In this document: positions 1 through 64,000 of the stretch, one piece after another | Numbering within the stretch: the stretch's first letter is position 1 | Layout: every line of letters starts with the position of its first letter | Source of the DNA: a bacterium | GTDB lineage: Bacteria; CG03 | Direction of reading: 5' to 3' | Assembly: GCA_043825615.1 (NCBI GenBank) | Contig: JBDRRS010000012.1 | Coordinates: 1 to 64,000, forward strand | Length of the DNA: 64,000 nt | The notes under the pieces: generated by a model | The model's input: the letters and a program-made list of their open reading frames with translations, nothing else | Databases searched by the model: none | What the model was told of the DNA's origin: nothing | Program-made: the position numbers and the translations under genes

Positions 1-50
1 CTGCGTTCGGGACGCAGAGGTCGGCGGTTCAAGTCCGCCCACCCCGACCA
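1..50 (+). tRNA. 3' portion of a tRNA-Pro(CGG) copy (anticodon stem to CCA), cut by the window edge; inverted relative to the complete copy at 1854-1930
   Basis: Bases 1-50 are identical to the 3' 50 nt of the complete tRNA at 1854-1930 (anticodon stem CTGCG/CGCAG, loop TTCGGGA, T-arm GGCGGTTCAAGTCCGCC, acceptor CACCCCGACCA). Confidence 0.6.
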
Positions 51-203
51 TTTCAAACTTGTTGCGCGATTTTCAAAAAAATTCGGTGAGCGGAGCTCAC
101 CGTTCTTTTCGGAATTTCCGGAATCCCCCTCTGAAGAAAACAAAAAAGACCACGGCTTTTCTAAATCCAGAAGAAAGGTTTTGTCCAGCAGGCGGCGGTT
201 CGT
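1..203. repeat. Left arm of a ~203-bp inverted repeat (tRNA-Pro 3' part plus ~150 bp of downstream flank with a terminator-like hairpin); it may continue left of the window
   Basis: The reverse complement of 1-203 matches 1701-1903 with only about three mismatches (position p pairs with 1904-p). Confidence 0.85.
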
Positions 204-1567
204 TCCGATTTTTTTAACAAAAGATTTTATTTCGGGTAAATCTTTTGACAAAGCAAGTTCTCCGGCGTGGTGAGCGTCGTTAATCCAGTTTCTCAATGGT
301 TCGATCCAATTGTTCCCCTTACGCCCAAAATTTGTTTTTTTCTGTAGTAGTTCCACTTTTGTCTTTATCAGTTCATCTTTCTTTTGAAGGTAAATGTCTT
401 TTTCAATAATGCCATCAAGAAAGGCATTTACCAGCTTATCAAGTTTTTGTTCTGTGTCTTTTATTTTCTTTTTGAGATTTTGGGCGGAAGACTGCGAAGA
501 CTGGGCTCCTTCCTTTTCCCATATATCTACCTGCGCTAACATTTTTTCTTTCCAGTCTTCGCAAAGAGCGACTTTTGAAATCTTATCTCTTAATTGGTCG
601 GCAAGAGGTTCTTCCCTTAAATAACCTTGACTGCAAGGGCCAAGCCGTTTGGTACAGCGATAATAGCGGTATGTCCCGCCGTTGCCGTGGGCGTATTGCG
701 CGGTTATAGCGGCTCCGCATTCTCCGCATCTCATTAAACCTGTAAACGGGAAATCATGACCTTTTTTACTTTTTCTCGGCTTGGCTCTTTCTTTTAATAT
801 TTGCTGAACTTTTTCAAAAGTCGCTCCGGAAATAATTGCCGGAAAACAGCCCTCATAACTTTCACCATTCTGAACAATGATTCCAAGATAAACTTTATTC
901 GTAAGCATTAGCTTTAGAGTGGCCTTGCAGAGCGGTTTTCCGGTTTTGCTCTCCACGCCCCAAAAACTCAGGCGGTTGCTCAAACTTTTTAAAGTGTGTT
1001 TCCCCTGAGAAAATTCGTCAAAAGCTTTCTTGATGGCTCTCGCCTTAAAAGAATCCGGCTCAATATTTCTTGTCTTCGGATTATTAACATAACCCAGAGG
1101 GGCGAGAGTCGGCCATTCTCCCCGCCTGAGTTTTTGTCGCATCCCGCGCTTTACATTCTGTGAAAGGTTATCAGAATAGTATTTGCTCTGACCAAAGGCG
1201 ACCTGGAGCATAAAAAGCCCTTGCGGTGTCGGTTCAAACCAGAAAGTAGGAAATCGCAAAGAAGCAATATTTTCTGTATCAATTAAATAAATTATCTGAC
1301 CGCCGTCTATTGAGTTTCTTGCCAGGCGGTCGGGATGCCATGCTAATAATCCGATTGCTTCTTTGCTCTGCTTGATTTTATCAATCATCCGATTGAAAAT
1401 TTCTCTGCCGGGCTTTTTTGCGCTCTTGCTTTCAATAAATTCCTCTAATATCTCAATTTTTTCTTTTTCAGCATATTCTCGAAGTTCGGCAATTTGAGCT
1501 TCAATAGACATTATTTGCCGTTCTTCGTCCTCAGTAGATTTACGGGCATAAAGAAAAAATTTAGTTT
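1..1567 (-). CDS. Large serine recombinase (resolvase catalytic domain, recombinase domain, zinc ribbon, coiled coil). The ORF has no stop codon inside the window and reads through the inverted-repeat arm into the tRNA fragment.
   Basis: Manual translation from the ATG at 1567: MKTKFFLYARKSTEDEERQIMSIEAQ...WHPDRLARN...CGECG...YRYYRC...coiled-coil KKKIKDTEQKLDKLVNAF. An SD-like AGGAGG lies upstream. The six-frame track does not list it because the ORF runs off the window edge. Confidence 0.85.
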
Positions 1568-1700
1568 TCATAAAAATAACCTCCTGGGTCGCCTTTGGTT
1601 AAAGTGCGGGATTCAAAAATAAACTTGCTTTGTATTTCGCTTTTAGCGAAAGTTAAAAAAACAGGAGACAAAAACTTTTTTTGTAGGGAGCTTAGCGACG

Positions 1701-1903
1701 ACGAACCGCCGCTTGCTGGACAAAACCTTTCTTTTGGATTTAGAAAAGCCGTGGTCTTTTTTGTTTTCTTCAGAGGGGGATTCCGGAAATTCCGAAAAGA
1801 ACGGTGAGCATCGCTCACCGAATTTTTTTGAAAATCGCGCAACAAGTTTGAAATGGTCGGGGTGGGCGGACTTGAACCGCCGACCTCTGCGTCCCGAACG
1901 CAG
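1701..1903. repeat. Right arm of the ~203-bp inverted repeat
   Basis: Near-identical reverse complement of 1-203. It includes the hairpin GGTGAGC-atc-GCTCACC followed by a T-run, which is the terminator of the tRNA. Confidence 0.85.
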
Positions 1904-1930
1904 CGCCCTAGCCAACTGGGCCACACCCCG
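1854..1930 (-). tRNA. tRNA-Pro (anticodon CGG), 77 nt with encoded CCA
   Basis: Cloverleaf folded by hand: acceptor CGGGGTG/CACCCCG, D-arm GCCC-AGTTGGCTA-GGGC, anticodon arm CTGCG-TTCGGGA-CGCAG, variable AGGTC, T-arm GGCGG-TTCAAGT-CCGCC, then A-CCA. Confidence 0.85.
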
Positions 1931-1960
1931 TCGTTTTATTCGTTTTAATAAACTAATAAT

Positions 1961-2038
1961 AACCGCCGACCTCCCGCCCTTGGCGTCTTCGTCCGCCTGC
2001 GGCGGGGCGGACACCCTAGCCAACTGGGCCACACCCCG
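1961..2038 (-). repeat. tRNA-Pro-derived pseudo-tRNA repeat, copy A. It carries the tRNA 5' 26 nt, a 41-nt GC-rich hairpin insert in place of the anticodon arm, and the variable region plus T-stem 5' strand, and lacks the 3' half.
   Basis: It shares CGGGGTGTGGCCCAGTTGGCTAGGG and AGGTCGGCGGTT with the real tRNA, and has the internal hairpin GTCCGCC-CCGCCGCAG-GCGGAC. It is about 94% identical to copy B. Confidence 0.7.
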
Positions 2039-2039
2039 T

Positions 2040-2282
2040 CTATTTGGATAAAATATTTTTCAAAAATTTGCGGCCTAAACCGCTTTTGAAAAACCTTTCT
2101 CTTTTCATCGCTGTCGCTCGCGACAAAAACTTTTCATAATATACTATTTTCCAGAGTCCCCGTATACCGGCATAATGTCTTTTTTCATTATTATGTTCAA
2201 ACAATCTTCTTTCCAAATTATTCGTATGTCCGTAATAATATTTCCCGCTGTTCTCGCTTTTTAAAACATAAGCAAAATACAT
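2040..2282 (-). CDS. Small GIY-YIG (URI-domain) endonuclease family protein
   Basis: 80 aa with YVLKSENSGKYYYGHTNNLERRLFEHN, i.e. the GIY..YIG, Arg, Glu and Asn catalytic core. Confidence 0.75.
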   Translation of the reverse strand: MYFAYVLKSENSGKYYYGHTNNLERRLFEHNNEKRHYAGIRGLWKIVYYEKFLSRATAMKRERFFKSGLGRKFLKNILSK

Positions 2283-2287
2283 TTAAT

Positions 2288-2365
2288 AACCGCCGACCTT
2301 CCGCCCGAGGCGTCTTCGTCCGCCTGCGGCGGGGCGGACGCCCTAGCCAACTGGGCCACACCCCG
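2288..2365 (-). repeat. tRNA-Pro-derived pseudo-tRNA repeat, copy B, a direct repeat of copy A
   Basis: 78 bp with the same architecture as 1961-2038 and 4-5 substitutions; it sits immediately upstream of the GIY-YIG start codon. Confidence 0.7.
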
Positions 2366-2404
2366 AAAGAAGTATTAAATATCAAAAAAAAGAGTTTTAT
2401 TCAA

Positions 2405-2755
2405 TTATTTGGAAAGTATTTTGAAGATGGAATCAAGTTCCTTCTTTGCCTTTTTAAGCATATCTATCGCCACAGGATTCTGTTCTATCGGAAGTTGTAT
2501 CTGCTTGTCGCTGGTTTTCGATTTCAGGAGTTCTTTCTTTGCGCCGGCAATCGTAAACTTCTTTTTGTAAAGAAGGTCCTTTATTTCTTCTATCAGGTGT
2601 ATGTGCGACACCGTATATCTTCTCTGGCCGGACTCCCTTCTGATGGGCCGGAGCATCCTGAATTCCTTCTCCCAGTAGCGCAGAACATGCGGAGGAACTT
2701 TCGTCATGCCGCTCGTTTCTTTAATCGTAAAAAATTTCTTGCCTGGAATAAGCAT
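2405..2755 (-). CDS. MerR-family transcriptional regulator
   Basis: N-terminal HTH FTIKETSGMTKVPPHVLRYWEKEF is typical of MerR; 116 aa; translationally coupled to the upstream HU/IHF gene. Confidence 0.8.
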   Translation of the reverse strand: MLIPGKKFFTIKETSGMTKVPPHVLRYWEKEFRMLRPIRRESGQRRYTVSHIHLIEEIKDLLYKKKFTIAGAKKELLKSKTSDKQIQLPIEQNPVAIDMLKKAKKELDSIFKILSK

Positions 2756-3015
2756 TATTTAAACACCTTCGGAGACATAATGAATTTTACCACATTATGC
2801 GGGGGGACGTAAACCTTCTCGCCGGTTTTGGGATTCCTCGCCTCGTACGGTTTCTTCAGACGAACATGAAAGGAGCCGAAATTCTGGACAACAACCTTCT
2901 CCTTTCTCCTGAGCGCCAGCGTAATTTCTTCAAAAACCCTGTTCACGGCGTCCTTCGCTTCGCTTTTCGCGCAGGTCACATTACTTACCGCCTCTATCAA
3001 ATCAATCTTGTTCAT
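2755..3015 (-). CDS. HU/IHF-family DNA-binding protein (integration host factor-like)
   Basis: 86 aa with LIEAV..., RRKEKVVVQNFGSFHVR... and ARNPKTGEKV, the bacterial histone-like fold. Confidence 0.85.
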   Translation of the reverse strand: MNKIDLIEAVSNVTCAKSEAKDAVNRVFEEITLALRRKEKVVVQNFGSFHVRLKKPYEARNPKTGEKVYVPPHNVVKFIMSPKVFK

Positions 3016-3195
3016 CCGTCTCCTCCATTATACTTACTCGCCCGCTTATAATTCCCGGCTGCTTGACTCAATAGGGGGGATTCTCCCCCCTGATTGTGCT
3101 CCTCACGCGCTTACCAGCGCATTCGTCGCTTGTCACCCCCCATATGGTAAAAACTTTGTAGCTTTGCACGACCATACACGCCTCGAAAATCGCGC

Positions 3196-4194
3196 TTACA
3201 ACTTTTCATCCTCTTTTCTCACCGGTCTTAACATCAGGTTTTTTACCGCTTTCGCCGGAGACCGCCCTTTGTACAGAACCGCGTAAACCTCATCCGTTAT
3301 GGGCGCTGAAATTTTATTAGACGCCGTCAGCTGCCGGAGCGCTTTTACCGTTTCAGCTCCTTCCGCCGTTGTTTTTACTTTTTTCTTCGCCTCCGCAAGA
3401 TTTAACCCCCTGCCTATCGCCTCGCCGAGGTTCCTGTTCCTGCTGTATTTTGAAAAACACGTTACCATCAGATCGCCGAGCCCCGACAGACCGCAGAAAG
3501 TCGCAGGTCTCCCGCCGAGGGAAACCCCTATTCTCGTCATTTCCACAAGGCCCCTTGTAACAAGAGCCGACTTGGCATTCGCTCCGAGGCCGAGACCGTC
3601 GCTTAAACCCGCGGCGATTGCCATAACGTTTTTAACCGCGCCTCCAAGAGCAACGCCTCGGATATCCGTATGAACGTACGGCCTCAGAAATGACCTTTTA
3701 AAAAGGCGCTGGAGTTTCTCCGCAAGACGGATATTCCTTGAAGCGATTACAACGCTCGTCGGAAGGCGCCGGCTCAATTCTTCAGCATGCGACGGGCCCG
3801 ATAAAACAGCGACGGGAAAATTTGCGCCGAGCTCCTCGCTGCAAACCACATCCATACTTTTCAGAGTGGAAATTTCAATGCCCTTGCTCAGGACAAGAAC
3901 GGGTATTTTAAAACGTTTTATATCCCCTGCAATTTTGCGAAGCGTCGCCCTCACGCTCTGCGAAGAAATCGCCACAACAACAAGCCCTGTCCCGGGAGAA
4001 ATTTTCAACTCGTCGGTTATTCTGACGTTCTTCAATCTGGCATACGGAAAAAAGGGGGGATGCCTGTATTTTTTCAGATACCTGTATTTTTTCCTGTCCC
4101 ACTCCCATACCGTGACGGATGCTTTTTCACTTAAAACTTCTCCCACGGTTCCGCCCCAGCAACCGCCGCCAAGAATAAAGATATTACCGTACAT
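3196..4194 (-). CDS. gpsA: NAD(P)H-dependent glycerol-3-phosphate dehydrogenase
   Basis: 332 aa with an N-terminal Rossmann motif ILGGGCWG and the GpsA core ...GVALGGAVKNVMAIAAG... Confidence 0.9.
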   Translation of the reverse strand: MYGNIFILGGGCWGGTVGEVLSEKASVTVWEWDRKKYRYLKKYRHPPFFPYARLKNVRITDELKISPGTGLVVVAISSQSVRATLRKIAGDIKRFKIPVLVLSKGIEISTLKSMDVVCSEELGANFPVAVLSGPSHAEELSRRLPTSVVIASRNIRLAEKLQRLFKRSFLRPYVHTDIRGVALGGAVKNVMAIAAGLSDGLGLGANAKSALVTRGLVEMTRIGVSLGGRPATFCGLSGLGDLMVTCFSKYSRNRNLGEAIGRGLNLAEAKKKVKTTAEGAETVKALRQLTASNKISAPITDEVYAVLYKGRSPAKAVKNLMLRPVRKEDEKL

Positions 4195-4244
4195 AATTTT
4201 ATAACTTTGATATTTTACTTTAACTCTGTGTTTTTGTCAAAGGA

Positions 4245-4280
4245 GCAAAATAATAATTTGCGGTCCGCCTGAGGCGGATG
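4245..4280 (-). terminator. Putative rho-independent terminator after the SPFH gene
   Basis: On the minus strand the hairpin TCCGCC-tca-GGCGGA is followed by a T-rich tract (ccgcaaattattatttt). Confidence 0.4.
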
Positions 4281-4301
4281 AGAACTTCCCCTTCTGCCTG
4301 T

Positions 4302-5057
4302 TTATTTTTGTTCTTTTTTATTTTCCATAAACGCCTTGAACAGGTCAATCGGAATCGGGAATACCGTCACGGAATTGTTCTCGGTTGCGATTTCCGTAAG
4401 CGTTTGAAGATACCGCAGCTGCACAGCGACCGGGCTCTGGCTCATTATTTTCGCAGCGTCGGTAATCTTTTGCGCCGCCTGAAATTCTCCTTCGGCGTGT
4501 ATGACTTTCGCGCGGCGGTCCCTTTCCGCTTCCGCCTGGCGGGCAATGGCTCTCTGCATATCCGCGGGGATTTGAACATCCTTTATTTCAACTCTTGAGA
4601 CCTTGATTCCCCACGGGTCCGTCGCCTGGTCTATAATCCTCTGAAGTTCCGAATTTATCTTATCCCTCTTGGAAAGCACCTCGTCAAACGAGACCTGCCC
4701 CACGACGCTGCGGAGGGTTGTCTGCGAAATCTGGCTGGTCGCCATGATGAAGTCCTCTATTTCCACAACGGCCTTCTCCGGATCCATAACCCTGAAATAG
4801 CAGACGGCATTTACCTTAACCGGCACGTTATCCATGGTGATAACTTCCTGCGAGGGCACATCCAGCGTAACAGTCCTCAAATCTATCTTAACCCATTTTT
4901 CAAGGAAAGGGATTATAAAAAAAAGACCCGGGCCGCGGGCGCCGACAAGACGTCCCAGACGGAAAACCACGCCTCTTTCATACTCCTTGGCGATTTTTAC
5001 CGCGTTCATCAGAAAAATTACAACGAGAATAATCAGCAGATACATAAATCCTCCCAT
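4302..5057 (-). CDS. SPFH/band-7 (stomatin/prohibitin-like) membrane protein
   Basis: N-terminal TM helix, then the conserved band-7 domain ([12 protein letters not shown] ... coiled-coil AERDRRAKV). Confidence 0.85.
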
Positions 5058-5086
5058 TCACGGTTACAACCGCGTTTATACCAACC

Positions 5087-6463
5087 TTATGTTTTTCTCT
5101 GGATTTTCACCCTGAGTGTCGCTGGGAACTTTGCCTTGAGAATTTCTTCCGCTTTTTTCGCCGAGGCAATTGCCCTCGCTTTAACGAGAGGGTCGTAATC
5201 CTCAATCAGCGTTTCCAGAAAGTTCATCACCGAAATATCGGCAATCTCTCCCGCCGCCCAGGCGGCGGAAATGCGGTCCCATTTATTTTCCGACTGTACC
5301 ATTTCTTTCAACGTATTTTCCGAGGCGACGGCGTCGAACCTGAACATTTCAACCGCGGCATCCGCCCTGACCCTGTTGTTTTTATCTTTTAAAAACGGCG
5401 CAATAAGGCGCGCGGCGAGCGCGGGGTTGTTTACCGCCCTGGCAATTGAAACGACGCTTTTGGCGCGGGCGCGGTTGGCCGAAGAAATATCGGTTATAAC
5501 ACTCCGGGAAACCGCGCTTTCGAATTCCACATTCTCCGTCGAAGCAGATGCGCCTTTCACGCTTTTTTCCACAACGCTTATCAGATTTTCCGCCTGCTTC
5601 ATCAAATTCTCTTCCAGCGGATGCGAGCGGTTCGCCGCAATCTTCTCAAGCAGTTCCGCGTTCGCGCTTTTCAAGTCATCAAGAGAGGCGCCGACATCGC
5701 CCTTCGCCGCAAGTTCGTGAATAAGTTCTGCCGTCCTGTCGGAACTCCTGGAAAATTCTTCTCTTAGCCGCAGACTTATATTTGAAACGACCCTTGACGA
5801 TATCAGAAAACTCGCCGCAACAACGATAAAAACTGCGATTGAAAAAAAGATAAGCCATCTGGTCGCGATTATGTGCGTCTGCTGTCTTAATATTTCTATT
5901 TCCTCTTTTCTTTCCCCCAGGTCTTTCTTCGTTTTTTCTATTTCCCCGCGCATTGACTTTTCCCTTTCCTCCCTGATTCTCGTTTCTTCCGCAAGGCGCT
6001 GGTTGCTTTCTGCACGCAGTTTTTCCCGCGCGAGTTCTTCTTCCCTTTCCCTTTTTGCCGCATAGGCTCGTCTTTTCTGCTCTTCAATTTTTACGTCGTC
6101 CCTTTTCTCTATATCTTTTGTTATGCTTGCCTGCGCGTCTCTTGCTTCTTTCAGTTCCGGCGTGTATTTCAGCGCCTCTTCCGCCACACTCAGCGCGCCG
6201 TCGAGGTCGCCGGCCGCATGGCTGTCCTTGGCAAGAGACGTCAACGCCCTGCCGAGAAGCCCTATCGCCTTTAAATTACCGGGGTCTTTTTTAACGACCT
6301 CTTTCAAATCGGCCGCAGCTCCTGCCCAGTCATGCGCAAGATATTTTTCCGCCGCCTGGTCGAACAGTTTTTCCACTTCAGGCGGCTGAGCAAACAGAGT
6401 GAAGAGTGAAGAGTGAAGAGTGAAGAATAAGAAAGAGAAAAACAGGAACTTATATTTTTTCAT
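5087..6463 (-). CDS. Hypothetical secreted or membrane protein with a signal peptide, TPR-like N-terminus, long coiled coil, one TM helix and C-terminal HEAT-like repeats
   Basis: 458 aa. The N-terminus is hydrophobic, the middle is a charged coiled coil, IIATRWLIFFSIAVFIVVAASFLI is a TM helix, and the C-terminus has PBS-lyase HEAT-like repeats. Confidence 0.55.
   Translation of the reverse strand: MKKYKFLFFSFLFFTLHSSLFTLFAQPPEVEKLFDQAAEKYLAHDWAGAAADLKEVVKKDPGNLKAIGLLGRALTSLAKDSHAAGDLDGALSVAEEALKYTPELKEARDAQASITKDIEKRDDVKIEEQKRRAYAAKREREEELAREKLRAESNQRLAEETRIREEREKSMRGEIEKTKKDLGERKEEIEILRQQTHIIATRWLIFFSIAVFIVVAASFLISSRVVSNISLRLREEFSRSSDRTAELIHELAAKGDVGASLDDLKSANAELLEKIAANRSHPLEENLMKQAENLISVVEKSVKGASASTENVEFESAVSRSVITDISSANRARAKSVVSIARAVNNPALAARLIAPFLKDKNNRVRADAAVEMFRFDAVASENTLKEMVQSENKWDRISAAWAAGEIADISVMNFLETLIEDYDPLVKARAIASAKKAEEILKAKFPATLRVKIQRKT
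6397..6424. repeat. Perfect heptanucleotide tandem repeat (GAGTGAA)x4, equal to (TTCACTC)x4 on the coding strand, inside the signal-peptide codons of the 5087-6463 gene
   Basis: Read directly from the sequence; the unit length is not a multiple of 3. Confidence 0.8.
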
Positions 6464-6752
6464 TTTCTATTTTCCATTTATTATTTACCTTTGTTATTTT
6501 CACGCCTTCCGATTTTAGCAATTTTATCTTTTCTTTAACACCCCTTGAATAACCGCCGATACAGCCGTCTTTCCTTATAACCCTGTGGCAGGGAATCAGC
6601 ACCGGCTTTTTATTTTTCCTCAGGGTGGCACCGACAGCGCGGTCGCTTCCCGCCCGGCCGATCCTTTCGGCAATTTCGGAATACGAACAAACGGAACCCC
6701 TCGGTATTTTTGAGACCTCTTTTAGAACCGAAAAATTAAATCCGCTTTTCAA
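6450..6752 (-). CDS. MGMT-family protein containing only the methylated-DNA-protein-cysteine methyltransferase DNA-binding domain
   Basis: 100 aa with the PCHRV active-site motif (IPCHRVI). Confidence 0.7.
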   Translation of the reverse strand: MKSGFNFSVLKEVSKIPRGSVCSYSEIAERIGRAGSDRAVGATLRKNKKPVLIPCHRVIRKDGCIGGYSRGVKEKIKLLKSEGVKITKVNNKWKIENEKI

Positions 6753-7465
6753 ACTTTGATAATCAGATTTATCATATATGTCAGAAAACCCACAAGCGAA
6801 GAAAAACCGAGAGAAAGTATGCCCCTGTAAAGAGGCTGCTGCTTCAAACCGGATAAACGCAGCAGGAAAAGAAACGGTATAAACAAAAAGAAAAAACCGC
6901 CCTGCATAACGAATATCACCACGAAAATTCTTTCCATAACTCCGTAACTTCTCTCAAACCGGTTCAGGGCTTCCTGTTCAATCTTATAAATACTTTTATC
7001 AAGATAGAACAGCAGCACGCAGCCGCCCCAGCCGGAAAGAACAATCGCCGAAAGAATGTTTATAAATTGCGGGTCGTTGTAATAAATAAGCCAGCCGGGC
7101 GGAAGAAACGTCCCCCAGTACTGCGCGTCACCGCTGAACTTGAAAAGAAGCGCCGCAAAAATAAATGCGTAGTGGAGTATCTGGTCAAGCAGAAAATATG
7201 TAATTTTGTCGTCTTCCGCTCTTTTCCACAGTTTTATCTTGGCCCTGTCCTGAACGCTGTGCACCGCAACCAGAATAACCACATAAGCCCAGAATGAACC
7301 GTCTTTCCAGCTTCCCGCAAAGAGTCCGACAATCACCAGAACGTGAATAAGAGAATGCAGCAGGCAGCCCAGGAAACTTTTCTTTTTTAGTTTGAAAATT
7401 AAATCAAACTGCAGGGGAAAATCGGCGATAAAATGAGCGAGGAAAAGCCGCGCTACAGCGCCCAT
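6749..7465 (-). CDS. Hypothetical polytopic membrane protein
   Basis: 238 aa with several hydrophobic helices; no motif recognised. Confidence 0.45.
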   Translation of the reverse strand: MGAVARLFLAHFIADFPLQFDLIFKLKKKSFLGCLLHSLIHVLVIVGLFAGSWKDGSFWAYVVILVAVHSVQDRAKIKLWKRAEDDKITYFLLDQILHYAFIFAALLFKFSGDAQYWGTFLPPGWLIYYNDPQFINILSAIVLSGWGGCVLLFYLDKSIYKIEQEALNRFERSYGVMERIFVVIFVMQGGFFFLFIPFLFLLRLSGLKQQPLYRGILSLGFSSLVGFLTYMINLIIKV

Positions 7466-8346
7466 TTCTTCTCCTCCAGACGATTTTTCATCATCTCCGC
7501 CTGCTTCATCCGCAAATTTGAAATAACGGGAGTTATCATATTACAGATGGTGCCGATAAGAACCCTGTCTTCCCAGGAAAATTCCGAACCGGACAGAATA
7601 CCGATAAAACCGATTAAGCCGTCTTCGTTTGTAAGAGTGTTCAGAAAACAGAAACCCTCTCCGAAATCGGAATTTTGCAGCGGCAGATGCTTTTCCGTTT
7701 TTAATCTTTTAATAATCTCCTGCTCCGAAGAGATTGGTTGCGTATTCTTAACGCTGCCGCATGTTTTTACGCACCCGTATTCATCGTTATACATATCATA
7801 GGAGTAGAAAAAAGAACCCGTTATGTTCAGGGAATTCGAGATATATTCAAGCACCACCCCCGAAAGTTCTTCCGTATCCCCGCACGCTCCTATCTGCAGG
7901 GCTATTTCATAAACCGTTGTAAAGTATCTGTCCATATTTCTCAAACGCGAGGACGAGACCGCAATTATTTTCATCAGAATGCCGAAGCTCTCCTCCGGTT
8001 TTTCGGACAGGAATCGTCTGAAGTCGTCACCGCTGATATCAAGAATTTCCGACTGCGTCATCGCAAAAGCGGTGGCGGAACGCGGAGCGTTCTCAAAAAG
8101 AGCCATTTCGCCGAATATGTCGCCTTTTCTCATTATTGCTATCGTTTTGCTGCCGGAAGAAATTTTTTTCCTTATGCCTATCCGGCCGTCAAGAAGAAAG
8201 TAGATATCTTTTGACTTCTCGCCTTCCTTGAAAATAACTTCCCCTTCCTTAACCTGCCTTATTCGGGATATTCTGCTTAGGTCGTTCATTTCAACGGCGC
8301 CGAGATGTTCAAACAGCTTTATGTCGGATATTTTCTTTAAGGACAT
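7453..8346 (-). CDS. Cyclic-nucleotide-binding domain protein with a C-terminal GAF-like domain
   Basis: The N-terminal cNMP-binding fold has ...FKEGE..IYFLLDGRIGI...GDIFGEMAL...; the C-terminal half is GAF-like. Confidence 0.6.
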   Translation of the reverse strand: MSLKKISDIKLFEHLGAVEMNDLSRISRIRQVKEGEVIFKEGEKSKDIYFLLDGRIGIRKKISSGSKTIAIMRKGDIFGEMALFENAPRSATAFAMTQSEILDISGDDFRRFLSEKPEESFGILMKIIAVSSSRLRNMDRYFTTVYEIALQIGACGDTEELSGVVLEYISNSLNITGSFFYSYDMYNDEYGCVKTCGSVKNTQPISSEQEIIKRLKTEKHLPLQNSDFGEGFCFLNTLTNEDGLIGFIGILSGSEFSWEDRVLIGTICNMITPVISNLRMKQAEMMKNRLEEKKWAL

Positions 8347-9467
8347 CAGAATTTTCTTACGGCCTTTTTGTGCGCTTCGGATGCCTCATCCTGCGCGGCG
8401 ACTTTTGACGTTTTAATTTTTATTTTCAGGTCATTCGGATTGTTGCTGACGCCGAGGGCTTCCTCTTCGGTAATCAGGTCTTTCTGCAAAAGCGCATACA
8501 GCGACTGATTCAATGTGCACATGTTATAAAACGAGGCGGACTCGGCGATAAACTGCTGTATTTTATTCGTCTGGTTATCTTCTATGGCTTTGGCAATCAC
8601 GGGCGTGTTTAGCATTATTTCATGGGCGGCGACTCTTCCTTTCTGGTCTTTCGTTTTGCACAGACGCTGTGAAACAATCGCAACCAGCGCCAGTGCAAGC
8701 TGGTGTCTCGTAAAGTCCTGCGTGTCGCCCGGGAACGTGTCAACGATTCTTTCAATCGTCTGCTTTGCGTCGTTCGTGTGCAGCGTTGAAAATACAAGGT
8801 GCCCCGTTTCCGCGGCGCTGAGCGCGATTGATATCGACTCCTGGTCCCTCATCTCCCCGATGAGTATGCAGTCGGGGTCCTGACGGAGCGCTCTTTTCAG
8901 CGATGACGACCACGAAGCGGTGTCCATTCCTATTTCCCGCTGGTTTATGATTGCTTTTTTGTCGGAATGCACAAACTCTATGGGGTCCTCGACAGTGATT
9001 ATGTTGACGGGGTTCTTTTCATTCACCTCGTTAATCATTGCAGCGAGAGTCGTTGATTTGCCCGACCCCGTGGGGCCCACTACCAGTATCAGCCCCTGAT
9101 TTTTTTTGACGATTTCCTTTAGAACGGGAGGAAGCCCCATTTCGTCTATGGTGGGAATTTCCTCCGGAATTACCCTGAAAACGCCTCCCGGAAAATTCTT
9201 CTGAAAAAAAAGATTCGCCCTGAACCTGCCGAAGCCCTGTATCGCTATGGCAAAATCATATTCTTTTTCTTCGCAGAATTTTTTGTATTTTTCTTCTCCG
9301 ACTTCTCTCCTGAAAAGTTCCGTTATTTTCTCCTCCGTCAGCGGTTCTTCTTCGCTTCTGTCGAGCAGACCGCGGAGGCGGTAAATCGGCGGCTGACCGA
9401 CTTTTATGTGAAGGTCGCTGCCCTTCAATTCCACAAGTTTTTTCAAATAATCCCTGAGTTCAGCCAT
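8346..9467 (-). CDS. pilT: Type IV pilus retraction ATPase PilT/PilU family. The real start is probably the internal Met at 9467 (MAELRDYLKK...); the track ORF extends to 9578.
   Basis: Walker A GPTGSGKSTTLAAM plus ASP box, Walker B and His box typical of PilT. An SD AGAGGA lies 6 nt upstream of the ATG at 9467. Confidence 0.85.
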   Translation of the reverse strand: MAELRDYLKKLVELKGSDLHIKVGQPPIYRLRGLLDRSEEEPLTEEKITELFRREVGEEKYKKFCEEKEYDFAIAIQGFGRFRANLFFQKNFPGGVFRVIPEEIPTIDEMGLPPVLKEIVKKNQGLILVVGPTGSGKSTTLAAMINEVNEKNPVNIITVEDPIEFVHSDKKAIINQREIGMDTASWSSSLKRALRQDPDCILIGEMRDQESISIALSAAETGHLVFSTLHTNDAKQTIERIVDTFPGDTQDFTRHQLALALVAIVSQRLCKTKDQKGRVAAHEIMLNTPVIAKAIEDNQTNKIQQFIAESASFYNMCTLNQSLYALLQKDLITEEEALGVSNNPNDLKIKIKTSKVAAQDEASEAHKKAVRKF

Positions 9468-9522
9468 ATTTCCTCTATTGGGGACGGTTCCTACACCCTT
9501 CACCCTTTCTTTTCTTTCTTTT

Positions 9523-10659
9523 TCAAAAAGATCTTTTTTTCGCCTCGCCGCCGGGCACTGAGGAAGATGACCCCTCAAACCCGCTGCGGGAGGGCCCCGC
9601 TCCTATCAGTTGAGCGAGGACTTCCGGCTTGTTTGCTTTCATCATCGCCATCTCCTTGGAAATTTTACCCGCTTTTACAAGCTGAGCGAGGGATTTGTCC
9701 ATCGGAATCATGCCGACTTTGACGCCCGTATCCAGAGCGCCGTAAATCAAGTGCGTTTTGCCCTCTCTTATGAGATTGGCTATCGCGGGAGTTACGATAA
9801 GAATTTCTCTCGCAGCCACGCGCCCCTTACCGTCAACGGTCGGGAGAAGCTGCTGAGTGATTACCGCCTTGAGCGTCACCGAAAGCTGCATCCTCACCTG
9901 CTGCTGCTGGTATGGCGGGAAAACATCTATTATTCTGTCCACCGTCTGCGGAGCGTCCGTCGTGTGGAGCGTCCCGAAGACAAGATGCCCCGTTTCGGCA
10001 ATGGTTAAAGCCGCGCCGATTGTTTCAAGGTCTCTCATCTCGCCGACCAGAACAATATCGGGGTCTTCTCTGAGAGCGCTCCTTAAAGCGTTCGTAAAAC
10101 TCTTGGTGGAACTTCCCACTTCTCTCTGCGTAAAAACGCAGCCCTTTGACTCATAAACAAATTCAATCGGGTCTTCAATCGTGAGCACATGCTCCTTACG
10201 CTGTTCGTTCAGCATGTCCAGGAGGCAGGCGAGAGTCGTGGTCTTCCCGCTGCCGGTGGGCCCCGTGACGAGAACCATCCCCCGCGCATATTTCGTGCAC
10301 GCGATCATTGCAGGCGTAAAAGCGAGCGCTTCCGGAGACGGAATTTTTGAAGATATGACGCGAAGGACAGCGGCGGTGCCGTCCTTCTGCATAAGGACAT
10401 TTACCCTGAAACGGCTGACATTTTCTATCTGGAACGAGCAGTCCAGTTCATGGTTTTCCTCGTATTTCTGTTTCTGCTCATCATAGAGAATGCTGTAAAT
10501 CAAATCTTTCGTGTCTTCTGCCGTTAAAACAGTATCCTTGTAAGCGGGAAGAGGAATAAGTTCGCCGTGCAGACGAACCATCACTGGTTTCCGGGGCACA
10601 ATGTGTATATCCGAAACATCGCTCCGTACCGCCTCGGTCAAAACGTCTATCATATCCAT
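9523..10659 (-). CDS. Second PilT/PilU-family twitching-motility ATPase (paralog)
   Basis: 378 aa with GPTGSGKTTTLA and GEMRDLETI; same architecture as the adjacent pilT. Confidence 0.85.
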   Translation of the reverse strand: MDMIDVLTEAVRSDVSDIHIVPRKPVMVRLHGELIPLPAYKDTVLTAEDTKDLIYSILYDEQKQKYEENHELDCSFQIENVSRFRVNVLMQKDGTAAVLRVISSKIPSPEALAFTPAMIACTKYARGMVLVTGPTGSGKTTTLACLLDMLNEQRKEHVLTIEDPIEFVYESKGCVFTQREVGSSTKSFTNALRSALREDPDIVLVGEMRDLETIGAALTIAETGHLVFGTLHTTDAPQTVDRIIDVFPPYQQQQVRMQLSVTLKAVITQQLLPTVDGKGRVAAREILIVTPAIANLIREGKTHLIYGALDTGVKVGMIPMDKSLAQLVKAGKISKEMAMMKANKPEVLAQLIGAGPSRSGFEGSSSSVPGGEAKKRSF

Positions 10660-10661
10660 AT

Positions 10662-10706
10662 ATTACTCCTTATTAGGGACGGTTCCTAATTCCCTGAATT
10701 AGGAAC
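10662..10706. promoter_or_regulatory. Perfect 45-bp palindrome (21-bp arms, 3-nt loop) immediately 5' of the second pilT SD/ATG. It shares the 17-nt motif TAGGAACCGTCCCyAATA with the first pilT leader at 9477-9494.
   Basis: ATTAGGGACGGTTCCTAATTC-CCT-GAATTAGGAACCGTCCCTAAT, read directly. Confidence 0.45.
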
Positions 10707-10747
10707 CGTCCCTAATTGCTCTAATTGCTGATTTTAACTTAAATTTT

Positions 10748-11236
10748 CTAATCCGGCAACTCACATATTCTGTAAGACAGGTCATCCGTATTCAGAATAA
10801 CAATTGTTTTCTTTCCCGTAAGCCACCCGCCTGCCTCACCCGGATTTATTATCAGGGATGTCCCCGCTTTTCTGATATCAGTTTTGTGAGTATGCCCGTA
10901 TATGATCACATCGTATTTCCCGCCCTCGGCAAGCTCTTCAATAAAATCGGGACAGTGAGTCATAAAAATTTTTCTGCCGCCGGCAGTGCCGCTGTAAAAA
11001 TTATGGAACAGGGCAAGCCCTTTGAATTTTTCTTTCAGATATTCCCTGTCGCCGTCGTTGTTTCCGAAAGTAAAAATCAGCGGACAATTGAGTTCTTTAA
11101 ATTCCTTATGCGCTATCGGAGAAATTATGTCGCCGGCGTGAAAAACGATTTTAACCGCCTCTTCTTTAAAAATTTTTACGGCGGCGGCTATCGCCGGCAT
11201 GTTTTCGTGCGTGTCCGAAATAATCCCTATTTTCAT
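10748..11236 (-). CDS. Metallophosphoesterase, YfcE/MJ0936 family
   Basis: 162 aa with DTHEN ... GD ... GNND ... GHTH, the calcineurin-like phosphoesterase motifs. Confidence 0.8.
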   Translation of the reverse strand: MKIGIISDTHENMPAIAAAVKIFKEEAVKIVFHAGDIISPIAHKEFKELNCPLIFTFGNNDGDREYLKEKFKGLALFHNFYSGTAGGRKIFMTHCPDFIEELAEGGKYDVIIYGHTHKTDIRKAGTSLIINPGEAGGWLTGKKTIVILNTDDLSYRICELPD

Positions 11237-11293
11237 TGAAATTTACATTCCCCCTCTTTCAAAATATAGAGAATGATGCTTTCTCAAACATAA

Positions 11294-12142
11294 TTATTTT
11301 CCCGCCTTGGCCGCTATTTCTTTTGCTTTGTTATAAGAAATTCTTAAGACCTCGTCAGGGTCTTCAAATCTCGAACTGCCGAGAATTTCAAGCATAAAAA
11401 TACCGTTAAAATCCGAATCCATGAGCGCGGCGGCAAATTCATCCCAGTCTATCTTTCCCTGTCCGGGGGGGAGGTGAGCGGAGTACGAACCGTCGTTATC
11501 GGAAACATGCAGCGTAAAAAGCCGGCCGGAAATGTCTCTGAGAAATTCCGAAGGATTGCCTATCATATTGGCGTGGCCCGTATCGAGACAAACGCCGACG
11601 ACATCCTTCGGAAAATCCCCGATTATTTCAAGGAGGTCGGCTGCCCAGCCGCCTAAAAGATGGGGCGCCGGATTTTCGCAGGAGACCTTCACCCTGTGCA
11701 GCAGCGCGTTTTCGCAGATTTGTTCCATGCTCTTTTTTATCCGCGCGGTTTTTTTCCTTATGAACTCGATGTCCGTAACGGGAAAGACCTTCACGCACGG
11801 ATGAATGATAAGATGCTCTGTTTCAAAAAATTCACAGATATTCACCGCTTTTTTAATTTCATTCACAGCAATATTCCTCTGCATTTCGTCAATCGAGGAA
11901 ATATCAAGCAGACCGCTGAACGGGGCGTTTATGGAACAGACGTTAAGATTCATCCCGCGGAGGTGCGATTTTATTTTTTCAAGAACATCCCCGTCATTAT
12001 AGTTGAAGTGGGTATTCCTGCCCCATTTTTTCGCGCCCGCCCAGAGTTCCACATTCTTAAAACCCGCATTTTTTATTTTATCCAGACAGGAAAAAATATC
12101 CTTGTGGTAAAAAAGACCCGTTGAAATCCCGACGTCAAGCAT
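11294..12142 (-). CDS. Sugar phosphate isomerase/epimerase (xylose-isomerase-like TIM barrel)
   Basis: 282 aa with the overall pattern of a TIM-barrel AP-endonuclease-2 family protein. Confidence 0.7.
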   Translation of the reverse strand: MLDVGISTGLFYHKDIFSCLDKIKNAGFKNVELWAGAKKWGRNTHFNYNDGDVLEKIKSHLRGMNLNVCSINAPFSGLLDISSIDEMQRNIAVNEIKKAVNICEFFETEHLIIHPCVKVFPVTDIEFIRKKTARIKKSMEQICENALLHRVKVSCENPAPHLLGGWAADLLEIIGDFPKDVVGVCLDTGHANMIGNPSEFLRDISGRLFTLHVSDNDGSYSAHLPPGQGKIDWDEFAAALMDSDFNGIFMLEILGSSRFEDPDEVLRISYNKAKEIAAKAGK

Positions 12143-13565
12143 TCCTTCCCCTCTTTTTTCTGCGAATTAATTTTCCATAAAGTTTTATGTACTCCTCTGC
12201 GGATTTATCCCACGAAAAAGACAATCTCATAATTCTTTTCACCAGCCGCGCCCATTTCTGTTTCATCAGCCAGCACGCCTGAGCCGAGCGGACGGACGAG
12301 ACAAGAGACGCCGAACTGTATTTCCTCATAAAAAAACCTGTGCCTTTGCCGGCAGATGGATTATACGGGGACACAGCGTCCTTCAAGCCGCCGACGGGAT
12401 TGACCACAGGCACGCTGCCGTACGAAAACGCAATCATGGACCCGAGACCGCAGGGTTCGTACAGCGAAGGCATAAGAAAAACGTCGCTGCCGGCATAAAT
12501 CCTGTGCGAAAGAACATTATTAAAACAGAGGTTCAGCGAAATTCCGGAAGGGAATTTTTTCTTGACCGCTTGCAGTTTCCGACGGTAAATGTCGTCCCCG
12601 GTTGCCAGAACGGCGACCTGAACGTTACTTTTTAAAATTTCCGAAAGAGCGGGAATAATAATGTCCACGCCTTTCTGCTCGGCGAGACGGCTGATAAAGG
12701 CGACCAGCATGGAATCACTCGCGGGAAGACCCAGCCGGCGCTGAAGTTCTCTCTTACATTTAATTTTTCCGCCGGGGTTTTCCGCATCGTACTTTTCGGC
12801 AAGCATTCCGTCGGAAGCAGGGTTCCATTCGGAATAATCAATCCCGTTCAAAATGCCTTTTAAACAGGCATCTCTTTTTCTCAGAAGAAAATCCAGACCG
12901 AAACCGAATCGTTTTGTTTTAACTTCCTCCGCATACGACGGGCTCACCGTGGTTATCGCATCCGCGGCGGCGAGACCCGAATACAAAAAATTAAACCTTC
13001 CGTTCAGAAGAACCCTCTTTCCCTCAAGCCCAGCGTAAGATGCGAATTTCGGCTCGTAAATCCCCTGGTAGGCAAGGTTGTGTACGGTCAGAACAGCAGG
13101 GACTCCCTCCTCCGCGGCAAATTCAGGAATCAGCGCCGTCTGCCAGTCGTTCAGATGAAACACGTCGGGTTTTATTCCAAGATTCCGGACCGCCGCAAGA
13201 ACCGCTCTCTGAAAAAAAATGAACCGCTGCGCATTGTCCGCAAAATCTCCTTTTGCCGTTCCATAAAGCCCCGAGCGTGCGAACATTTTATCCCGCTCTA
13301 TAAAATAAAAATCAACGCCGTCGCAGGCAGTGTGGAAAACGCCGAAATCAAGCTTCATTACGCTCAGATTCTTTTTCTTTCTTATTAAAAATTCCTTCTT
13401 TTTTATCCCCTTATAAAGCGGCATAAAAACGCTTATTTTGAGTCCTTTCTTTGCGAGAGCCCGCGGAAGGGCGCTTGAAACGTCGGCGAGCCCGCCTGTC
13501 TTGGCGAACGGCGCGACTTCCGATGAAACGAACACGACTTTCATAATTTTATTTATCCGCTCCAA
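12135..13565 (-). CDS. glgA: Glycogen/starch synthase (ADP-glucose type)
   Basis: N-terminal KVVFVSSEVAPFAKTGGLADV is the GlgA signature; 476 aa. Confidence 0.85.
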   Translation of the reverse strand: MERINKIMKVVFVSSEVAPFAKTGGLADVSSALPRALAKKGLKISVFMPLYKGIKKKEFLIRKKKNLSVMKLDFGVFHTACDGVDFYFIERDKMFARSGLYGTAKGDFADNAQRFIFFQRAVLAAVRNLGIKPDVFHLNDWQTALIPEFAAEEGVPAVLTVHNLAYQGIYEPKFASYAGLEGKRVLLNGRFNFLYSGLAAADAITTVSPSYAEEVKTKRFGFGLDFLLRKRDACLKGILNGIDYSEWNPASDGMLAEKYDAENPGGKIKCKRELQRRLGLPASDSMLVAFISRLAEQKGVDIIIPALSEILKSNVQVAVLATGDDIYRRKLQAVKKKFPSGISLNLCFNNVLSHRIYAGSDVFLMPSLYEPCGLGSMIAFSYGSVPVVNPVGGLKDAVSPYNPSAGKGTGFFMRKYSSASLVSSVRSAQACWLMKQKWARLVKRIMRLSFSWDKSAEEYIKLYGKLIRRKKRGRNA

Positions 13566-13577
13566 AAAACGCCAATC

Positions 13578-14051
13578 TCATCTTAACTGCTTTTTCAGAA
13601 TTCCGTAAATTTTTTCCGGAGCCGATGAAATTACTCTTGTTTTTGAAACTGCCGTCATAAAGTTCACATCGCCCGGCCAGCGCCCGACGACGTGCAGGTG
13701 GATGTGTCCCGCAAAGCCGGCGCCGGAGGCGGCGCCCTGATTTATGCCGATATTGAAGTTCCGGCATTTGAAAACTTTTTTGAAAACAACCGTCATTTTC
13801 TGCGCGATTTCCATCATCTCATCCAGTTCTTTTTTCTTTAGTTTACACAAATCCGCACAGTGCCTATACGGGGCTATCATAACATGCGCCGACGTGTAAG
13901 GAAAAATGTTAAGCATCGCAAAGCAGTGCTTCCCGCGAAAGACAACAAAATTTTTCCCGTCCGACTTTGATTTAGACGCTCTGCAGAAAATGCAGCCCTG
14001 TTTTCCCCGCTCAAAATAAACGTCCCTCCACGGAGCGTAAAGATATTTCAT
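13578..14051 (-). CDS. HIT-family (histidine triad) hydrolase
   Basis: The histidine triad HIHLHVV is present near the C-terminus. Confidence 0.75.
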   Translation of the reverse strand: MKYLYAPWRDVYFERGKQGCIFCRASKSKSDGKNFVVFRGKHCFAMLNIFPYTSAHVMIAPYRHCADLCKLKKKELDEMMEIAQKMTVVFKKVFKCRNFNIGINQGAASGAGFAGHIHLHVVGRWPGDVNFMTAVSKTRVISSAPEKIYGILKKQLR

Positions 14052-14428
14052 TCTGACTTACTCAAAAGACTTTTTAGAAATTTCTTGAGTCTGACCCTTG
14101 TGAAAAAGCTCGTTAAAACAAACTCCACACCGTAAGAATAGGTAACTGCCGCGCGCACGACCCTTATTATAACACCCTCTAAAACATATTCGTCGCCGTT
14201 TTCAAGGGTAAAAACAAGATCAATTTTATCGCCTTTATTAAACTGGCTCGAACTCTCAAAACCCACTCCGCCCATGCCTATATCTGTCAGGCACGCCTTG
14301 CTCTTTTCCTCGAAGGCGCCCGGCTTATAGACATCCAGCAAAACCGTATCCTTTACCCGGTCGTATTTCCTCTTCACATTCTTCCTTGGGTCCATAATAT
14401 AAATAGTTTTCTTCATTCTATCCTGCAA
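14048..14428 (-). CDS. PilZ-domain (c-di-GMP-binding) protein
   Basis: RKYDR (RxxxR) and D-I-G-M-G-G motifs; paralog of the next gene. Confidence 0.7.
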   Translation of the reverse strand: MQDRMKKTIYIMDPRKNVKRKYDRVKDTVLLDVYKPGAFEEKSKACLTDIGMGGVGFESSSQFNKGDKIDLVFTLENGDEYVLEGVIIRVVRAAVTYSYGVEFVLTSFFTRVRLKKFLKSLLSKSE

Positions 14429-14461
14429 ATTTTCATCTACCTTATGCGCAGCATGAACATT

Positions 14462-14848
14462 TTATCCTGACTCGCTCAAAAGACCTTTTACAAACTTCCT
14501 GAGGCGAAGCTTTGCGAAAAACCCCATCTCAACAAACTGCACGCCGTAAGAGTATGTCACCGCCGAGCGGGCAACCCTTCTTATGACACCCTCCAGAACA
14601 TATTCCTTCCCTTCTTTAATGCAAAACACAAGATCTACTTTATCCCCCATATTAAACTGGCTTGAACTCTCAAAACCCAAACCGCCGATACTTATATCCG
14701 TCAGACAGGCGCGGCTCTTCTCTTCGAAGGCGCCCGCCTTATAGACATCCAGCAAAACCGTTTCTCTTTTCCGGTCGTATTTTCTTTTCGCGTCCATGGT
14801 ATAAATTATACATTGATTGGCGCAGTTTAGCAAGTTGCTTTTTATCAC
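14462..14848 (-). CDS. PilZ-domain protein, tandem paralog; the real start is probably the Met at about 14797 (MDAKRKYDR...)
   Basis: About 70% identical to the 14048-14428 product, with RKYDR and DISIGGLGF motifs. Confidence 0.7.
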   Translation of the reverse strand: MIKSNLLNCANQCIIYTMDAKRKYDRKRETVLLDVYKAGAFEEKSRACLTDISIGGLGFESSSQFNMGDKVDLVFCIKEGKEYVLEGVIRRVARSAVTYSYGVQFVEMGFFAKLRLRKFVKGLLSESG

Positions 14849-14869
14849 ATAATTTGGTAGAATACTCTT

Positions 14870-15370
14870 ATGATTGAACAGACACTCGTGCTAATAAAGC
14901 CCGACGGGCTTAAGAAATCGCTGACGGGCAACATTCTGACGCGCCTTTCGGAAACAAAACTTGAGATTGCGGGCGCAAAAATAGTGCACGTCACGAAGGC
15001 CCACGCCGAACAGCACTACCTGCACATGAAAGACAAACCCTTTTTCAAGGAACTGATAAATTACCTGACGGGAGAACTGCACGACAGAAGAAAAGTCATG
15101 GCTCTCGTCTATCACGGAGAAAACGCAATAACGCTGGTAAGAAAAATCTGCGGCACGACGAATCCCGAAACAGCGGATCCGACGTCAATCCGCGGCGCTT
15201 ACGGCAGAATAACGACGCGGGGTCTGTTTGAAAATATCATCCACGCATCATCCAACACGGTTGAGGCGGAAAGAGAAATAAAACTCTGGTTCAACCCTGA
15301 GGAACTGGTTTACAGAATTTACCCGGCTTCCATAATCAAAAAAGAATCGGAAGAACTCACCTGGGAATAA
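14870..15370 (+). CDS. ndk: Nucleoside diphosphate kinase
   Basis: LVLIKPDG ... NIIHAS active-site region; the only clear plus-strand gene in the window. Confidence 0.9.
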   Translation: MIEQTLVLIKPDGLKKSLTGNILTRLSETKLEIAGAKIVHVTKAHAEQHYLHMKDKPFFKELINYLTGELHDRRKVMALVYHGENAITLVRKICGTTNPETADPTSIRGAYGRITTRGLFENIIHASSNTVEAEREIKLWFNPEELVYRIYPASIIKKESEELTWE

Positions 15371-16636
15371 CTATAAGTAGTAAATAACGAAGTTAAAAAT
15401 TAAACTTTTTACCGTCTCGATTTCGCCTTTTAAGGGATGGGTGACTTTCTGCTTCTGTATTTTTGACAACTGAAAAATAATTTCTAACGGCTGTACCTGA
15501 ATAGAATAATTTTTACCTTCTTCAATTTCATCCACGGGAACAGAAATTTCGCGCGAAATTTCGCCGATATTCAAACCTTCCGTGTTTATCTGCTCATCAA
15601 TCGCGAAACCGGCGGTATCCGCCGTCGGAACTATCTTCACGCTGCCTCCGAGAACGAGCGGCTGGAGAATAATTTTTAAAGCCACGACGCCCAGAGGGAC
15701 ATTATTCTTCAGGAGAAGTATGTTCTGATTTTTGGAAACGCCCCTGGCGAGCGCAACGCTTCTTTTCACAATTTCAGGTCTTTTCCCCTTTACGTCCACC
15801 TCAAATTTTACGGGAGACACAAGGGCGAATTCGGGGACGGTATCGCTGACAATCCGGGCCGAAATAACTGTTTTCCCGGGTTTATTGAACCTCAGAATTT
15901 TTGTTACGGCAAGACCTTTTTTATCGGTGAGAACCGACTCATTCTCAATAAAACCGGAGCCCTCCTCAAATGAAAAAAGAACGTTTACGTCGGACACCGG
16001 GCTTTCCTCTTTCCCGAAAACACTTACAAGGACACCGGCTTCGCCCTGCAGCCCGAACCTTGTGTCCGCCGTTCTCGCATATTCCATCGGCCTCAATTTT
16101 ACTCTCGTGGTGAGTTCCTTTATCAGGTTTGAAAGTTCGTCTTTTTTCACGGAAGGAAGACGCGTGTCGGCCTTCGCTCGCGAGACCACTCCGATGGCGT
16201 CAATAATTCTGTCCTTTGAGGAAAGTTTCTTTGACCTCTCGACCGCGCGGTTAAAAATGCCGTCTATCTGCCTGCGGCGGCTTTCCTCCATAAATTCCCT
16301 GTCGCGAGAGGCGGTCGCCGGATATCTGGCGAGAAGAAAACAGGTAAAAATCTCCGTTTTTATGTCCTTTGAATAGGTCTCTTTCGTTACTTTAATCTGG
16401 GTTTTTTCAAAAAAATCCCCGATATATGCGGCCGCCTGACTTACAATATCGCTATGCGCGGCTCTAAACGCCTCATTTTTCGAGCATTCTGTGCTGGATG
16501 CCAGAAAATAAAAAAACTCCTCGTTTTCGGGAGGAGACAAGAACCAGGAAGGTGTTTTTGCGAAAGCGCCGATACTTAAAAACAATAGTAGAAAGACAGG
16601 GCAACCCCGCATTAAAGGTTTATCCCCGTAGAGCAT
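15371..16636 (-). CDS. Hypothetical secreted protein or lipoprotein
   Basis: 421 aa with an N-terminal signal sequence; no catalytic motif recognised. Confidence 0.45.
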   Translation of the reverse strand: MLYGDKPLMRGCPVFLLLFLSIGAFAKTPSWFLSPPENEEFFYFLASSTECSKNEAFRAAHSDIVSQAAAYIGDFFEKTQIKVTKETYSKDIKTEIFTCFLLARYPATASRDREFMEESRRRQIDGIFNRAVERSKKLSSKDRIIDAIGVVSRAKADTRLPSVKKDELSNLIKELTTRVKLRPMEYARTADTRFGLQGEAGVLVSVFGKEESPVSDVNVLFSFEEGSGFIENESVLTDKKGLAVTKILRFNKPGKTVISARIVSDTVPEFALVSPVKFEVDVKGKRPEIVKRSVALARGVSKNQNILLLKNNVPLGVVALKIILQPLVLGGSVKIVPTADTAGFAIDEQINTEGLNIGEISREISVPVDEIEEGKNYSIQVQPLEIIFQLSKIQKQKVTHPLKGEIETVKSLIFNFVIYYL

Positions 16637-16646
16637 CAGCAGCCGG

Positions 16647-17444
16647 TTACCTGCTTCTCCGCGGCGGGCGTTTCGACCTTCTTTCCTGCACCGCGCGTTT
16701 TTTCATATCTTGATTCCTGTGCAGAATTGCTTTTTCCTTCTTCTTAAGCAGCTGCTTCCGGTTTTTTATAATTTCCTTCTTCAATTTGTTCCGGCGGGCA
16801 CGGTCATTCAGCAACCTTTTGCGGACGTTCTTTATTTCTTTTGAAAATTCCTTCAGAACTTCCGGCTTTTGGTAAAGGCGGACGTGCGTTTCCTGCATTT
16901 TCTTTATTATTTTCGCCTGTTTTGAAAGTTTGCCGCTCTTCTCGTAATGGAACACGCCGACTTTACCGGAAAAAACCGCCGCTTTCGTCAGTTTGTCCTT
17001 TGATGACTGCACGACGAACTCCGTTCCCCTGACCGCGCAGACCGCCTGAGGAGTCCGCACGCTGTAATCAAGCCCCTTTTCAATCGTTGACAGAAGTTCC
17101 CCTATTTCAAGATCAAGTATCGCCCTTTTTAAATGTTTTTTGTCCCCTGAAAGGTCCTGAATCTTGAGCGTCGAGCGTTCCCCTATTTCAAAAATGGTGC
17201 CGTCAATGAGGTAAAGTTCGCACATCGCATCCTCGCCTGTTTTTATAATATCCCCGCTTGCAAAAACATCATCTTTGTTCACGGTAATCCACTGCGAAGC
17301 GCCTTCTTTGAGAGCGGAAACGCTGCCGGAAATCCGGTTGACCACTGCTATGCAGTCATCCTGCGCGAAAGAAATTTCCGCGCGGAAGGAACAAACTGCA
17401 AGACAATAAAACAACAGAGCAGTAAACTTTTTTCCTGTCGTCAT
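16647..17444 (-). CDS. FecR-domain secreted protein with a basic coiled-coil C-terminal tail
   Basis: Signal peptide, then a FecR-like beta region (...VCAVRGTEFVV...), then a Lys/Arg-rich tail. Confidence 0.55.
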   Translation of the reverse strand: MTTGKKFTALLFYCLAVCSFRAEISFAQDDCIAVVNRISGSVSALKEGASQWITVNKDDVFASGDIIKTGEDAMCELYLIDGTIFEIGERSTLKIQDLSGDKKHLKRAILDLEIGELLSTIEKGLDYSVRTPQAVCAVRGTEFVVQSSKDKLTKAAVFSGKVGVFHYEKSGKLSKQAKIIKKMQETHVRLYQKPEVLKEFSKEIKNVRKRLLNDRARRNKLKKEIIKNRKQLLKKKEKAILHRNQDMKKRAVQERRSKRPPRRSR

Positions 17445-17713
17445 AACTTTACATTACCCCCTCTCATTATTTGGAGTGCATGCCTTCTTCCGGTCAAACT
17501 TTCCCGCCACGGCGGACAGGCGTTTGACACTCCTTTATAGTATCCGCCATTGCCATTCAGGTAATTGCCATATACCGTAATACGGCAACTACTGGATAAT
17601 TCCAACCGGGAAACCTACGCCCGGGACGCTTGATGGTTGGGGACAGTTGATAGTTGGGGACAGGTCTTGAAAAGCCCTGTCCCCTTCAATAAGACCTGTC
17701 CCCTTCCACTATT

Positions 17714-18310
17714 TTACTGAAGTTTGTCGAGAAGGCCCATCGCCGCTTCTTCCGCCGCCTTGTTCTGCTCTTCTTTCGCTTTATCCGCAAGACCGTTAAT
17801 TGCCCTGTTTCTCGCCTGCTTATAGTCCTGTACGGGGAGCTGGAATAGAACCGAGCAGTTGTAAAAATATTTCACGCCGACTTCCGTGATTTCCTCCACT
17901 TTCTCGTAATAACTCTCCGCCGGAAGAAGACCGCTGATGTTGATGTTGTCCGCCGTCATTGCAATGCCGTCCTGGACAAATCTTCCGAGGTCGTCGGGAC
18001 TGAGATTCGCTCCGCGGGTGTTCTGAACAAATTCCGTTTTGGCTTTCGTCTGGATGGACTCGGCAACATTTTTCATCGCCTCCGCCTTCGCCTGACGAAG
18101 ACCGACGGCATAATCGCCGACGCCTTTCAGTGCGCCGGAAAAATACATCGTCGTTTCATCTTCAAAAAAGGGCACCATAACCCACTCGGGGGTCTTGTCG
18201 GCGCTCTTTTCAATAACCGTCTGCGAGCCAACCGGACGGACAACAGGACCGCCGCAGCCGACCAGCGAAAACACAAAAACCGCAACAAACAAACCAACAA
18301 ACTTCTTCAT
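17714..18310 (-). CDS. Lipoprotein, LPP20/FlgP-like
   Basis: Lipobox LVGC after the signal peptide; 198 aa. Confidence 0.55.
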   Translation of the reverse strand: MKKFVGLFVAVFVFSLVGCGGPVVRPVGSQTVIEKSADKTPEWVMVPFFEDETTMYFSGALKGVGDYAVGLRQAKAEAMKNVAESIQTKAKTEFVQNTRGANLSPDDLGRFVQDGIAMTADNINISGLLPAESYYEKVEEITEVGVKYFYNCSVLFQLPVQDYKQARNRAINGLADKAKEEQNKAAEEAAMGLLDKLQ

Positions 18311-18339
18311 CTTTTCCTCCTATTACACTTTCCACAAAC

Positions 18340-19176
18340 TCAAATCCCGACGGGCCGTGATAAAACAATAACATTCTTCCCGCCGCGCGGGATAACCGAT
18401 ATATTATACAATTTTTCCCCTTTGGAAAAACTCATATTGAACGTTTGGACATTTTTTCTGCCGGAAGAAATTTCATAACCCAATTCCGCCATTTTTTTCT
18501 GATAAAAAAGTTTTATATCGCTTGCGTTTGAATTTGTTTCATATACCGTGAGATTTATTCCCTCCTCCGTCCCAGATGATTTAAAAACCGCGCCGGAGGG
18601 ATACAGCATGCTTAAGCCTTCGGGCTTTGGAACCGCGGGCGGGGTTTCCTTTGCGGCGGAAACCGTTCCGGCGGGAGGCGCCTTAACTTTTTTCGATGGT
18701 CCCGTTAAAAACTTCAGAGCAACAACTGCTATTAAAACAACCGCGAGCGCAGCCGCAGGGACAAGAAGATTTTTTTTGCTTAACTTAAATTTCGCTTTTG
18801 ACGGCTTCGCCGGCTCATCCTTCTTCGGCGGGAGTTCCTCATACTTTTTTATGAGGTCGTCTATGTCGCCGCCTTCTCCCTCCAATACGGCGGGCCGTTC
18901 TTCAATCAACGGTTCCCGGGAAACGTCCGCGCTTTCCGGAACTGCGGAAGCAGCGTCGGCGTCCCCCGCCGGCTCCGGGGGAACGTCCGTTTCTTCTTCC
19001 GGAGATGCGGCTCCGGCATCAGGGCTCTGTTCCTCAATCACCGGTTCCTCCGGAACTCCGCCTGAATCAGCGGATTGTTCCGGACGGTTTTCGGAAGCGC
19101 CTTCCGATTCGCCGATAAAACCGGCCAGTTCCTCAATGTCTACGGTCTCGTCCGGACTTTCTTTATCTTCTTTCAC
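18340..19176 (-). CDS. Hypothetical acidic Pro/Glu/Ala-rich protein with one TM helix
   Basis: Low-complexity acidic N-terminal half, TM LLVPAAALAVVLIAVVAL, globular C-terminal domain. Confidence 0.45.
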   Translation of the reverse strand: MKEDKESPDETVDIEELAGFIGESEGASENRPEQSADSGGVPEEPVIEEQSPDAGAASPEEETDVPPEPAGDADAASAVPESADVSREPLIEERPAVLEGEGGDIDDLIKKYEELPPKKDEPAKPSKAKFKLSKKNLLVPAAALAVVLIAVVALKFLTGPSKKVKAPPAGTVSAAKETPPAVPKPEGLSMLYPSGAVFKSSGTEEGINLTVYETNSNASDIKLFYQKKMAELGYEISSGRKNVQTFNMSFSKGEKLYNISVIPRGGKNVIVLSRPVGI

Positions 19177-19243
19177 TATCTTACTCCTTGTCTCTCCCCA
19201 TCATTTTACAATACTTGCGGATATCTTGTCAATGTAATTTATG

Positions 19244-20023
19244 TCACAACTTGACTTGTTCCAGAATCTCGGCGTGGAAAAGCCCGTTGGAAACGACATA
19301 CCCGACAGTATCCAAACCGCACCGGCCGCCTTCCAAATCCGTCGCGGTTCCTCCCGCTTCTTCCACCAAAAGAAGCCCCGCAGCAAAATCCCATACCATA
19401 TCGCTGAACTCCACCTCGAATTCCGCGCGGCCGTTTGCTATATGAGACAAACCGGCGACGGTCGAGCCCAGCATCCTTATATTAAACACCTTATCATGAA
19501 GTTTCGCCAGCGCCGCAAAACTCTTTTCCGTGTTGCGGACGAGAGAACTGTCAAAAATCATTGTCGAATCGCGCATCTTTCTCTTTGAAACGGAAATTCC
19601 CTCGCCGTTGCAGAAAGCGCCGCCTCCCCTGACTGTTCTGTAGAGACAATCTGTCATCGGAAGATAGATGGCGCCCGCTTTTACTTCATTGTCTTTGCAA
19701 ACGGCAATGGATGTTCCGAAAATATCAATCCCCTTTATGTAATTGTGCGTGCCGTCAAGAGGATCTATAATCCACAAAAACCCGCTGGCGGAATTGAGGG
19801 AATCCGGCAGAGTCGCCTCCTCGGCCAAAACCCCGTCGTCGGGAAAACGCGCTTTTATCCCGGAAACAATTTTTCTTTGCGCCATTATGTCGATATCCGA
19901 GACGAGCGAACCGTCGTCTTTTGTTTCAAAATGAAACGCCTTCCTGAAATTCGATTTAAGAATTTCCCCCGCCGCACGCGCCATATCGCAGGCTTCATCC
20001 AGTCTTGTTTCTATTTCCCGCAT
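19244..20023 (-). CDS. Inositol monophosphatase family protein (SuhB-like)
   Basis: WIIDPLDGTHNY and other IMPase motifs. Confidence 0.85.
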   Translation of the reverse strand: MREIETRLDEACDMARAAGEILKSNFRKAFHFETKDDGSLVSDIDIMAQRKIVSGIKARFPDDGVLAEEATLPDSLNSASGFLWIIDPLDGTHNYIKGIDIFGTSIAVCKDNEVKAGAIYLPMTDCLYRTVRGGGAFCNGEGISVSKRKMRDSTMIFDSSLVRNTEKSFAALAKLHDKVFNIRMLGSTVAGLSHIANGRAEFEVEFSDMVWDFAAGLLLVEEAGGTATDLEGGRCGLDTVGYVVSNGLFHAEILEQVKL

Positions 20024-20321
20024 TTAAGAATTCCGGCTTTTATTTTTTCGTCTTCGGGAACCAGCGCACAGGCGATTATACTGACCTCGCCGCCGACATT
20101 GCCCTTGCGCGCAGCAGGCCAACACAGGACAAACCCGCTTTCTCCTCAATATCATACGTTTCAAACGGCTCGCCGTTGTTGTAATTCAGCGCCATATCTT
20201 TTTCCTCCGCAGGTTTTTACGCTTTTAGATGCTCCCTTCGCAATACTCGTTAGAAATTTCCTTTCGGAAGAATTTTTTTTCACATAATCAATAACTTTAT
20301 TCTCACAATTTCTAACAGGAT

Positions 20322-20585
20322 TCATCTTAACTTCCAGATTATAACATTTTTTTTCTTTCCCCAAACGGATGCAATTTTTTGTAAATTAACAAGTTCTTTA
20401 ATTTTTTCTCCAAAAGGAATTTTCGCCCGCTCTCTGCGAAATCTTTCTTTTCCCTCGAACAATTCCTCGCGCGTCATTACCTCATCGCCGATAACAAACC
20501 TCTGGTCACCCCGCAAGTTGTCTTCGCCTTGAAATCCGCGCGGCAGATTACAAGGACAGTTTGACTTACGAGGTTTATTTTTCAT
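20322..20585 (-). CDS. Small hypothetical protein translationally coupled (ATGA overlap) to the upstream nucleotidyltransferase-fold gene
   Basis: 87 aa; no recognised motif and no histidines. Confidence 0.3.
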   Translation of the reverse strand: MKNKPRKSNCPCNLPRGFQGEDNLRGDQRFVIGDEVMTREELFEGKERFRRERAKIPFGEKIKELVNLQKIASVWGKKKNVIIWKLR

Positions 20586-21091
20586 AAATATTTCCTTCTT
20601 AATCTGACGAACTTACCGGACAATTTATACTTTTTCAAAATTCTGTCTAGTTTTTTCCTGTTTATTTGCGCCTGCTCTAAAAGCATTTCCGTTTTTCTTA
20701 TATCCTTATCTCTCGATGCCCTTAAAAAAAGAGCGATAAGAAACTCGGGAGTAATTACTTTCGTTTTAACACCCTCATATTCCGTCTCTTCGGCGTCGGC
20801 CACCGCTTCTTTTTCAAGATTGTCTGCGGGGAAAAAATCAACGGGCACGCCGTCAACAACAAGCCATTGCCCTTCCCATAAACATCCTTTTTTTTTAAGA
20901 TATTCATACAAAGGCGTCAACACGATTAAATCCTTTCCCTTCGGCTCTTGCGCAAGAATAACAAAAACATCCAAATCACGTGTAAAGAAAGGCTCAACCC
21001 ATCTCAAAGCGCCGACAGCTCCGCCGACGGCATAATCCTTTATCAGACCCGCCGCCTGCATCTCATTTATAAGTTCTAATGTTTTCTTCAT
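20582..21091 (-). CDS. Nucleotidyltransferase-fold protein (minimal NTase-like hG[GS]...DxD motif)
   Basis: GGAVGALRW...TRDLDVFV fits the Pol-beta-type NTase signature. Confidence 0.4.
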   Translation of the reverse strand: MKKTLELINEMQAAGLIKDYAVGGAVGALRWVEPFFTRDLDVFVILAQEPKGKDLIVLTPLYEYLKKKGCLWEGQWLVVDGVPVDFFPADNLEKEAVADAEETEYEGVKTKVITPEFLIALFLRASRDKDIRKTEMLLEQAQINRKKLDRILKKYKLSGKFVRLRRKYL

Positions 21092-21365
21092 TAAACTTCT
21101 TTCAAAATCATCTTCTACAACTCTCCCGCAATTTCTTTTCAGGTGCTTCCCTCTGTTTTCTAAAACCTGTTTATTTTAACAAAACATCCCGACTTTTAGC
21201 AATTGATAAGATTCTTAAATCTGCATTATTCATACTCTCCGGGGAAAATAGGGTCACCTCTATTTATTGGAAAATGGGTCACTTCTGATTTATTTGAAAA
21301 CTCCCTCATTATGAATAATGCAGAATAAGATTCTTAAATCACAACGCACTTATTGAATAAAGGTT

Positions 21366-22193
21366 TTACTTTATGATTTTAAATCTTCTTCCGTTGCTTT
21401 TAACAACTACCGTTCCGCGATTTTCCGTTGAAAGCACTTTAATTCCGAGTTCTTCTAAAATTGAAAGCACTTTTTCTTCATCTTCGGGCTTTCTCCATTC
21501 GCTCTCACCGGTCGAGATAACAGCAATACTTGGATCGACGGTTTTAAAAAACACGCGGGACGGCTGCTTGCCGTGATGGGGCGCTTTCAAAACTTCGCTT
21601 TTAAGTTTGTCTCCGTATAATCCTGCCAACTCTTCGCATATTCGCGAACTGATATCTGCCGTGAAAAGAAATCTCACACCGCCGTGGGTCATCTTTAAAA
21701 CCAGGGCGGATTCGTTTAGATTGTTGCCGGGCTTCTCAGGATGCAGAACTTCTATTTTAAAATCCGGTTCATCAACCATTATATCGCCGCGTTTTAAAAT
21801 TACGCATTCAATGTTTTTTCCCGAAGACAGTTCCCTGAGTTCCGCCCATTCTTTTCTCCCCGTCATGCCTTCGTTTGTCAGAAGTTTCCCGACCTCAATG
21901 TTTTGGAGAACTTCCGGCAGACCTCCGATGTGGTCTGGATGCGGGTGCGTGGCGACAACAAGGTCCAATCTTTCAATTTCCTCCTCTTTCAGATAATTTA
22001 AGATTTTATCCGATTGTTCCGGATAACCCCCGTCTATAAGAAGATTCCCGCAAATTTCATTTTCTATCAAAATACAGACCCCGTAACCGACATCGATGAA
22101 ATGTACACCCAGTTTGTTTTTCTCCTTACAACCCAAACAAAATAAAGTCAGAACTAAAAGTATTATTATTTTTTTCTTAATCATTTTATCCAA
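21366..22193 (-). CDS. MBL-fold metallo-hydrolase (ComEC C-terminal-domain-like) lipoprotein
   Basis: HPHPDHIGG metal-binding motif, and a lipobox LFCLGC. Confidence 0.75.
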   Translation of the reverse strand: MDKMIKKKIIILLVLTLFCLGCKEKNKLGVHFIDVGYGVCILIENEICGNLLIDGGYPEQSDKILNYLKEEEIERLDLVVATHPHPDHIGGLPEVLQNIEVGKLLTNEGMTGRKEWAELRELSSGKNIECVILKRGDIMVDEPDFKIEVLHPEKPGNNLNESALVLKMTHGGVRFLFTADISSRICEELAGLYGDKLKSEVLKAPHHGKQPSRVFFKTVDPSIAVISTGESEWRKPEDEEKVLSILEELGIKVLSTENRGTVVVKSNGRRFKIIK

Positions 22194-22471
22194 TTCTGCA
22201 TTAAGTATTTTTCTTCAAATTCATCAATTATCGTTTCTTTGCTCCGTTCATTTATCCTAAAAGAACGCCCGTTTTCTCCCAACCGCTCAGCAACGTCCTT
22301 ATTTTTTTTCAATTTATAAATATTTTCCCTTAATTCTTCCGGTTTTTCCGGAAAAATTACTATCCCAAATTTATATTTTCTTGCAATGTGCGATATTTCA
22401 CAATTATCCGCAGCCGCTATAATCAACGGTTTGCCCGCAGAAGCCGGGCCGAATACTTTAGAAGGCATCAC
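22181..22471 (-). pseudogene. Remnant of a GT-B (family 1/4) glycosyltransferase C-terminal domain
   Basis: 96 aa resembling only the C-terminal E..G.P.I motif region (VFGPASAGKPLIIAA...) with no N-terminal domain. Confidence 0.4.
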
Positions 22472-22485
22472 TATGTCCCCTCCGC

Positions 22486-23661
22486 CTAATGAAATACGAC
22501 TACCTGTTTATACACCTCACAAGTTTTTGCAGCAATTTTATCCCAGTTATAATTTTCTTTTAGATTCTTTTTTTGGCTATTTTTTTCTTCTTCGCTGATG
22601 CCCAAATTAAATAAGTTAATCATCGTCTTCGACAAATCATTTACATTGCCAGTTTCAAAAAACCTAAAATCAGGCAAATGAACTTCTCTGTTCTGTGGTA
22701 TATCACTCGCAAGTACGGGCAAACCATAACTCAACGCCTCGAGCAAAGCAATCGGCAAACCTTCATAGTAGGACGGCAAAACAAAAAGTCCTGCATTAGA
22801 AAACAACTCCTGTAAGGGCTCTCCAGATATAAATCCAGTCAGAATAACCCCCGCTGTCTCTTTCGCCAATCTTTTGAGTTGCCTGCTATATTCTGTTTCA
22901 TGGTCAGCATCTCCGGCAATAACAAGTTTAAATTCCGAATTTTCAATCCTTCTGTATGCCTTAATTAAATCATGTAGCCCTTTCTCGGGAACAAACCTGG
23001 CGGCGGTAAAAACATATTTTCGCGGTTCAAGAGAAAATCGCTCCAATGCCTTCCCCTCCGAAACAATGTCAGGAAATGTAACACCATTCGGGATATAGCC
23101 TGATTTTTCGGCACTACATGTTTTTTTTTCCAGTCTTTGTTTTATCCCTCGTGAAATTGCTATTATCCTGTTGGCAAATGAGATACCCATATATTCACCT
23201 GCCCTTAAAACCAATTTAGCAGCAGACCCCCATTTTTTTCTCTCATAATCCGGCCCGTGATGTGTCATCACAACTTTTAATCCTAATAGTCTTGCCAACG
23301 GGACTAACAGCGACGGACCAATAGCATGAATATGCAGAATATCAGGTGATTTTCGCCAGGATACGATTACCCCCAGAAAAGTGTGGATAATCGCTTCAAA
23401 ACTTTTTTTTCTCGGACACCAGAGGTGAATAAATTTTATTCCCCTCCACTCCGTTAATCTTTCCTCCGCAGGAATATACGGCGTTCTTGTAAAAACCGTA
23501 ATATCGCAGCCCAGTTTCACCAGCCTCGGATAAAGTTCCTCACAATGTTTTTCCACCCCGCCCTGAACATGCGGAAAACCTCTTGTTCCAAGTACAATAA
23601 TTTTTATTTTATGCAAATTTTCTTTCCAAGTAATGATTTGATTTTGCTTTTCAAAACCCAT
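22486..23661 (-). CDS. Glycosyltransferase family 4 (GT-B)
   Basis: 391 aa with a C-terminal EGLPIALLEALSYGLPVLASD motif. Confidence 0.75.
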   Translation of the reverse strand: MGFEKQNQIITWKENLHKIKIIVLGTRGFPHVQGGVEKHCEELYPRLVKLGCDITVFTRTPYIPAEERLTEWRGIKFIHLWCPRKKSFEAIIHTFLGVIVSWRKSPDILHIHAIGPSLLVPLARLLGLKVVMTHHGPDYERKKWGSAAKLVLRAGEYMGISFANRIIAISRGIKQRLEKKTCSAEKSGYIPNGVTFPDIVSEGKALERFSLEPRKYVFTAARFVPEKGLHDLIKAYRRIENSEFKLVIAGDADHETEYSRQLKRLAKETAGVILTGFISGEPLQELFSNAGLFVLPSYYEGLPIALLEALSYGLPVLASDIPQNREVHLPDFRFFETGNVNDLSKTMINLFNLGISEEEKNSQKKNLKENYNWDKIAAKTCEVYKQVVVFH

Positions 23662-24593
23662 GCGGCCGGTTTAAAAATATTTTTTTTCATAGCCGGAGAA
23701 GCGGTTCCAATCATCCAGCAGTTTTTAGCGCATTTCCCAATATCCGATTTTATTTTCACAGCTTTTTCGCTGTTCCATATTTCATCAAAAGTGTTTTCAT
23801 TCAAATTACCCATGCTGTTTTCGGAGGAATCAGTATCCAGACCGTTGCATGGCCTTATTTCGCCGAAAGGATCAAGAAAAAACATATTCTTACCCGCTCC
23901 GCAGGGCAAAAGCCGGGTATTGCCTTTTATGTAATTTACCAGTCCGTAATTAAAATATGCGCGAAACCAATTCTTTATCCTGTTGGTTCTAAGAAGCTCA
24001 TTCACAATCTCTTCAAAACTGCTTATAACCTCTTTTTTGTTTTCAATGCTGTTATCATGCTTATGAAAATAATAGGAATTATGCACCGCCGCGGTGGCGA
24101 ACTCAACATTCATAGATTTTGCAAGCTGATAAAGTTCCAGCATATCCCTGTGATTTCGGTCAGATACGGTTATACCGAAACCTATGTCTTTCAAACCTAA
24201 GCGCTGTAATTCAAGCAAAGTTCTAATGCCGTGGTCAAAACCATCCTTTATTCCCCTGAGTTCGTCATTAGCCGCCGGAAGCCCCTCTATACTTATTCTC
24301 ACCCCGAGACGATTGTTTCCAAGTGTTTTCGCAAGCGTCACTATTTTTTCAGTAAAATAACCGTTTGTGCTGATTACCACTCTGTCTGCTTTTTTTAAAA
24401 GTATCTTTACAATATCTTCAATATCAACCCGCAGAAAGGGCTCACCTCCGGTCACATTCGCAAATTTCAAATGAGGCAGTTTTTCAAGTATCTCCGGCTT
24501 AAATTCCTCTTCTATCGTCGTAGGATACTGCCAGATATTGCACATCACACATTTGCAGTTGCACCTATACGTCGTTATTATTGCTGCTTCCAT
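23604..24593 (-). CDS. Radical SAM enzyme with a probable C-terminal SPASM/twitch Cys cluster
   Basis: CNCKCVMCNIW (CxxxCxxC) at the N-terminus, with additional Cys motifs near the C-terminus. Confidence 0.8.
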   Translation of the reverse strand: MEAAIITTYRCNCKCVMCNIWQYPTTIEEEFKPEILEKLPHLKFANVTGGEPFLRVDIEDIVKILLKKADRVVISTNGYFTEKIVTLAKTLGNNRLGVRISIEGLPAANDELRGIKDGFDHGIRTLLELQRLGLKDIGFGITVSDRNHRDMLELYQLAKSMNVEFATAAVHNSYYFHKHDNSIENKKEVISSFEEIVNELLRTNRIKNWFRAYFNYGLVNYIKGNTRLLPCGAGKNMFFLDPFGEIRPCNGLDTDSSENSMGNLNENTFDEIWNSEKAVKIKSDIGKCAKNCWMIGTASPAMKKNIFKPAAWVLKSKIKSLLGKKICIK

Positions 24594-25280
24594 TATTTTT
24601 TCTCTACCAAAGCAATTAAATTTCCTGTGATACCAAAAATTTTTTGTTTATACAATCTTACTTTAATTTTCTTTGGAAAAAGTGAAAGAAATCTCTTCCC
24701 TGTTAAAAGATTGAGATGATTTATATCAGCCCAGTACTCTCTTCCAAACTTCTTGTAAATCCAGAACTTCATTTTGGGGGGCAACCAATGAGCAAATGGG
24801 AGTAACGTATGAGGATCAACTGGAAAACAATAATTTGGGGTAGTAATAAATGCCTTCTTGCTTACTCTCAAAATTTCATGGATAAATCGCTTCTGTTCAT
24901 TCCCCCCCCCCTACATGTTCTACCACTGCATTTGAGAATACAATATCAAAACAATTATCGGGGAATGGGAGGTTTTTACCATCACCAAAAACTAATCTTA
25001 CCTTCGGGAAACGTCTATTAAAATTTTTAAACTTTTCAGATTCATCATTGGTCAAAGCCGTAATATTTTCTGGATAAGGATACCATAATTCTAAAAAATT
25101 AGTCGCTCTGCCCAAAAAAGGACTAACCCCCACATCAAGAAGTTTCTCTACCCGTCTTGGTTTCATAAGAGAAATAAACAAATCATATTTGTTTTTTCTT
25201 GATTTCAATATTATCTTTTCAGTTTTTTTCCAAAGCAATCCGTCAGGCCATTGCAAAAGTTTTTCTTTAATCTGTTTCAT
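24593..25280 (-). pseudogene. Class I SAM-dependent methyltransferase split into two ORFs (24897-25280 and 24593-24871) by a frameshift at a G10 homopolymer; a candidate phase-variable gene or a homopolymer sequencing error
   Basis: The N-terminal ORF ends ...VEHVGGGE* at the G10 run. Removing one G gives in-frame read-through (GGGNEQKRFIHEILRVSKKAFITTP...) into the downstream ORF. Confidence 0.6.
24902..24911. repeat. Homopolymer C10 (G10 on the coding strand) that causes the frameshift
   Basis: Read directly. Confidence 0.9.
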
Positions 25281-26235
25281 CGGTACTTAATTTACTGCCG
25301 TTTCCATAATTAGTGTTTCCTTTTTCTTTAGCCCCAAATAAAAGAAATGATTTTATTCTAATATCTTCTTTAGAGGCATTTCTAAATTTTTTAGACAGCC
25401 AAATTTTTGATTTCTTTACATACTTCTCTTTATAGACCCTGTTTGGTTGAATTTTTACATTCTTAAAACTTTCGTTTACGAGCATTTTGTGATATTCCGA
25501 AGGAAGTACTCTATTAGGAGAACCTTGAAACTTCAGCAAATTCCATAAAAAATCAGAATAACGGTAAAGGTTCAAAGGATCAATATCTCTTAAAATACCC
25601 GTATGCGTTCCTGTATCAACCTCACCAAATATAATTCCGTTTTTCCTCATTTTTCTATATATTTCTTTAATAACCCAACTAGGGTTATCAAGATGTTCCA
25701 TTACCGCTTGGCTTATAACTAAATCGTATCGCCCGCTCAGATGCATGTCAATGTTGTATTGCCTGTCCGAAATATACATGAAATTTCCCGAAAATTCCCC
25801 ATTACTGATTTTTTCAACCGCATTTTTAGCTCTCTCAAAAAAAGGATAATTCTTCAATTTTTCAAGTAATATCTTATAAAATAGAAGCGGCGTTTGCCTA
25901 ATAAGACGAAATTTGTCAAACGCAGTATAACTTCGAGCGCCGAAAGCAAGAAGTATTACCCCTGTGCCTAAATCGGGACCTGGGCCAAGTTCCAGTATAT
26001 CCTTGTTCTCAAAAACTAACTTGCTTTCACTATATTCCCTTAGATATCTTCTCCATTTTTCCACATAATCAAAAACATGTAGAACGCTTCTTTCTACCTG
26101 CTTGGAAGAAAAAGTTCTAGGGCTGGTATAGCCCATAAGGAAATGTCTATATTTGTTACCCCACCGCAACAAAAGCCCCAACAAAAAACAGAAACACTGA
26201 TTGGCGCGTGAAGGGCCTACCGTTTCTATTCTCAC
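25267..26235 (-). CDS. Class I SAM-dependent methyltransferase
   Basis: ILELGPGPDLGTG glycine-rich SAM-binding motif. Confidence 0.7.
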   Translation of the reverse strand: MRIETVGPSRANQCFCFLLGLLLRWGNKYRHFLMGYTSPRTFSSKQVERSVLHVFDYVEKWRRYLREYSESKLVFENKDILELGPGPDLGTGVILLAFGARSYTAFDKFRLIRQTPLLFYKILLEKLKNYPFFERAKNAVEKISNGEFSGNFMYISDRQYNIDMHLSGRYDLVISQAVMEHLDNPSWVIKEIYRKMRKNGIIFGEVDTGTHTGILRDIDPLNLYRYSDFLWNLLKFQGSPNRVLPSEYHKMLVNESFKNVKIQPNRVYKEKYVKKSKIWLSKKFRNASKEDIRIKSFLLFGAKEKGNTNYGNGSKLSTDETD

Positions 26236-27470
26236 TTTAAGTTACCTTTGTTTTTTTCTATTGCCAACTGATATAATCTCATCAATTCTTTATAATGTTT
26301 TTCGGCATTAAACTTTTCTTCAACAAATTTCCTCGCATTTTTACCCATCTGAACAATTTTCTCAGGAGATGATATCAAATCCATGATCTTTTCTCTTAAA
26401 TCTCCTGCATTCCCTGCCTCGAAAGTATAGCCGGTATCAGCATCTTTGACAAGCTCCGGTATTCCGCCAATCCTTGCTCCAATGACAGGTTTGCCTAAGG
26501 CAAACGCTTCCAAAACTGTTCTTGGATTATTTTCATACCATTCAGAAGGAATAACAACCGCAGACGAGTTTTTAATTTCATTATCTAAATCATTCCCTGT
26601 TTTATAACCTAAGAATCTAATGTTTTTAACTCCATGGTCTTCAATGTAATGTTTAAGCTTTTCCTTTATCTGGCCATCCCCGATAATTTTCAATTCAACA
26701 TCATCCAGTCCTTTCATTGCCTTTATCAAAGTAACTAAACCTTTTTCATGCGAAAGGCGGCCAAAATAACAAATTGATTTTCCGTTGTTTTCATACTTAG
26801 GGATAAATTCTCCCGGATATATACAATTCGGCAAATATTCAATTTTGTGCTTGAACCCCATTTCTTTGAGTTTCTCTTTCAAAAACATACTAGGCGAAAT
26901 AAAAATATCAATGTCATCGTAAATATGCAGAATTTTATGATGTAAATACATCTCCACAACATTTATAAAACTTTTCAAATAAGAATTTTTTGTACATTTT
27001 TTGACAAAGCACCAATAATATTTGCTGTTTTTGCACCTTTCACACGGTACCCCGTCAACTAACATAGAATAAGACGGACAAACAAGCTTATAATCATGCG
27101 AAGTCATCACAACAGGAATGTTGCGTTTTTTAAAAACATGCAGTATAGACGGCGATATCTGATGCGCAAAATTATGCAGATGGATTATGTCAAATGACTC
27201 ATGGGATAAAAGCCTCTTGATTTTGTTTTTTGCCTCTAAAGAATATAAAATCTTTAATACAAAACTTATGCTCGTTTTAAAACCGCTTGTTTTATAATCT
27301 ACTTTATCCACAAAAAAAACTTCATATTTAAACTCCAAATTTTTTTCATGCCGCATTCCCCAATATGCGACTTTATGCCCTTTTTCTTTAAGGAGTTTCC
27401 CAGTATTAAAAGTTACTATCGCATCCCCCCCTTTAGGGTATAAAAATTTATTTATCAGCAAAACTTTCAT
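26232..27470 (-). CDS. Glycosyltransferase family 4; contains a G7 tract at codons 13-15
   Basis: 412 aa with a C-terminal EWYENNPRTVLEAFALGKPVI motif. Confidence 0.8.
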   Translation of the reverse strand: MKVLLINKFLYPKGGDAIVTFNTGKLLKEKGHKVAYWGMRHEKNLEFKYEVFFVDKVDYKTSGFKTSISFVLKILYSLEAKNKIKRLLSHESFDIIHLHNFAHQISPSILHVFKKRNIPVVMTSHDYKLVCPSYSMLVDGVPCERCKNSKYYWCFVKKCTKNSYLKSFINVVEMYLHHKILHIYDDIDIFISPSMFLKEKLKEMGFKHKIEYLPNCIYPGEFIPKYENNGKSICYFGRLSHEKGLVTLIKAMKGLDDVELKIIGDGQIKEKLKHYIEDHGVKNIRFLGYKTGNDLDNEIKNSSAVVIPSEWYENNPRTVLEAFALGKPVIGARIGGIPELVKDADTGYTFEAGNAGDLREKIMDLISSPEKIVQMGKNARKFVEEKFNAEKHYKELMRLYQLAIEKNKGNLK

Positions 27471-28160
27471 TTACTTTTTAGCTATTACGACTATTGTTTC
27501 TGAAATGCCAGGCAAAAGCGGAAGAAATTTTATTCTGCTCAGCCCGCATTGTTTCAGCTCTTTGTCAATTTGATGATATGTAACAGGATGCCATTCTGCC
27601 CTCCTTTGTTTCCTTCTTATTAGATTTTTGATACAATTTTTATGATAATAAGCCAAAATAAGAACACTCCGTGATACCCTCTTTAACTCAAGAATTATTT
27701 TTTTTCTATTGTTTTCGGGGGTATGCCCAAATAAGCGTAATGAAACACAGGCATCAAAACTATTTTCAGGATATGTTAATTTTTCTGCATCTTTTTCTTC
27801 TACCACTATATTTTCCTCTAAATTGAGCGATTTTAGTTTTTCTCTTGTACACATAACCATTTCGTTCGAAAGATCTACCCCTACAACTTTATATCCCTTA
27901 CTAGCCAAATAAATGGATAATCTCCCTGTCCCGCAAGGAACATCAAGGAGCCTATTCGGCGGTTTTATATTTGCCAAATTTAGAGCCCTCCCTATTAATT
28001 TCAGCTCCATTTTATTAACAATTTTACCTTTAAAATTCGTAAACCGATCCTTATCATACGTTTGAACAACTCTCTTATTCTGGTACACCTTTCGCGCCCT
28101 ATACCCTCCGTTTCTTTGTTGAGAAACCGCATCCTTACTAAAATCATTCTTGTCCGCCAT
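27471..28160 (-). CDS. Class I SAM-dependent methyltransferase
   Basis: LLDVPCGTGRLSIYLA motif I. Confidence 0.75.
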   Translation of the reverse strand: MADKNDFSKDAVSQQRNGGYRARKVYQNKRVVQTYDKDRFTNFKGKIVNKMELKLIGRALNLANIKPPNRLLDVPCGTGRLSIYLASKGYKVVGVDLSNEMVMCTREKLKSLNLEENIVVEEKDAEKLTYPENSFDACVSLRLFGHTPENNRKKIILELKRVSRSVLILAYYHKNCIKNLIRRKQRRAEWHPVTYHQIDKELKQCGLSRIKFLPLLPGISETIVVIAKK

Positions 28161-29370
28161 ATAATGCCTCCCAATTCTTCAAATACTCTTCACATATTTT
28201 TTCAATATTAAATTCTTCAGCAACAAATTCCCTCGCTTTATTTGAAATTATATTTAGATTAAAACTTTTTACTTCTATACATTTTGATATGATATCCGAA
28301 TAATCATCTACAACAAAACCGGTTTCGCCGTCTTCTATTAATTCCCCCCCCCCCCTTACTCCTGTAGTCATGACAGGCGTCCCCATGCTCATCGCTTCAA
28401 TCCATGTCAATGGCGGCGCTACTGTTGATTCTTTTTTTCCAACAGGAGAAAAGAACACATCAGCCGATTCAAGAAGTTTATTAAATTCATCTACATTTGT
28501 AATAATTTGCACCTTTTGACACGCCTTTTTAATATATTTTGTTTTATAACTTTCAGGCTTGAAAGCAAAAATAAATTCTATATCATCGCATTTTTGTACC
28601 ACTTCTTTTGCACTATCAACTGCGCGGTAAAAATCATCTTCCTGTATCTGTTGAATTCGCCCTGACCATAAAAACAATTTATTTTTCACGGAGCATCCGT
28701 ACTTCATTTTGATTGCATTTTTTTCTTCGAACGAAAGCCTTTTTTTAGGCATTTTTACACCCCAATGTATAACTTCCATTGTTTTGGGGGATATTCCTAT
28801 ATCAAAAAGTATTTCTTTATATGCCTTCGTAAAAGGAAACAATCTATCCAATTTCTTAAAACTGAGCTTAAGATAATTGTCATAAAATTTTCCTCGGGGG
28901 TTATAACTCGCTGGCGAATAAGTCATTTTTATATGTGGATATTTTTTCTTTAAATGCGGCATCACTAATCCAAAATTATCCATAAAATGTATCACCCCTA
29001 TATTTGATTTCTTAATAATTTCTGAAATATACTTTTCATACCACACAATAGTCAAGAATCTTTCTATCATTTCCCGGGGTTGTTTATGTTCGTGGTGATA
29101 ATATATTTTATCATTTATGCGTCTATAAAATCTTTTCCTATATAAATGGAAAGGACGTTTTAAATTGTGTATCATTACTTCTTCTTTTCCTGTTTTTTGA
29201 ATATATATTGGGACATCTTGATCATTGATAGATATTACTTCCGCCTTAACTTTTTCTGTTTTGACAAGTAAATCAATCATTTGACAATAAAAATTCTTCT
29301 CACCTGCTGTTATATACGGAAAATAACCCACGCCTATAAACATAACATTCTTCTTGTTTTCTTTATTCAT
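28144..29370 (-). CDS. Glycosyltransferase (GT-B, family 1/4); contains an in-frame G12 homopolymer
   Basis: C-terminal WIEAMSMGTPVMTTGVRGGGELIEDGETGFVVDD; the GGGG is encoded by the G12 run. Confidence 0.75.
   Translation of the reverse strand: MNKENKKNVMFIGVGYFPYITAGEKNFYCQMIDLLVKTEKVKAEVISINDQDVPIYIQKTGKEEVMIHNLKRPFHLYRKRFYRRINDKIYYHHEHKQPREMIERFLTIVWYEKYISEIIKKSNIGVIHFMDNFGLVMPHLKKKYPHIKMTYSPASYNPRGKFYDNYLKLSFKKLDRLFPFTKAYKEILFDIGISPKTMEVIHWGVKMPKKRLSFEEKNAIKMKYGCSVKNKLFLWSGRIQQIQEDDFYRAVDSAKEVVQKCDDIEFIFAFKPESYKTKYIKKACQKVQIITNVDEFNKLLESADVFFSPVGKKESTVAPPLTWIEAMSMGTPVMTTGVRGGGELIEDGETGFVVDDYSDIISKCIEVKSFNLNIISNKAREFVAEEFNIEKICEEYLKNWEALYGGQE
28344..28355. repeat. Homopolymer C12 (G12 on the coding strand) inside the glycosyltransferase ORF
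   Basis: Read directly. Confidence 0.9.
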
Positions 29371-30284
29371 TTTTGTAAAACAATTTTAAATATTCCTTTA
29401 GCAAACCCATATATCGGGTTAAAACTGAAAAATTTAATTGCCATTACTATACTCTCTATAAAAACACCTATGGTTGACCACCAAAAACAAAACCAAGTCT
29501 TTGAAGTTTTCTCAATATTTTTCATGAAGAAATAATAATGGTTATATGTTTTCATAAAACAAAATTGCCTACTGTTTATTCTTGAAACTGGTGAAGATTT
29601 ATGAAACACTTTGGCATATGGGGTGTAAATAAGTTTATATTTTCTGGATACCCTATACGAAAAGTCAATATCTTCCATAAGACCGTACCCCTTCATATTC
29701 TCATCAAATTGAAAGTTATTGAACACTTCCTTTCTATAACTGCAAATACCGCAAAAAACTTCTGTCTCAGCAACAGTGCTTCTATTGGTAATAAACTGAA
29801 ATGCCTGAAAACCTGAAGGCTGCATATTTCCAAACCCATCAGAACGAGACAACATAAATAATCTCCTAATAAATTTTGCAAAAAAAGAACTATTTTGGAT
29901 ATTTGTCAACAAGCCGAAGACCCCTCCGATATCGTTTTTTTTATCATCCGAATATATCCTGTTTATCTCTTCCAGATAGTCTCTTTCCAGAATTACATCG
30001 TCATCCATAAAGTGTATTATTTCCGCTTCGGTTGTTTTTATTCCAATATTTCTCTGCAATGTCAAACATGGCACAGTATGCACATATTGAATTTTGAAAG
30101 GCACTTCATATTCTATTTGATTTATAAAACTCTTCGTCTTATTATTCTTGCTGCTATCAACAATGATTAATTCATTAGGTAGCACGGTTTGAATAAATAT
30201 GGAATCTAAATACTCTTTTAAATCTTGAAGTCGATCTTTTGTACATATTATAATTGCGGTTTTTCGATAATCTACCTTATTCAT
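29367..30284 (-). CDS. Glycosyltransferase family 2
   Basis: N-terminal IIICTKDR...DSS...DDD-type GT-A motifs. Confidence 0.8.
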   Translation of the reverse strand: MNKVDYRKTAIIICTKDRLQDLKEYLDSIFIQTVLPNELIIVDSSKNNKTKSFINQIEYEVPFKIQYVHTVPCLTLQRNIGIKTTEAEIIHFMDDDVILERDYLEEINRIYSDDKKNDIGGVFGLLTNIQNSSFFAKFIRRLFMLSRSDGFGNMQPSGFQAFQFITNRSTVAETEVFCGICSYRKEVFNNFQFDENMKGYGLMEDIDFSYRVSRKYKLIYTPYAKVFHKSSPVSRINSRQFCFMKTYNHYYFFMKNIEKTSKTWFCFWWSTIGVFIESIVMAIKFFSFNPIYGFAKGIFKIVLQK

Positions 30285-30285
30285 A

Positions 30286-31521
30286 TCAAGTGACTTCCTT
30301 TATGTATATTTTTTGAATTGCGAATACGAAAGCAATGATAATCCAAAAATAAGACACCAATGCTTGATTAATAAATATTCCATCTGCCATACTTGCAATT
30401 GAAATACACATTATTATTGCAAATAAAGTATGCAAAATATTTTTCAAAAACGGGTCGCCTATTCTCTTCCCCAAGTATAATGCTTTCTTCAAGCTAAGAT
30501 AAATAATAGAAAGATATGCTATCAGAGCTACCCCACCCAATTCCACAAATATTAGTAAATAATCATTATGCGTAGCAATATTTTGCCCCATAATCTCGTT
30601 AGATATATAGGTACTGGTTCCCAATCCATTTCCAATAAATATATACCTCGGGATAATCTTAAGATAACTATGCCAGATATATAATCTGGCATGCAAGGTT
30701 GATTGAGCAATAGGTGATGTAATATCAAGATTTTTTATATGCGTAAAAACATCTTGAATTATCGGGGTATATCCTATTAACAGCACACTCATACCTGCAA
30801 TAATAAATTTATATATTTTATTGTTTCTTAAACATAAAATCCCTACCAAACAAGCTAACCATGCCCCTCTTGAAAAAGTAAAACCAAGCAATATAAACAG
30901 GATACTAGAAAAAAATAACCAGAATGTTTTTTTTAAAAACGCTTTATGCGATAAGAAATAGTTTAATGAAAAAAGAATAATGATACACAAAAAATATCCA
31001 TAACTGTTTGCGTGGTTAAATGGTCCGGCTATTCTTACCCCGTCCGGTCGTTTTATTATACCTTTTACAAAAAATGTTATAAAATTGCCGTAGTCCCCTG
31101 TGAAAATATTATAAATGCCCCAAAATACCGGAATTATTGCAGATACCAATATAACCTTTAAATAATATTTCAATTTGTTAACGTCCTTTATTCTATGAAA
31201 TATATAAAGTGCCAACAAATAATCTGAAAACAATCTGATTATTTTTCTCAATGAGAACATCATGTTCGGAGAATGCCATAATGAAAGAACAGAAAAAAAT
31301 ATCATAATTAGCCAATATTTTTTCAACAGGAAATGATATTCCCTTTTCTTATTCCAGTTATTTAACATTAAGATACCCACCAAAACTATGTTGATTATTC
31401 CATCGATAGACATTGCCGATGCGACGCCTGTTTGATTGGCAAACGCATTTTCAAAACAAAAAACAGTCCCAATCCAAGGACGCGTTACGAGGACAAATGT
31501 CACAAAATATTCACACCGCAT
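30286..31521 (-). CDS. O-antigen ligase/polymerase-like (Wzy-type) polytopic membrane protein
   Basis: About 10-12 TM helices with a large periplasmic loop, the general O-antigen-ligase domain pattern. Confidence 0.6.
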   Translation of the reverse strand: MRCEYFVTFVLVTRPWIGTVFCFENAFANQTGVASAMSIDGIINIVLVGILMLNNWNKKREYHFLLKKYWLIMIFFSVLSLWHSPNMMFSLRKIIRLFSDYLLALYIFHRIKDVNKLKYYLKVILVSAIIPVFWGIYNIFTGDYGNFITFFVKGIIKRPDGVRIAGPFNHANSYGYFLCIIILFSLNYFLSHKAFLKKTFWLFFSSILFILLGFTFSRGAWLACLVGILCLRNNKIYKFIIAGMSVLLIGYTPIIQDVFTHIKNLDITSPIAQSTLHARLYIWHSYLKIIPRYIFIGNGLGTSTYISNEIMGQNIATHNDYLLIFVELGGVALIAYLSIIYLSLKKALYLGKRIGDPFLKNILHTLFAIIMCISIASMADGIFINQALVSYFWIIIAFVFAIQKIYIKEVT

Positions 31522-31666
31522 ACAACAATCCAGCCTCCCTCGTAAAAATACCCATAAATAAACTCACTTTAAATAGACCCGAAATTTTCAAAATCGAAGC
31601 AAAAGACAAGCCATTAACACAGCAACTATAACATTTTGTGGGAATTAATATCAGCATACGTGCTTT

Positions 31667-32842
31667 TTATAAAAGCAAATTTCTATACATGCCCTTATAT
31701 GTATCCGCAATATTAGCAATATCATACCTATTCTCTATTGTCTTTCTTGCTGCTGCACCTATCTTAACAAATAGCTCTTTATCCATAAAAAGCTTTAATA
31801 TATTTCCTGCCATACTTTCAATATCTTCTTGCTCACACAAATACCCATTCAAACCATGGTCAATTATATGATCAGTTATCTGGGGAATTCTGCTTACAAC
31901 ACACGGAAGACCGCATGACATTGCTTCCAGTAAGACATTTGGTAATCCCTCACGCCGTGAAGGAAAAAGAAAAACATCAGAGCACATTAAATATTTTTCG
32001 GGATTCTTAACTTCACCAACAAATTTAATCTTTGATTCAAGCTTTAAACACGAAATTGTTTTATGTAATTTCCTATTAAAAGATACACTGAATTCTGAAT
32101 TTCCCTCAATATATTCCGGCCCAACTAATAGCAGTTGGAGTTGCTTGCCATATTTCAAAGAAACTTTATTCCACGCTTCAATTAACACATCTATTCCCTT
32201 TCTATCAATGATAGCGCCCATAAATAGGGCGATTTTGGCATTAACTGGCAGTAATAATTTTTCTCTATATTCAAATTTTTCATATTTATTTTTTACTGGC
32301 CGGAATATTTTTGTATTTACTCCATTGGGGACTTCATCATAATTATGAAAATATTTACTGTTTCTAAGAGTATCCGTTAAAGCTGGACTAACAGATACTA
32401 TTTGATTTACTTTGGACATTAAAAGAAGTTTTATAATTCCAAGTTTGTGTTTTTTTATCGTCACTATATCATCTTCGCCCATTAATGTTAATTTCTGAAT
32501 GATTCTTTTCCGCAGAATAAAACCTGCCAAAAGACTTGATAGAGACAGGCAATGTATATGCAATATATCAATTTTGCTTCTATTCCTGTAGATGGTTAAG
32601 AAAATTTTAATCATTTCTTTAATTTTATCCTTAATGGTTCCCTTCTGGTTTACGAATATTGTTTCAACAGAAATTCCATCAATACTATACTTGGGCTCTT
32701 TCCTGTCATTTGAAAAAGATATGACAAATGCCTCAACTTTCCTTTTTTTTAATTCCCGCAATAAACTATAACATTGAATTGCCGCTCCACTATATTGTGG
32801 CAAAAACCTACTAACGAACATGCAAACTTTTATTACTTTCAT
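31667..32842 (-). CDS. Glycosyltransferase family 4
   Basis: C-terminal REGLPNVLLEAMSCGLPCVVS. Confidence 0.8.
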   Translation of the reverse strand: MKVIKVCMFVSRFLPQYSGAAIQCYSLLRELKKRKVEAFVISFSNDRKEPKYSIDGISVETIFVNQKGTIKDKIKEMIKIFLTIYRNRSKIDILHIHCLSLSSLLAGFILRKRIIQKLTLMGEDDIVTIKKHKLGIIKLLLMSKVNQIVSVSPALTDTLRNSKYFHNYDEVPNGVNTKIFRPVKNKYEKFEYREKLLLPVNAKIALFMGAIIDRKGIDVLIEAWNKVSLKYGKQLQLLLVGPEYIEGNSEFSVSFNRKLHKTISCLKLESKIKFVGEVKNPEKYLMCSDVFLFPSRREGLPNVLLEAMSCGLPCVVSRIPQITDHIIDHGLNGYLCEQEDIESMAGNILKLFMDKELFVKIGAAARKTIENRYDIANIADTYKGMYRNLLL

Positions 32843-32846
32843 TGAT

Positions 32847-34703
32847 TTATTTATCTATAAATTTTCTGCACCACAATTCAAATGTTAACAGTCCCCATAT
32901 TTGAACGGACCAATCCTTTTTTCCACTAAAAAACTCACCTAACATACAATGCACAGAATTAATATTGAAGTACCCTCTTCTCTTTAGCGCTGAATCCGAC
33001 AATATATCAAGTGTATATTCCCGCAGTTCGTCTTTAAGCCACACATCAATCGGGACATTAAACCCATGTTGTTTTCTGTTCAAAATACTTTCCGGCACTA
33101 CCTTTCGGCTTACTTTTCTCAGCAATGCTTTGGTAACATTTCCATTAATTTTATATTTTGAAGGAATTGATAAAGCAAATTCTACTAATTGATAATCTAA
33201 AAAAGGCACTCTCGCTTCCAGGGAGTGAGCCATACTCATCTTATCGATTTTTAGCAAAAGATCATCCACCATCCAACTGTTTATATCAATCAATGGAAAT
33301 ACCATTTGGGAATCCCGTTCTATTATTTCAGGGGGTATTAAACTGTCAAAAGGATGTGTGTAATTTTTTAATACTTCCGCAAAATCGTCTGAAAGAATAT
33401 TTTGTTTGTTGCTAAATAATGTATAGGTCTTAAATAAATTAATTATATTCGTACTGGCATCATTTAATTTTCCCAATTCATCATGCTTAATCGGCAAATT
33501 TGAAACCATTTTCTTAAATATCTTCGGAAATTTTTTATATTGATTTATTAATACTAATCGCTTATGTAATAGATATTTTGAATATCCGAAATTTGTCTCG
33601 TCAGAACCTTCTCCAGTTAAAACAACGGTCACATGCTTCCTGGCAAATTCTGAAAGTAAATAAGTGGGGATTATTGCAGGATCAACAATGGGTTCTTCCA
33701 TATGGTAAATTATCTTATCAATTTGTTCTAATGATACTGGTTTCACAGTCAATTCATGGTGGTCTGTTTTAAAATAATTCGCAGTAATCCTAGCGTATTT
33801 TAATTCATCTATAGGCGCTCCCCGGCCAAACCCAACAGAAAAAGTCTTAATCGGTTCTTTGGCTATCTGTGACATAAATCCAACGACAACGCTCGAATCA
33901 AGCCCCCCACTTAAATATGCTCCTAACGGGACATCGCTGATTAATCTTCTTTTAATGGATTTCCGAAGAAGCTCAGTATACGCTTCAATGTAGAAAGCCT
34001 CATCTTTGTTGTTATTGAGCAATATTTTGCTGAATATATTCCAATATTGACGAATTTTAATTTTGCCATTTTCTATTTCCAAAAAATGTCCTTGTTTTAA
34101 CTTGCAAATGTCCTTAAACATAGTTTTAGGCGCCATGACATATCTAAGATTTAAATATTCTACAAGAGCGGATTTATTAACTCCTGTTTTAACCTTCGGG
34201 TGCTGTAATATTGTTTTTATCTCTGAACCAAAAACAAACACTCCATTTTTATGAAAATAATACAATGGCTTTATTCCCAACCTATCCCTGGCAATAAATA
34301 ATTTATTATTTCTTTTATCCCATATTGCGAATGCAAACATGCCATTAAATCTTTCAAGACAGCTTGTTCCCCATTCCCTATAAGAATGCAGAATAACTTC
34401 TGTATCGGTATTTGACTTGAATTTATAGCCCTTCTTTACAAGGGACTCTTTAATTTCTTTAAAGTTGTACGCTTCTCCATTATAAACTATCCAAAGCATC
34501 CCATCCTCGTTTGACATCGGTTGATGTCCAGCAGAAGACAAATCAACAATACTTAGTCTCTTATGTCCAAGACCAATATTCTTATCTACCATTATGCCTT
34601 CATCATCAGGACCTCGATGAGAAATAACACTAACCATTTTCCTTAAGATAGAATCCGGGACCGATTGTTTGTTAAAGTTATAAATACCTGCTATTCCGCA
34701 CAT
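32847..34703 (-). CDS. asnB: Asparagine synthase (glutamine-hydrolysing)-type amidotransferase
   Basis: N-terminal MCGIAGI nucleophile, a PP-loop SGGLDSS, 618 aa. Confidence 0.85.
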   Translation of the reverse strand: MCGIAGIYNFNKQSVPDSILRKMVSVISHRGPDDEGIMVDKNIGLGHKRLSIVDLSSAGHQPMSNEDGMLWIVYNGEAYNFKEIKESLVKKGYKFKSNTDTEVILHSYREWGTSCLERFNGMFAFAIWDKRNNKLFIARDRLGIKPLYYFHKNGVFVFGSEIKTILQHPKVKTGVNKSALVEYLNLRYVMAPKTMFKDICKLKQGHFLEIENGKIKIRQYWNIFSKILLNNNKDEAFYIEAYTELLRKSIKRRLISDVPLGAYLSGGLDSSVVVGFMSQIAKEPIKTFSVGFGRGAPIDELKYARITANYFKTDHHELTVKPVSLEQIDKIIYHMEEPIVDPAIIPTYLLSEFARKHVTVVLTGEGSDETNFGYSKYLLHKRLVLINQYKKFPKIFKKMVSNLPIKHDELGKLNDASTNIINLFKTYTLFSNKQNILSDDFAEVLKNYTHPFDSLIPPEIIERDSQMVFPLIDINSWMVDDLLLKIDKMSMAHSLEARVPFLDYQLVEFALSIPSKYKINGNVTKALLRKVSRKVVPESILNRKQHGFNVPIDVWLKDELREYTLDILSDSALKRRGYFNINSVHCMLGEFFSGKKDWSVQIWGLLTFELWCRKFIDK

Positions 34704-35482
34704 TTTTTACTCCGACATATTGCAATAAAATGTTTTGCATTTTTGAGATCACCATTTTGTATTAAAATATTTTTAGCAGTTGCTTTTTGCCAAAAAGGGC
34801 TATACTTATAAATATATATTTTGAATATTTTTTTAAGTAATTTTCTTGTCGAAACGGGTAGAAGCAAAAATATTGACTTTATTCTTAAAAATAACAATCC
34901 CCGCTCTCTTTTTGTATCATTACCCGTTCTCTCTAAAACATTAAATCCCTGCCCCAGTAAAGCAACCTGGTCAAAATAGTGCTGCAACAAACTTCTGAAT
35001 TCTAATTCATTATATTCTTTTGTATGGTACGGGTATCCCTTTTCATGGAGGGCATTTGGAGTAGATAATAACAATTTCCCTTCGGGTTTTAAAACTCTTC
35101 TTACCTCTTTCAAGAATTGTTCTGGATTATTTAAATGCTCAATAATATCAAACCCACATATTATATCAAATACATTATCTTTAAATTTCAACTTATCACT
35201 GCAATCCATTACATAAAATGCAAGATTTTTCCGTATATATTTTTTTTTAAGGTATGATATTAAATCTTTATGATAGTCAATTCCGATTGCACTTTTTGCA
35301 ACCTTTGATAACAAATATGTGCCTTTCCCGTACCCGCAACCAATATCCAGAAGATTTAAACCTTGCGCAAAACTACGGGCATATTTATATCTTGCGTTAT
35401 GCTCTTTCTCACAAATTGCAGTTTCAGGAGCATAACATTCGAAATACTCATTTAATTTTAGTTCTCTTTCATCTTTTTTCAC
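34691..35482 (-). CDS. Class I SAM-dependent methyltransferase
   Basis: LLDIGCGYGKGT motif I. Confidence 0.75.
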   Translation of the reverse strand: MKKDERELKLNEYFECYAPETAICEKEHNARYKYARSFAQGLNLLDIGCGYGKGTYLLSKVAKSAIGIDYHKDLISYLKKKYIRKNLAFYVMDCSDKLKFKDNVFDIICGFDIIEHLNNPEQFLKEVRRVLKPEGKLLLSTPNALHEKGYPYHTKEYNELEFRSLLQHYFDQVALLGQGFNVLERTGNDTKRERGLLFLRIKSIFLLLPVSTRKLLKKIFKIYIYKYSPFWQKATAKNILIQNGDLKNAKHFIAICRSKKCAE

Positions 35483-35543
35483 ACCACCCCCCTGCGTAAC
35501 TCAATTAAACATGCGATAAAATTAAATTCAAATTTACTTTTCA

Positions 35544-37385
35544 TTATTTTAACACACTCTTAAAGAGCTCCTTCCATTTTAACAATGATTTTTCCCCAGT
35601 ACATTCAACTATATTATTGGCAAAGTAATTTTTCTTGATATTTTTCCTAATTTTCAAACCGTGTTCTATTTCGTCTATCTTATTAATTACTTCATCTGAA
35701 TCCCCACAAAAATGAACAACATCAAATTTCTTATAATTTATCATAAACTTTTCATATTCGCTATCTAATGTTTGACAGATTATCACTTCTAAATTATTCA
35801 TAATGGCGTCAAAAACTAATGTTGAGGAAGAAAATGAAACCAGAATCTCCGCTTCATTAAATTGTTTATACGCATCGCCTTGAGAAAAAGTAATATTGCT
35901 ATGATTAAATGTTCTCATCCAATATTTTAAATTATCCATCGGATGAACCATCAAATGCAATTTGTTGTTTTTTGAAAAATGATTAACAAAATCAGTTAAA
36001 GAATGTAACCATTTATAATAAATATAACTGCTGGCTATAGGAGTAAAAATTTCAATGTTATTTCTATACTGACTTTTGCCAATAATTTGAGGTACCTCAA
36101 TAAGTATTTTTTGCGGTTGTTTTTCAAAGAAAGATTCGTCATTTGTTTTATACAGGGGGTGTCCGACAATCCTAACTTTATCCGTATTTGAACTATGCAG
36201 TCCGCTGTATGAATCGACTGACAATTTACCCCACACTCCCAAAACGTCAGTGTATATAATATCTGAAGATAATCTCAAGTCGTTCATCAGCCCATGCTCC
36301 GTCGCTATAGTAACAGCATTTACCTTTTTTGCTAATACGTTTAAAATTCTTTGTTCCACAGAAACGTAACTGCCCATTAAAATAATTTTCGGTTTGATTC
36401 TACTAATCATCCATAAATAATTTAATATTGATCTTTTCAAATACGGCATTCTATTAACGTATTTTCTTAGCATGCCCTCTATAAGATAGGATGCAACTTG
36501 GCTATTTGCAGAAAAATGATCACTAATATGCAAAACAATATCATCTTTTATCTTTAATAATATTTTTTCTGATATTTTCTTGCTCCGGTATTTTTCAAAA
36601 ACATTAAACCAAATTCTTATTAATAAACTTATTAAATTAGGCGATATTGTTTTAACATTTTCATTTACGTTATTTATTTTTCCTTCAGTATAAAACATGT
36701 ACTCGTCTGATTTTGATAAATATTCAATAATTGGAATAGTATTTCGATGAGAACCTGCTAATATATTTATTTTATTAGACTTTTTAAGAAAAAAAATTCT
36801 GAATGTATTTTTTATTAATTGAATTATTTTTTGAAGGATAATGTTTTTGTTATCAGACGAAATTGTATTGTCTACGTGCTTTATGAGAGAACTTCTTTTA
36901 ATTAACTCGCAATTGCAATTCTTCGTTTTTGCCTGCTCTTGCACAAAATCGTCATATTCAGTATTGCCTGATACCAATGTAATCTTTTTAATCAATGGAT
37001 AAGATTTAAACACAAAATCTATAATTAAAGAATCTCTTAGTATCCATGAAAACTGAGAACCCCAAAAGATTTCATCAATTTCAAATAGATTAATCCCTTT
37101 AAATATGCTGTTTTTTTTTATATCGGCATCAAATTCTTTATAAAAGTTTCGAGCCAAATTCCAAACATAATTAGATAGTCCCTTAAGGTTATCGTATTTT
37201 TTTAATATGTCCAAATAAAATATGACTTCAAATGGCGGTTGCCAAATAGTTTTCAATAATGCAAGATCATCAGGATTATAATAGATAACGACATCATGAT
37301 GAGCTATCTTTAAAATCAACTCACTTGCTTCCTTCTCATCCCAATAACCCCAATCCGGACTAAATAATAAAATATTTTTACTCAT
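35544..37385 (-). CDS. Hypothetical protein, possibly a GT-B-fold or TagF/KpsC-like polysaccharide biosynthesis enzyme
   Basis: 613 aa with no definitive motif; the assignment rests on context only. Confidence 0.35.
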   Translation of the reverse strand: MSKNILLFSPDWGYWDEKEASELILKIAHHDVVIYYNPDDLALLKTIWQPPFEVIFYLDILKKYDNLKGLSNYVWNLARNFYKEFDADIKKNSIFKGINLFEIDEIFWGSQFSWILRDSLIIDFVFKSYPLIKKITLVSGNTEYDDFVQEQAKTKNCNCELIKRSSLIKHVDNTISSDNKNIILQKIIQLIKNTFRIFFLKKSNKINILAGSHRNTIPIIEYLSKSDEYMFYTEGKINNVNENVKTISPNLISLLIRIWFNVFEKYRSKKISEKILLKIKDDIVLHISDHFSANSQVASYLIEGMLRKYVNRMPYLKRSILNYLWMISRIKPKIILMGSYVSVEQRILNVLAKKVNAVTIATEHGLMNDLRLSSDIIYTDVLGVWGKLSVDSYSGLHSSNTDKVRIVGHPLYKTNDESFFEKQPQKILIEVPQIIGKSQYRNNIEIFTPIASSYIYYKWLHSLTDFVNHFSKNNKLHLMVHPMDNLKYWMRTFNHSNITFSQGDAYKQFNEAEILVSFSSSTLVFDAIMNNLEVIICQTLDSEYEKFMINYKKFDVVHFCGDSDEVINKIDEIEHGLKIRKNIKKNYFANNIVECTGEKSLLKWKELFKSVLK

Positions 37386-38878
37386 TACTGAACAATACCA
37401 TATTTGAAATAAACTTTTTTAGTCAAAACCGATTTAAATCGTTTTACCAATATAACTGTCAAAATAATCAGAAAAGTAAAAAAAACAACACCTTGAAAAT
37501 AGATAGTATTGTTTACATTAAATATTTTTGGAATATTAATGAAAAAGAAATAATAAACACCTACCATACCGGCAGGCGCAGTAGTAGCAATTATTCTCTT
37601 TACTATTAAATACTTATTCAAATTCACATATCTATACGAAAGCATGGTTACACCAAGTCTATATATTATGAGTGAAATTATTGTACCAATAGCAACTCCT
37701 GCAAGGCCAAATGAGTGCTTAATCAAAAACATGCTAATAAAAACATTAATAACTACTGCAATGAATTGTATAACCAAAGAATACCATTGCCTATCTATCG
37801 TGTTCAATATTGAACCACCGGAAACAGAAGCGCCTATACAAAATATAGAGGCCGGCAAAATACCCGCTGAATACTTTTTTAGAAATATCGGCACAAGATA
37901 CGATATAAATAAAATTAGTACAACTGATAATATTGCGAACAGCACAGACATAACATATCCGGGGATAAACAAAAGAAAATCCAAACTATCCGCGCGTTTT
38001 GTTACGCCATATTTTTGATTCATACGCGGATAAACAATTTCACCTATTCCATTAGAAATTGAACTGTAAATTACTCCGACCATCAGCAATAAACTGTAAT
38101 AACCAAGTTGAGTTGTATCAAAATATTTCAGTATTATAATTCTATCTACAGTTGTTAATAATCCATACAAGAATCCCACCATCATGATAGGAAACCCAAT
38201 GCGGATAAGGCGGATACTTTTTGCAAATGAAATAATGGGCATAATTTTGTATCGGCCTATATATACCAAAACACTTATAGTTAATATTTCAGCAATAAAA
38301 ACAGTTATATATGGAGCCCTTGATTTCCATATAAAGGCACTAATGATAGCCAGCGTATTAATCATGATTGACAAAATAAAATTCACTTTCGAGAACGTGA
38401 CAAAACGCAAATCGGCAAATAATAGACGCACGAAATAATTATGAATCATAAGAAGCATAACATTTATTGAAGTCATAAAAATAGCAAATTTCATGAGTCC
38501 GGCAGACAAAGTCAAACTATACATTGCCATTAAGATAGCTATTAAAAATGGGACCGTAAAAATTTGGCCAAAACCTATATTCCTTATTTCTTCAATCTCT
38601 TTTAACTTTCCTTCTCCGCGCAATCGTGGTATTTCTCTGGATAAACCATTTTGTGTCCCAAATGTTGTGTATTGATGGTATAGTTGTAGAATTTCTATAC
38701 CCTTCCACGTTCCAAAATTTGTGGGTCCTAAAATTTTTGCAACGATAAATCCCTTCACGAAACCAAACATCATCCCAGAAATCGTTGCAAATGACATAGT
38801 ACTATAATCCAAAATCGCTTGACCATACGGCAAGAGAATTATTTTTTGTTTTATAATATTTTTGATTTTTTTCATCAA
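37385..38878 (-). CDS. Oligosaccharide flippase (Wzx, MOP superfamily)
   Basis: 497 aa with about 12-14 TM helices, the typical Wzx topology. Confidence 0.7.
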   Translation of the reverse strand: MMKKIKNIIKQKIILLPYGQAILDYSTMSFATISGMMFGFVKGFIVAKILGPTNFGTWKGIEILQLYHQYTTFGTQNGLSREIPRLRGEGKLKEIEEIRNIGFGQIFTVPFLIAILMAMYSLTLSAGLMKFAIFMTSINVMLLMIHNYFVRLLFADLRFVTFSKVNFILSIMINTLAIISAFIWKSRAPYITVFIAEILTISVLVYIGRYKIMPIISFAKSIRLIRIGFPIMMVGFLYGLLTTVDRIIILKYFDTTQLGYYSLLLMVGVIYSSISNGIGEIVYPRMNQKYGVTKRADSLDFLLFIPGYVMSVLFAILSVVLILFISYLVPIFLKKYSAGILPASIFCIGASVSGGSILNTIDRQWYSLVIQFIAVVINVFISMFLIKHSFGLAGVAIGTIISLIIYRLGVTMLSYRYVNLNKYLIVKRIIATTAPAGMVGVYYFFFINIPKIFNVNNTIYFQGVVFFTFLIILTVILVKRFKSVLTKKVYFKYGIVQ

Positions 38879-38888
38879 GCTTTAAACA

Positions 38889-40838
38889 CTAATATATAGA
38901 AAAAGAAATTGAACCGTTAAGTTTCAACGGAAATTTCGCTGTTTCATCGGTTTCAGCGATAGAATGATAAATCCTTAAAAAATAAGTATCATCAATTTTC
39001 TGAAACTTTACCATCGGCACACAATACATCTCTGTCTTATCCGAGTAAATTCTGATACTCTTTTGATTATCTCCAAATTCGGTCCAGCCTTCCGTTGAAC
39101 CAAGACAATGAGATGAAGATATTAAACTGTTCACTTCTTTCAGATGGTCAACATTCTCTTCTATGTTAAAACTTTCAGGCTCAAATCCGCCGTTTACCGT
39201 CTTATAATAGAGAGATTTTTCATCAAACGAGTATGGCATAAACGTCACAATGCCCATTTTAACGGAAGCCGGCGTTTTAATTACAAGTTTAAATTTATAA
39301 TTTATATCCACTCTGCTGAGCTTTTTGTATATTTTTATTTCCTTTTCAATATCCCCTGCTAAAGTTTTTATATTAGCTTTGATCGATATAAAATCAGCCA
39401 TATCCCTAAACACAGGCTTTACACACAGCAAATCCGTAATTTTTGGTTTTCCCTGAAATTCAATTATTGTGTGCCCCGTATAAAAATCAGCGGCGTATGA
39501 TATATCATCATAATAACCGTGATACAGCGTTCCTATCAACGGCTCTGAAGAAACTTTTTTAAAAAAAAGTTTATGTATCGCAAGCCCCCTATCTCTGTTA
39601 AGCGTTATTTTTACCTGCGGCGTGTCTATATCCATGAGATTATTTCTTTCCGTTATTTTGTTTGACTTTTTTTCATACACGCATTTTTTTTCTTTCAATA
39701 TTCCCTTTTTATCCCCTGCCCCTGATTCCTTTAACGCTGTATCTAATTCTTTTCTGTATTTTTGAAATCTTTTTTCATCAATGTGCGTCCGAAAATCACT
39801 GCTCCAAAGATAACAAAGTTTTTCCCACAAAAAATCTGTTTTTTCAGTACGCTGTTTGCCGTTTTTAAGAGCCTCATATATCTGCCAGCATTTCGTATTT
39901 ATTTTTGTGTCGTCCCTGCCTGTTACCGCCCATCTTGTAATATTATATTTCCCCTGTTTCTTCACCGGAATCGGACAATCCGTAGATTCAAGTTTTAATT
40001 TATGCCCTGACAAAGATTTTGCGCTAAAACTCAGCGCTTCCGACGGACATATCAGGTTAAATCTTTTATCTTCCTTTAACCTGCCAAACAGTTTGGAAAT
40101 TCTGTTCCATTCGCCGCCACGACCAAGCTTCGCCTCCGTAAAAAATCGCCCCGGCCTGTAATCAAATATTTCAGCGTCATTTCCATAAAGCGCCAAAATT
40201 CTTTTTTCCCCGCTGATTTCCGAATGCAAATACTTAAAATATGTTTCCATATCCGTTTCTCTGTGAACATATCTTTGGAATTTTTGAAATGCTATGGCAT
40301 TGTTCCATATCACTGAAATTTTATTACCTTGATTATCCACAGCATACTGCGGATAAAACTGCCATTCCCTTTTCCATTCAGGATGAAATTTATACGGGTT
40401 GTTCCACTCCATTATTATCGCTTTATACCCCGCTTTAAGATAATGCGTTATTATTCCTGAAGAATACGCCTGTTCGTTTACCAAAGCAATCTTCGGCTTA
40501 ACTCCCAATATTTTTTGATATGTTTCCATTCCAAAACGCTGATTCTTTTCATTGACTTCCGCCGGAACAAGCGGCCCGATTATCTGCATATAACCGCTTC
40601 CTATCAGTTCGCATTTTTTCTTACGCAGTAGTCTGCGAAAAACATTCACCCACTTTTTATCCAGTTTATTTACAACTTCCAGCGACGCGCCGGATATTTC
40701 GATACCTACGGGCACATCAAACTTTTCAGCCAATTTAAGTATGGGACAATAACATTTCTCAATTACTGTTTTTCTCTTATTTTTCGGAATGGAGGAATAA
40801 AACATATTCAGATGAAATAGCGAATACAAAGATAGCAT
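38889..40838 (-). CDS. Hypothetical protein, tentatively a GH57-like glycoside hydrolase or deacetylase fold
   Basis: 649 aa with weak resemblance to GH57 N-terminal regions; low confidence. Confidence 0.3.
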   Translation of the reverse strand: MLSLYSLFHLNMFYSSIPKNKRKTVIEKCYCPILKLAEKFDVPVGIEISGASLEVVNKLDKKWVNVFRRLLRKKKCELIGSGYMQIIGPLVPAEVNEKNQRFGMETYQKILGVKPKIALVNEQAYSSGIITHYLKAGYKAIIMEWNNPYKFHPEWKREWQFYPQYAVDNQGNKISVIWNNAIAFQKFQRYVHRETDMETYFKYLHSEISGEKRILALYGNDAEIFDYRPGRFFTEAKLGRGGEWNRISKLFGRLKEDKRFNLICPSEALSFSAKSLSGHKLKLESTDCPIPVKKQGKYNITRWAVTGRDDTKINTKCWQIYEALKNGKQRTEKTDFLWEKLCYLWSSDFRTHIDEKRFQKYRKELDTALKESGAGDKKGILKEKKCVYEKKSNKITERNNLMDIDTPQVKITLNRDRGLAIHKLFFKKVSSEPLIGTLYHGYYDDISYAADFYTGHTIIEFQGKPKITDLLCVKPVFRDMADFISIKANIKTLAGDIEKEIKIYKKLSRVDINYKFKLVIKTPASVKMGIVTFMPYSFDEKSLYYKTVNGGFEPESFNIEENVDHLKEVNSLISSSHCLGSTEGWTEFGDNQKSIRIYSDKTEMYCVPMVKFQKIDDTYFLRIYHSIAETDETAKFPLKLNGSISFSIY

Positions 40839-40843
40839 AACAG

Positions 40844-42061
40844 TTATTTCATCTTCACTTTAATCAAATTAATTATTCGATTTGCCCGGCTTACTGCCTG
40901 CTGACGGGTTTTTCCGCAAACCAACACAGTACCTTTGCGCATAGTATGATTTTCAATATTAAATATTTTTTCTCCAACTTTTAAATTCACATCGTAATAT
41001 TTTACCCAATCCGGTAAAGTATCCCGTTTAGGGCAATTAATACTCTTTACAACACCGCTATCCACGAATAAAAACCTATTTGACTGATATACTTTATGTT
41101 GTAACTGTTTCGGAGGCGAGACTTCCTCCGCTAAAGAAATCGATATAGCGGCTTTAACTAAATTTATCCCATAAACCAGAGGTATTGTTATTGTTGAAAA
41201 AAAACCACCACTTAATCTTATCGCAACTTCAATGATATACGGCTGCCCGTTCTTAATAACAATATCCCCTTTCAAAACGCCATTTCTTATACCTATGGCT
41301 TTGGCAGCTGCATCTAAAATATTATTAAGTTTGCTTTTAATTTTAGAATAATATTTACTTGGCGTCTCCCCTCCGTTCTCTACCACAAACGGGTACGTTT
41401 TATCCAACATGGAATAATTCCTATCCGCAACGCCGCACAAATATGTTTTGCCGTTTAGCACCAGCGACTCCGTACTGATTTGCTGCCCAGACAACCATTC
41501 TTCTAAAATTAATTTCCCAAGTTTCGAAAATTGCTTTGAATACTCATATGCCCATGATAAATCCGAATCTTTATTAACTCTCACTACACCGCGAGCCCCC
41601 CGGCTGTCTATGGGTTTCAAAACAGATTCTTTGAAATATTTAATTTTATTTTTCAATTCTTCTTCTGAATTAATATCGGTGAATCCCCCAATCGGCAGAC
41701 CTTCTTCTTTAAAACATTTTTTCATTTTGTATTTATCGGTTGAAAGAACGGCCTGTTCCATACCAGGCGATGGTAATTTAAGGTATTCAGCAACTCTCGC
41801 TACAGATCTAACAGCATCACTCGCTATAGTTATTACCCCATTAATTTTATCCTTATCTCGATATGCCGCAACAGCTTCTAGTACTTCTTCTGGGTCATAT
41901 ATGCTGGCATGTATAAAATCATCTCCTATGTAATTTGCTGGAGCATTTACATTTCCGTCGCAAATAATCACCCTCAAACCCATTTCTTTGGCAACTGTTA
42001 TACCCTCAATAGCTTCTTGGCCGCCCGAAAGTACTAAAAGCGTCTTGCTTATCTGACCCAT
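40844..42061 (-). CDS. ATP-grasp domain ligase
   Basis: 405 aa with an ATP-grasp central domain (...VLKPIDSRGARGV...). Confidence 0.7.
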   Translation of the reverse strand: MGQISKTLLVLSGGQEAIEGITVAKEMGLRVIICDGNVNAPANYIGDDFIHASIYDPEEVLEAVAAYRDKDKINGVITIASDAVRSVARVAEYLKLPSPGMEQAVLSTDKYKMKKCFKEEGLPIGGFTDINSEEELKNKIKYFKESVLKPIDSRGARGVVRVNKDSDLSWAYEYSKQFSKLGKLILEEWLSGQQISTESLVLNGKTYLCGVADRNYSMLDKTYPFVVENGGETPSKYYSKIKSKLNNILDAAAKAIGIRNGVLKGDIVIKNGQPYIIEVAIRLSGGFFSTITIPLVYGINLVKAAISISLAEEVSPPKQLQHKVYQSNRFLFVDSGVVKSINCPKRDTLPDWVKYYDVNLKVGEKIFNIENHTMRKGTVLVCGKTRQQAVSRANRIINLIKVKMK

Positions 42062-42780
42062 GCTCCCCCGTTTACACTCAAAGTTTGAGCCGTCATATAC
42101 GACGATTCATCCGATGCTAAAAATATGGCGGCGCCAACCATTTCTTCATATCTTGCAAATCTCTTTATCAGCATTAAGGACAGCGCTGTCTCGCGCACTT
42201 CCGGAGCCATTGTCTTTTCAGTCAATTCTCCGGCGATCACACCCGGAGAAAGCGTATTAACACATATATTGCGCGACCCGAGAAAACGGGCAAGATTATG
42301 CGTCAACGCCATAACCCCCATTTTCGCGCAGGCGTATGAAGGAGTCCTCGGTCCGCCATATTCACCCGAGAGAGAACCGATGTTAATAATGCGCCCATAA
42401 TCCGTAATAAACGGCAAAACTTCTTGACAGCATCGGAATACACCCGTTAAATCGACATCTATAACTTCTTTCCATTCTTCATCTGTTTGCTTGTCAAAAT
42501 CAGCAGTTCTATTAATACCCGCGTTATTGACCAAAACATTAATATGCCCATACCGTTCCGCTACTTTCCTAAATGCCTCACGAACACTTCCGCGATCACG
42601 CACATCCAGAGGAAGAACTAATTCTGTGTTTAACTTCTTTGCCAACTCTTTTGCTTTTTGCTTCTGTGAAACATAAGTAATTACTACTTTTGCTCCTTCT
42701 TTTGCAAAACCCGCGGTTATGGCAGCCCCAATTCCCCTGCTTGAACCCGTCACAATGCACACTTTATCTTTTAAACGCAT
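42049..42780 (-). CDS. SDR-family oxidoreductase (FabG-like)
   Basis: TGSSRGIG cofactor motif and a YxxxK catalytic pair. Confidence 0.85.
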   Translation of the reverse strand: MRLKDKVCIVTGSSRGIGAAITAGFAKEGAKVVITYVSQKQKAKELAKKLNTELVLPLDVRDRGSVREAFRKVAERYGHINVLVNNAGINRTADFDKQTDEEWKEVIDVDLTGVFRCCQEVLPFITDYGRIINIGSLSGEYGGPRTPSYACAKMGVMALTHNLARFLGSRNICVNTLSPGVIAGELTEKTMAPEVRETALSLMLIKRFARYEEMVGAAIFLASDESSYMTAQTLSVNGGAWVR

Positions 42781-42791
42781 TATTCAACTCC

Positions 42792-43466
42792 TTAATCTAT
42801 TGACTCATATAATTCTCTCACGCTGACCGATAATTGTTTCCAACTATCCAAAAATTCCTTTTCGCCTAACTGAAAAAGCGGATTATTATAAACCTTCTCC
42901 CAACATGACGGCGGAACCGTTATTGCATCAGAACCGGCGATAATAGCGTCGATGAGATAATTAGGATCCCTTATTGATGCTGATAATAACTTCGTCGGGC
43001 TTTCCATTTTGACTATTGCCTGTTTCATCTGTGAAATAGCCTCAATATTACTTAAACCAAAATCTTCAACTCGCCCGATAAACAGACTCACATAATCCAC
43101 GCCCAGCTTGATAAACGGAATCGCCTGAGAAGGATGAAAAATCAATGTCACATTCATTTTGAGACCGGCGGCTTTCATATCCTGAGCGGCAAGAAGTCCC
43201 TGTACTGAAGCAGGAACCTTAATAACAATATTATCAGCTAATTTATTGAGTTTCATTGCTTGCTTTACCATACCTGCAGGATCAGGATGGGTCACTTCAA
43301 CGGAAATTGGACCGGAAACTAATGAAGCAATTTTTTTTATCTGCTCAACCGGCTCATTTCCCTCTTTTGCCAGTAATGCGGGATTAGTTGTAATCCCGTC
43401 GACAAGACCTAAAGGATTGTACTCCTTAATGTCTTCAATTGATGCCGTGTCTAGAAAATATTCCAC
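42792..43466 (-). CDS. Fructose-6-phosphate aldolase / transaldolase family protein (short form)
   Basis: 224 aa; MEYFLDTASIEDIKE...GVDGITTNP... is the Tal/FSA signature. Confidence 0.8.
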   Translation of the reverse strand: MEYFLDTASIEDIKEYNPLGLVDGITTNPALLAKEGNEPVEQIKKIASLVSGPISVEVTHPDPAGMVKQAMKLNKLADNIVIKVPASVQGLLAAQDMKAAGLKMNVTLIFHPSQAIPFIKLGVDYVSLFIGRVEDFGLSNIEAISQMKQAIVKMESPTKLLSASIRDPNYLIDAIIAGSDAITVPPSCWEKVYNNPLFQLGEKEFLDSWKQLSVSVRELYESID

Positions 43467-43525
43467 AAACCCTCCTTAATTCCGGTATTTCATAATTTTC
43501 GGAATCCAACACAAAATCTCACAAT

Positions 43526-44737
43526 TTACAAAATCTCAATTTCTGATTCGACTTTTTTCAAACTATCCAAAGCATTTTTATAGTTATCCCCCCTTACAAA
43601 CACACTCGCCACGCCGGATAAAGCACTTTTCGATTCAGCAGATTTAATATTATTCATATAAATAAACCAAGAAAACAAACCTTCTAATTTTTCGGGGTCA
43701 CTCTTAAAGCGAATTGCCTTGATATCCCGTTTTTTACTCAATATAACTTTGCACAGAGCCACTTTTGTTCTAGTGGGTTTTACATATGCTATATCGGGCT
43801 CGTCACCGACAATGCATTGTATCATAAAGTTGAAAGGTTTAATGCCCGTAGCTTCGGGAAATATTTGTAGTGACCCGTTTGGCCCGTGTAGCCGGGGAGC
43901 TATTTCAATAATTTTCAAGTCTCCTTCGCGGGTCAAAATAAAATCACCCCCTATCGGACCCCATTCTATACCCATGGCTTTAGCCGCTGTTTCGAGCAAA
44001 CTATAAACATTCTCGATTACCGCAGGGCTTTGCAAAGAAGGGCATATATTAAAATTCTCTACTGGATTATATTGCCTATATTCCTCCGTATCATTGGAAA
44101 AAAAACTGTCAGCAGTTCCACCGCGATGAAATTTGCCATCGCTGAATATCCCCTGAGCGTCAATAAAAGTTCCTGACAAGCACTCTTCCAATATTAGAAC
44201 GGGAAATTTGCTAACCTGCCTAACTTCAGTATATGCTTTTTCAATGCCACTTAGATTCTCAATCTTTTTTATACCTCTTCCCCCGCAACTATCAACAGCT
44301 TTCATAAACATATGCCCTCTGCCCAACTTTTTATAGGCTTTTTCAGCAGCCTTTAAAGAAGCTATTTCAAAATAGTCAGCTGTAGGCAAATTGTGTTTTT
44401 TAAAATTTCTTTTCATCAGGACTTTATTATCACAATTCATTACAACTTCAATGGAAATTGTCGGCAATGCCGTAGCCGAAGCCACAATAGCGACTGTGGG
44501 CGCCTGATTAATGAGCGTAAAGATACCGGATATATTCAGATGATCCTTGTTGAGCAATATCCATGCTATAAGACTTTGCACATCACGCGCATCTATATTA
44601 ACAGGAACATCTGCTTTTTCAAATGCGGGGGCTTTACCATTCATATCTGTTACAATAACCCTGTATCCCATATCTTGAATAATTCCGACGGCCTTACTTT
44701 CCTGAATCCCACCACCGACCATTACAACAGACTTCAT
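43526..44737 (-). CDS. ATP-grasp domain ligase
   Basis: 403 aa with an ATP-grasp fold (...FMKAVDSCGGRGI...). Confidence 0.7.
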   Translation of the reverse strand: MKSVVMVGGGIQESKAVGIIQDMGYRVIVTDMNGKAPAFEKADVPVNIDARDVQSLIAWILLNKDHLNISGIFTLINQAPTVAIVASATALPTISIEVVMNCDNKVLMKRNFKKHNLPTADYFEIASLKAAEKAYKKLGRGHMFMKAVDSCGGRGIKKIENLSGIEKAYTEVRQVSKFPVLILEECLSGTFIDAQGIFSDGKFHRGGTADSFFSNDTEEYRQYNPVENFNICPSLQSPAVIENVYSLLETAAKAMGIEWGPIGGDFILTREGDLKIIEIAPRLHGPNGSLQIFPEATGIKPFNFMIQCIVGDEPDIAYVKPTRTKVALCKVILSKKRDIKAIRFKSDPEKLEGLFSWFIYMNNIKSAESKSALSGVASVFVRGDNYKNALDSLKKVESEIEIL

Positions 44738-45981
44738 GACGCTTTCCCAGCGGTATTCATTTTTGCTTCTAATTTCCTCACTTCATTCTCCGCAGCAAGT
44801 AATGCTTTCTTACGAGATGGGCCTTTAGTTATAACCCATGCCACGACATCCGCCAACGATTTCGGAGAACAAACAATAGCTCCCGATGTTTTATTCCATT
44901 CACATATGATATCTTTCCCTATATTCAAACCTCTTGTATATAATGCAAGTTCACGTAACAACATCTTTTTGTTAGCAAACATAAAATGCAGAGCGCAAGC
45001 CTCTTTAAAATTAAAATCAGTATCCATGTTTTTTTTACCGATGGCAATGTTAATAAGAATATCATAAATATCAACATTAAGGGATCTGAATAATCTATCC
45101 AATTTCGCATCCATTAACATCCCAGCTTCCAACACATATAAAACCTTATCCTTTGTCAGAATAAGGTCTACGCTAAATAGATAATTATTTATTCCTAATG
45201 CTCGCACTGTTTTTGCAACAAGTCTCTTGATTCTCACATAGTCTCTATTCTTTTTACCCGTTTTATTCCTAATTCCCGCAACAAACCCAGAAGTAATAAA
45301 CGACTTTTTTCGACCAAGATTAAACTTGTCAATAATATCAACGATAAATACTTCCCCGTCATCAACGTAACCCGAAATATTCAATTGTTTGCCACGAATA
45401 TATTCCTCTATAATTAAAGGTTTTTTAAATTTGTATTTTCTCATATACTCCGCCATATCCTTACTCTTCCCAAAAAAATACACCCCTGCCGAACCCACTG
45501 AGTCTACAGCGGGTTTAACAACAACGGGAAATTTAAATTTATAATCTTTCATTGCGGATATTTCATCTTTATTCCGCAGCATAATATATTTAGGCGTAGG
45601 AATATGAGAATCAACTAAAATATTTTTCATCTTTTGCTTATTCGTAGTATTCTGCACCGCTTTAACAGAAAAGGATTTTATATTGAATTCTTTTGCAGCA
45701 AGAGCACACGTTTTAAGAGCCGCAGTAGACGATGAATAAGTTATAATACCCACCAAATTATATTGCTTTCGAAAATTACGTATTTCCTTTATTATTGATT
45801 CCGTATCATATATGCTTAATTCAATAAAAACATCCGCATACTTGCTACAAAACGCTTTTTTATTTTGGTCAAATACAAAAGCACATAAACATTTTTTCTT
45901 TGCGGTTAATACAAAATCAAGGTGTGATTTACTGCCACCAAGAATTATTAATACATTTAGTTTAGATTTATTTCTGCTCAT
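44734..45981 (-). CDS. ATP-grasp domain ligase
   Basis: 415 aa with ...FPVVVKPAVDSVGSAGVYF... Confidence 0.7.
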   Translation of the reverse strand: MSRNKSKLNVLIILGGSKSHLDFVLTAKKKCLCAFVFDQNKKAFCSKYADVFIELSIYDTESIIKEIRNFRKQYNLVGIITYSSSTAALKTCALAAKEFNIKSFSVKAVQNTTNKQKMKNILVDSHIPTPKYIMLRNKDEISAMKDYKFKFPVVVKPAVDSVGSAGVYFFGKSKDMAEYMRKYKFKKPLIIEEYIRGKQLNISGYVDDGEVFIVDIIDKFNLGRKKSFITSGFVAGIRNKTGKKNRDYVRIKRLVAKTVRALGINNYLFSVDLILTKDKVLYVLEAGMLMDAKLDRLFRSLNVDIYDILINIAIGKKNMDTDFNFKEACALHFMFANKKMLLRELALYTRGLNIGKDIICEWNKTSGAIVCSPKSLADVVAWVITKGPSRKKALLAAENEVRKLEAKMNTAGKAS

Positions 45982-46037
45982 AATGCCCTAAATAATTTTC
46001 ATATCTTTCCTTAACTATCATTTTATTTTCTTCGCTA

Positions 46038-47216
46038 TTAATCTTTTACGCAAACAAAAGCTACTGCATTTCTGGCTTTATCTAAATCACTGTAAACGCC
46101 GCGCGAAACGCCAAAGGATTTAACAATTCTAAATTGTTTCGACAATATTTTTTTTAGCCCCCCTGTCGTATATTCTCTATAATGTCCCGCATAATTTTCC
46201 GTTGCTTTAACCAACGGCTCATTATTATAAATAAATGGCCGCCTCATTCTCAGAGGAGCTTCTATAAAGAGAATTCCGTGTGCACATAACACTCGCGCGA
46301 GTTCTTTTAAGAAGAGACTATCTTTTTTTATATGTTCTATAGTATGAACTGACACCACCCTATCAAACAAATTTGACCCAAATCCTGTCTTAACAGCGTC
46401 GCTGGTTACATATTTCAAATTAGCCATTGAGTATTTTTTTTTAGCATATTCTATATATTCTTCCGAAATATCCACTCCTATGGCTTCCTTGCATTTTTTT
46501 GCCAAAATCGCTGTCCCATTACCCCACCCGCATGCCAAATCAAGAACACTATCGGAAGAATTGATATAATTCAAAGCATAAGCATATTCATGATAATAAA
46601 AATTTTTACCATAGTTCCATGCCACAGGAGCTGTTTCTACCATCTTTTTTCTTAACTGATAAAAATATCTATTTGAATAAATTGGAACATCATTATACGT
46701 TTCTGTTTTCCAAAGTTTTTTGGAATTTTCTTCCAAATAAAACCAAGGGCGAAATGCATATAATTTTTTAGTATCCGGTTCTTTTTGAAATATTGTTAAA
46801 AGAGCCGATATTGCTTTTTGTGAAACGACATCTGCTCCAAACTTAATATCGAAATCATAGGGTAATTTTAAATAATCAGCATTTGACTTTTCCATATGTT
46901 GCACCATACCAGCAATAAGAGGTACGTCCACATAAAACCAATCTATAAGTATCCTTACCACAATATCAGCACGATATTTTTGCAACACCTGATTCATTCT
47001 TTCAACTAAATTATTAGCGGATCCATAAAATATTTCCAAATTCCATTTCCTTGCAAAACCTTCAAGAATTCTATTCTCAGGTAAATCCGCTACAGCAAGC
47101 ACAATATCGCTGAAAATCCCTGAATTCTTAATTTTCCTGACAGAATAAAAGGCCTCATCTGTACTCCTGCCCTTTAGATCCGTATAATGGCACTGAATAA
47201 AACAAACCGATTTCAA
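46038..47216 (-). CDS. Two-domain protein: N-terminal cytidylyltransferase-like or unknown domain plus C-terminal class I SAM methyltransferase
   Basis: C-terminal VLDLACGWGNGT motif I; the N-terminal domain assignment is uncertain. Confidence 0.55.
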   Translation of the reverse strand: MKSVCFIQCHYTDLKGRSTDEAFYSVRKIKNSGIFSDIVLAVADLPENRILEGFARKWNLEIFYGSANNLVERMNQVLQKYRADIVVRILIDWFYVDVPLIAGMVQHMEKSNADYLKLPYDFDIKFGADVVSQKAISALLTIFQKEPDTKKLYAFRPWFYLEENSKKLWKTETYNDVPIYSNRYFYQLRKKMVETAPVAWNYGKNFYYHEYAYALNYINSSDSVLDLACGWGNGTAILAKKCKEAIGVDISEEYIEYAKKKYSMANLKYVTSDAVKTGFGSNLFDRVVSVHTIEHIKKDSLFLKELARVLCAHGILFIEAPLRMRRPFIYNNEPLVKATENYAGHYREYTTGGLKKILSKQFRIVKSFGVSRGVYSDLDKARNAVAFVCVKD

Positions 47217-48115
47217 ATTTTAATCCTCCTTTTAGCATAAATTATTGATTCCCTTCCAAGTCCTTCGTCAGCCAAAAAGCTATAAAATTTTTGTCTAAAT
47301 TTAGACATCCCCCTTTTAGATAAAATAATGTCCCAATTTTTTCTTTTCTTATGGCACTCTCTGCCAACGTCGTCATTACCAACATAATTCTCGCCCATAA
47401 TCAAAAACAATTCCATCGGAAACATTACATCTTTTTTAACTATGTCAAACCCATTACGTTCAACAAGACAAGAAATCATTTGTTGATTGAAATAATTAAT
47501 ATGAACTTTCGGAGAGAGCCAATATGGCGAAAAACCCTCTTTGAGAAGAAGTTTCTGAAAAGGATTATAATCATTTGGAACGCAAATACATAAAATCCCG
47601 TTAGGCTTAAGTAATTTCCAACTTTCCTGTAAAATTGCATCAGGACATGGCACATGTTCCATTACTTCTGATAAATGTACTACATCAAATGGCGCATAAC
47701 GACATAAATCGACCTCACCAAAAAGACCATTGATAACCTTTATTCCCATTTTTTTTGAATAAGAACAAGCTTTTTTGCCGGGCTCCACACCCAAAACATC
47801 CCAGCCTTTTTTTTTGCCATAATTTAAAAAATGCCCCAAACCACTCCCTATATCAAGAATATTGGGCTTTTTTTTCTTCGGGAAAAATTTTCTAAAATTC
47901 TCATACCTGTCAGAATAAATGAGATTCCACCATTCTAAGTCTTCACTGAATCTATCAGTATAAAGCGGCCTTTCTTCAATAAACTCATTCTGATAATATT
48001 TTTTCAATTTCTCATTAGAGGGATACGGTAAAATATGAATAAAACCGCAGGTTTTGCAGTCAATTATCCTGTATTTCCCTTTCTTATCAATAACTTTCCC
48101 TATATGCTTTTTCAT
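47213..48115 (-). CDS. Class I SAM-dependent methyltransferase with an N-terminal Zn-ribbon-like CxxC motif
   Basis: ILDIGSGLGHF motif I, preceded by CKTCGF. Confidence 0.7.
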   Translation of the reverse strand: MKKHIGKVIDKKGKYRIIDCKTCGFIHILPYPSNEKLKKYYQNEFIEERPLYTDRFSEDLEWWNLIYSDRYENFRKFFPKKKKPNILDIGSGLGHFLNYGKKKGWDVLGVEPGKKACSYSKKMGIKVINGLFGEVDLCRYAPFDVVHLSEVMEHVPCPDAILQESWKLLKPNGILCICVPNDYNPFQKLLLKEGFSPYWLSPKVHINYFNQQMISCLVERNGFDIVKKDVMFPMELFLIMGENYVGNDDVGRECHKKRKNWDIILSKRGMSKFRQKFYSFLADEGLGRESIIYAKRRIKI

Positions 48116-48127
48116 AATTACCTCTCC

Positions 48128-49102
48128 TCAATTTATAACAATTTTTGCTATTCTACAAGCTCCGGCAGAATCAACAACTTTTTTGAAATTATTCTGCTCT
48201 TCTATTATATCATTAACCGCTTCCCACACGGCGCGGCCTGTAACACTTTTATAATAACCCAAAGACTTAGTCAGATTTCTATTTTTCAGCAAAATAGAAT
48301 CCTTTTTGTCTTCCTTATAATTATTTATAACCACAACAGGTACCGAGAAATAATTGGCCTCATATATAGACACTCCTAAAGCCGTAATAAACAAATCCGC
48401 TGTGGATAAAATCTGCGGAAATAATTTACTGTCATCTATTACATCAACTTTCATTTCATATTTCGCAACGTAATCCCGTATAATTTGTTTGTTTTTGAAA
48501 GCCGAGCCTAATATAATTTTTATATTATGTTCTTGCAGATGAGCATTCAAAATTTTTAACATCTTCAATGATAAATTGTTCGGGTCTGCGCCGCCAAAAG
48601 AAATTAGTATATTCTTTCCTTTTTTTATAGTCTTCTTTTTTCTTTTATGCTTTAAAAAATCTTTTCTTAACGGAAAATACTTGGCGCCGTAATAAAGTTT
48701 TCCTTCAGCTTTGCTCCAATCCAGAGCGTCCGGATCAAAATGCTCAATGGGATAAATAACATTATTCACCAATAAACGGGCGTTCGTCGCGTTGTCCATC
48801 AAGGTAACCTTGCAATTATTCCGCTTTACTTTTCTTATTATGCCGCTTACATTTTTCTTGGAATCTATAAGAACCCGTTTATCTTTTATATTCAAATCGC
48901 ATTTTATAATAGAAGACACTGTTTGAAAAGGGAATTTATAGTTTTTCAAAGTCTCTGTGACGTTTTTTTCTTTGTTGACTATAAAAATAGGCGTTCGTCC
49001 TTTATCTCTTACGCGCTCGGCCACCGCGATAGATCTCATTAAATGACCCATGCCTATTTTTGAGCCGCCTTCCGTGATAAAAATAATTTCCTTATCTTTC
49101 AT
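48128..49102 (-). CDS. PseG-like UDP-sugar hydrolase / GT28 (MurG-like) family protein
   Basis: N-terminal TEGGSKIGMGHLMRS resembles the PseG GxGHxxR signature. Confidence 0.55.
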   Translation of the reverse strand: MKDKEIIFITEGGSKIGMGHLMRSIAVAERVRDKGRTPIFIVNKEKNVTETLKNYKFPFQTVSSIIKCDLNIKDKRVLIDSKKNVSGIIRKVKRNNCKVTLMDNATNARLLVNNVIYPIEHFDPDALDWSKAEGKLYYGAKYFPLRKDFLKHKRKKKTIKKGKNILISFGGADPNNLSLKMLKILNAHLQEHNIKIILGSAFKNKQIIRDYVAKYEMKVDVIDDSKLFPQILSTADLFITALGVSIYEANYFSVPVVVINNYKEDKKDSILLKNRNLTKSLGYYKSVTGRAVWEAVNDIIEEQNNFKKVVDSAGACRIAKIVIN

Positions 49103-49106
49103 AACA

Positions 49107-50030
49107 TTACATTTCCGGCCAATTGGCTGGATTCAGCCAGAATTTATCCGCTATCCCCATATCCAAAAGTTTATTATATTCCGTGTCCGGCGCTCTGCCC
49201 TCTTTTTCTGTTTCAAGAGCAAACGCAAGTTCATCCATTGATCTGACTCCTGCCAGAACCGACGATATACCTTCCGTTGAAAAACAGAACCTTAATGCCG
49301 TTTTTGTTAAATCCTCCCCTTCGGATAGATTCAAATCTCTTTTGATTTTACCGGCAGCTTCTTTCAAAACACTGAATCTGTCGTCCAGAAAGTCGGCCTT
49401 TTCCGTGAGAACGCCTTTCAGATAAGCTGAGCGGCTTATAATCCCCACGCCTTTTTTCACCGCTTCGGGAAAAACTTCCGTTCTCATCCTCTGGTCTAAA
49501 ATATTATAAGCAATCTGCAAAACATCAAAATACCCCGAATCCAGCGCCGCGATGGCGTTTTCCGGCTCGTAGACCGAAGCGCCTATAAATCTGACGATTC
49601 CCTTCTTTTTAAATTTAAGCAGCATTTCGGGAATATCCGAATGCAAAATTGTTTCCACCGTCGCATTATGTATCTGAACAATATCGAGGGCATCTCTTTT
49701 CAGATTTTTCAAACTTGCCAGCAATGATTTTTCAATGAACATCTCCGCGTTTTCGCCCGGCGGAGGGATATTAATTTTCGTCGCAAAATAACATTTTTCT
49801 CCGCCTAATATATCTCCGAGCAAATTTTCACTTTCTCCGTAAGCGGGCGCCGTATCAAACAAATTTATTCCCGAATCAACCGCTTTTTTAAGTATTCTTG
49901 CCGACTCCGTTCTGTCCGGCTTGCCATATTCACCCGGTTTTTTAATGCCGTAAGCCACTCCAAGCTCAACGGTTCCCAAACTTAAAGCCGAAACCAGCAA
50001 ACCTGTTTTTCCTAAAGCCCTGTATTCCAT
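49107..50030 (-). CDS. Aldo/keto reductase family oxidoreductase
   Basis: LGTVELG...DTAPAYG AKR motifs. Confidence 0.85.
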   Translation of the reverse strand: MEYRALGKTGLLVSALSLGTVELGVAYGIKKPGEYGKPDRTESARILKKAVDSGINLFDTAPAYGESENLLGDILGGEKCYFATKINIPPPGENAEMFIEKSLLASLKNLKRDALDIVQIHNATVETILHSDIPEMLLKFKKKGIVRFIGASVYEPENAIAALDSGYFDVLQIAYNILDQRMRTEVFPEAVKKGVGIISRSAYLKGVLTEKADFLDDRFSVLKEAAGKIKRDLNLSEGEDLTKTALRFCFSTEGISSVLAGVRSMDELAFALETEKEGRAPDTEYNKLLDMGIADKFWLNPANWPEM

Positions 50031-50034
50031 AATT

Positions 50035-51345
50035 CTAATTTTTCACAAACCTGTGAAAACCTCTCAGCGCAACGGGACATTCCAATTGCGATTCAACTTT
50101 TTCACCGTCAACGGCCTTTTTTATCTTCACAAAGACATCCTTCGCGGCTCTCAAATATTTATCAATGTGCTGTTTTTTGTGCGCATAGGACGGCTTGAAC
50201 TGCACCCACGCGAGAAAACCTTTTTTCAGCATCTCCTGAGTAAAATATGTTGTTATGGCAAGCTCATTTTTATAATCAAAAGAAAAATGGCAAAGTGTCG
50301 AGATGCCGGAAACATGTATTTTCAGACCCGTTTCTTTCGCTACATTTTCCAGCCCTTTCATGAACATATTGCCTATTTTTATGATGTGCTTCTCAACTTT
50401 ATTTTTTTTGTATTTTTTTATTGTGGCTATGGCCGCCGCGGGGCCGGTCCTTTCCGTCCAGTTAGTGCTGCTTATAAATGTTTTCTGGGCCGCCTGCATA
50501 ACTTTTCTTTTCCCTATTATGGCTCCTATAGGATAACCGTTGCCCATTGATTTGGCAAAAACCGCCATATCCGGATTGACTCCGAGCAAAAGATGAATCC
50601 CTCCGCATGTCATTCTGAAGCCGGTGGTTATTTCGTCAAATATCAAAATTGCTCTCGTTTTGTCGGCTATTCTTCTGACTTTTTTCAAAAAACTTTTATC
50701 GGGCATGCCTCTGGCCGGCTCCATTATTATGATGCCCAGTTCTTTCCCGTGTTTTTTTACAATATTTTCCAGTTCTTCCGTGTTGCCGTAATTAAAAGGA
50801 AATACCGTGTTTCTCAAACCGCGGGGAACGCCGCCCGGCGGAAGGCCGGGCATCAATGACCCGTCCAGCGCTTTTTTGCCTGACAAATTGGCCGCCAGGT
50901 ACCAGTCACACCAGCCGTGATAGCCGCAAAAAGCTATTTTATCTTTTCCTGAATATGCTCTTGCTATTCTTACGGCTATCGAAACGGCCTCGCCGCCGCC
51001 TCTGCAAAATCTCGCCATATCCGCCCAGGGATGAAGTTTACAAAGCATTTCCGCAAGCTCCACTTCTTCAGGGCAATTCAGCGTTGAAGCGGAACCGTTA
51101 TCAACGGCGTTTTTAACCGCTTTATTAACTTCCGCATCCGCATAACCGAGAACACACGCCCCTACGCCGAATATACTCATATCAATATATTTTTTGCCGT
51201 CCAGATCCGTGACTTCAACACCTTTAGCTTTTTTATAATACGCCGGCCACAAATCGGGAAGAAACATTTCCGGCCTTTTTGAAAAAAGCTGCGTTCCGCC
51301 CGGCATAACTTTCAGCGCCTTTTTATAAAGTTTTTGACCTTTCAT
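50035..51345 (-). CDS. Class III aminotransferase (glutamate-1-semialdehyde 2,1-aminomutase-like)
   Basis: 436 aa with the PLP fold type I and HemL-like N-terminal pattern (MPGGTQLFSKRP...). Confidence 0.8.
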   Translation of the reverse strand: MKGQKLYKKALKVMPGGTQLFSKRPEMFLPDLWPAYYKKAKGVEVTDLDGKKYIDMSIFGVGACVLGYADAEVNKAVKNAVDNGSASTLNCPEEVELAEMLCKLHPWADMARFCRGGGEAVSIAVRIARAYSGKDKIAFCGYHGWCDWYLAANLSGKKALDGSLMPGLPPGGVPRGLRNTVFPFNYGNTEELENIVKKHGKELGIIIMEPARGMPDKSFLKKVRRIADKTRAILIFDEITTGFRMTCGGIHLLLGVNPDMAVFAKSMGNGYPIGAIIGKRKVMQAAQKTFISSTNWTERTGPAAAIATIKKYKKNKVEKHIIKIGNMFMKGLENVAKETGLKIHVSGISTLCHFSFDYKNELAITTYFTQEMLKKGFLAWVQFKPSYAHKKQHIDKYLRAAKDVFVKIKKAVDGEKVESQLECPVALRGFHRFVKN

Positions 51346-51356
51346 AATTATTCTCC

Positions 51357-53528
51357 CTATTTTAATATATTAGAATTAACCTCAAATACAGTGATGCTTG
51401 ACGTAGCAAAAACTGGCTTTAATTCACTTCTAAATGGAAAATCCGACAAGCCGGATTTATAGTATAGTAAATAATTTATATTATACTTCCTGAATATTTT
51501 CTTAGCCAAACCAATATCCTTAATTTTGCTTAATTGCCGGAAGACTTCGTCTCTCTTATCAGTTTCGCTTTTGTAAATAACAGACATTGTCCAAACACTC
51601 TCAAAAAATGCCCGCCTGCCGGTAAACGCAGAAAAAATATGTCCCTTTTGCCGGTTGCTAATTATCACTGAATTAACAGGTGTTTTATCTCTTAAAAAAC
51701 AATACGCCAAATATTGATCCTTATTAAATTTTTGTACATGTGAAACGTTAATTGGGTTTCTCTTTTCAGCTATGAGCAATGACCGTGGGAAAATATAATT
51801 AAAAAACATAATTGTGCATGTAACAAATAAACTTTTTTGATAAAAAAATGTTTTCGTACCCAGTAATACTTTTATTTTCTTATAGAACAAATTAAAACCA
51901 CTTATCCCTAAAATTACAGAAAACAAACTTACAATTGTTGCTGAATGCCCCGCTACATTCCATGATGTAAATCGACCGGCATCTTCCTGAATAAGAAAAA
52001 GACTTACAAAAATTACTCCAAGCCATCCCATAAAAATGCTGTAATCAAGGAAATTTAAAGTTTTAGACCTTATTTTTTTAACAATATATACCAATATAAA
52101 AGGGAAATAAATCCCCGGCATCCTTATGAAAAATTGAATAAAAATTACAACAATCCGTCTTATATCTACTGGCAAACGTCCGACAAGGTGTAAAATTTTT
52201 CCTGTTATAAAGTATTGACTATATACATGATCTGCATATAACCCATATTTAATTCCTATTTTGGCCACTACAGGCGACTGCATAGAATAAAATATGAATA
52301 TAATTCCAAAGCAGACAATAAATAAAAAACAATACAGGTAACCCCTGTTATAGATTTCACTTTTCTGTTTATGATTTTTTCTTGAAAAAGCAGAGGGAAC
52401 TCCATACAAATAAGATAAATCTTTGTAAAAATACTGCTTGTATATATGTACCAGCCCAATAATTACAGCAAAAGATGGAAATATAACAATAAAAAAATTT
52501 GCCTTAAATTGAAACATTACTATAGAAAAGAACGCTGCCATATAAAGAAAAACAATCCTTTTCTGTCGGTCAAAAAAATTAAGAGAGAGGAAAAATCCCA
52601 TATAAATCAAAAACCCAGCATATGCCGGAGGGTTATGAAAAAGATATTTTAAAAGTCCTGCATTATCATTTCCTATGATCGTTACTTGCCCATTTGTGAA
52701 AAAATACAAATAAAACATTATAATGGCTACATAGCCCATTACAGTGGAAGTTGTCAGCCTTCTGATTAAAATAAATAAACTTGAGGCAAACAAAATATCG
52801 CGGAAAATGGGAAGAAAAATATGATAGATTTGAAACATATCTATCTTGCTGAATTTTGCCATAACAGCTATAAACACATCGGGAAATACATGATATACTG
52901 GAAAGGGATATCCCGCCAAGCAAGGATTTTGCTGAGGCGGACAGTTTTTTAAAATTTCCTGCACAAAACTTAAGTGGATTAAATGATCATGATATTGTGT
53001 ATAAATAAATTTAAAAGGGGATTCAACCAAAAAATATTGTAAATCATGAGCATTAATAATTATTACCAAACAAATTAATAGAAGAAGCATAAAATCGACT
53101 TCTTTTATTTTATGCGATATCACAACATTTTTCTTTTTCAAAGCACCAATTAATATATACATATGGGAAACTACCGCTAATCCGCAAATAGCAAAATATC
53201 CCATTTCAAAACCTATCCCACTTAGAACAAAGAAAAGAGCAGTGGTCAGAGGATATCCAATAAGACAGGAGAAAACAATTTTTTCAAACAAATTTAAATT
53301 ATTTATTTGCGCTAACCATACAACTGCCCATCCTATTGAAAATACAAGAACATATATTGAAAATGCAAACCCGTAAAATTCTTTCCAAGAAAAAAATAAA
53401 AAACTTCTTAAAAACAAAACAGTAAAAATTGAGATGGCAATTATTCCAAACACTTTCAATTGGTTTTTTAAAACATCTGATAAATTAAACTCTCTATGGA
53501 ACAATAAATAATTAAGAGTTTTTTTCAT
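51357..53528 (-). CDS. Large polytopic membrane protein, a candidate GT-C-type glycosyltransferase/oligosaccharyltransferase-like enzyme
   Basis: 723 aa with more than 14 predicted TM helices; no soluble catalytic motif identified. Confidence 0.4.
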   Translation of the reverse strand: MKKTLNYLLFHREFNLSDVLKNQLKVFGIIAISIFTVLFLRSFLFFSWKEFYGFAFSIYVLVFSIGWAVVWLAQINNLNLFEKIVFSCLIGYPLTTALFFVLSGIGFEMGYFAICGLAVVSHMYILIGALKKKNVVISHKIKEVDFMLLLLICLVIIINAHDLQYFLVESPFKFIYTQYHDHLIHLSFVQEILKNCPPQQNPCLAGYPFPVYHVFPDVFIAVMAKFSKIDMFQIYHIFLPIFRDILFASSLFILIRRLTTSTVMGYVAIIMFYLYFFTNGQVTIIGNDNAGLLKYLFHNPPAYAGFLIYMGFFLSLNFFDRQKRIVFLYMAAFFSIVMFQFKANFFIVIFPSFAVIIGLVHIYKQYFYKDLSYLYGVPSAFSRKNHKQKSEIYNRGYLYCFLFIVCFGIIFIFYSMQSPVVAKIGIKYGLYADHVYSQYFITGKILHLVGRLPVDIRRIVVIFIQFFIRMPGIYFPFILVYIVKKIRSKTLNFLDYSIFMGWLGVIFVSLFLIQEDAGRFTSWNVAGHSATIVSLFSVILGISGFNLFYKKIKVLLGTKTFFYQKSLFVTCTIMFFNYIFPRSLLIAEKRNPINVSHVQKFNKDQYLAYCFLRDKTPVNSVIISNRQKGHIFSAFTGRRAFFESVWTMSVIYKSETDKRDEVFRQLSKIKDIGLAKKIFRKYNINYLLYYKSGLSDFPFRSELKPVFATSSITVFEVNSNILK

Positions 53529-54315
53529 TGATATTGTTCCTTTGCATATTCTTTTTATTAAAATCTTTGTCCGTTTTTAAGGACTGCAAATAACCTTCAT
53601 TTCTTATAATATGCATATTTATTTTTGCCAACTCCGGTTTCCTCCGTAGTAACTTGAATATATCCTGATATGTGAAATTTTTTTTATCTTCTTTGCAAAG
53701 TTCATCAAAAATAGCCTTCAAAAACTCATAATCTTCCGGCTCGTCAATAGTCCATCTATAATTTACTTTATTCCTGAACTTTTTGTAGCCACCCACTTTA
53801 AACCGGTCTTTGCTTTTCTCAATAAAAGCGCCAGCGACATGCTCCCTTTCCGACGGTAAAATTGTCTCTTTAAAGGCCTCTTCCAGCGCTTTAAACGAAT
53901 ACACCGTCACATCAAGACCGTCGGGAAAATCACCAGACAAACCGTAATAATCAAAGCCGCCTTTTATAAACCGTTCCACCACCTCATCAACTATGCCCGG
54001 ATCTATTACAGGGCAATCCGCCGTCACTCTGACAATATTATCCAAGCCGTATTTTTTCGCCGCGTAATAATACCTCGCAAGCACGTCGTTAAGACTACCG
54101 AAAAAAACAGGAATCCCCAGTTCGTCCGCAACTTTTTTCAATTTCCTATCCGATTTTTCGGTTGAAGTGGCAAGAATAACACAATCAAGCTTCCGGCAGC
54201 TCTTCAATCTCTTTAAAACATGCCATAGAACCGGCTTTCTTGATAAGGGCAAGAGCACTTTTCCTGGCAATCTTTCGGAGCTCAGTCTTGCTTGAACAAT
54301 TGCACCTGTTTTCAT
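53512..54315 (-). CDS. Acylneuraminate cytidylyltransferase family protein (CMP-nonulosonic acid synthetase, PseF/SpsF-like)
   Basis: N-terminal AIVQARLSSERLPGKVL signature. Confidence 0.75.
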   Translation of the reverse strand: MKTGAIVQARLSSERLPGKVLLPLSRKPVLWHVLKRLKSCRKLDCVILATSTEKSDRKLKKVADELGIPVFFGSLNDVLARYYYAAKKYGLDNIVRVTADCPVIDPGIVDEVVERFIKGGFDYYGLSGDFPDGLDVTVYSFKALEEAFKETILPSEREHVAGAFIEKSKDRFKVGGYKKFRNKVNYRWTIDEPEDYEFLKAIFDELCKEDKKNFTYQDIFKLLRRKPELAKINMHIIRNEGYLQSLKTDKDFNKKNMQRNNINEKNS

Positions 54316-55475
54316 TTTTTATCACCGGGAAAAATTGCAATTTCAAACTTTTTTATTTCTTTAATGATTATTTTTTGATCTCTTTTCCTTAATTTATTAT
54401 AAAACGGTAACCTTACTAATCTTGAGCTAAAATCCTCCGCAATTGGAAAATCCCCTTTTTTATATCCAAATTTTTTTCCCATCACAGAAAGATGCAAGGG
54501 GACATAATGAAATATTGCGCATATTTTTTTCTCTTGCAGTTTTTGAATTAGCTTATCTCTTAATTTATGCGATGGCAATAACAAATAAAACATATGATAA
54601 TTTGGCTTAGTATTTTGGGGGATCACTGGAAGTTTTATATACCCCTGCTTTTCCAATGGTTTCAAATTTTCATAATAAAACCAAAATATTTTTTTTCTCA
54701 TTTCTTGTATCTTTTCCATACTTTCCAATTGAGCATATAAATAAGCTGCAAGTAAATCAGACAATAAATAACTTGACCCCACATCAACCCACGTATATTT
54801 ATCAATCAAGCCCATATTAAACTTCTTTCTATTTGTACCCTTCTGTCTTATTATATCCGCTCTTTCAAGGAATTTATCATTATTAATAATTAATGCCCCT
54901 CCCTCACCGCAACTGTAATTTTTTGTTTCATGAAAACTGTACGCTCCAAAATCACCTATGGTTCCTAAATATTGATTTTCATATTTTGCGTTAACTCCCT
55001 GGGCGGCGTCTTCAACAACATACAAATTATGCGCCTTTGCTATTTGCATTATCTTGTTCATTTCGCATCCAATACCGGCATAATGAACAGGGACTATGGC
55101 TTTTGTTTTTTTCGTGATTTTTTTTTCTATTTCATTTTCATTTATATTCAAGGTATCTTCTCTTATATCCACAAATACCGGTTTTGCCCCCCTTAAAACA
55201 AAACTTGTCGCTGTTGACGGGAATGTATAAGCAGGCATTATTACTTCATCTCCTGCTTTTAAATTAAGTAAAAGTGCCGCCATTTCCAGTGCAGAAGTAC
55301 AAGAAGGTGTTAAAAGAACCTTCTTTGCACCAATAATTCTTTCTAACAGTTTAGATACTTTTTTTGTAAACTCACCATCACCGGAAATACATAAATTTTT
55401 CAAAGCTTTTTTCATATATTTAATTTCTTTATAAGTTCCATATGGTTTGTTAAAAGCAATTATTTTTCGTTTCAT
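54312..55475 (-). CDS. DegT/DnrJ/EryC1/StrS-family PLP-dependent sugar aminotransferase
   Basis: 387 aa with conserved fold-type-I motifs. Confidence 0.8.
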   Translation of the reverse strand: MKRKIIAFNKPYGTYKEIKYMKKALKNLCISGDGEFTKKVSKLLERIIGAKKVLLTPSCTSALEMAALLLNLKAGDEVIMPAYTFPSTATSFVLRGAKPVFVDIREDTLNINENEIEKKITKKTKAIVPVHYAGIGCEMNKIMQIAKAHNLYVVEDAAQGVNAKYENQYLGTIGDFGAYSFHETKNYSCGEGGALIINNDKFLERADIIRQKGTNRKKFNMGLIDKYTWVDVGSSYLLSDLLAAYLYAQLESMEKIQEMRKKIFWFYYENLKPLEKQGYIKLPVIPQNTKPNYHMFYLLLPSHKLRDKLIQKLQEKKICAIFHYVPLHLSVMGKKFGYKKGDFPIAEDFSSRLVRLPFYNKLRKRDQKIIIKEIKKFEIAIFPGDKK

Positions 55476-56383
55476 TATTGTTCTAAAATGGCCAAACCTA
55501 TACCGGTCTTGCCGTAGCCATTACCGTTGTAAAGCATGTATTTTTTACCATTATGTTCAAAAACATGAGCATAGCATATCATTTCGGAATCCCAGCCCGT
55601 GTCGGACACATCAATGCCCACCTCATTGTCCTTCCTTTCCCACCGTAACCCATCTTTAGATTCGGCATAGCCGATTCTGTAACTCTTCCCGCGATAAGAA
55701 TACCACATTTTATAAATACCGTTTTCCTTGAGAACGCAGGGGCGGGCAATAGCATATTCATCCGGCGATTTAAAATCTATACAAACAATCCCTTTTCTAT
55801 CCCATATAATTCCGTCCTTAGATTCAGCATACTTGATATGATAATAATGTTTTGGCGCGTTGTTTTCCACTGTCCATTTTATTCCGGACACATACCACAT
55901 TCTCCAAATGTTATTTTCAATCAAAACGCAAGGGCTTGCCACAAAACAGGCATCATAGATGCTTCTATCCACGACAGGTCCGTCACCATATTTCTCAAAC
56001 GTCCTTCCTCCATCATAACTAAGCGCCAAACCTATAGAATTTCTAAACGGCAATGTTCCCCCAGTATTCCATCCTATATAATACAAGTACATGCAATTGC
56101 TATACTCGCATAACCACGACGCCATAGCCCCTGACTCATCAAAAGTGCCGAACTCACCAGTTTTTATTATTGGTTCACTTGCTATACTAAAAACTTCTTC
56201 TGGCTTATTGATATTAATTTCAATGAATCCAATTTGGGATTTATTAAATATACTACGTCCACTAAAATAGATACGATATAAATCATGGTCTATCCTAAAT
56301 GCAAACGGAACCGCGGCATGGAAAACCATCCATTTCAGATTCTTCGGCGGCTCAAAGATAAGACCTTTTTTTATCCACTTCAT
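55475..56383 (-). CDS. Hypothetical beta-propeller protein, glycoside hydrolase family 32/43-like
   Basis: Repeated W/Y-rich blade motifs (WYVSG, MWYSYRG, YAESKDG x2). Confidence 0.4.
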   Translation of the reverse strand: MKWIKKGLIFEPPKNLKWMVFHAAVPFAFRIDHDLYRIYFSGRSIFNKSQIGFIEININKPEEVFSIASEPIIKTGEFGTFDESGAMASWLCEYSNCMYLYYIGWNTGGTLPFRNSIGLALSYDGGRTFEKYGDGPVVDRSIYDACFVASPCVLIENNIWRMWYVSGIKWTVENNAPKHYYHIKYAESKDGIIWDRKGIVCIDFKSPDEYAIARPCVLKENGIYKMWYSYRGKSYRIGYAESKDGLRWERKDNEVGIDVSDTGWDSEMICYAHVFEHNGKKYMLYNGNGYGKTGIGLAILEQ

Positions 56384-56401
56384 TTATTAAGTTTATATGC
56401 C

Positions 56402-57061
56402 CTACAATTTTATCTTATCGCTGTTTATTTTAAAAAGCGGGGTCCTCTGCGGAACATATACTCCTTTCTCAACAGTATCTTTCATAATAATCGCTCCGGC
56501 ACCAATTAATGTTTCAGCTGCAATTGTAATTGAATTACGCAAAGTCGCATTAACACCTATAAAACAATACTTACTGATATGAACATTTCCCGACACAACA
56601 ACATGCGATGTAATAAAGCAGTGGTCTTCAATAACCGAATCATGCCCTATATGGTTTCCGCTCCACAGTGTCACGTTATTTCCTATCTTCACAAAAGGCT
56701 GGATTGTGTTGTTTTCCAGAATAAAGCAGTTATCCCCCACAGGTTTGTCGCTTAGAAAAGTGCATTTGCTGCTGATGTATGATACCAACTGATAACCCTT
56801 TTCTTTCGCCATGCAAAACTTCTGCGCTCTAATTTTATTCATTTCGGCATAACTAAGAGCTATGAACATCTTATGGGTTGATGGAGAACATCTGTCTACA
56901 ATAGCTTCAAAATCAATAATCGGCAATCCCATAAAATTATCACCTGTCATATACTTGCTGTCAATGGTAAAACCAACCACTTCATGCTCGCTATCACAAG
57001 AAAAATAATGGTGCGCCAGTTTTGCAATATCGCCTGTTCCAAAAATAATTAGTTTAGCCAT
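56402..57061 (-). CDS. PglD/NeuD-family sugar N-/O-acetyltransferase (left-handed beta-helix)
   Basis: N-terminal Rossmann-like IIFGTGDIAK plus C-terminal hexapeptide repeats. Confidence 0.75.
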   Translation of the reverse strand: MAKLIIFGTGDIAKLAHHYFSCDSEHEVVGFTIDSKYMTGDNFMGLPIIDFEAIVDRCSPSTHKMFIALSYAEMNKIRAQKFCMAKEKGYQLVSYISSKCTFLSDKPVGDNCFILENNTIQPFVKIGNNVTLWSGNHIGHDSVIEDHCFITSHVVVSGNVHISKYCFIGVNATLRNSITIAAETLIGAGAIIMKDTVEKGVYVPQRTPLFKINSDKIKL

Positions 57062-57705
57062 TATTCCTCTTTTCTCACCAGTATAGTGAACTCATATAAT
57101 GGATAATCATGTAATACGGCAATCAATCTTGAGAAGTTTTTTTTGCAATAGTCAAATAAAAAAAGTGGATCTGCATAAAAAAGATTATGCCTCATAAATT
57201 CGGGGTCAGAATACTTTGTCAACATATTGAAAGCAAAGCCTTTCTTGCTTATTTCCGCTAATTTTCCGAGAGTGCGAAGCACATAATCTTTCCATGCGTC
57301 ATCGCTCGTTCGCATCTTGACATTAAATATACCGCTGGCAACCGTATAATCTGTAATACTAATGTCCTTTTCATCGGAAGTAAAAGCACAATTTTTTAAA
57401 CTGCCGTATTTTGCTCGAGCCGCATCAATCATGTGTACTGATATATCAAATCCATTATATTCAAATTGGTACCCTTTTTCCGCTAAATACCCTGCCAGTG
57501 CGCCATAACCGCAACCATAGTCAGTTAATGTAAAATACTGACTCGTGTTAAAGATCTTGAGGAGTTGTTCGAATCTTAATTCCTGAGACTGCGCCGAATT
57601 CCAATCTACACCTTTTGGGAATGGGCCATAAACATCAAGTTTTTTATCATAATATTGTTTTGTTTGAAATAAAATATCGTCAAATATCATTTTTTTACCT
57701 TTCAT
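57061..57705 (-). CDS. Class I SAM-dependent methyltransferase
   Basis: TDYGCGYGALAGYLA motif I. Confidence 0.65.
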   Translation of the reverse strand: MKGKKMIFDDILFQTKQYYDKKLDVYGPFPKGVDWNSAQSQELRFEQLLKIFNTSQYFTLTDYGCGYGALAGYLAEKGYQFEYNGFDISVHMIDAARAKYGSLKNCAFTSDEKDISITDYTVASGIFNVKMRTSDDAWKDYVLRTLGKLAEISKKGFAFNMLTKYSDPEFMRHNLFYADPLFLFDYCKKNFSRLIAVLHDYPLYEFTILVRKEE

Positions 57706-58615
57706 AAATTTTTCTTATTATAGTGTACGGCCTGTCTTTGGTTTCCATAAAAACCCTTGAGAGATAAATGCCTATTAAGCCCACGCAAAAAATCGTTAAT
57801 CCTCCAAAAAACCATATAGTCACAATCAGGGACGGCCAACCTGCAAGAAGCACGCCGAAAAACGCCCTCTTTATTACAAGGTATAATGCGGTTATACTGG
57901 ATACAAGAAGAATTACACAGCCAAGGTAGAAGATAAATAACAAAGGTTTGTTACTGAACGACGTAATGGAATTTACCAATAAGGAAAATTTTTTTCCTAT
58001 ATCATAGCTGGTTGTTTTCTTATCCCTCTTCTCAACCATTAGAGGAACCTGCTTAAATCCGGTAATAGCCCAGAGACCTGCCATAAAAACCTCGCGGTCC
58101 TTATGTTTCACCAGATTGTTGACATATCTTTTGCTCATCAAGCGGGATGTTACCAGATTTGCAGGAATAGGGTAAGTTGAAAGAATATTAATCAACCAGT
58201 AAAAAATATTTCCTGACAACTTCTCAAAAAATCTCCCCTTGCGTGACTTTTGCACACCATAAACAACATCTATATCGTCATTTTTTATGTATTCTGCATA
58301 AAAACTTTCCACAAGCTCTGGATCTTCCTCTAAATCACAATCTATAAGAAAAACGATATCTCCCTGAGCGTGCATAAGGCCTGTCATCATTGCTTTGTGA
58401 TGGCCAAAATTTCTTGAAAAATCAATAATTTTGACCTTTGGGTCTTTTTCGTATAAGTATACGGCAATATTAAGCGAGTTATCCGGAGAGCCGTCGTTTA
58501 CAAAAATTATTTCGTAATTATTGGTAATTTTTCTTGCGGAAATGCTTATTTTCTTATAGAACTCTTTTAAATCTGGTTCCGAATAGTAAAGAGTAGTAAT
58601 TATTGATAATCTCAT
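57695..58615 (-). CDS. GT2 polyprenyl-phosphate glycosyltransferase (ArnC/GtrB/DPM1-like) with two C-terminal TM helices
   Basis: IITTLYYSE ... VNDGSPD ... DCDLEEDP motifs, plus C-terminal TMs. Confidence 0.8.
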   Translation of the reverse strand: MRLSIITTLYYSEPDLKEFYKKISISARKITNNYEIIFVNDGSPDNSLNIAVYLYEKDPKVKIIDFSRNFGHHKAMMTGLMHAQGDIVFLIDCDLEEDPELVESFYAEYIKNDDIDVVYGVQKSRKGRFFEKLSGNIFYWLINILSTYPIPANLVTSRLMSKRYVNNLVKHKDREVFMAGLWAITGFKQVPLMVEKRDKKTTSYDIGKKFSLLVNSITSFSNKPLLFIFYLGCVILLVSSITALYLVIKRAFFGVLLAGWPSLIVTIWFFGGLTIFCVGLIGIYLSRVFMETKDRPYTIIRKIYER

Positions 58616-58616
58616 C

Positions 58617-59318
58617 TTAATTCTTAAAACTCCTCATAAACTTTGCAGCATTAGGACCCTCATTAAAAATTAAATCAATAATACTTACATTATGTTCAAA
58701 CGGTGGATATAATTGATTATATTCTTGGTAGTCTGAATAATCAAACCAGGTTAATTTAATTTTTTCCTGCTTAAAAAGTTCTTCCTCAATATAATCTTTT
58801 GCTGCTGTACCGGAAATATATTCTGTTGCTCCCACTTTTTTACAAATATGTAATAACGCCTTAGTTTTGCATTCTGTTTTTTCGTAATCATTTAACCAAG
58901 ATATTTGAGTAGCAATATTAAGTATTTTGTTGATAACTTTGATAAACTTATAATTGATTTGACTTAGATATTTTTCGTTACTGCTCAAATATAAATCCTC
59001 GAACAACTTTTTATAATCTTTAAAATATTTTGCTTTTGAATAATTTTGCAATATCTTATTCCAGTGTCTTTTGCCCCAATCTTTCTGAGCAATTTTTGTT
59101 TCATTGATTTTTTGAAAGTATTTACCTTTTACTTCCACAGGTATCGTAAGCCATCTTAAACCTTCCGGGGTTTTTATTTTATTTCTATTTCTCCAATCTC
59201 TTTGTGTATATTGCACATTATCATATAAAATAAATTCATTCACCCTATTTATAATATCAAAATATCCCTTCCACGGGATATAATTTGATTGTATAATTGC
59301 TATTTTTTTGTCTTTCAT
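58617..59318 (-). CDS. WbqC-family protein
   Basis: N-terminal IIQSNYIPWKGYFD signature. Confidence 0.7.
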   Translation of the reverse strand: MKDKKIAIIQSNYIPWKGYFDIINRVNEFILYDNVQYTQRDWRNRNKIKTPEGLRWLTIPVEVKGKYFQKINETKIAQKDWGKRHWNKILQNYSKAKYFKDYKKLFEDLYLSSNEKYLSQINYKFIKVINKILNIATQISWLNDYEKTECKTKALLHICKKVGATEYISGTAAKDYIEEELFKQEKIKLTWFDYSDYQEYNQLYPPFEHNVSIIDLIFNEGPNAAKFMRSFKN

Positions 59319-59356
59319 TCTAAAATTAATATCCTTTATATTTTATATTTGAATAA

Positions 59357-60214
59357 TTACTTTCTGATCTTTAATATCGGCCTTAACCCGTCTTTAGTAT
59401 CAGCCCTCCATTCTCTTTCAGCTAACTCAATTCCAGCGGGTTCTTTTAAACCCGTACCGTCAGCAGTAAAACTTTCTCTTATGTCTTTTATAACCGCGCC
59501 GATTTTATGAGGCAGCCAGCAGTGCCCCGATTTAAATTCCTCGCCTTCTCCGTCCAGATCCAGATGAAACTCTACAATCCGCGCCTGCCATCTGCACACG
59601 GCTCGCCATATAACATTTTCTTTAACCGTATGATCGGACCAGCCGACGGGACAATTAAATTTATCGGCGAGTGTCTTTATCGCCGCTAAATTACAGTCTT
59701 TGACCGGAACAGGGTAAGACGAAACACAATGAAGAAGAGACATGTCTTCACAGCCCGAATCCCGCAAGACCCGCACCGCTTTTTCAACCTCTTTTAACGT
59801 GGCCATGCCCGTTGATAGAATAATCGGTTTCCCCGTTTTCGCGCATTTCTTCAGCAAATCATCCCACAGCAATTCGTAAGATGCTATTTTATAAAAATCT
59901 ACATACGGCAATAATTCATCCACAGCATCCAGATAGAAAGGAGTGCATGAAAACTCTATACCTTCGTTTTTACATGCCTGGGCTAATTCGGGCAGAAAAG
60001 CGACGGGAAGCTCCCATTGCTTTCTTTTCTGAATTTCTTTGTTTTTTTTGACAATTTCCGGCGCGAAAAGTTTATCTATTTTGAATAATTGAAATTTTAC
60101 CGCATCGCAGCCTATTTCCGCCGCTGTTTTAATAAACCTTAAGCATCTTTTCAAATCCCGATTATGATTGCTTGAAACTTCGGCTATAAATTTTACAGAA
60201 TTTTTATTTCGCAT
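59357..60214 (-). CDS. NeuB/PseI-family nonulosonic acid synthase, short form without the C-terminal SAF domain
   Basis: VKFIAEVSSNHNRDL...DAVKFQLF TIM-barrel motif; 285 aa. Confidence 0.75.
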   Translation of the reverse strand: MRNKNSVKFIAEVSSNHNRDLKRCLRFIKTAAEIGCDAVKFQLFKIDKLFAPEIVKKNKEIQKRKQWELPVAFLPELAQACKNEGIEFSCTPFYLDAVDELLPYVDFYKIASYELLWDDLLKKCAKTGKPIILSTGMATLKEVEKAVRVLRDSGCEDMSLLHCVSSYPVPVKDCNLAAIKTLADKFNCPVGWSDHTVKENVIWRAVCRWQARIVEFHLDLDGEGEEFKSGHCWLPHKIGAVIKDIRESFTADGTGLKEPAGIELAEREWRADTKDGLRPILKIRK

Positions 60215-61373
60215 TTTTCAGAACAATCCTCCTGAAAACTTTTATCACATAATTCTGCGATTTCTTATCCAGTGATGGAAAAATGGGCAGACTGATACAT
60301 TCTCCGTAATATTTTTCTGCGTTTTTTAGGAAAACATTTTTACAAATATACTTTTTATAATACGGTTGTTGGTGTATCGGGATGTAATGCACTTGTGGGA
60401 ATATTCCGGCTTTATTTAAATTTGCGAATAGTTCTTTTCTGTTAATTTTCAGTTTTTCAAATTTTACGCGCAGCACATACAAATGCCATGAATGTTTTTT
60501 ATCCTTCTTGGTATATTCGGGCAATCCGACAAATTTACTAATCTCTCTAAATGCTTCATTATATCTTCCGGCAATTTGCCGCCGCCGGGCTACGAATTTA
60601 TCTATTTTTTCAAGCTGGCTGATTCCCAAAGCGCATTGAAAATCCGTAATCCGGTAATTAAAACCCAAATCCCTCATTTCATAATACCACTGACCTTTTT
60701 TTGCCGTGGAACTGTCTTTGTAAATTCCGTGGGTTTTTAACGCTTTTAATTTTCTATAAAGTTTTTGACTGTTTGTGGTAATAGCTCCGCCCTCACCCGT
60801 CGTGATATGCTTAACCGGATGAAAACTGAAAACCGTCATATCGGAATATCTGCAATTTCCAACTTTTTCCCATTGTCCGTTGATTTTATACTCGGCACCC
60901 AAAGCATGACAGGCATCCTCAATAATCATAATCTTATTTTTTTCAGCTATAAAGAATATTTCCTTCATGTCACAAGGGCACCCCGCGAAATGGACAGGAA
61001 CAATCGCTTTTGTTTTATTTACGATTTTGCTTTTTATCTTTTCGGGAGAAATGTTTGCGCTATCATAATCAATATCGGCAAATATCGGTTTCGCTCCCAC
61101 ATATAAAGCGGCATTCGCCGTTGACAGAAAAGTAATCGGCGTCGTTATAATCTCATCACCTTTTCCAAAGCCCGCCGCGAGATAAGCCAAATGAAGCGCC
61201 GCTGTGCCTGATGAAACGGCAACCGCATATTTCGCGCCGCAGAATTTCGCAAGTTTTGTCTCAAATCCCTCAATTTTAGGACCTTGCGTAAGCCAGTCAG
61301 AGCTCAAAACCGCCATTACCGCCTTTATGTCCTCTTTGTCTATGTGCTGTTTTCCGTAAGGAATTTTATTCAT
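60204..61373 (-). CDS. DegT-family aminotransferase, PseC-like; the start is taken at the Met at 61373 (MNKIPYGKQ), which overlaps the pseB stop by ATGA
   Basis: IPYGKQHI...TTPITF motifs typical of PseC/ArnB-like enzymes. Confidence 0.8.
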   Translation of the reverse strand: MNKIPYGKQHIDKEDIKAVMAVLSSDWLTQGPKIEGFETKLAKFCGAKYAVAVSSGTAALHLAYLAAGFGKGDEIITTPITFLSTANAALYVGAKPIFADIDYDSANISPEKIKSKIVNKTKAIVPVHFAGCPCDMKEIFFIAEKNKIMIIEDACHALGAEYKINGQWEKVGNCRYSDMTVFSFHPVKHITTGEGGAITTNSQKLYRKLKALKTHGIYKDSSTAKKGQWYYEMRDLGFNYRITDFQCALGISQLEKIDKFVARRRQIAGRYNEAFREISKFVGLPEYTKKDKKHSWHLYVLRVKFEKLKINRKELFANLNKAGIFPQVHYIPIHQQPYYKKYICKNVFLKNAEKYYGECISLPIFPSLDKKSQNYVIKVFRRIVLKNAK

Positions 61374-62356
61374 CAATATTTTTCTTTCTTTGCCATGGCT
61401 TTTAAATCGTTTACCGTCAGCCATTTCGTATTGTTATCGCTTCTGTAACCTTTAAACCCAATTCCTAAATATTTGCCTTCTTTCGCCTTCTTTTTCAACC
61501 GTTTCACAACCCGCGCATATATCGCATATTTATCTTTAAATTCATAACTGAATGGTCCATCGTCCTCACTTAGAAGCGTTTCATTCAGTTTCTCACCGGG
61601 ACGAATTCCTATTATATCCTGCCGGCAGTCAGGACAGATGGCTTTAGCGAGGTCCGTTACTTTCATGCTAGGAATTTTGGGGATAAAAATCTCTCCGCCT
61701 ACCATATCTTTCAGACATGATAACACAAAATTAACACCCTGTTCCAAAGTTATCCAGAATCGTGTCATTCGCTCATCAGTAATAGGCACTACCCTTTTCT
61801 TTCTGCATTCCTTAAAAAACGGCACGACACTGCCCCTCGAACCAAAAACATTGCCATACCTGACAACACTGAACTTTGTTCCCCGCGGTGAATAATTATT
61901 CGCCGCAACAAACATTTTCTCTGCGCAAAGCTTTGTCGCTCCGTAAAGATTAATAGGATTCGCCGCCTTATCTGTACTGAGAGCAATAACTTTTTTGACA
62001 CCGTTGTCTATCGCAACATTTATAACATTTTCCGCACCCATTATATTTGTCTTTACCGCCTCAAACGGATTGTACTCCGCCGTCGGCACAATTTTCAAAG
62101 CCGCAGCATGAATAACAATATCAACGCCGTTAAATGCCCGATGCAGCCTGTCGGCATCTCTGACATTCCCTACAAAATACCTTAAATTCCTGTATTTAGC
62201 ATCACTAAATTCCTTTCTCATTTCATATTGCTTCATTTCATCCCTGCTGAATATTATCAATTTCTTTGGTTTATATTTCCTAAGAACTATTTCTGTAAAT
62301 TTCTTACCGAATGAACCTGTTCCCCCTGTTATCAAAATGACTTTACCATTTAACAC
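61373..62356 (-). CDS. pseB: UDP-N-acetylglucosamine 4,6-dehydratase (inverting), PseB/FlaA1/CapD family
   Basis: MLNGKVILITGGTGSFGKKF...YGATKLCAEK, the YxxxK short-chain dehydratase. Confidence 0.85.
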   Translation of the reverse strand: MLNGKVILITGGTGSFGKKFTEIVLRKYKPKKLIIFSRDEMKQYEMRKEFSDAKYRNLRYFVGNVRDADRLHRAFNGVDIVIHAAALKIVPTAEYNPFEAVKTNIMGAENVINVAIDNGVKKVIALSTDKAANPINLYGATKLCAEKMFVAANNYSPRGTKFSVVRYGNVFGSRGSVVPFFKECRKKRVVPITDERMTRFWITLEQGVNFVLSCLKDMVGGEIFIPKIPSMKVTDLAKAICPDCRQDIIGIRPGEKLNETLLSEDDGPFSYEFKDKYAIYARVVKRLKKKAKEGKYLGIGFKGYRSDNNTKWLTVNDLKAMAKKEKY

Positions 62357-62583
62357 AATATCCTCCTCTTTTTTACAAACTGCGACTCAAAACTTCCACT
62401 ATCCTGACTGCCAATTTTTACACCGGACATTTTGTCCGAATCAGAAATGTCTATAACTATTTTCCCGACGCGGGTACTGCCGAAAGCGGCGATTGTCTTG
62501 ATTATTTCTTTCCATTCGCCGGCGGATTTTTTAAATTCCAGCGTTTCCGATTCGCCTTGTAAAACCAGTTTTCTCAAATCCAT
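62350..62583 (-). pseudogene. Fragment of an AlbA_2 (divergent AAA/Schlafen-like DNA-binding) domain protein
   Basis: 77 aa beginning ...ESETLEFKKS..., the AlbA_2 N-terminal motif, with no downstream domains. Confidence 0.3.
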
Positions 62584-62586
62584 TTT

Positions 62587-63663
62587 TTATTTCTTCGGGA
62601 CTTCCAACTCCCGCACATAGTTTTCATAGTACATTTTCAGGCCGGTTTCAATATTTATGCGGCTCTGCCAGCCGAGATTTTTCAGTTGTGATACATCCAA
62701 AAGTTTGCGCGGAGTGCCGTCGAGTTTCGAGAGGTCTTTTTTTATTTTCCCTTTGAAACCGACCACGTTTTTTATTATTTCGGCATATTCGGCTATTGTT
62801 TTATCCCGCCCGCAGCCGATGTTTACGAATTCACCGATTTCCTTACAGCCGTATTTTCCCATAAGAAAAACACACGCATCGGCGAGGTCGTCGGAATATA
62901 GAAACTCTCTGTAAGGTTTCCCTGTTCCCCAAATCGTAACATAATCTTTCGTTATGCCTGTTTCCCCTAATATCCCATCAATGGAGTTTCTGTCGGTTAT
63001 GTCTATTCGCTCGTCGCGGCCGCTTCCGAGCGGATACTTTTTTATATCAGCCGCTATCGCGTCGTAATTCTCATCTGAAAGCATTTTTGCAAGATGAAAT
63101 TTTCTTATCAGCATGGGGAGTACATGCGCTGTTTCCAGATTGAAGTTATCATTTGGACCGTAAAGATTTGTCGGCATCACGGAAATATAATCCGTACCAT
63201 ACTGCTCATTATAATGTCTGCACAACTTAATCGCGGCTATTTTTGCTACGGCATACGGCTCGTTTGTGGGTTCCAGCAAACCTGTCAATAAATACTCTTC
63301 TTTCAAGGGCTGGGGAGCAAGTTTCGGATATATGCACGATGAACCGAGATTTAAAAGTTTTTTAACGCCGTATTTATACGCCGAATTTATCACATTCGCG
63401 GCAATCATTATGTTTTCATAAATGAACTGCGCCGTATATGTGCTGTTGGCGAGGATTCCGCCGACTTTTGCGGCGGCAAGAAAAACATATTCCGGTTTTT
63501 CTCTTTCAAAAAAACTCTCCACTTCCGCCTGTCTGGTAAGGTCCAATTCTTCAAAATTACGGTGAACAAGATTGATATACCCCTTGCCTTTTAAATTCCT
63601 TACGAGCGCGGTGCCCACAAGCCCCGTATGGCCTGCTATATAAATTTTTGAGTTCTTATTCAC
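62587..63663 (-). CDS. fcl: GDP-L-fucose synthase (GDP-4-keto-6-deoxymannose 3,5-epimerase/4-reductase)
   Basis: IYIAGHTGLVG ... YAVAKIA core motifs. Confidence 0.85.
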   Translation of the reverse strand: MNKNSKIYIAGHTGLVGTALVRNLKGKGYINLVHRNFEELDLTRQAEVESFFEREKPEYVFLAAAKVGGILANSTYTAQFIYENIMIAANVINSAYKYGVKKLLNLGSSCIYPKLAPQPLKEEYLLTGLLEPTNEPYAVAKIAAIKLCRHYNEQYGTDYISVMPTNLYGPNDNFNLETAHVLPMLIRKFHLAKMLSDENYDAIAADIKKYPLGSGRDERIDITDRNSIDGILGETGITKDYVTIWGTGKPYREFLYSDDLADACVFLMGKYGCKEIGEFVNIGCGRDKTIAEYAEIIKNVVGFKGKIKKDLSKLDGTPRKLLDVSQLKNLGWQSRINIETGLKMYYENYVRELEVPKK

Positions 63664-63681
63664 AATTTACCTTTCATCTTT

Positions 63682-64000
63682 TCATTCCTCGCTTCGGGAA
63701 TTGAAAGAAACCCGGTGCTCCGTATAGCCGAAGCCCTTCTCCTTTGAAACTTTAATGCCTGCGCCGGCAGGCACGAGGCCTGTTGTTTTCATATCATAAT
63801 CAATCATGATTTTAACAAGTTCCCCAAAAGAAACCCGAGGCTGCCAGCCGAGAACCTTTTTCGCCTTCGTTATATCCGCTTTAAGATTGTCAACCTCCGT
63901 CGGGCGAAAATATTTAGGGTCGATTTCAATTATGACGTCTCCCGTTTTTAAAGTTTCCTCTCGGCCTTTTTCCAAACTTTTTATAATGCCCCGTTCTTTT
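63682..64000 (-). CDS. gmd: GDP-mannose 4,6-dehydratase, C-terminal part; the gene continues past the window end
   Basis: C-terminal ...[28 protein letters not shown]... matches the Gmd C-terminus. Confidence 0.8.

Follow-up and report, generated by a model that had tools for sequence, protein, structure and literature searches.

A G10 tract that splits a methyltransferase gene: a candidate surface-glycan phase-variation switch in a deep-groundwater bacterium

The window, a 64-kb stretch of DNA, carries a surface-glycan island in which a methyltransferase gene is divided into two reading frames at a run of 10 G residues. The source is a metagenome-assembled genome (MAG) of a roughly 2-Mb uncultivated bacterium from granitic Äspö groundwater at a depth of 345 m, and probably belongs to the candidate phylum CG03. 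Pfam matches in the island included GT4, GT2, Wzy_C, Polysacc_synt (Wzx), NeuB, DegT, CTP_transf_3 and many methyltransferases, which confirmed the surface-glycan setting proposed in the earlier note. Local GC content is 30-36%, and the GC content of the island is atypical. The features considered here are listed by position.

22486..23661, minus strand: downstream GT4 glycosyltransferase of a GT4-methyltransferase-radical SAM-GT4 cassette (Pfam, cassette comparison)
23604..24593, minus strand: radical SAM/SPASM gene, directly downstream of the methyltransferase (ORF and domain match)
24593..24901, minus strand: C-terminal part of the methyltransferase, 102 codons, read in frame with G9 or G12 but not with G10
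24897..25280, minus strand: N-terminal methyltransferase ORF (predicted OFF state), 127 aa, MFH1957597.1 at NCBI, Methyltransf_11 match
24902..24911, minus strand: G10 tract (C10 on the plus strand), candidate site of slippage, with one G more than the in-frame G9 form
25267-26235: additional Methyltransf_23 gene between the upstream GT4 gene and the split gene (Pfam)
26232..27470, minus strand: upstream GT4 glycosyltransferase of the cassette (Pfam, cassette comparison)
28144..29370, minus strand: GT4 glycosyltransferase containing a G12 tract, 408 aa (Pfam Glycos_transf_1 / Glyco_trans_1_4)
28344..28355, minus strand: second tract, G12 (C12 on the plus strand), in frame (predicted ON), inside the GT4 gene and 3.4 kb from G10

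A 96-aa glycosyltransferase remnant was also present in the island at 22181-22471. Scans for sigma-70 promoters and terminators between 22 and 32 kb gave matches at the background level of AT-rich DNA. Rfam and tRNA scans identified tRNAs near the window start only, with no match at the tract.

The N-terminal ORF, whose ATG shares 14 nt with the upstream gene, ends in ...VEHVGGGE* at a TGA stop (24899-24897, minus strand), while the C-terminal reading frame remains open to a TAA at 24595-24593. The G10 tract encodes Gly124-Gly126 and the first base of the following codon. When tract length was varied in silico, G9 and G12 produced intact proteins of 228 and 229 aa, respectively, whereas G7, G8, G10, G11 and G13 produced truncated products of 126-137 aa. 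Gain or loss of G residues is thus predicted to switch the gene product between its full length and a truncated form. With a length of 10 nt and a position inside an ORF, the tract falls within the hypermutable range of G/C runs (7-8 or more) that is characteristic of contingency loci. The earlier note had placed the split at this tract, and its coordinates and ORFs were reproduced; its claim that G9 or G12 would fuse the two parts in frame also held, although the fused protein is slightly longer than the 225 aa that it had estimated.

The G9-fused protein matched Pfam Methyltransf_11 (PF08241) at 44.2 bits, above the curated cut-off of 21.2 (E = 3e-11). An AlphaFold2 model of this protein (pLDDT 87.6, pTM 0.86) displayed a Rossmann-like seven-strand fold, and Foldseek matched it at a probability of 1.00 to class I methyltransferases, including 8ys9, 3l8d, 1ve3 and RebM (3bus). 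In the model, codons 124-126 lie in the loop between the strand at 111-117 and the helix at 126-139. By domain match and predicted structure, the product of the split gene is a class I SAM-dependent methyltransferase. No characterized close relative was found by NCBIfam or PDB sequence search, and the matches from these searches and from Foldseek were to class I methyltransferases in general and did not assign a substrate. The gene context suggests that the substrate is a glycan.

The part of the gene beyond the frameshift was as well conserved as in intact relatives. The G9 form aligned without gaps to 35 homologs, and the family-invariant residues of the C-terminal part (Q129, P148, P153, H157, P161, H164, P167, L189 and F201) were all present. 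Identity to the homologs over the C-terminal half was 59.7%, compared with 57-58.5% for intact family members in the same comparison. The frameshift at the tract was the single lesion detected in the methyltransferase gene. Neither multiple lesions nor relaxed downstream conservation, the marks of a long-fixed pseudogene, were observed, and the earlier note's alternative of a dead gene therefore found no second lesion to support it. A more recent and effectively irreversible inactivation, in which an unselected tract grew from GGG codons and then slipped to leave a young pseudogene in a horizontally acquired and decaying island, was weighed as a rival, and in its favor the G10 frameshift was the only defect observed. 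The atypical GC content of the island and its absence at this site in a relative suggest flux and decay, the glycosyltransferase remnant points in the same direction, and GGG accounts for 22-25% of glycine codons, so such triplets are not forbidden. However, the lack of added lesions and a downstream half as conserved as that of intact homologs argue against decay, and a tract of G10 can still revert readily through the very mechanism that broke the gene. We consider recent inactivation unlikely.

The tract was also compared with the corresponding site in other family members. In the closest homologs the site is occupied by the mixed codons GTG GGT AGA GAA GGC GAG. A distant homolog with 43% identity, L090, was recovered from another JGI metagenome, where it lies in a GT4-methyltransferase-radical SAM-GT4 cassette and is likewise frameshifted, by a G9 run that occupies the same Gly codons; the scan that recovered it sees tracts at this site alone and passes over tract-free family members uncounted. 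In silico, G10 and G7 restored the L090 frame and yielded proteins of 211 and 210 aa. The presence of a tract at the same site in an independent family member argues against recent chance inactivation of the window's gene. The radical SAM gene is a conserved partner of the methyltransferase in six other loci. These observations raise the tentative proposal, which we hold at somewhat less than even odds, that a mobile GT4-methyltransferase-radical SAM/SPASM-GT4 cassette is distributed among Omnitrophota, Deltaproteobacteria, the probable CG03 lineage and other MAGs, and that a poly-G switch in the same loop (Gly124-126) was acquired or kept in at least two distant lineages, both of them OFF.

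A scan of GTDB representative genomes returned 80 relatives, and the source genome was not among them. In relatives with 95% and 86% GlgA identity, the glycan island was missing at this site and core synteny was kept. Look-ups with proteins from the window's edges yielded Logan contigs only, which added no more than 1.6 kb of sequence. No second copy of the strain's gene was found in a collection of 15 billion proteins, in which the only identical entry was the 127-aa product itself, in a cluster of one, and an exact-flank DNA scan of JGI metagenome contigs for same-strain copies gave no match.

The second tract lies in the region of the GT4 glycosyltransferase that encodes its C-terminal nucleotide-sugar-binding motif. 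With G12, the protein aligned without gaps to 14 homologs, while G10, G11, G13 or G14 shortened it to 343-355 aa in silico. At the G12 tract the protein reads R-G-G-G-E, in place of the R-G-V-D-E of the closest homolog, which is specified by the codons AGA GGT GTG GAT GAA. Both tracts occupy variable loop positions beside an invariant Gly. Because ordinary mixed codons occupy both sites in the closest homologs, both tracts are derived in this lineage. That the closest homologs are free of tracts at both sites, and that the longer tract in a neighboring glycan gene is in frame, also argues against the recent inactivation considered above.

Tracts of this kind were exceptional in the surrounding DNA. 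In the 64 kb, just two G/C runs exceed 7 nt, C10 at 24902-24911 and C12 at 28344-28355, and both of these tracts of at least G10 lie in glycan genes of the one island. Four overlapping G10 matches, contributed by the two tracts, were observed, compared with a mean of 0.07 in 100 dinucleotide-preserving shuffles, and 0/100 shuffles reached four matches. No G/C run of at least 9 nt was found in approximately 880 kb of homologous loci, although many of these loci are more GC-rich, and neither the window's 21-kb core part nor approximately 32 kb of core genome from two relatives contained a tract of at least G10. The G10 tract is not explained by chance. The excess of two runs over 0.07 expected matches upholds the rarity that had been claimed for long G/C tracts in this AT-rich region, and weighs further against an unselected origin from GGG codons. 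Two G7 runs (27425-27431 and 11465-11471) were evaluated as possible additional switches and rejected, as run lengths in this range fit a geometric decay and are attributable to chance.

G residues are read as the dark base in the two-color chemistry of NovaSeq instruments, and homopolymers of 9 nt or more are the contexts most prone to indels. A technical miscount, whether by PCR stutter, by the behavior of long G runs on Illumina instruments or in the assembler consensus, could therefore have turned a true G9 tract in an intact gene into G10, and the L090 tract is likewise off by one, as a systematic artifact would give. An independent Logan assembly of the Illumina NovaSeq run SRR26275509 contained the same G10 and G12 tracts, with 14,019/14,019 bases identical to the GenBank assembly; the two assemblies share one read set, so that a systematic miscount of G10 would affect both. 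The Logan contigs passed straight through both tracts and gave no sign that the population is strongly mixed, although a minority variant would be lost to bubble-popping. No other gene in the densely tiled 64 kb was split, even though this DNA contains hundreds of A/T homopolymers 6-9 nt long. Thus, the assembly error that had been raised as an alternative was countered by a second assembler working from the same reads and by the absence of any other frameshift. The G12 tract, which is longer and more error prone, is in frame, and poly-G tracts of such length are reportedly sequenced accurately by Illumina (PMC6321876). The poly-G read-tail artifact of NovaSeq data was rejected on the grounds that the run is internal, that its flanks are unique and match those of homologs codon by codon, and that it takes the place of exactly three glycine codons. 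A miscount is consequently judged quite improbable; were it true, the G9 tract would remain a candidate switch, changed in state but not in kind.

RNA polymerase slips on long homopolymers, and read-through of G10 by such slippage or by ribosomal frameshifting could in principle supply a constant fraction of full-length enzyme. However, none of the 35 homologs contains a frameshift, and the corrections required are opposite in direction, -1 nt in the window's methyltransferase and +1 nt in L090, unlike a conserved programmed shift, in which the shift and the direction of its correction are shared. Recoding as the function of the tract is very improbable. Slippage by RNA polymerase does make some leakiness of the OFF state plausible.

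Collectively, these data favor the interpretation, to which we assign a probability of about 0.68, that G10 is a candidate slipped-strand contingency locus, a hypermutable repeat in a glycan methyltransferase gene that is currently OFF. The reading first offered for this tract, a slipped-strand switch, is supported by an exceptional repeat that interrupts the coding region of a methyltransferase in a glycan locus and whose G9 form encodes a protein colinear with 35 homologs. In the proposed mechanism, the methyltransferase would modify a Wzx/Wzy-type surface glycan containing nonulosonic acid, and slipped-strand mispairing during replication would add or remove one G. The G9 (or G12) form would encode the full enzyme, 228 aa at G9, and yield a methylated glycan (ON). 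In the G10 form, presumably the majority state in the sample, a stop at codon 128 would remove helix D and strands 5-7 of the Rossmann fold (OFF). Under this mechanism, tract length would vary within the population and switching would be reversible and frequent. The G12 tract in the GT4 gene would act as a second switch, now ON, so that the two tracts could generate four surface glycan states in a clonal population.

The OFF state may also extend to the adjacent gene. The ATG of the radical SAM gene overlaps the stop of the full-length methyltransferase (TAATG), and translation of the radical SAM gene may be coupled solely to the ON frame. Because of this overlap, radical SAM expression may be lower in the OFF state, a polar effect of the tract. 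By analogy with capsule modifications in Campylobacter, selection would likely come from phage or from another antagonist that recognizes the cell surface.

The closest known parallel is the capsule locus of C. jejuni NCTC11168. C. jejuni carries 29 polyG/C tracts of at least 7 nt, of which six lie in the capsule cluster, where the cj1426 methyltransferase switched at approximately 2-3 x 10^-2 in the assay reported (PMC8437040). Across the genus Campylobacter, the modal tracts are G9 (53%) and G10 (26%), and poly-G tracts are present in many SAM-methyltransferase and radical SAM genes (PMC6321876, from which the tract cut-off of at least G7 was taken). Like cj1426, which encodes a 6-O-methyl-heptose methyltransferase, and cj1420, the window's gene places a poly-G run of about 9-10 nt in a SAM-dependent methyltransferase (PMC8437040, PMC6321876). 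Both settings are AT-rich surface-polysaccharide loci with several tract-bearing genes, including glycosyl or sugar transferases, and both carry nonulosonic-acid-type genes. The capsule genes of C. jejuni are turned on and off by translational frameshift, and the sequence of the candidate fits the same logic. In contrast, the window derives from an uncultivated bacterium of groundwater, probably a member of CG03, rather than from a host-adapted epsilonproteobacterium; two tracts were seen in its locus, which is likened here by gene class and tract. In Campylobacter fetus, G8-G10 tracts occur in SAM-methyltransferase genes and in radical SAM genes of the MoaA/NifB/PqqE/SkfB family (PMC6321876). 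Compared by gene class, C. fetus shares with the window the pairing of methyltransferase and radical SAM genes in tract-rich surface-structure loci, but the window's radical SAM gene has no tract.

The two tracts can also be set against other forms of surface-glycan switching. Poly-G or poly-C runs within the LOS/LPS glycosyltransferase ORFs of Neisseria (lgtA/C/G), Helicobacter (fucosyltransferases) and Haemophilus toggle glycan extension. These homopolymer switches (reviewed in PMC11868660) resemble the G12 tract in the GT4 gene at 28144-29370, although they involve other glycosyltransferase families, and the tract described here is in frame and in the C-terminal donor-binding motif region. 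The capsule invertons of Bacteroides lead to a similar outcome, the stochastic on and off switching of surface glycan variants within a clone, but by site-specific promoter inversion rather than by slippage, and neither an invertase nor a promoter inversion is involved at 24.9 kb. In Mycobacterium tuberculosis, reversible frameshifts at the short 7C run of glpK are reported (PMC10334774), which parallels the present case as an adaptive use of frameshifts at short G/C runs in a slow-growing organism. There, the gene is metabolic, the tract is shorter and the evidence comes from thousands of isolates, compared with a single metagenomic consensus here.

Phase variation by simple sequence repeats has been worked out almost wholly in host-adapted Campylobacter, Helicobacter, Neisseria and Haemophilus. 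On the best reading of the data, the present locus adds to the known class of poly-G/C phase-variable surface-glycan genes and suggests that the same bet-hedging device operates in an uncultivated bacterium, probably of CG03, from groundwater at 345 m. If the mobile-cassette proposal above holds, localized hypermutation of surface glycans would extend beyond host-adapted pathogens and commensals to free-living, slow-growing bacteria of the deep subsurface, presumably driven by phage. If confirmed, such tracts would provide a sequence-level marker of fluctuating selection, most plausibly viral, on the cell-surface glycans of the deep biosphere. The locus also cautions against dismissing MAG genes that appear frameshifted at G/C runs as errors or pseudogenes. 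With growth as slow as it is in the deep subsurface, replication-dependent switching would be slow in real time.

The earlier note had placed a split in the methyltransferase gene at a run of ten cytosines (24902-24911), with an N-terminal part ending in VEHVGGGE and a stop, and both the sequence and its ORFs agreed with this description. At the split, the minus strand reads ...GCA GTG GTA GAA CAT GTA GGG GGG GGG GAA TGA..., and the C-terminal part lies in a second frame that is open as far as a TAA at 24595-24593.

24911-24902, minus strand: G10 tract (C10 at 24902-24911 on the plus strand)
24897..25280, minus strand: N-terminal ORF of 127 aa, ending VEHVGGGE and a stop codon

The gene was rebuilt in silico with 7 to 13 G's in the tract. 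Uninterrupted products were obtained with G9 (228 aa) and G12 (229 aa), and the other lengths gave 126-137 aa. The fusion proposed for 9 or 12 G's was thus recovered; the product is intact as claimed, but its exact size is 228 or 229 aa rather than about 225 aa. The G9 product matched Pfam Methyltransf_11 with an E value of 3e-11 and 44 bits (cut-off, 21).

GC content is 39% in the whole window and 30-36% near the methyltransferase gene. The lengths of G and C runs in the window decay geometrically up to 7, and exactly two outliers lie beyond, C10 at 24902-24911 and C12 at 28344-28355. In 100 dinucleotide-preserving shuffles, a mean of 0.07 G10 matches was expected and the observed count was reached in 0/100. 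The shuffles and run-length counts confirm the supposed rarity of G/C tracts of 9 or more in such AT-rich DNA. Across ~880 kb from 80 loci with genes for relatives of the methyltransferase, many of these loci being much richer in GC, no G/C run of at least 9 was detected and only two runs of 8 were present. Runs of 7 were considered as further switches and judged to be chance, since they fit the geometric decay:

27425-27431: G/C run of 7, N-terminus of the GT4 gene 26232-27470
11465-11471: G/C run of 7, AP-endonuclease-family gene

The second outlier is longer than G10 and is absent from the earlier note.

28344-28355, coding strand minus: G12 tract inside the GT4 glycosyltransferase gene 28144..29370 (minus strand)

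This GT4 gene lies 3.4 kb upstream of G10 in the same operon-like array. G12 is in frame (GTA AGG GGG GGG GGG GAA, V R G G G E), and the alignment of the protein with 14 homologs is gap-free. The most similar of them (71% identity) has R-G-V-D-E at this place, encoded by AGA GGT GTG GAT GAA. One G more or fewer truncated the protein at 343-355 aa in silico. Two glycan genes of the island each contain a long G tract, with G10 at a length giving the truncated protein (OFF) and G12 at a length giving the full-length protein (ON).

Hundreds of relatives of the G9 product were found (222-241 aa, identity up to 75%), from MAGs of Omnitrophota, Elusimicrobia/Endomicrobia, Kuenenia, Deltaproteobacteria, Spirochaetes, Patescibacteria, Chloroflexi and Actinobacteria. 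In length, the G9 version matches the family exactly. The tract site is uninterrupted in all relatives and reads VEHVG-x-x-x-[EQ]Q, with G124 invariant and the next two positions variable. Because the closest homolog has GTG GGT AGA GAA GGC GAG at this site, the tract is derived in this lineage. AlphaFold modelled the G9 product with confidence (pLDDT 87.6, pTM 0.86) and placed residues 124-126 in the loop joining strand 111-117 to helix 126-139; on this model, truncation in the OFF state would remove that helix together with three Rossmann-fold strands. Foldseek matched generic class I methyltransferases only, including the sugar O-methyltransferases RebM and AtmM, and NCBIfam and PDB sequence searches returned no specific function.

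In the out-of-frame C-terminal 102 codons, all family-invariant residues are kept. Mean identity of this region to 35 homologs was 59.7%, and five intact family members gave 57-58.5% in the same comparison. No further lesion besides the tract frameshift was found in the methyltransferase. The conserved downstream half and the lack of a further lesion argue against an old pseudogene, and the sequence pattern looks like a recent or regularly reverted slip.

The 127-aa product is identical to NCBI protein MFH1957597.1, encoded on a 99,935-bp MAG contig, and is also encoded on a contig from Logan, a second, separate assembly of run SRR26275509. This run is Illumina NovaSeq DNA from borehole SA2600A of the Äspö Hard Rock Laboratory, 345 m below sea level, and MEGAHIT was the assembler used for the MAGs of the Äspö study (PMC11484514). 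Since the same reads underlie both assemblies, a technical miscount, in which G10 is a sequencing or assembly error, keeps some plausibility. We nevertheless consider it improbable: the Logan contig was identical to the window at 14,019/14,019 bases, G10 and G12 included, and no gene other than the methyltransferase is split, although the window, tiled with over 60 intact ORFs, contains 7 runs of T9, 32 of A8/T8 and hundreds of shorter A/T homopolymers. Further, the longer G12 is in frame, and poly-G tracts of such size have been reported by Campylobacter workers to be sequenced accurately on Illumina (PMC6321876). Even under a miscount, the locus would be an object of the same kind, a G9 tract in its ON state.

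No second sequence of this strain was found in the protein collection or the JGI metagenome contigs. The latter were scanned for N-A-V-x-E-H-V followed by at least 9 G's, a pattern limited to tract-bearing family members with the tract at this site, and a single contig, L090 (Ga0164318_10020067, 6.5 kb, 41.6% GC), was matched.

L090 2715-2723: G9 tract in the same three glycine codons as in the window, out of frame, 117 aa

L090 carries the cassette of the window (GT4, methyltransferase, radical SAM/SPASM, GT4), and its radical SAM/SPASM protein is 61% identical to the window's. Its methyltransferase is 43% identical, tract-free homologs being far closer (60-75%); by sequence comparison, a tract at this loop either arose twice or was kept across deep divergence. 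With G10 or G7, the L090 gene would encode 211 or 210 aa, colinear with the family. Both same-site tracts are in OFF length. The frame would be corrected by -1 nt in the window and by +1 nt in L090, and these opposite corrections argue against a conserved programmed frameshift.

A slipped-strand switch (contingency locus) at G10 has the best support, and we estimate a probability of about two in three that the switch is genuine. Slippage in this tract during replication would toggle the methyltransferase between full-length and truncated forms, the GT4 enzyme would be switched independently via its own G tract, and switching would diversify the surface glycan within one clone. The stop of the full-length methyltransferase overlaps the ATG of the radical SAM/SPASM gene 23604..24593 (TAATG, 24591-24595); 43 nt separate these two genes in L090. 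Since the OFF stop lies ~300 nt upstream of TAATG, translation of the radical SAM/SPASM gene may fall too, through polarity.

Among described systems, the capsule locus of C. jejuni NCTC11168 comes closest. Of the 29 poly-G/C tracts of that strain, six lie in capsule genes, among them cj1426, responsible for the 6-O-methyl group on heptose; a reporter assay showed this gene switching at ~2-3 x 10^-2 (PMC8437040). In Campylobacter, tract length has its modes at G9 and G10, genes for SAM-methyltransferases and radical SAM enzymes often carry tracts, and phase variation is considered to have had many evolutionary origins (PMC6321876). Evasion of phages by C. jejuni through phase-variable capsule modifications is described in references cited in PMC11868660, and by analogy with this escape phage pressure is proposed as the selective agent here. 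The slippage mechanism is already known. Novelty lies in the gene family, in the cassette, in a tract that recurs at a single loop and in the setting, deep groundwater and an uncultivated lineage, probably candidate phylum CG03.

GlgA, encoded in the core part of the window, has relatives at 95%, 86% and 75% identity, and the next best matches are at ~55% (Elusimicrobiota and others). The 95% relative (GCA_043811795.1, JBDRMV) is MAG MEGAHIT-group-1.849 of the same Äspö study, which GTDB places in p__CG03; f__CG03; its genome is estimated at ~2.0 Mb with 46% GC. MEGAHIT-group-3.104, listed beside it, is a sister MAG from this family (PMC11484514). On these sequence matches, the window's organism is most likely an uncultivated CG03 bacterium.

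That the methyltransferase gene lies in a surface-glycan locus, as had been assumed, was upheld by the gene content of the island. Four GT4, two GT2, Wzy_C and Polysacc_synt (Wzx) genes are present with an asparagine-synthase homolog and ATP-grasp enzymes, and at least seven methyltransferase-domain genes are scattered over the island. A complete-looking set of nonulosonic-acid genes (pseudaminic/legionaminic-type) and a probable glycosyltransferase remnant were also found.

53512-62356: Polysacc_synt_2 dehydratase, DegT aminotransferases, hexapeptide acetyltransferase, NeuB synthase, CTP_transf_3 cytidylyltransferase and WbqC
22181-22471, minus strand: 96-aa ORF just downstream of a GT4 gene, with no Pfam match at 1e-5 and a weak Glycos_transf_1 in the Logan annotation

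The GT4, methyltransferase, radical SAM/SPASM, GT4 cassette is recurrent: six further loci, belonging to different phyla, were found to have it. GC content falls from 45-50% in the core genes (1-21000) to 30-40% across the island (21300-64000). In L086, a 93-kb JGI contig from the relative with 86% GlgA identity, the core gene order is kept and a HinfI-type restriction-modification system takes the place of the island. The low GC and the different content at that place in L086 show the island to be strain-variable or acquired.

At the boundary between core genome and island lies a small element (21206-21340) in which 16-nt perfect direct repeats (ATAAGATTCTTAAATC) flank 15-nt perfect inverted repeats (TCTGCATTATTCATA / TATGAATAATGCAGA). 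The inverted repeats are separated by 75 nt, and two 26-nt tandem units lie in between. A 44-kb Logan contig ends within it, at 21262. A MITE-like insertion and a small invertible segment are both conceivable readings of the element.

The codons for the signal peptide of a TPR/HEAT-repeat protein (ORF 5087-6463) contain a perfect heptanucleotide repeat (CTTCACT x 4.4; 6396-6426, minus strand). The repeat is absent from that position in L086, and the start of Logan contig SRR26275509_60875 coincides exactly with the array. Gain or loss of one copy would shift the frame, and the array, at 4 copies below the usual cut-offs, may be another slippage site.

Follow-up and report, generated by a model that had tools for sequence, protein, structure and literature searches.

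The stretch of DNA analysed here (the window, 64,000 nucleotides) contains a Wzx/Wzy polysaccharide locus without Maf or flagellin genes. Within it, positions 40844-51345 of the minus strand are occupied by ten tightly packed ORFs separated by gaps of at most 59 nt or joined by short overlaps. Both ends of this block coincide exactly with ORF boundaries: the last ATP-grasp ORF ends at 40844, and the aminotransferase ORF starts at 51345 (Table 1). The earlier note had placed here three ATP-grasp ligases, a Tal/FSA-family enzyme, an SDR, an aldo-keto reductase and a class-III aminotransferase. The block is real and Pfam confirms every one of these genes, but the list was incomplete, leaving out a PseG-like gene and two methyltransferases. 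The functional unit is also larger than the block, reaching downstream to the GH57-like gene and upstream through the genes for the CMP-transferase, short NeuB, PseC and PseB, up to position 62356.

Table 1. Genes of the locus and the matches on which their annotation is based
Feature	Coordinates	Strand	Evidence
GH57-fold protein, 649 aa	38889..40838	-	Pfam Glyco_hydro_57 E 1.4e-18
ATP-grasp ligase C, conserved core ligase	40844..42061	-	Pfam ATP-grasp_3 50.7 bits, LAL_C2 35.6 bits, both above cutoff
FabG-like SDR	42049..42780	-	Pfam adh_short_C2 E 2e-62
Short transaldolase-type enzyme, Tal/FSA family, 224 aa	42792..43466	-	Pfam TAL_FSA E 3e-44
ATP-grasp ligase B	43526..44737	-	Pfam ATP-grasp + ATP-grasp_3; canonical ExAPRLHG motif
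ATP-grasp ligase A	44734..45981	-	Pfam ATP-grasp_4 + ATP-grasp_3
SAM-dependent methyltransferase, 392 aa	46038..47216	-	Pfam Methyltransf_11, residues 225-318
SAM-dependent methyltransferase, 300 aa	47213..48115	-	Pfam Methyltransf_23 E 5e-22
PseG-like nucleotide-sugar hydrolase, GT-B type	48128..49102	-	TIGR03590 113.9 bits vs cutoff 153.55, E 1e-32
Aldo-keto reductase, partner of the aminotransferase	49107..50030	-	Pfam Aldo_ket_red E 7e-37
Class-III aminotransferase, GSA-aminomutase-like	50035..51345	-	Pfam Aminotran_3 E 1.6e-45
Polytopic membrane protein, 723 aa	51357..53528	-	No Pfam/NCBIfam match; about 13 hydrophobic segments, then a soluble C-terminal part
CMP-sugar cytidylyltransferase, divergent, KdsB-like	53512..54315	-	Pfam CTP_transf_3 E 2e-27
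DegT-type transaminase (DegT387)	54312..55475		PRK11706 equivalog 575 bits; NeuD-type acetyltransferase adjoins
NeuD-type acetyltransferase	56402..57061		
Short NeuB-family nonulosonate synthase, 285 aa, without SAF domain	59357..60214	-	Pfam NeuB E 3e-65
PseC aminotransferase	60204..61424	-	TIGR03588 516.8 bits vs cutoff 423.5
PseB, inverting UDP-GlcNAc 4,6-dehydratase	61373..62356	-	TIGR03589 491 bits vs cutoff 407.75; Pfam Polysacc_synt_2 E 5e-100

The block represents one variant of a cassette that is widespread and biochemically uncharacterised. Wherever it occurs, this cassette lies with nonulosonic-acid genes, often next to Maf and flagellin genes. A profile search with ligase C returned 1388 proteins at E<=1e-30, and its relatives occupy at least 415 loci in species-representative genomes. 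For synteny, 80 loci from many phyla were fetched, 65 of them informative and 41 fully flanked. Recurrence of the gene set in other glycan loci, which the earlier note had proposed to check, is thereby borne out, and because the same set is seen again across so many phyla the gene association is far beyond chance. A ketol-transfer enzyme is encoded directly upstream of the ligase C homologue in 56 of the 65 informative loci, as a split transketolase (25/65), a thiamine-diphosphate (ThDP) enzyme (19/65) or a Tal (12/65), and an SDR lies upstream in 47/65. Maf or flagellin genes occur within 10 kb of the cassette in 12 of the 41 fully flanked loci. In a neighbour-joining tree of the core ligase, the Tal-linked sequences form four separate runs of the leaf order, and the transketolase-linked L005 and L011 are placed between Tal-linked members of the window's group. 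This pattern fits a product whose carboxylate end stays constant and whose distal end varies.

The genes that flank the block specify the backbone of a nine-carbon sugar of the pseudaminic acid (Pse) type, a nonulosonic acid (NulO). PseB catalyses step one of the Pse-type pathway, and the PseC product, UDP-4-amino-4,6-dideoxy-beta-L-AltNAc, is the source of a free sugar amine. The short NeuB scores under the PseI and NeuB equivalog cutoffs of NCBIfam, and has homologues of 283-290 aa in related loci and as SfmA of Shewanella oneidensis. The cytidylyltransferase, for which NCBIfam gave no PseF equivalog match, has homologues in 25 of the 41 fully flanked loci. The PseG-like gene is the only one of its kind among the scanned ORFs, with a weak tblastn homologue (19-35% identity) in 25/41 related loci. 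Among ORFs of at least 150 aa between 18340 and 63663, the scope of our glycan-locus scan, no GNAT-type PseH was found, and the amine of the PseC product is therefore probably not acetylated; counting against this, the NeuD-type acetyltransferase could in principle acetylate it. The same scan found no family match for a uronic-acid or UDP-glucose dehydrogenase, which argues against a uronic acid as the acceptor that had been suggested. The 723-aa membrane protein is embedded in the operon and was not seen in the related loci; its membership of the module is uncertain.

The three ATP-grasp ligases share just 25-31% pairwise identity and are therefore old paralogues, not recent duplicates. Among solved structures, the L-amino-acid ligase 3vot and 4dim are closest to them, and both are PDB relatives of ligase C. 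They are thus amide-ligase-like, as had been proposed, and not housekeeping enzymes of the carbamoyl-phosphate-synthase, Ddl or Pur kind: all their matches to NCBIfam equivalogs score far below cutoff. The L-amino acid ligases (BL00235/3vot, BacD, RizA) belong to the ATP-grasp superfamily and share the LAL_C2 domain with ligase C and, presumably, an acyl-phosphate mechanism with the window's enzymes, although identity is low (E-values 1e-8 to 1e-13) and they act in peptide antibiotic clusters rather than a glycan locus. We take this likeness to mean that the window's ligases probably activate small acids. Ligase A belongs to a distinct subfamily, motif analysis finding (E/D)xGxLLDAK where ExAxRLxG is expected; the usual catalytic Arg motif is thus missing, which counts against the amide-forming reading developed below. 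Homologues of ligase A are found at the same position in loci L025, L054, L068, L079 and L088, and those of ligase B in L020, L025, L054, L075, L079, L084 and L088.

Amino acids are the typical substrates joined by L-amino-acid-ligase-like enzymes, and the operon holds a second 4-amino-sugar pathway, formed by DegT387 and the adjoining NeuD-type acetyltransferase. The ligases might accordingly act on another amino sugar of the repeat unit, for which dTDP-4-amino-4,6-dideoxygalactose made by DegT387 is a candidate, or make a peptide-like substituent that has nothing to do with the NulO. We regard this as very improbable: across the 80 related loci the cassette is often accompanied by NeuB, cytidylyltransferase, PseB and PseC, but not by homologues of DegT387 and the acetyltransferase.

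The carbon-carbon bond chemistry of the block can be typed at residue level. At the positions of Gln59 and Tyr131 of E. coli FSA the Tal/FSA-family enzyme carries Glu and Phe, while the Schiff-base Lys and both phosphate-site Arg are conserved, and in the PDB it is closest to the transaldolases 1vpx and 3s0c. It is therefore of the transaldolase type and would move a dihydroxyacetone unit between substrates, and we propose that it transfers a C3 ketol unit; a free triose for amination to serinol would consequently not be released, contrary to the supply of a triose envisaged in the earlier note. The adjoining SDR, 73-86% identical across phyla, is proposed to be the ketoreductase for the ketol product, and its stop overlaps the start of ligase C. 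The aminotransferase has aldehyde and ketone aminotransferases among its PDB relatives; it was also considered as HemL and rejected, as every HemL model scores below cutoff. It is present in 17/41 related loci, coupled in 15 of these 17 to an AKR or a GFO oxidoreductase, with a GFO_IDH_MocA oxidoreductase standing in for the aldo-keto reductase in L002 and L003. The 300-aa methyltransferase recurs in 18/41 loci. The 392-aa enzyme, whose N-terminal domain of about 200 aa is uncharacterised, has homologues in L002, L003, L007, L009, L025, L030, L040 and L047.

We consider it somewhat probable that the block is the tailoring part of a Pse-type NulO pathway, in which an ATP-grasp ligase joins a specially built hydroxy-acid to the free amine of the sugar and so replaces PseH. 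PseB and PseC would make UDP-4-amino-4,6-dideoxy-L-AltNAc. A small polyhydroxy acid would be assembled by the transaldolase-type enzyme, adding a C3 ketol unit to an anionic aldehyde acceptor (in relatives, a transketolase or ThDP enzyme would add a C2 unit), and by the SDR, reducing the ketone formed. The aminotransferase/AKR pair and the two methyltransferases may tailor the chain by amino/oxo/hydroxy interconversion and methylation. Ligase C would then convert the carboxylate of the acid to an acyl phosphate and join it to the sugar amine, ligases A and B may attach further amide-linked units, and the divergent PseG-like hydrolase, short NeuB and KdsB-like cytidylyltransferase would turn the bulky intermediate into a CMP-sugar, destined here for Wzx/Wzy-type polysaccharide and not flagellin. 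The cassette appears to build an unusual side chain joined by amide bonds to a nine-carbon surface sugar. Gene identities, conserved synteny, the residue-level typing of the transaldolase and the family of the ligases are shown by the data, whereas the acid, the amine that accepts it, the sequence of steps and the parts played by the aminotransferase, ligases A and B and the GH57-like protein are inferred. In nearly all loci the ATP-grasp gene overlaps or abuts the SDR and ketol-transfer genes, which suggests that the ligase uses their product; the nine of 65 loci that lack a ketol-transfer enzyme count against this reading.

The sole studied operon with the gene architecture of the cassette is sfmABCDE (SO_3261-SO_3265) of S. 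oneidensis MR-1, a flagellin modification operon encoding a 290-aa NeuB, a ThDP enzyme, an SDR, a 395-aa methyltransferase and a 412-aa ATP-grasp (PMC3765264). The flagellin glycan that requires this operon consists of mono-N-acetyl Pse (C11H18N2O6) and an outer unit of C9H16O7 to C11H20O7, a nitrogen-free, polyhydroxy C9-C11 unit with O-methyl groups, and its NulO is short of one N-acetyl; the ATP-grasp mutant gives a smaller mass loss than the other mutants (PMC3765264). The structure of the product is still unresolved in bioRxiv 10.1101/2023.12.03.569772.

This precedent bears on the model of the earlier note, in which amination turns a triose from the aldolase into a serinol-like amine and the ATP-grasps amidate the carboxylate of a NulO or uronic acid. 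The block does encode two oxidoreductases besides the class-III aminotransferase, and the NulO offers its C1 carboxylate as a substrate. In C. jejuni HS:2, the Cj1435-Cj1438 system is proven to amidate glucuronate with serinol phosphate in an ATP-dependent reaction (PMC11800397); this system, the analogue behind the idea, likewise forms an amide bond in a surface polysaccharide. However, Cj1438C, its characterised amidoligase, belongs to the TupA-like ATP-grasps (PF14305), and none of the window's ligases has detectable similarity to it; moreover, there the sugar gives the carboxylate and UDP-glucose dehydrogenase is needed, a family that our scan of the locus did not find. The lack of nitrogen in the S. 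oneidensis unit and the missing N-acetyl of its NulO point to the opposite polarity, with the sugar giving the amine and the side chain the carboxylate. The earlier note had held that absence of the aldolase or aminotransferase from syntenic loci would speak against it, and this is partly so: some loci keep them, but a transketolase or ThDP enzyme replaces Tal in 44/65 and the aminotransferase is missing from 24/41. Together with the transaldolase-type residues, this makes a serinol-like amine quite improbable.

An O-linkage has to be weighed as well. The ketol-transfer enzyme and the SDR might make a higher-carbon sugar or alditol, O-linked to the NulO, possibly through transglycosylase action of the GH57-fold protein, while the ATP-grasps act elsewhere (amino acid addition and free-amine modification are examples). 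The GH57-like gene, present in 40 of the 41 fully flanked loci, is the near-obligate and tightest partner of ligase C. Its AlphaFold model (pLDDT 90.3) finds the T. litoralis GH57 4-alpha-glucanotransferase and GH38 mannosidases as top Foldseek matches, and a Glu and an Asp aligned with the E and D of the ER and DDGE motifs of 1k1w, which we take to be the GH57 catalytic pair, are invariant. Easy in-source loss is seen more typically with O-linkages than with amides, and counts against an N-acyl side chain. The S. oneidensis outer unit is easily lost in the ion source, the inner NulO behaving as if it had a free basic group (PMC3765264), and C9H16O7 is also the formula of a deoxy-nonose residue. 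Nevertheless, none of the modified glycopeptides gave a detected oxonium ion of the outer unit (PMC3765264), the ATP-grasp gene adjoins the SDR and ketol-transfer genes, and the T. denticola precedent related in PMC13439194 is an N-acyl group. We therefore hold the O-linkage to be unlikely.

Returning to the N-acyl side chain, the chemical precedent is the Treponema denticola flagellin glycan, a 2-methoxy-4,5,6-trihydroxy-hexanoyl nonulosonic acid (Kurniyati 2017, as related in PMC13439194). Such an O-methylated polyhydroxy acyl group is the type of product expected of ketol transfer, ketoreduction, O-methylation and amide ligation, and the link to the window is a chemical one only.

Compared to the canonical PseB-C-H-G-I-F pathway of Campylobacter and Helicobacter, the window has true equivalogs of PseB and PseC together with a PseG-like hydrolase, a NeuB-family synthase and a cytidylyltransferase. 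PseH was not found in the scanned ORFs, however, the PseG-like and NeuB proteins score under the equivalog cutoffs, the cytidylyltransferase is KdsB-like, and ten additional tailoring genes are inserted. The block is thus a non-canonical extra to a Pse-type NulO pathway, as the earlier note had recognised. Like sfmABCDE, the window brings together in one operon a short NeuB, an enzyme that forms carbon-carbon bonds, a FabG-like SDR, a methyltransferase of about 395 aa (its 392-aa enzyme matching SfmD in size and operon position) and an ATP-grasp of about 410 aa next to PseB/PseC, and both are without canonical PseH, PseG, PseI and PseF; the likeness is one of architecture, sizes and domain families only. 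The ThDP-enzyme layout of sfmABCDE itself recurs in loci L007, L030, L035, L040 and L045, whereas the window has a transaldolase-type enzyme in its place, three ATP-grasps instead of one, an extra aminotransferase/AKR pair and GH57-like gene, and a Wzx/Wzy polysaccharide locus without Maf or flagellin as its setting.

The interval 40844-51345, singled out in an earlier note on this DNA, coincides exactly with open reading frame (ORF) boundaries. Its ten genes overlap slightly or are separated by no more than 59 nt, and they lie on the minus strand, which carries all long ORFs of the window. The feature is real and clearly non-random. Pfam and NCBIfam scans bear out the genes listed in the earlier note, namely three ATP-grasp ligases, a transaldolase/fructose-6-phosphate aldolase (Tal/FSA) family enzyme, an SDR, an aldo-keto reductase (AKR) and a class-III aminotransferase, and add a PseG-like hydrolase and two methyltransferases that it had omitted. 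HemL was rejected as an identity for the aminotransferase (best score 254 bits against a cutoff of 486; TIGR00713, 212 against 527).

Genes of the block, with coordinates, strand and basis of assignment
Gene product	Coordinates	Strand	Basis
class-III aminotransferase	50035-51345	-	Pfam/NCBIfam scans
aldo-keto reductase	49107-50030	-	Pfam/NCBIfam scans
PseG-like hydrolase	48128-49102	-	TIGR03590 113.9 bits, below cutoff 153.55
SAM methyltransferase	47213-48115	-	Pfam/NCBIfam scans
SAM methyltransferase	46038-47216	-	Pfam/NCBIfam scans
ATP-grasp A	44734-45981	-	Pfam/NCBIfam scans
ATP-grasp B	43526-44737	-	Pfam/NCBIfam scans
Tal/FSA-family protein	42792-43466	-	Pfam/NCBIfam scans
FabG-like SDR	42049-42780	-	Pfam/NCBIfam scans
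ATP-grasp C	40844-42061	-	Pfam/NCBIfam scans

The block is part of a single long operon-like array. Upstream lie PseB, PseC, a short NeuB (285 aa, without SAF domain), WbqC, a GT2, a methyltransferase and a NeuD-type acetyltransferase, followed towards the block by a dTDP-4-amino-4,6-dideoxygalactose transaminase, a KdsB-like cytidylyltransferase and a 13-TM protein without family assignment. Downstream are a GH57-like protein, Wzx, a 613-aa protein without assignment, a methyltransferase, an AsnB-like amidotransferase, glycosyltransferases and Wzy. Over 1-20 kb the GC content is about 0.45-0.50, and over the glycan locus (20-62 kb) it is down to 0.30-0.40, which suggests a surface-glycan region that is horizontally exchanged or otherwise compositionally distinct. 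The scanned window ORFs gave no match to a Maf (MptE-like) or flagellin family and do include Wzx and Wzy; the 723-aa and 613-aa proteins were considered as Maf and rejected for lack of similarity to it. The 723-aa protein (51357-53528), encoded between the cytidylyltransferase and aminotransferase genes, has a soluble C-terminal part after about 13 hydrophobic segments, with no family match and no counterpart in related loci, and could be a GT-C-like transferase.

The dTDP-4-amino-4,6-dideoxygalactose transaminase, which scores above its equivalog cutoff, and the NeuD-type acetyltransferase form a second amino-sugar route in the same operon (54312-57061), and a GDP-fucose-synthase-like gene (62587-63663) scores just under its cutoff. 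Methyltransferases are unusually many, at least seven across 25-58 kb. Together with a radical SAM/SPASM protein (23604-24593), the AsnB-like amidotransferase (32847-34703) and the WbqC-family protein, in the stretches 23604-35482 and 57061-59318, they point to a heavily decorated repeat unit.

The three ligases share 25-31% identity with one another, and all exceed the Pfam gathering score of ATP-grasp_3, ATP-grasp_4 or ATP-grasp. Among solved structures, their best relatives are 4dim, a structural-genomics protein, and 3vot, the L-amino-acid ligase BL00235. A housekeeping identity (CPSase, Ddl, PurK or PurT), of the kind that would have spoken against the earlier note's idea, is rejected for all three, every NCBIfam equivalog score lying far under its cutoff. 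Ligase C, the conserved core ligase, passes the LAL_C2 cutoff (35.6 against 29.4 bits) and contains the ExAxRLxG motif; ligase B keeps the motif with no LAL_C2 match, and ligase A reaches 17.3 bits, under the same cutoff. At the site of ExAxRLxG in B and C, (E/D)xGxLLDAK is conserved instead in ligase A and in homologues from five further loci, L025, L054, L079 and L088 among them. The usual catalytic Arg is thus missing from this subfamily, and a Lys may stand in for it.

The neighbouring Tal/FSA-family enzyme (224 aa, hereafter Tal) had been read as a possible fructose-6-phosphate aldolase. Its closest solved relatives are short transaldolases such as 1vpx (E 2e-50) and 3s0c (range 2e-50 to 1e-42), with E. 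coli FSA far more distant at about 1e-26. Aligned with E. coli FSA, for which we checked that the reference sequence is identical to 1L6W, Tal and all 19 locus-linked homologues carry Glu at Gln59 and Phe at Tyr131, a residue pattern that marks transaldolases, as established by work on TalB F178Y and TacTal F132Y. The Schiff-base Lys, the general-base Glu, the Phe and two phosphate-site Arg are conserved throughout the same set. With Gln59 and Tyr131 absent and TIGR00875 at 192 bits against a cutoff of 246, the aldolase identity does not hold, and by its predicted active-site residues Tal is a short TalC-type transaldolase. In transaldolases a ketose phosphate donates a dihydroxyacetone unit to an aldehyde and no free triose is released, and the earlier note's route from a triose to a serinol-like amine is probably wrong. 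An exact look-up of the Tal protein returned a 1.4-kb metagenome contig as its sole match.

The distribution of the core ligase provides the wider context. Ligase C has about 87 close relatives, nearly all metagenomic; a profile search returned 1388 proteins at E<=1e-30, and 415 loci were found in a species-representative genome collection. Synteny was counted in a tblastn table of the best 80 of these 415 loci, in which 65 had sufficient upstream sequence and 41 had at least 9 kb on both sides. The best 80 include Nitrospirota, Desulfobacterota, Acidobacteriota, Chloroflexota, Planctomycetota, Actinomycetota, Gammaproteobacteria and Campylobacterota. Among them, the stretch directly upstream of the ligase C homologue encodes a ketol-transfer enzyme in 56 of 65 loci: a split transketolase (25/65), a split ThDP enzyme (19/65) or Tal (12/65). 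It also holds an SDR in 47 of 65. Within the 41 loci of this best-80 set with sequence on both sides, we counted a GH57-like gene in 40, a cytidylyltransferase in 25, NeuB in 24, PseC in 18, PseB in 13 and a weak PseG-like match (19-35% identity) in 25; Maf or flagellin occurs within 10 kb in 12. An aminotransferase is present in 17 of the 41; an AKR or GFO oxidoreductase goes closely with it, occurring in 15 of these 17 loci as against 3 of the other 24.

Co-occurrence, which the earlier note proposed to check, is seen for the three-ligase layout too: ligases A and B, Tal or transketolase, SDR and ligase C recur in this order in four related loci (L079, L088, L025 and L054), and a fifth (L068) has a related arrangement that combines ligase A with a ThDP enzyme and another C-like ATP-grasp. 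When the core ligases are placed in a neighbour-joining tree, the kind of ketol-transfer enzyme linked to them changes 26 times along the leaf order against a random expectation of 43 +/- 4, so that types cluster only partly, and two transketolase-linked sequences (L005, L011) sit among the Tal-linked sequences of the window's group. This partial clustering and the placement of L005 and L011 indicate repeated module swapping.

Further observations concern individual partners. The SDR adjoining Tal is 73-86% identical across distant phyla (L002, L003, L009, L012, L017, L020, L022, L079, L088), its neighbours being less alike (Tal 37-71%, ligase C 38-59%); to SDRs adjoining a transketolase or ThDP enzyme, the window SDR is only 31-46% identical. 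Three loci (L024, L072, L073) form a third Tal-linked subtype, in which two Zn-dependent alcohol dehydrogenases flank Tal in place of the SDR, a B12-radical-SAM gene lies between ligase and GH57-like gene, and Maf adjoins. Two short archaeal-binned contigs, one from a Nitrososphaerota MAG (L011, 9.5 kb) and one from a Promethearchaeati MAG (L019, 2.7 kb), encode close homologues of ligase C (60% and 45% identical to it) beside SDR and transketolase genes, reflecting either horizontal transfer into archaea or mis-binning.

A complete transketolase-type cassette is carried by a cultured organism, Solidesulfovibrio carbinolicus DSM 3852, on the 133-kb plasmid pDCAR1 (L091, 79532-108701), which makes this strain a practical choice for experiments. 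The order is NeuB, pseF, methyltransferase, FabG, transketolase N, transketolase C, methyltransferase, ATP-grasp, "glycoside hydrolase", pseB and pseC. All cassette-specific genes bear generic PGAP names only, and no pseH, pseG or pseI is called. Radical SAM, SIS-domain and PfkB-kinase genes flank the cassette. Plasticicumulans acidivorans DSM 23606 (L071) and Desulfospira joergensenii are further candidates among cultured carriers.

The most constant partner, a 649-aa protein (38889-40838), follows ligase C and matches PF03065 at 67.7 bits (cutoff 21.2). Its AlphaFold model (pLDDT 90.3, pTM 0.90, from a 45-sequence alignment) retrieves with Foldseek the Thermococcus litoralis GH57 4-alpha-glucanotransferase (1k1x, E 4e-25) and GH38 mannosidases. 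Two invariant residues, E122 and D221, line up with the E of the ER motif and the D of the DDGE motif in 1k1w, which we take to be its catalytic Glu123 and Asp214. The domain, the aligned Glu/Asp pair and the predicted (beta/alpha)7 barrel with beta-sandwich fold place the protein in GH57, a deacetylase reading being set aside because the pair is invariant and the fold matches GH57/GH38 hydrolases. Given these surroundings, activity on alpha-glucans is doubtful. More than 3500 proteins reach E<=1e-20, which makes this a large family, and we know of no function of the GH57 fold in nonulosonic acid (NulO) metabolism. The presence of this protein beside a NulO ligase is the main support for an alternative reading, in which the extra unit is O-linked.

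From gene identities, family assignments, residue types and synteny, all of which are shown here, we infer the following substrates and order of steps, in which an amide bond joins a side chain to a sugar amine. PseB and PseC would yield a 4-amino sugar, which ligase C would acylate in an ATP-dependent manner in place of acetylation, PseH not having been found. The acyl donor acid would arise when a ketol unit, C3 in the window and C2 in relatives, is passed to an anionic aldehyde and the product is then reduced by the SDR and methylated. The aminotransferase/AKR pair could interconvert amino, oxo and hydroxy groups on chain or sugar, ligases A and B could extend the substituent, and the PseG-like, short NeuB and KdsB-like enzymes, all divergent, would then process the bulky intermediate. 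As a concrete scheme, the ketol might be added to aspartate semialdehyde, the ketone reduced and the resulting amino acid ligated; later its 2-amino group would be transaminated to 2-oxo, reduced to 2-hydroxy and then O-methylated.

The earlier note had instead placed the carboxylate on an acidic sugar, to be amidated by the ATP-grasp enzymes. Its view of a non-canonical, amide-forming addition agrees with our reading; its choice of the partner that supplies the carboxylate is probably wrong. No UDPG_MGDP_dh match for uronic-acid supply was found among ORFs of at least 150 aa in 18340-63663. The characterised sugar-carboxylate amidoligase Cj1438C (sequence from the PMC11800397 supplement) matches PF14305 at E 1e-37; it has no similarity to the three ligases (E >=0.15, BLASTP and phmmer) or to the entire window (E >=3.8, tblastn).

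Taken together, we tentatively propose, with confidence slightly short of even, a widespread modular pathway, in at least 415 species-level genomes from many bacterial phyla and possibly some archaea, that puts sugar-acid-like side chains on NulOs. A swappable transaldolase, transketolase or ThDP enzyme would set the chain length, the SDR and methyltransferases would finish the chain, and an L-amino-acid-ligase-type ATP-grasp would attach it to a sugar amine without a CoA thioester, with a GH57-fold enzyme in a new non-glucan role. The window would be a triple-ligase variant, its product a polysaccharide NulO whose side chain is held by several amide links. Carried on flagella, capsules and O-antigens, NulOs influence motility as well as recognition by phages and by the immune system, and to our knowledge their known N-acyl diversity stems from CoA-dependent acyltransferases. 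If our proposal is true, an ATP-grasp route fed by interchangeable ketol-transfer enzymes is a different and apparently very common means of NulO diversification, and the large GH57-like family gains its first non-glucan context. The identity of the 236-264 Da unit on Shewanella flagellin and the roles of sfmB to sfmE, a question from 2013, would also become directly testable.

Known systems resemble the window in part. The window shares the PseB and PseC equivalogs with the canonical pseudaminic acid (Pse) pathway (TIGR03589, 491.3 bits against a cutoff of 407.75; TIGR03588, 516.8 against 423.5). Its counterparts of PseG, PseI and PseF are homologous but divergent: the first stays under its equivalog cutoff, PseI reaches 183.6 of 340.25 bits, and PseF has no equivalog match, only weak KdsB models. 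For PseH, no GNAT-family match was found among ORFs of at least 150 aa in 18340-63663, where the only acetyltransferase is the NeuD-type hexapeptide enzyme adjoining the dTDP-sugar transaminase. The TupA/Cj1438C type combines a PF14305 ligase with UDP-glucose dehydrogenase supply, neither of which was found by the ORF scan of 18340-63663 and the similarity searches with Cj1438C described above.

A chemical precedent for an O-methylated polyhydroxy-acyl NulO comes from Treponema denticola, whose flagellin NulO bears a 2-methoxy-4,5,6-trihydroxy-hexanoyl group in the account of Kurniyati 2017 given in PMC13439194; the likeness is chemical only. The aspartate-semialdehyde scheme, itself speculative, uses every enzyme class and reproduces this acyl group.

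The closest genetic likeness is with sfmABCDE (SO_3261-SO_3265), the flagellin modification operon of Shewanella oneidensis MR-1, whose five products are NeuB (290 aa), a ThDP enzyme of IlvB type, an SDR, a methyltransferase of 395 aa and an ATP-grasp of 412 aa; a Maf gene stands on each side of the operon, PseB and PseC are next to it, and canonical PseH, PseG, PseI and PseF are lacking (PMC3765264). The inner part of the flagellin glycan is a 274-Da mono-N-acetyl pseudaminic-type sugar, and the outer unit is nitrogen-free (C9H16O7, C10H18O7 or C11H20O7) with NMR-confirmed O-methyl groups; the ATP-grasp mutant showed a somewhat smaller mass loss than the other mutants (PMC3765264). The aspartate-semialdehyde scheme does not reproduce the C9 formula, and a route from aspartate semialdehyde plus a C2 unit was rejected since it yields C6; as pure speculation, a reduced 3,9-dideoxy-nonulosonate fits C9H16O7. 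A 2023 preprint describes these genes as "proteins of unknown function" making heavily modified Pse (bioRxiv 10.1101/2023.12.03.569772), and our literature search linking ATP-grasp, transaldolase or transketolase to pseudaminic acid, nonulosonic acid or flagellin glycosylation returned only the Shewanella paper as relevant. The genome-contig scan placed no Shewanella among the best 80 of the 415 ligase C loci, and matches of the ligase C protein searches included no named Shewanella or Treponema proteins.

Compared by description, the window matches sfmABCDE in domain families, sizes and adjacency: a short NeuB, a C-C enzyme, an SDR, a methyltransferase of about 395 aa and an ATP-grasp of about 410 aa beside PseB/PseC, a layout also counted in 56 of 65 related loci among the best 80 of 415. 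It differs in having a transaldolase-type enzyme where sfmABCDE has the IlvB-like ThDP enzyme, and in being a Wzx/Wzy locus without Maf or flagellin match, whereas sfmABCDE is flanked by Maf genes and its product is found on flagellin. The block is a variant, of the Tal type, with three ligases and set in a polysaccharide locus, of a cassette whose layout genetic work has described in a single species.
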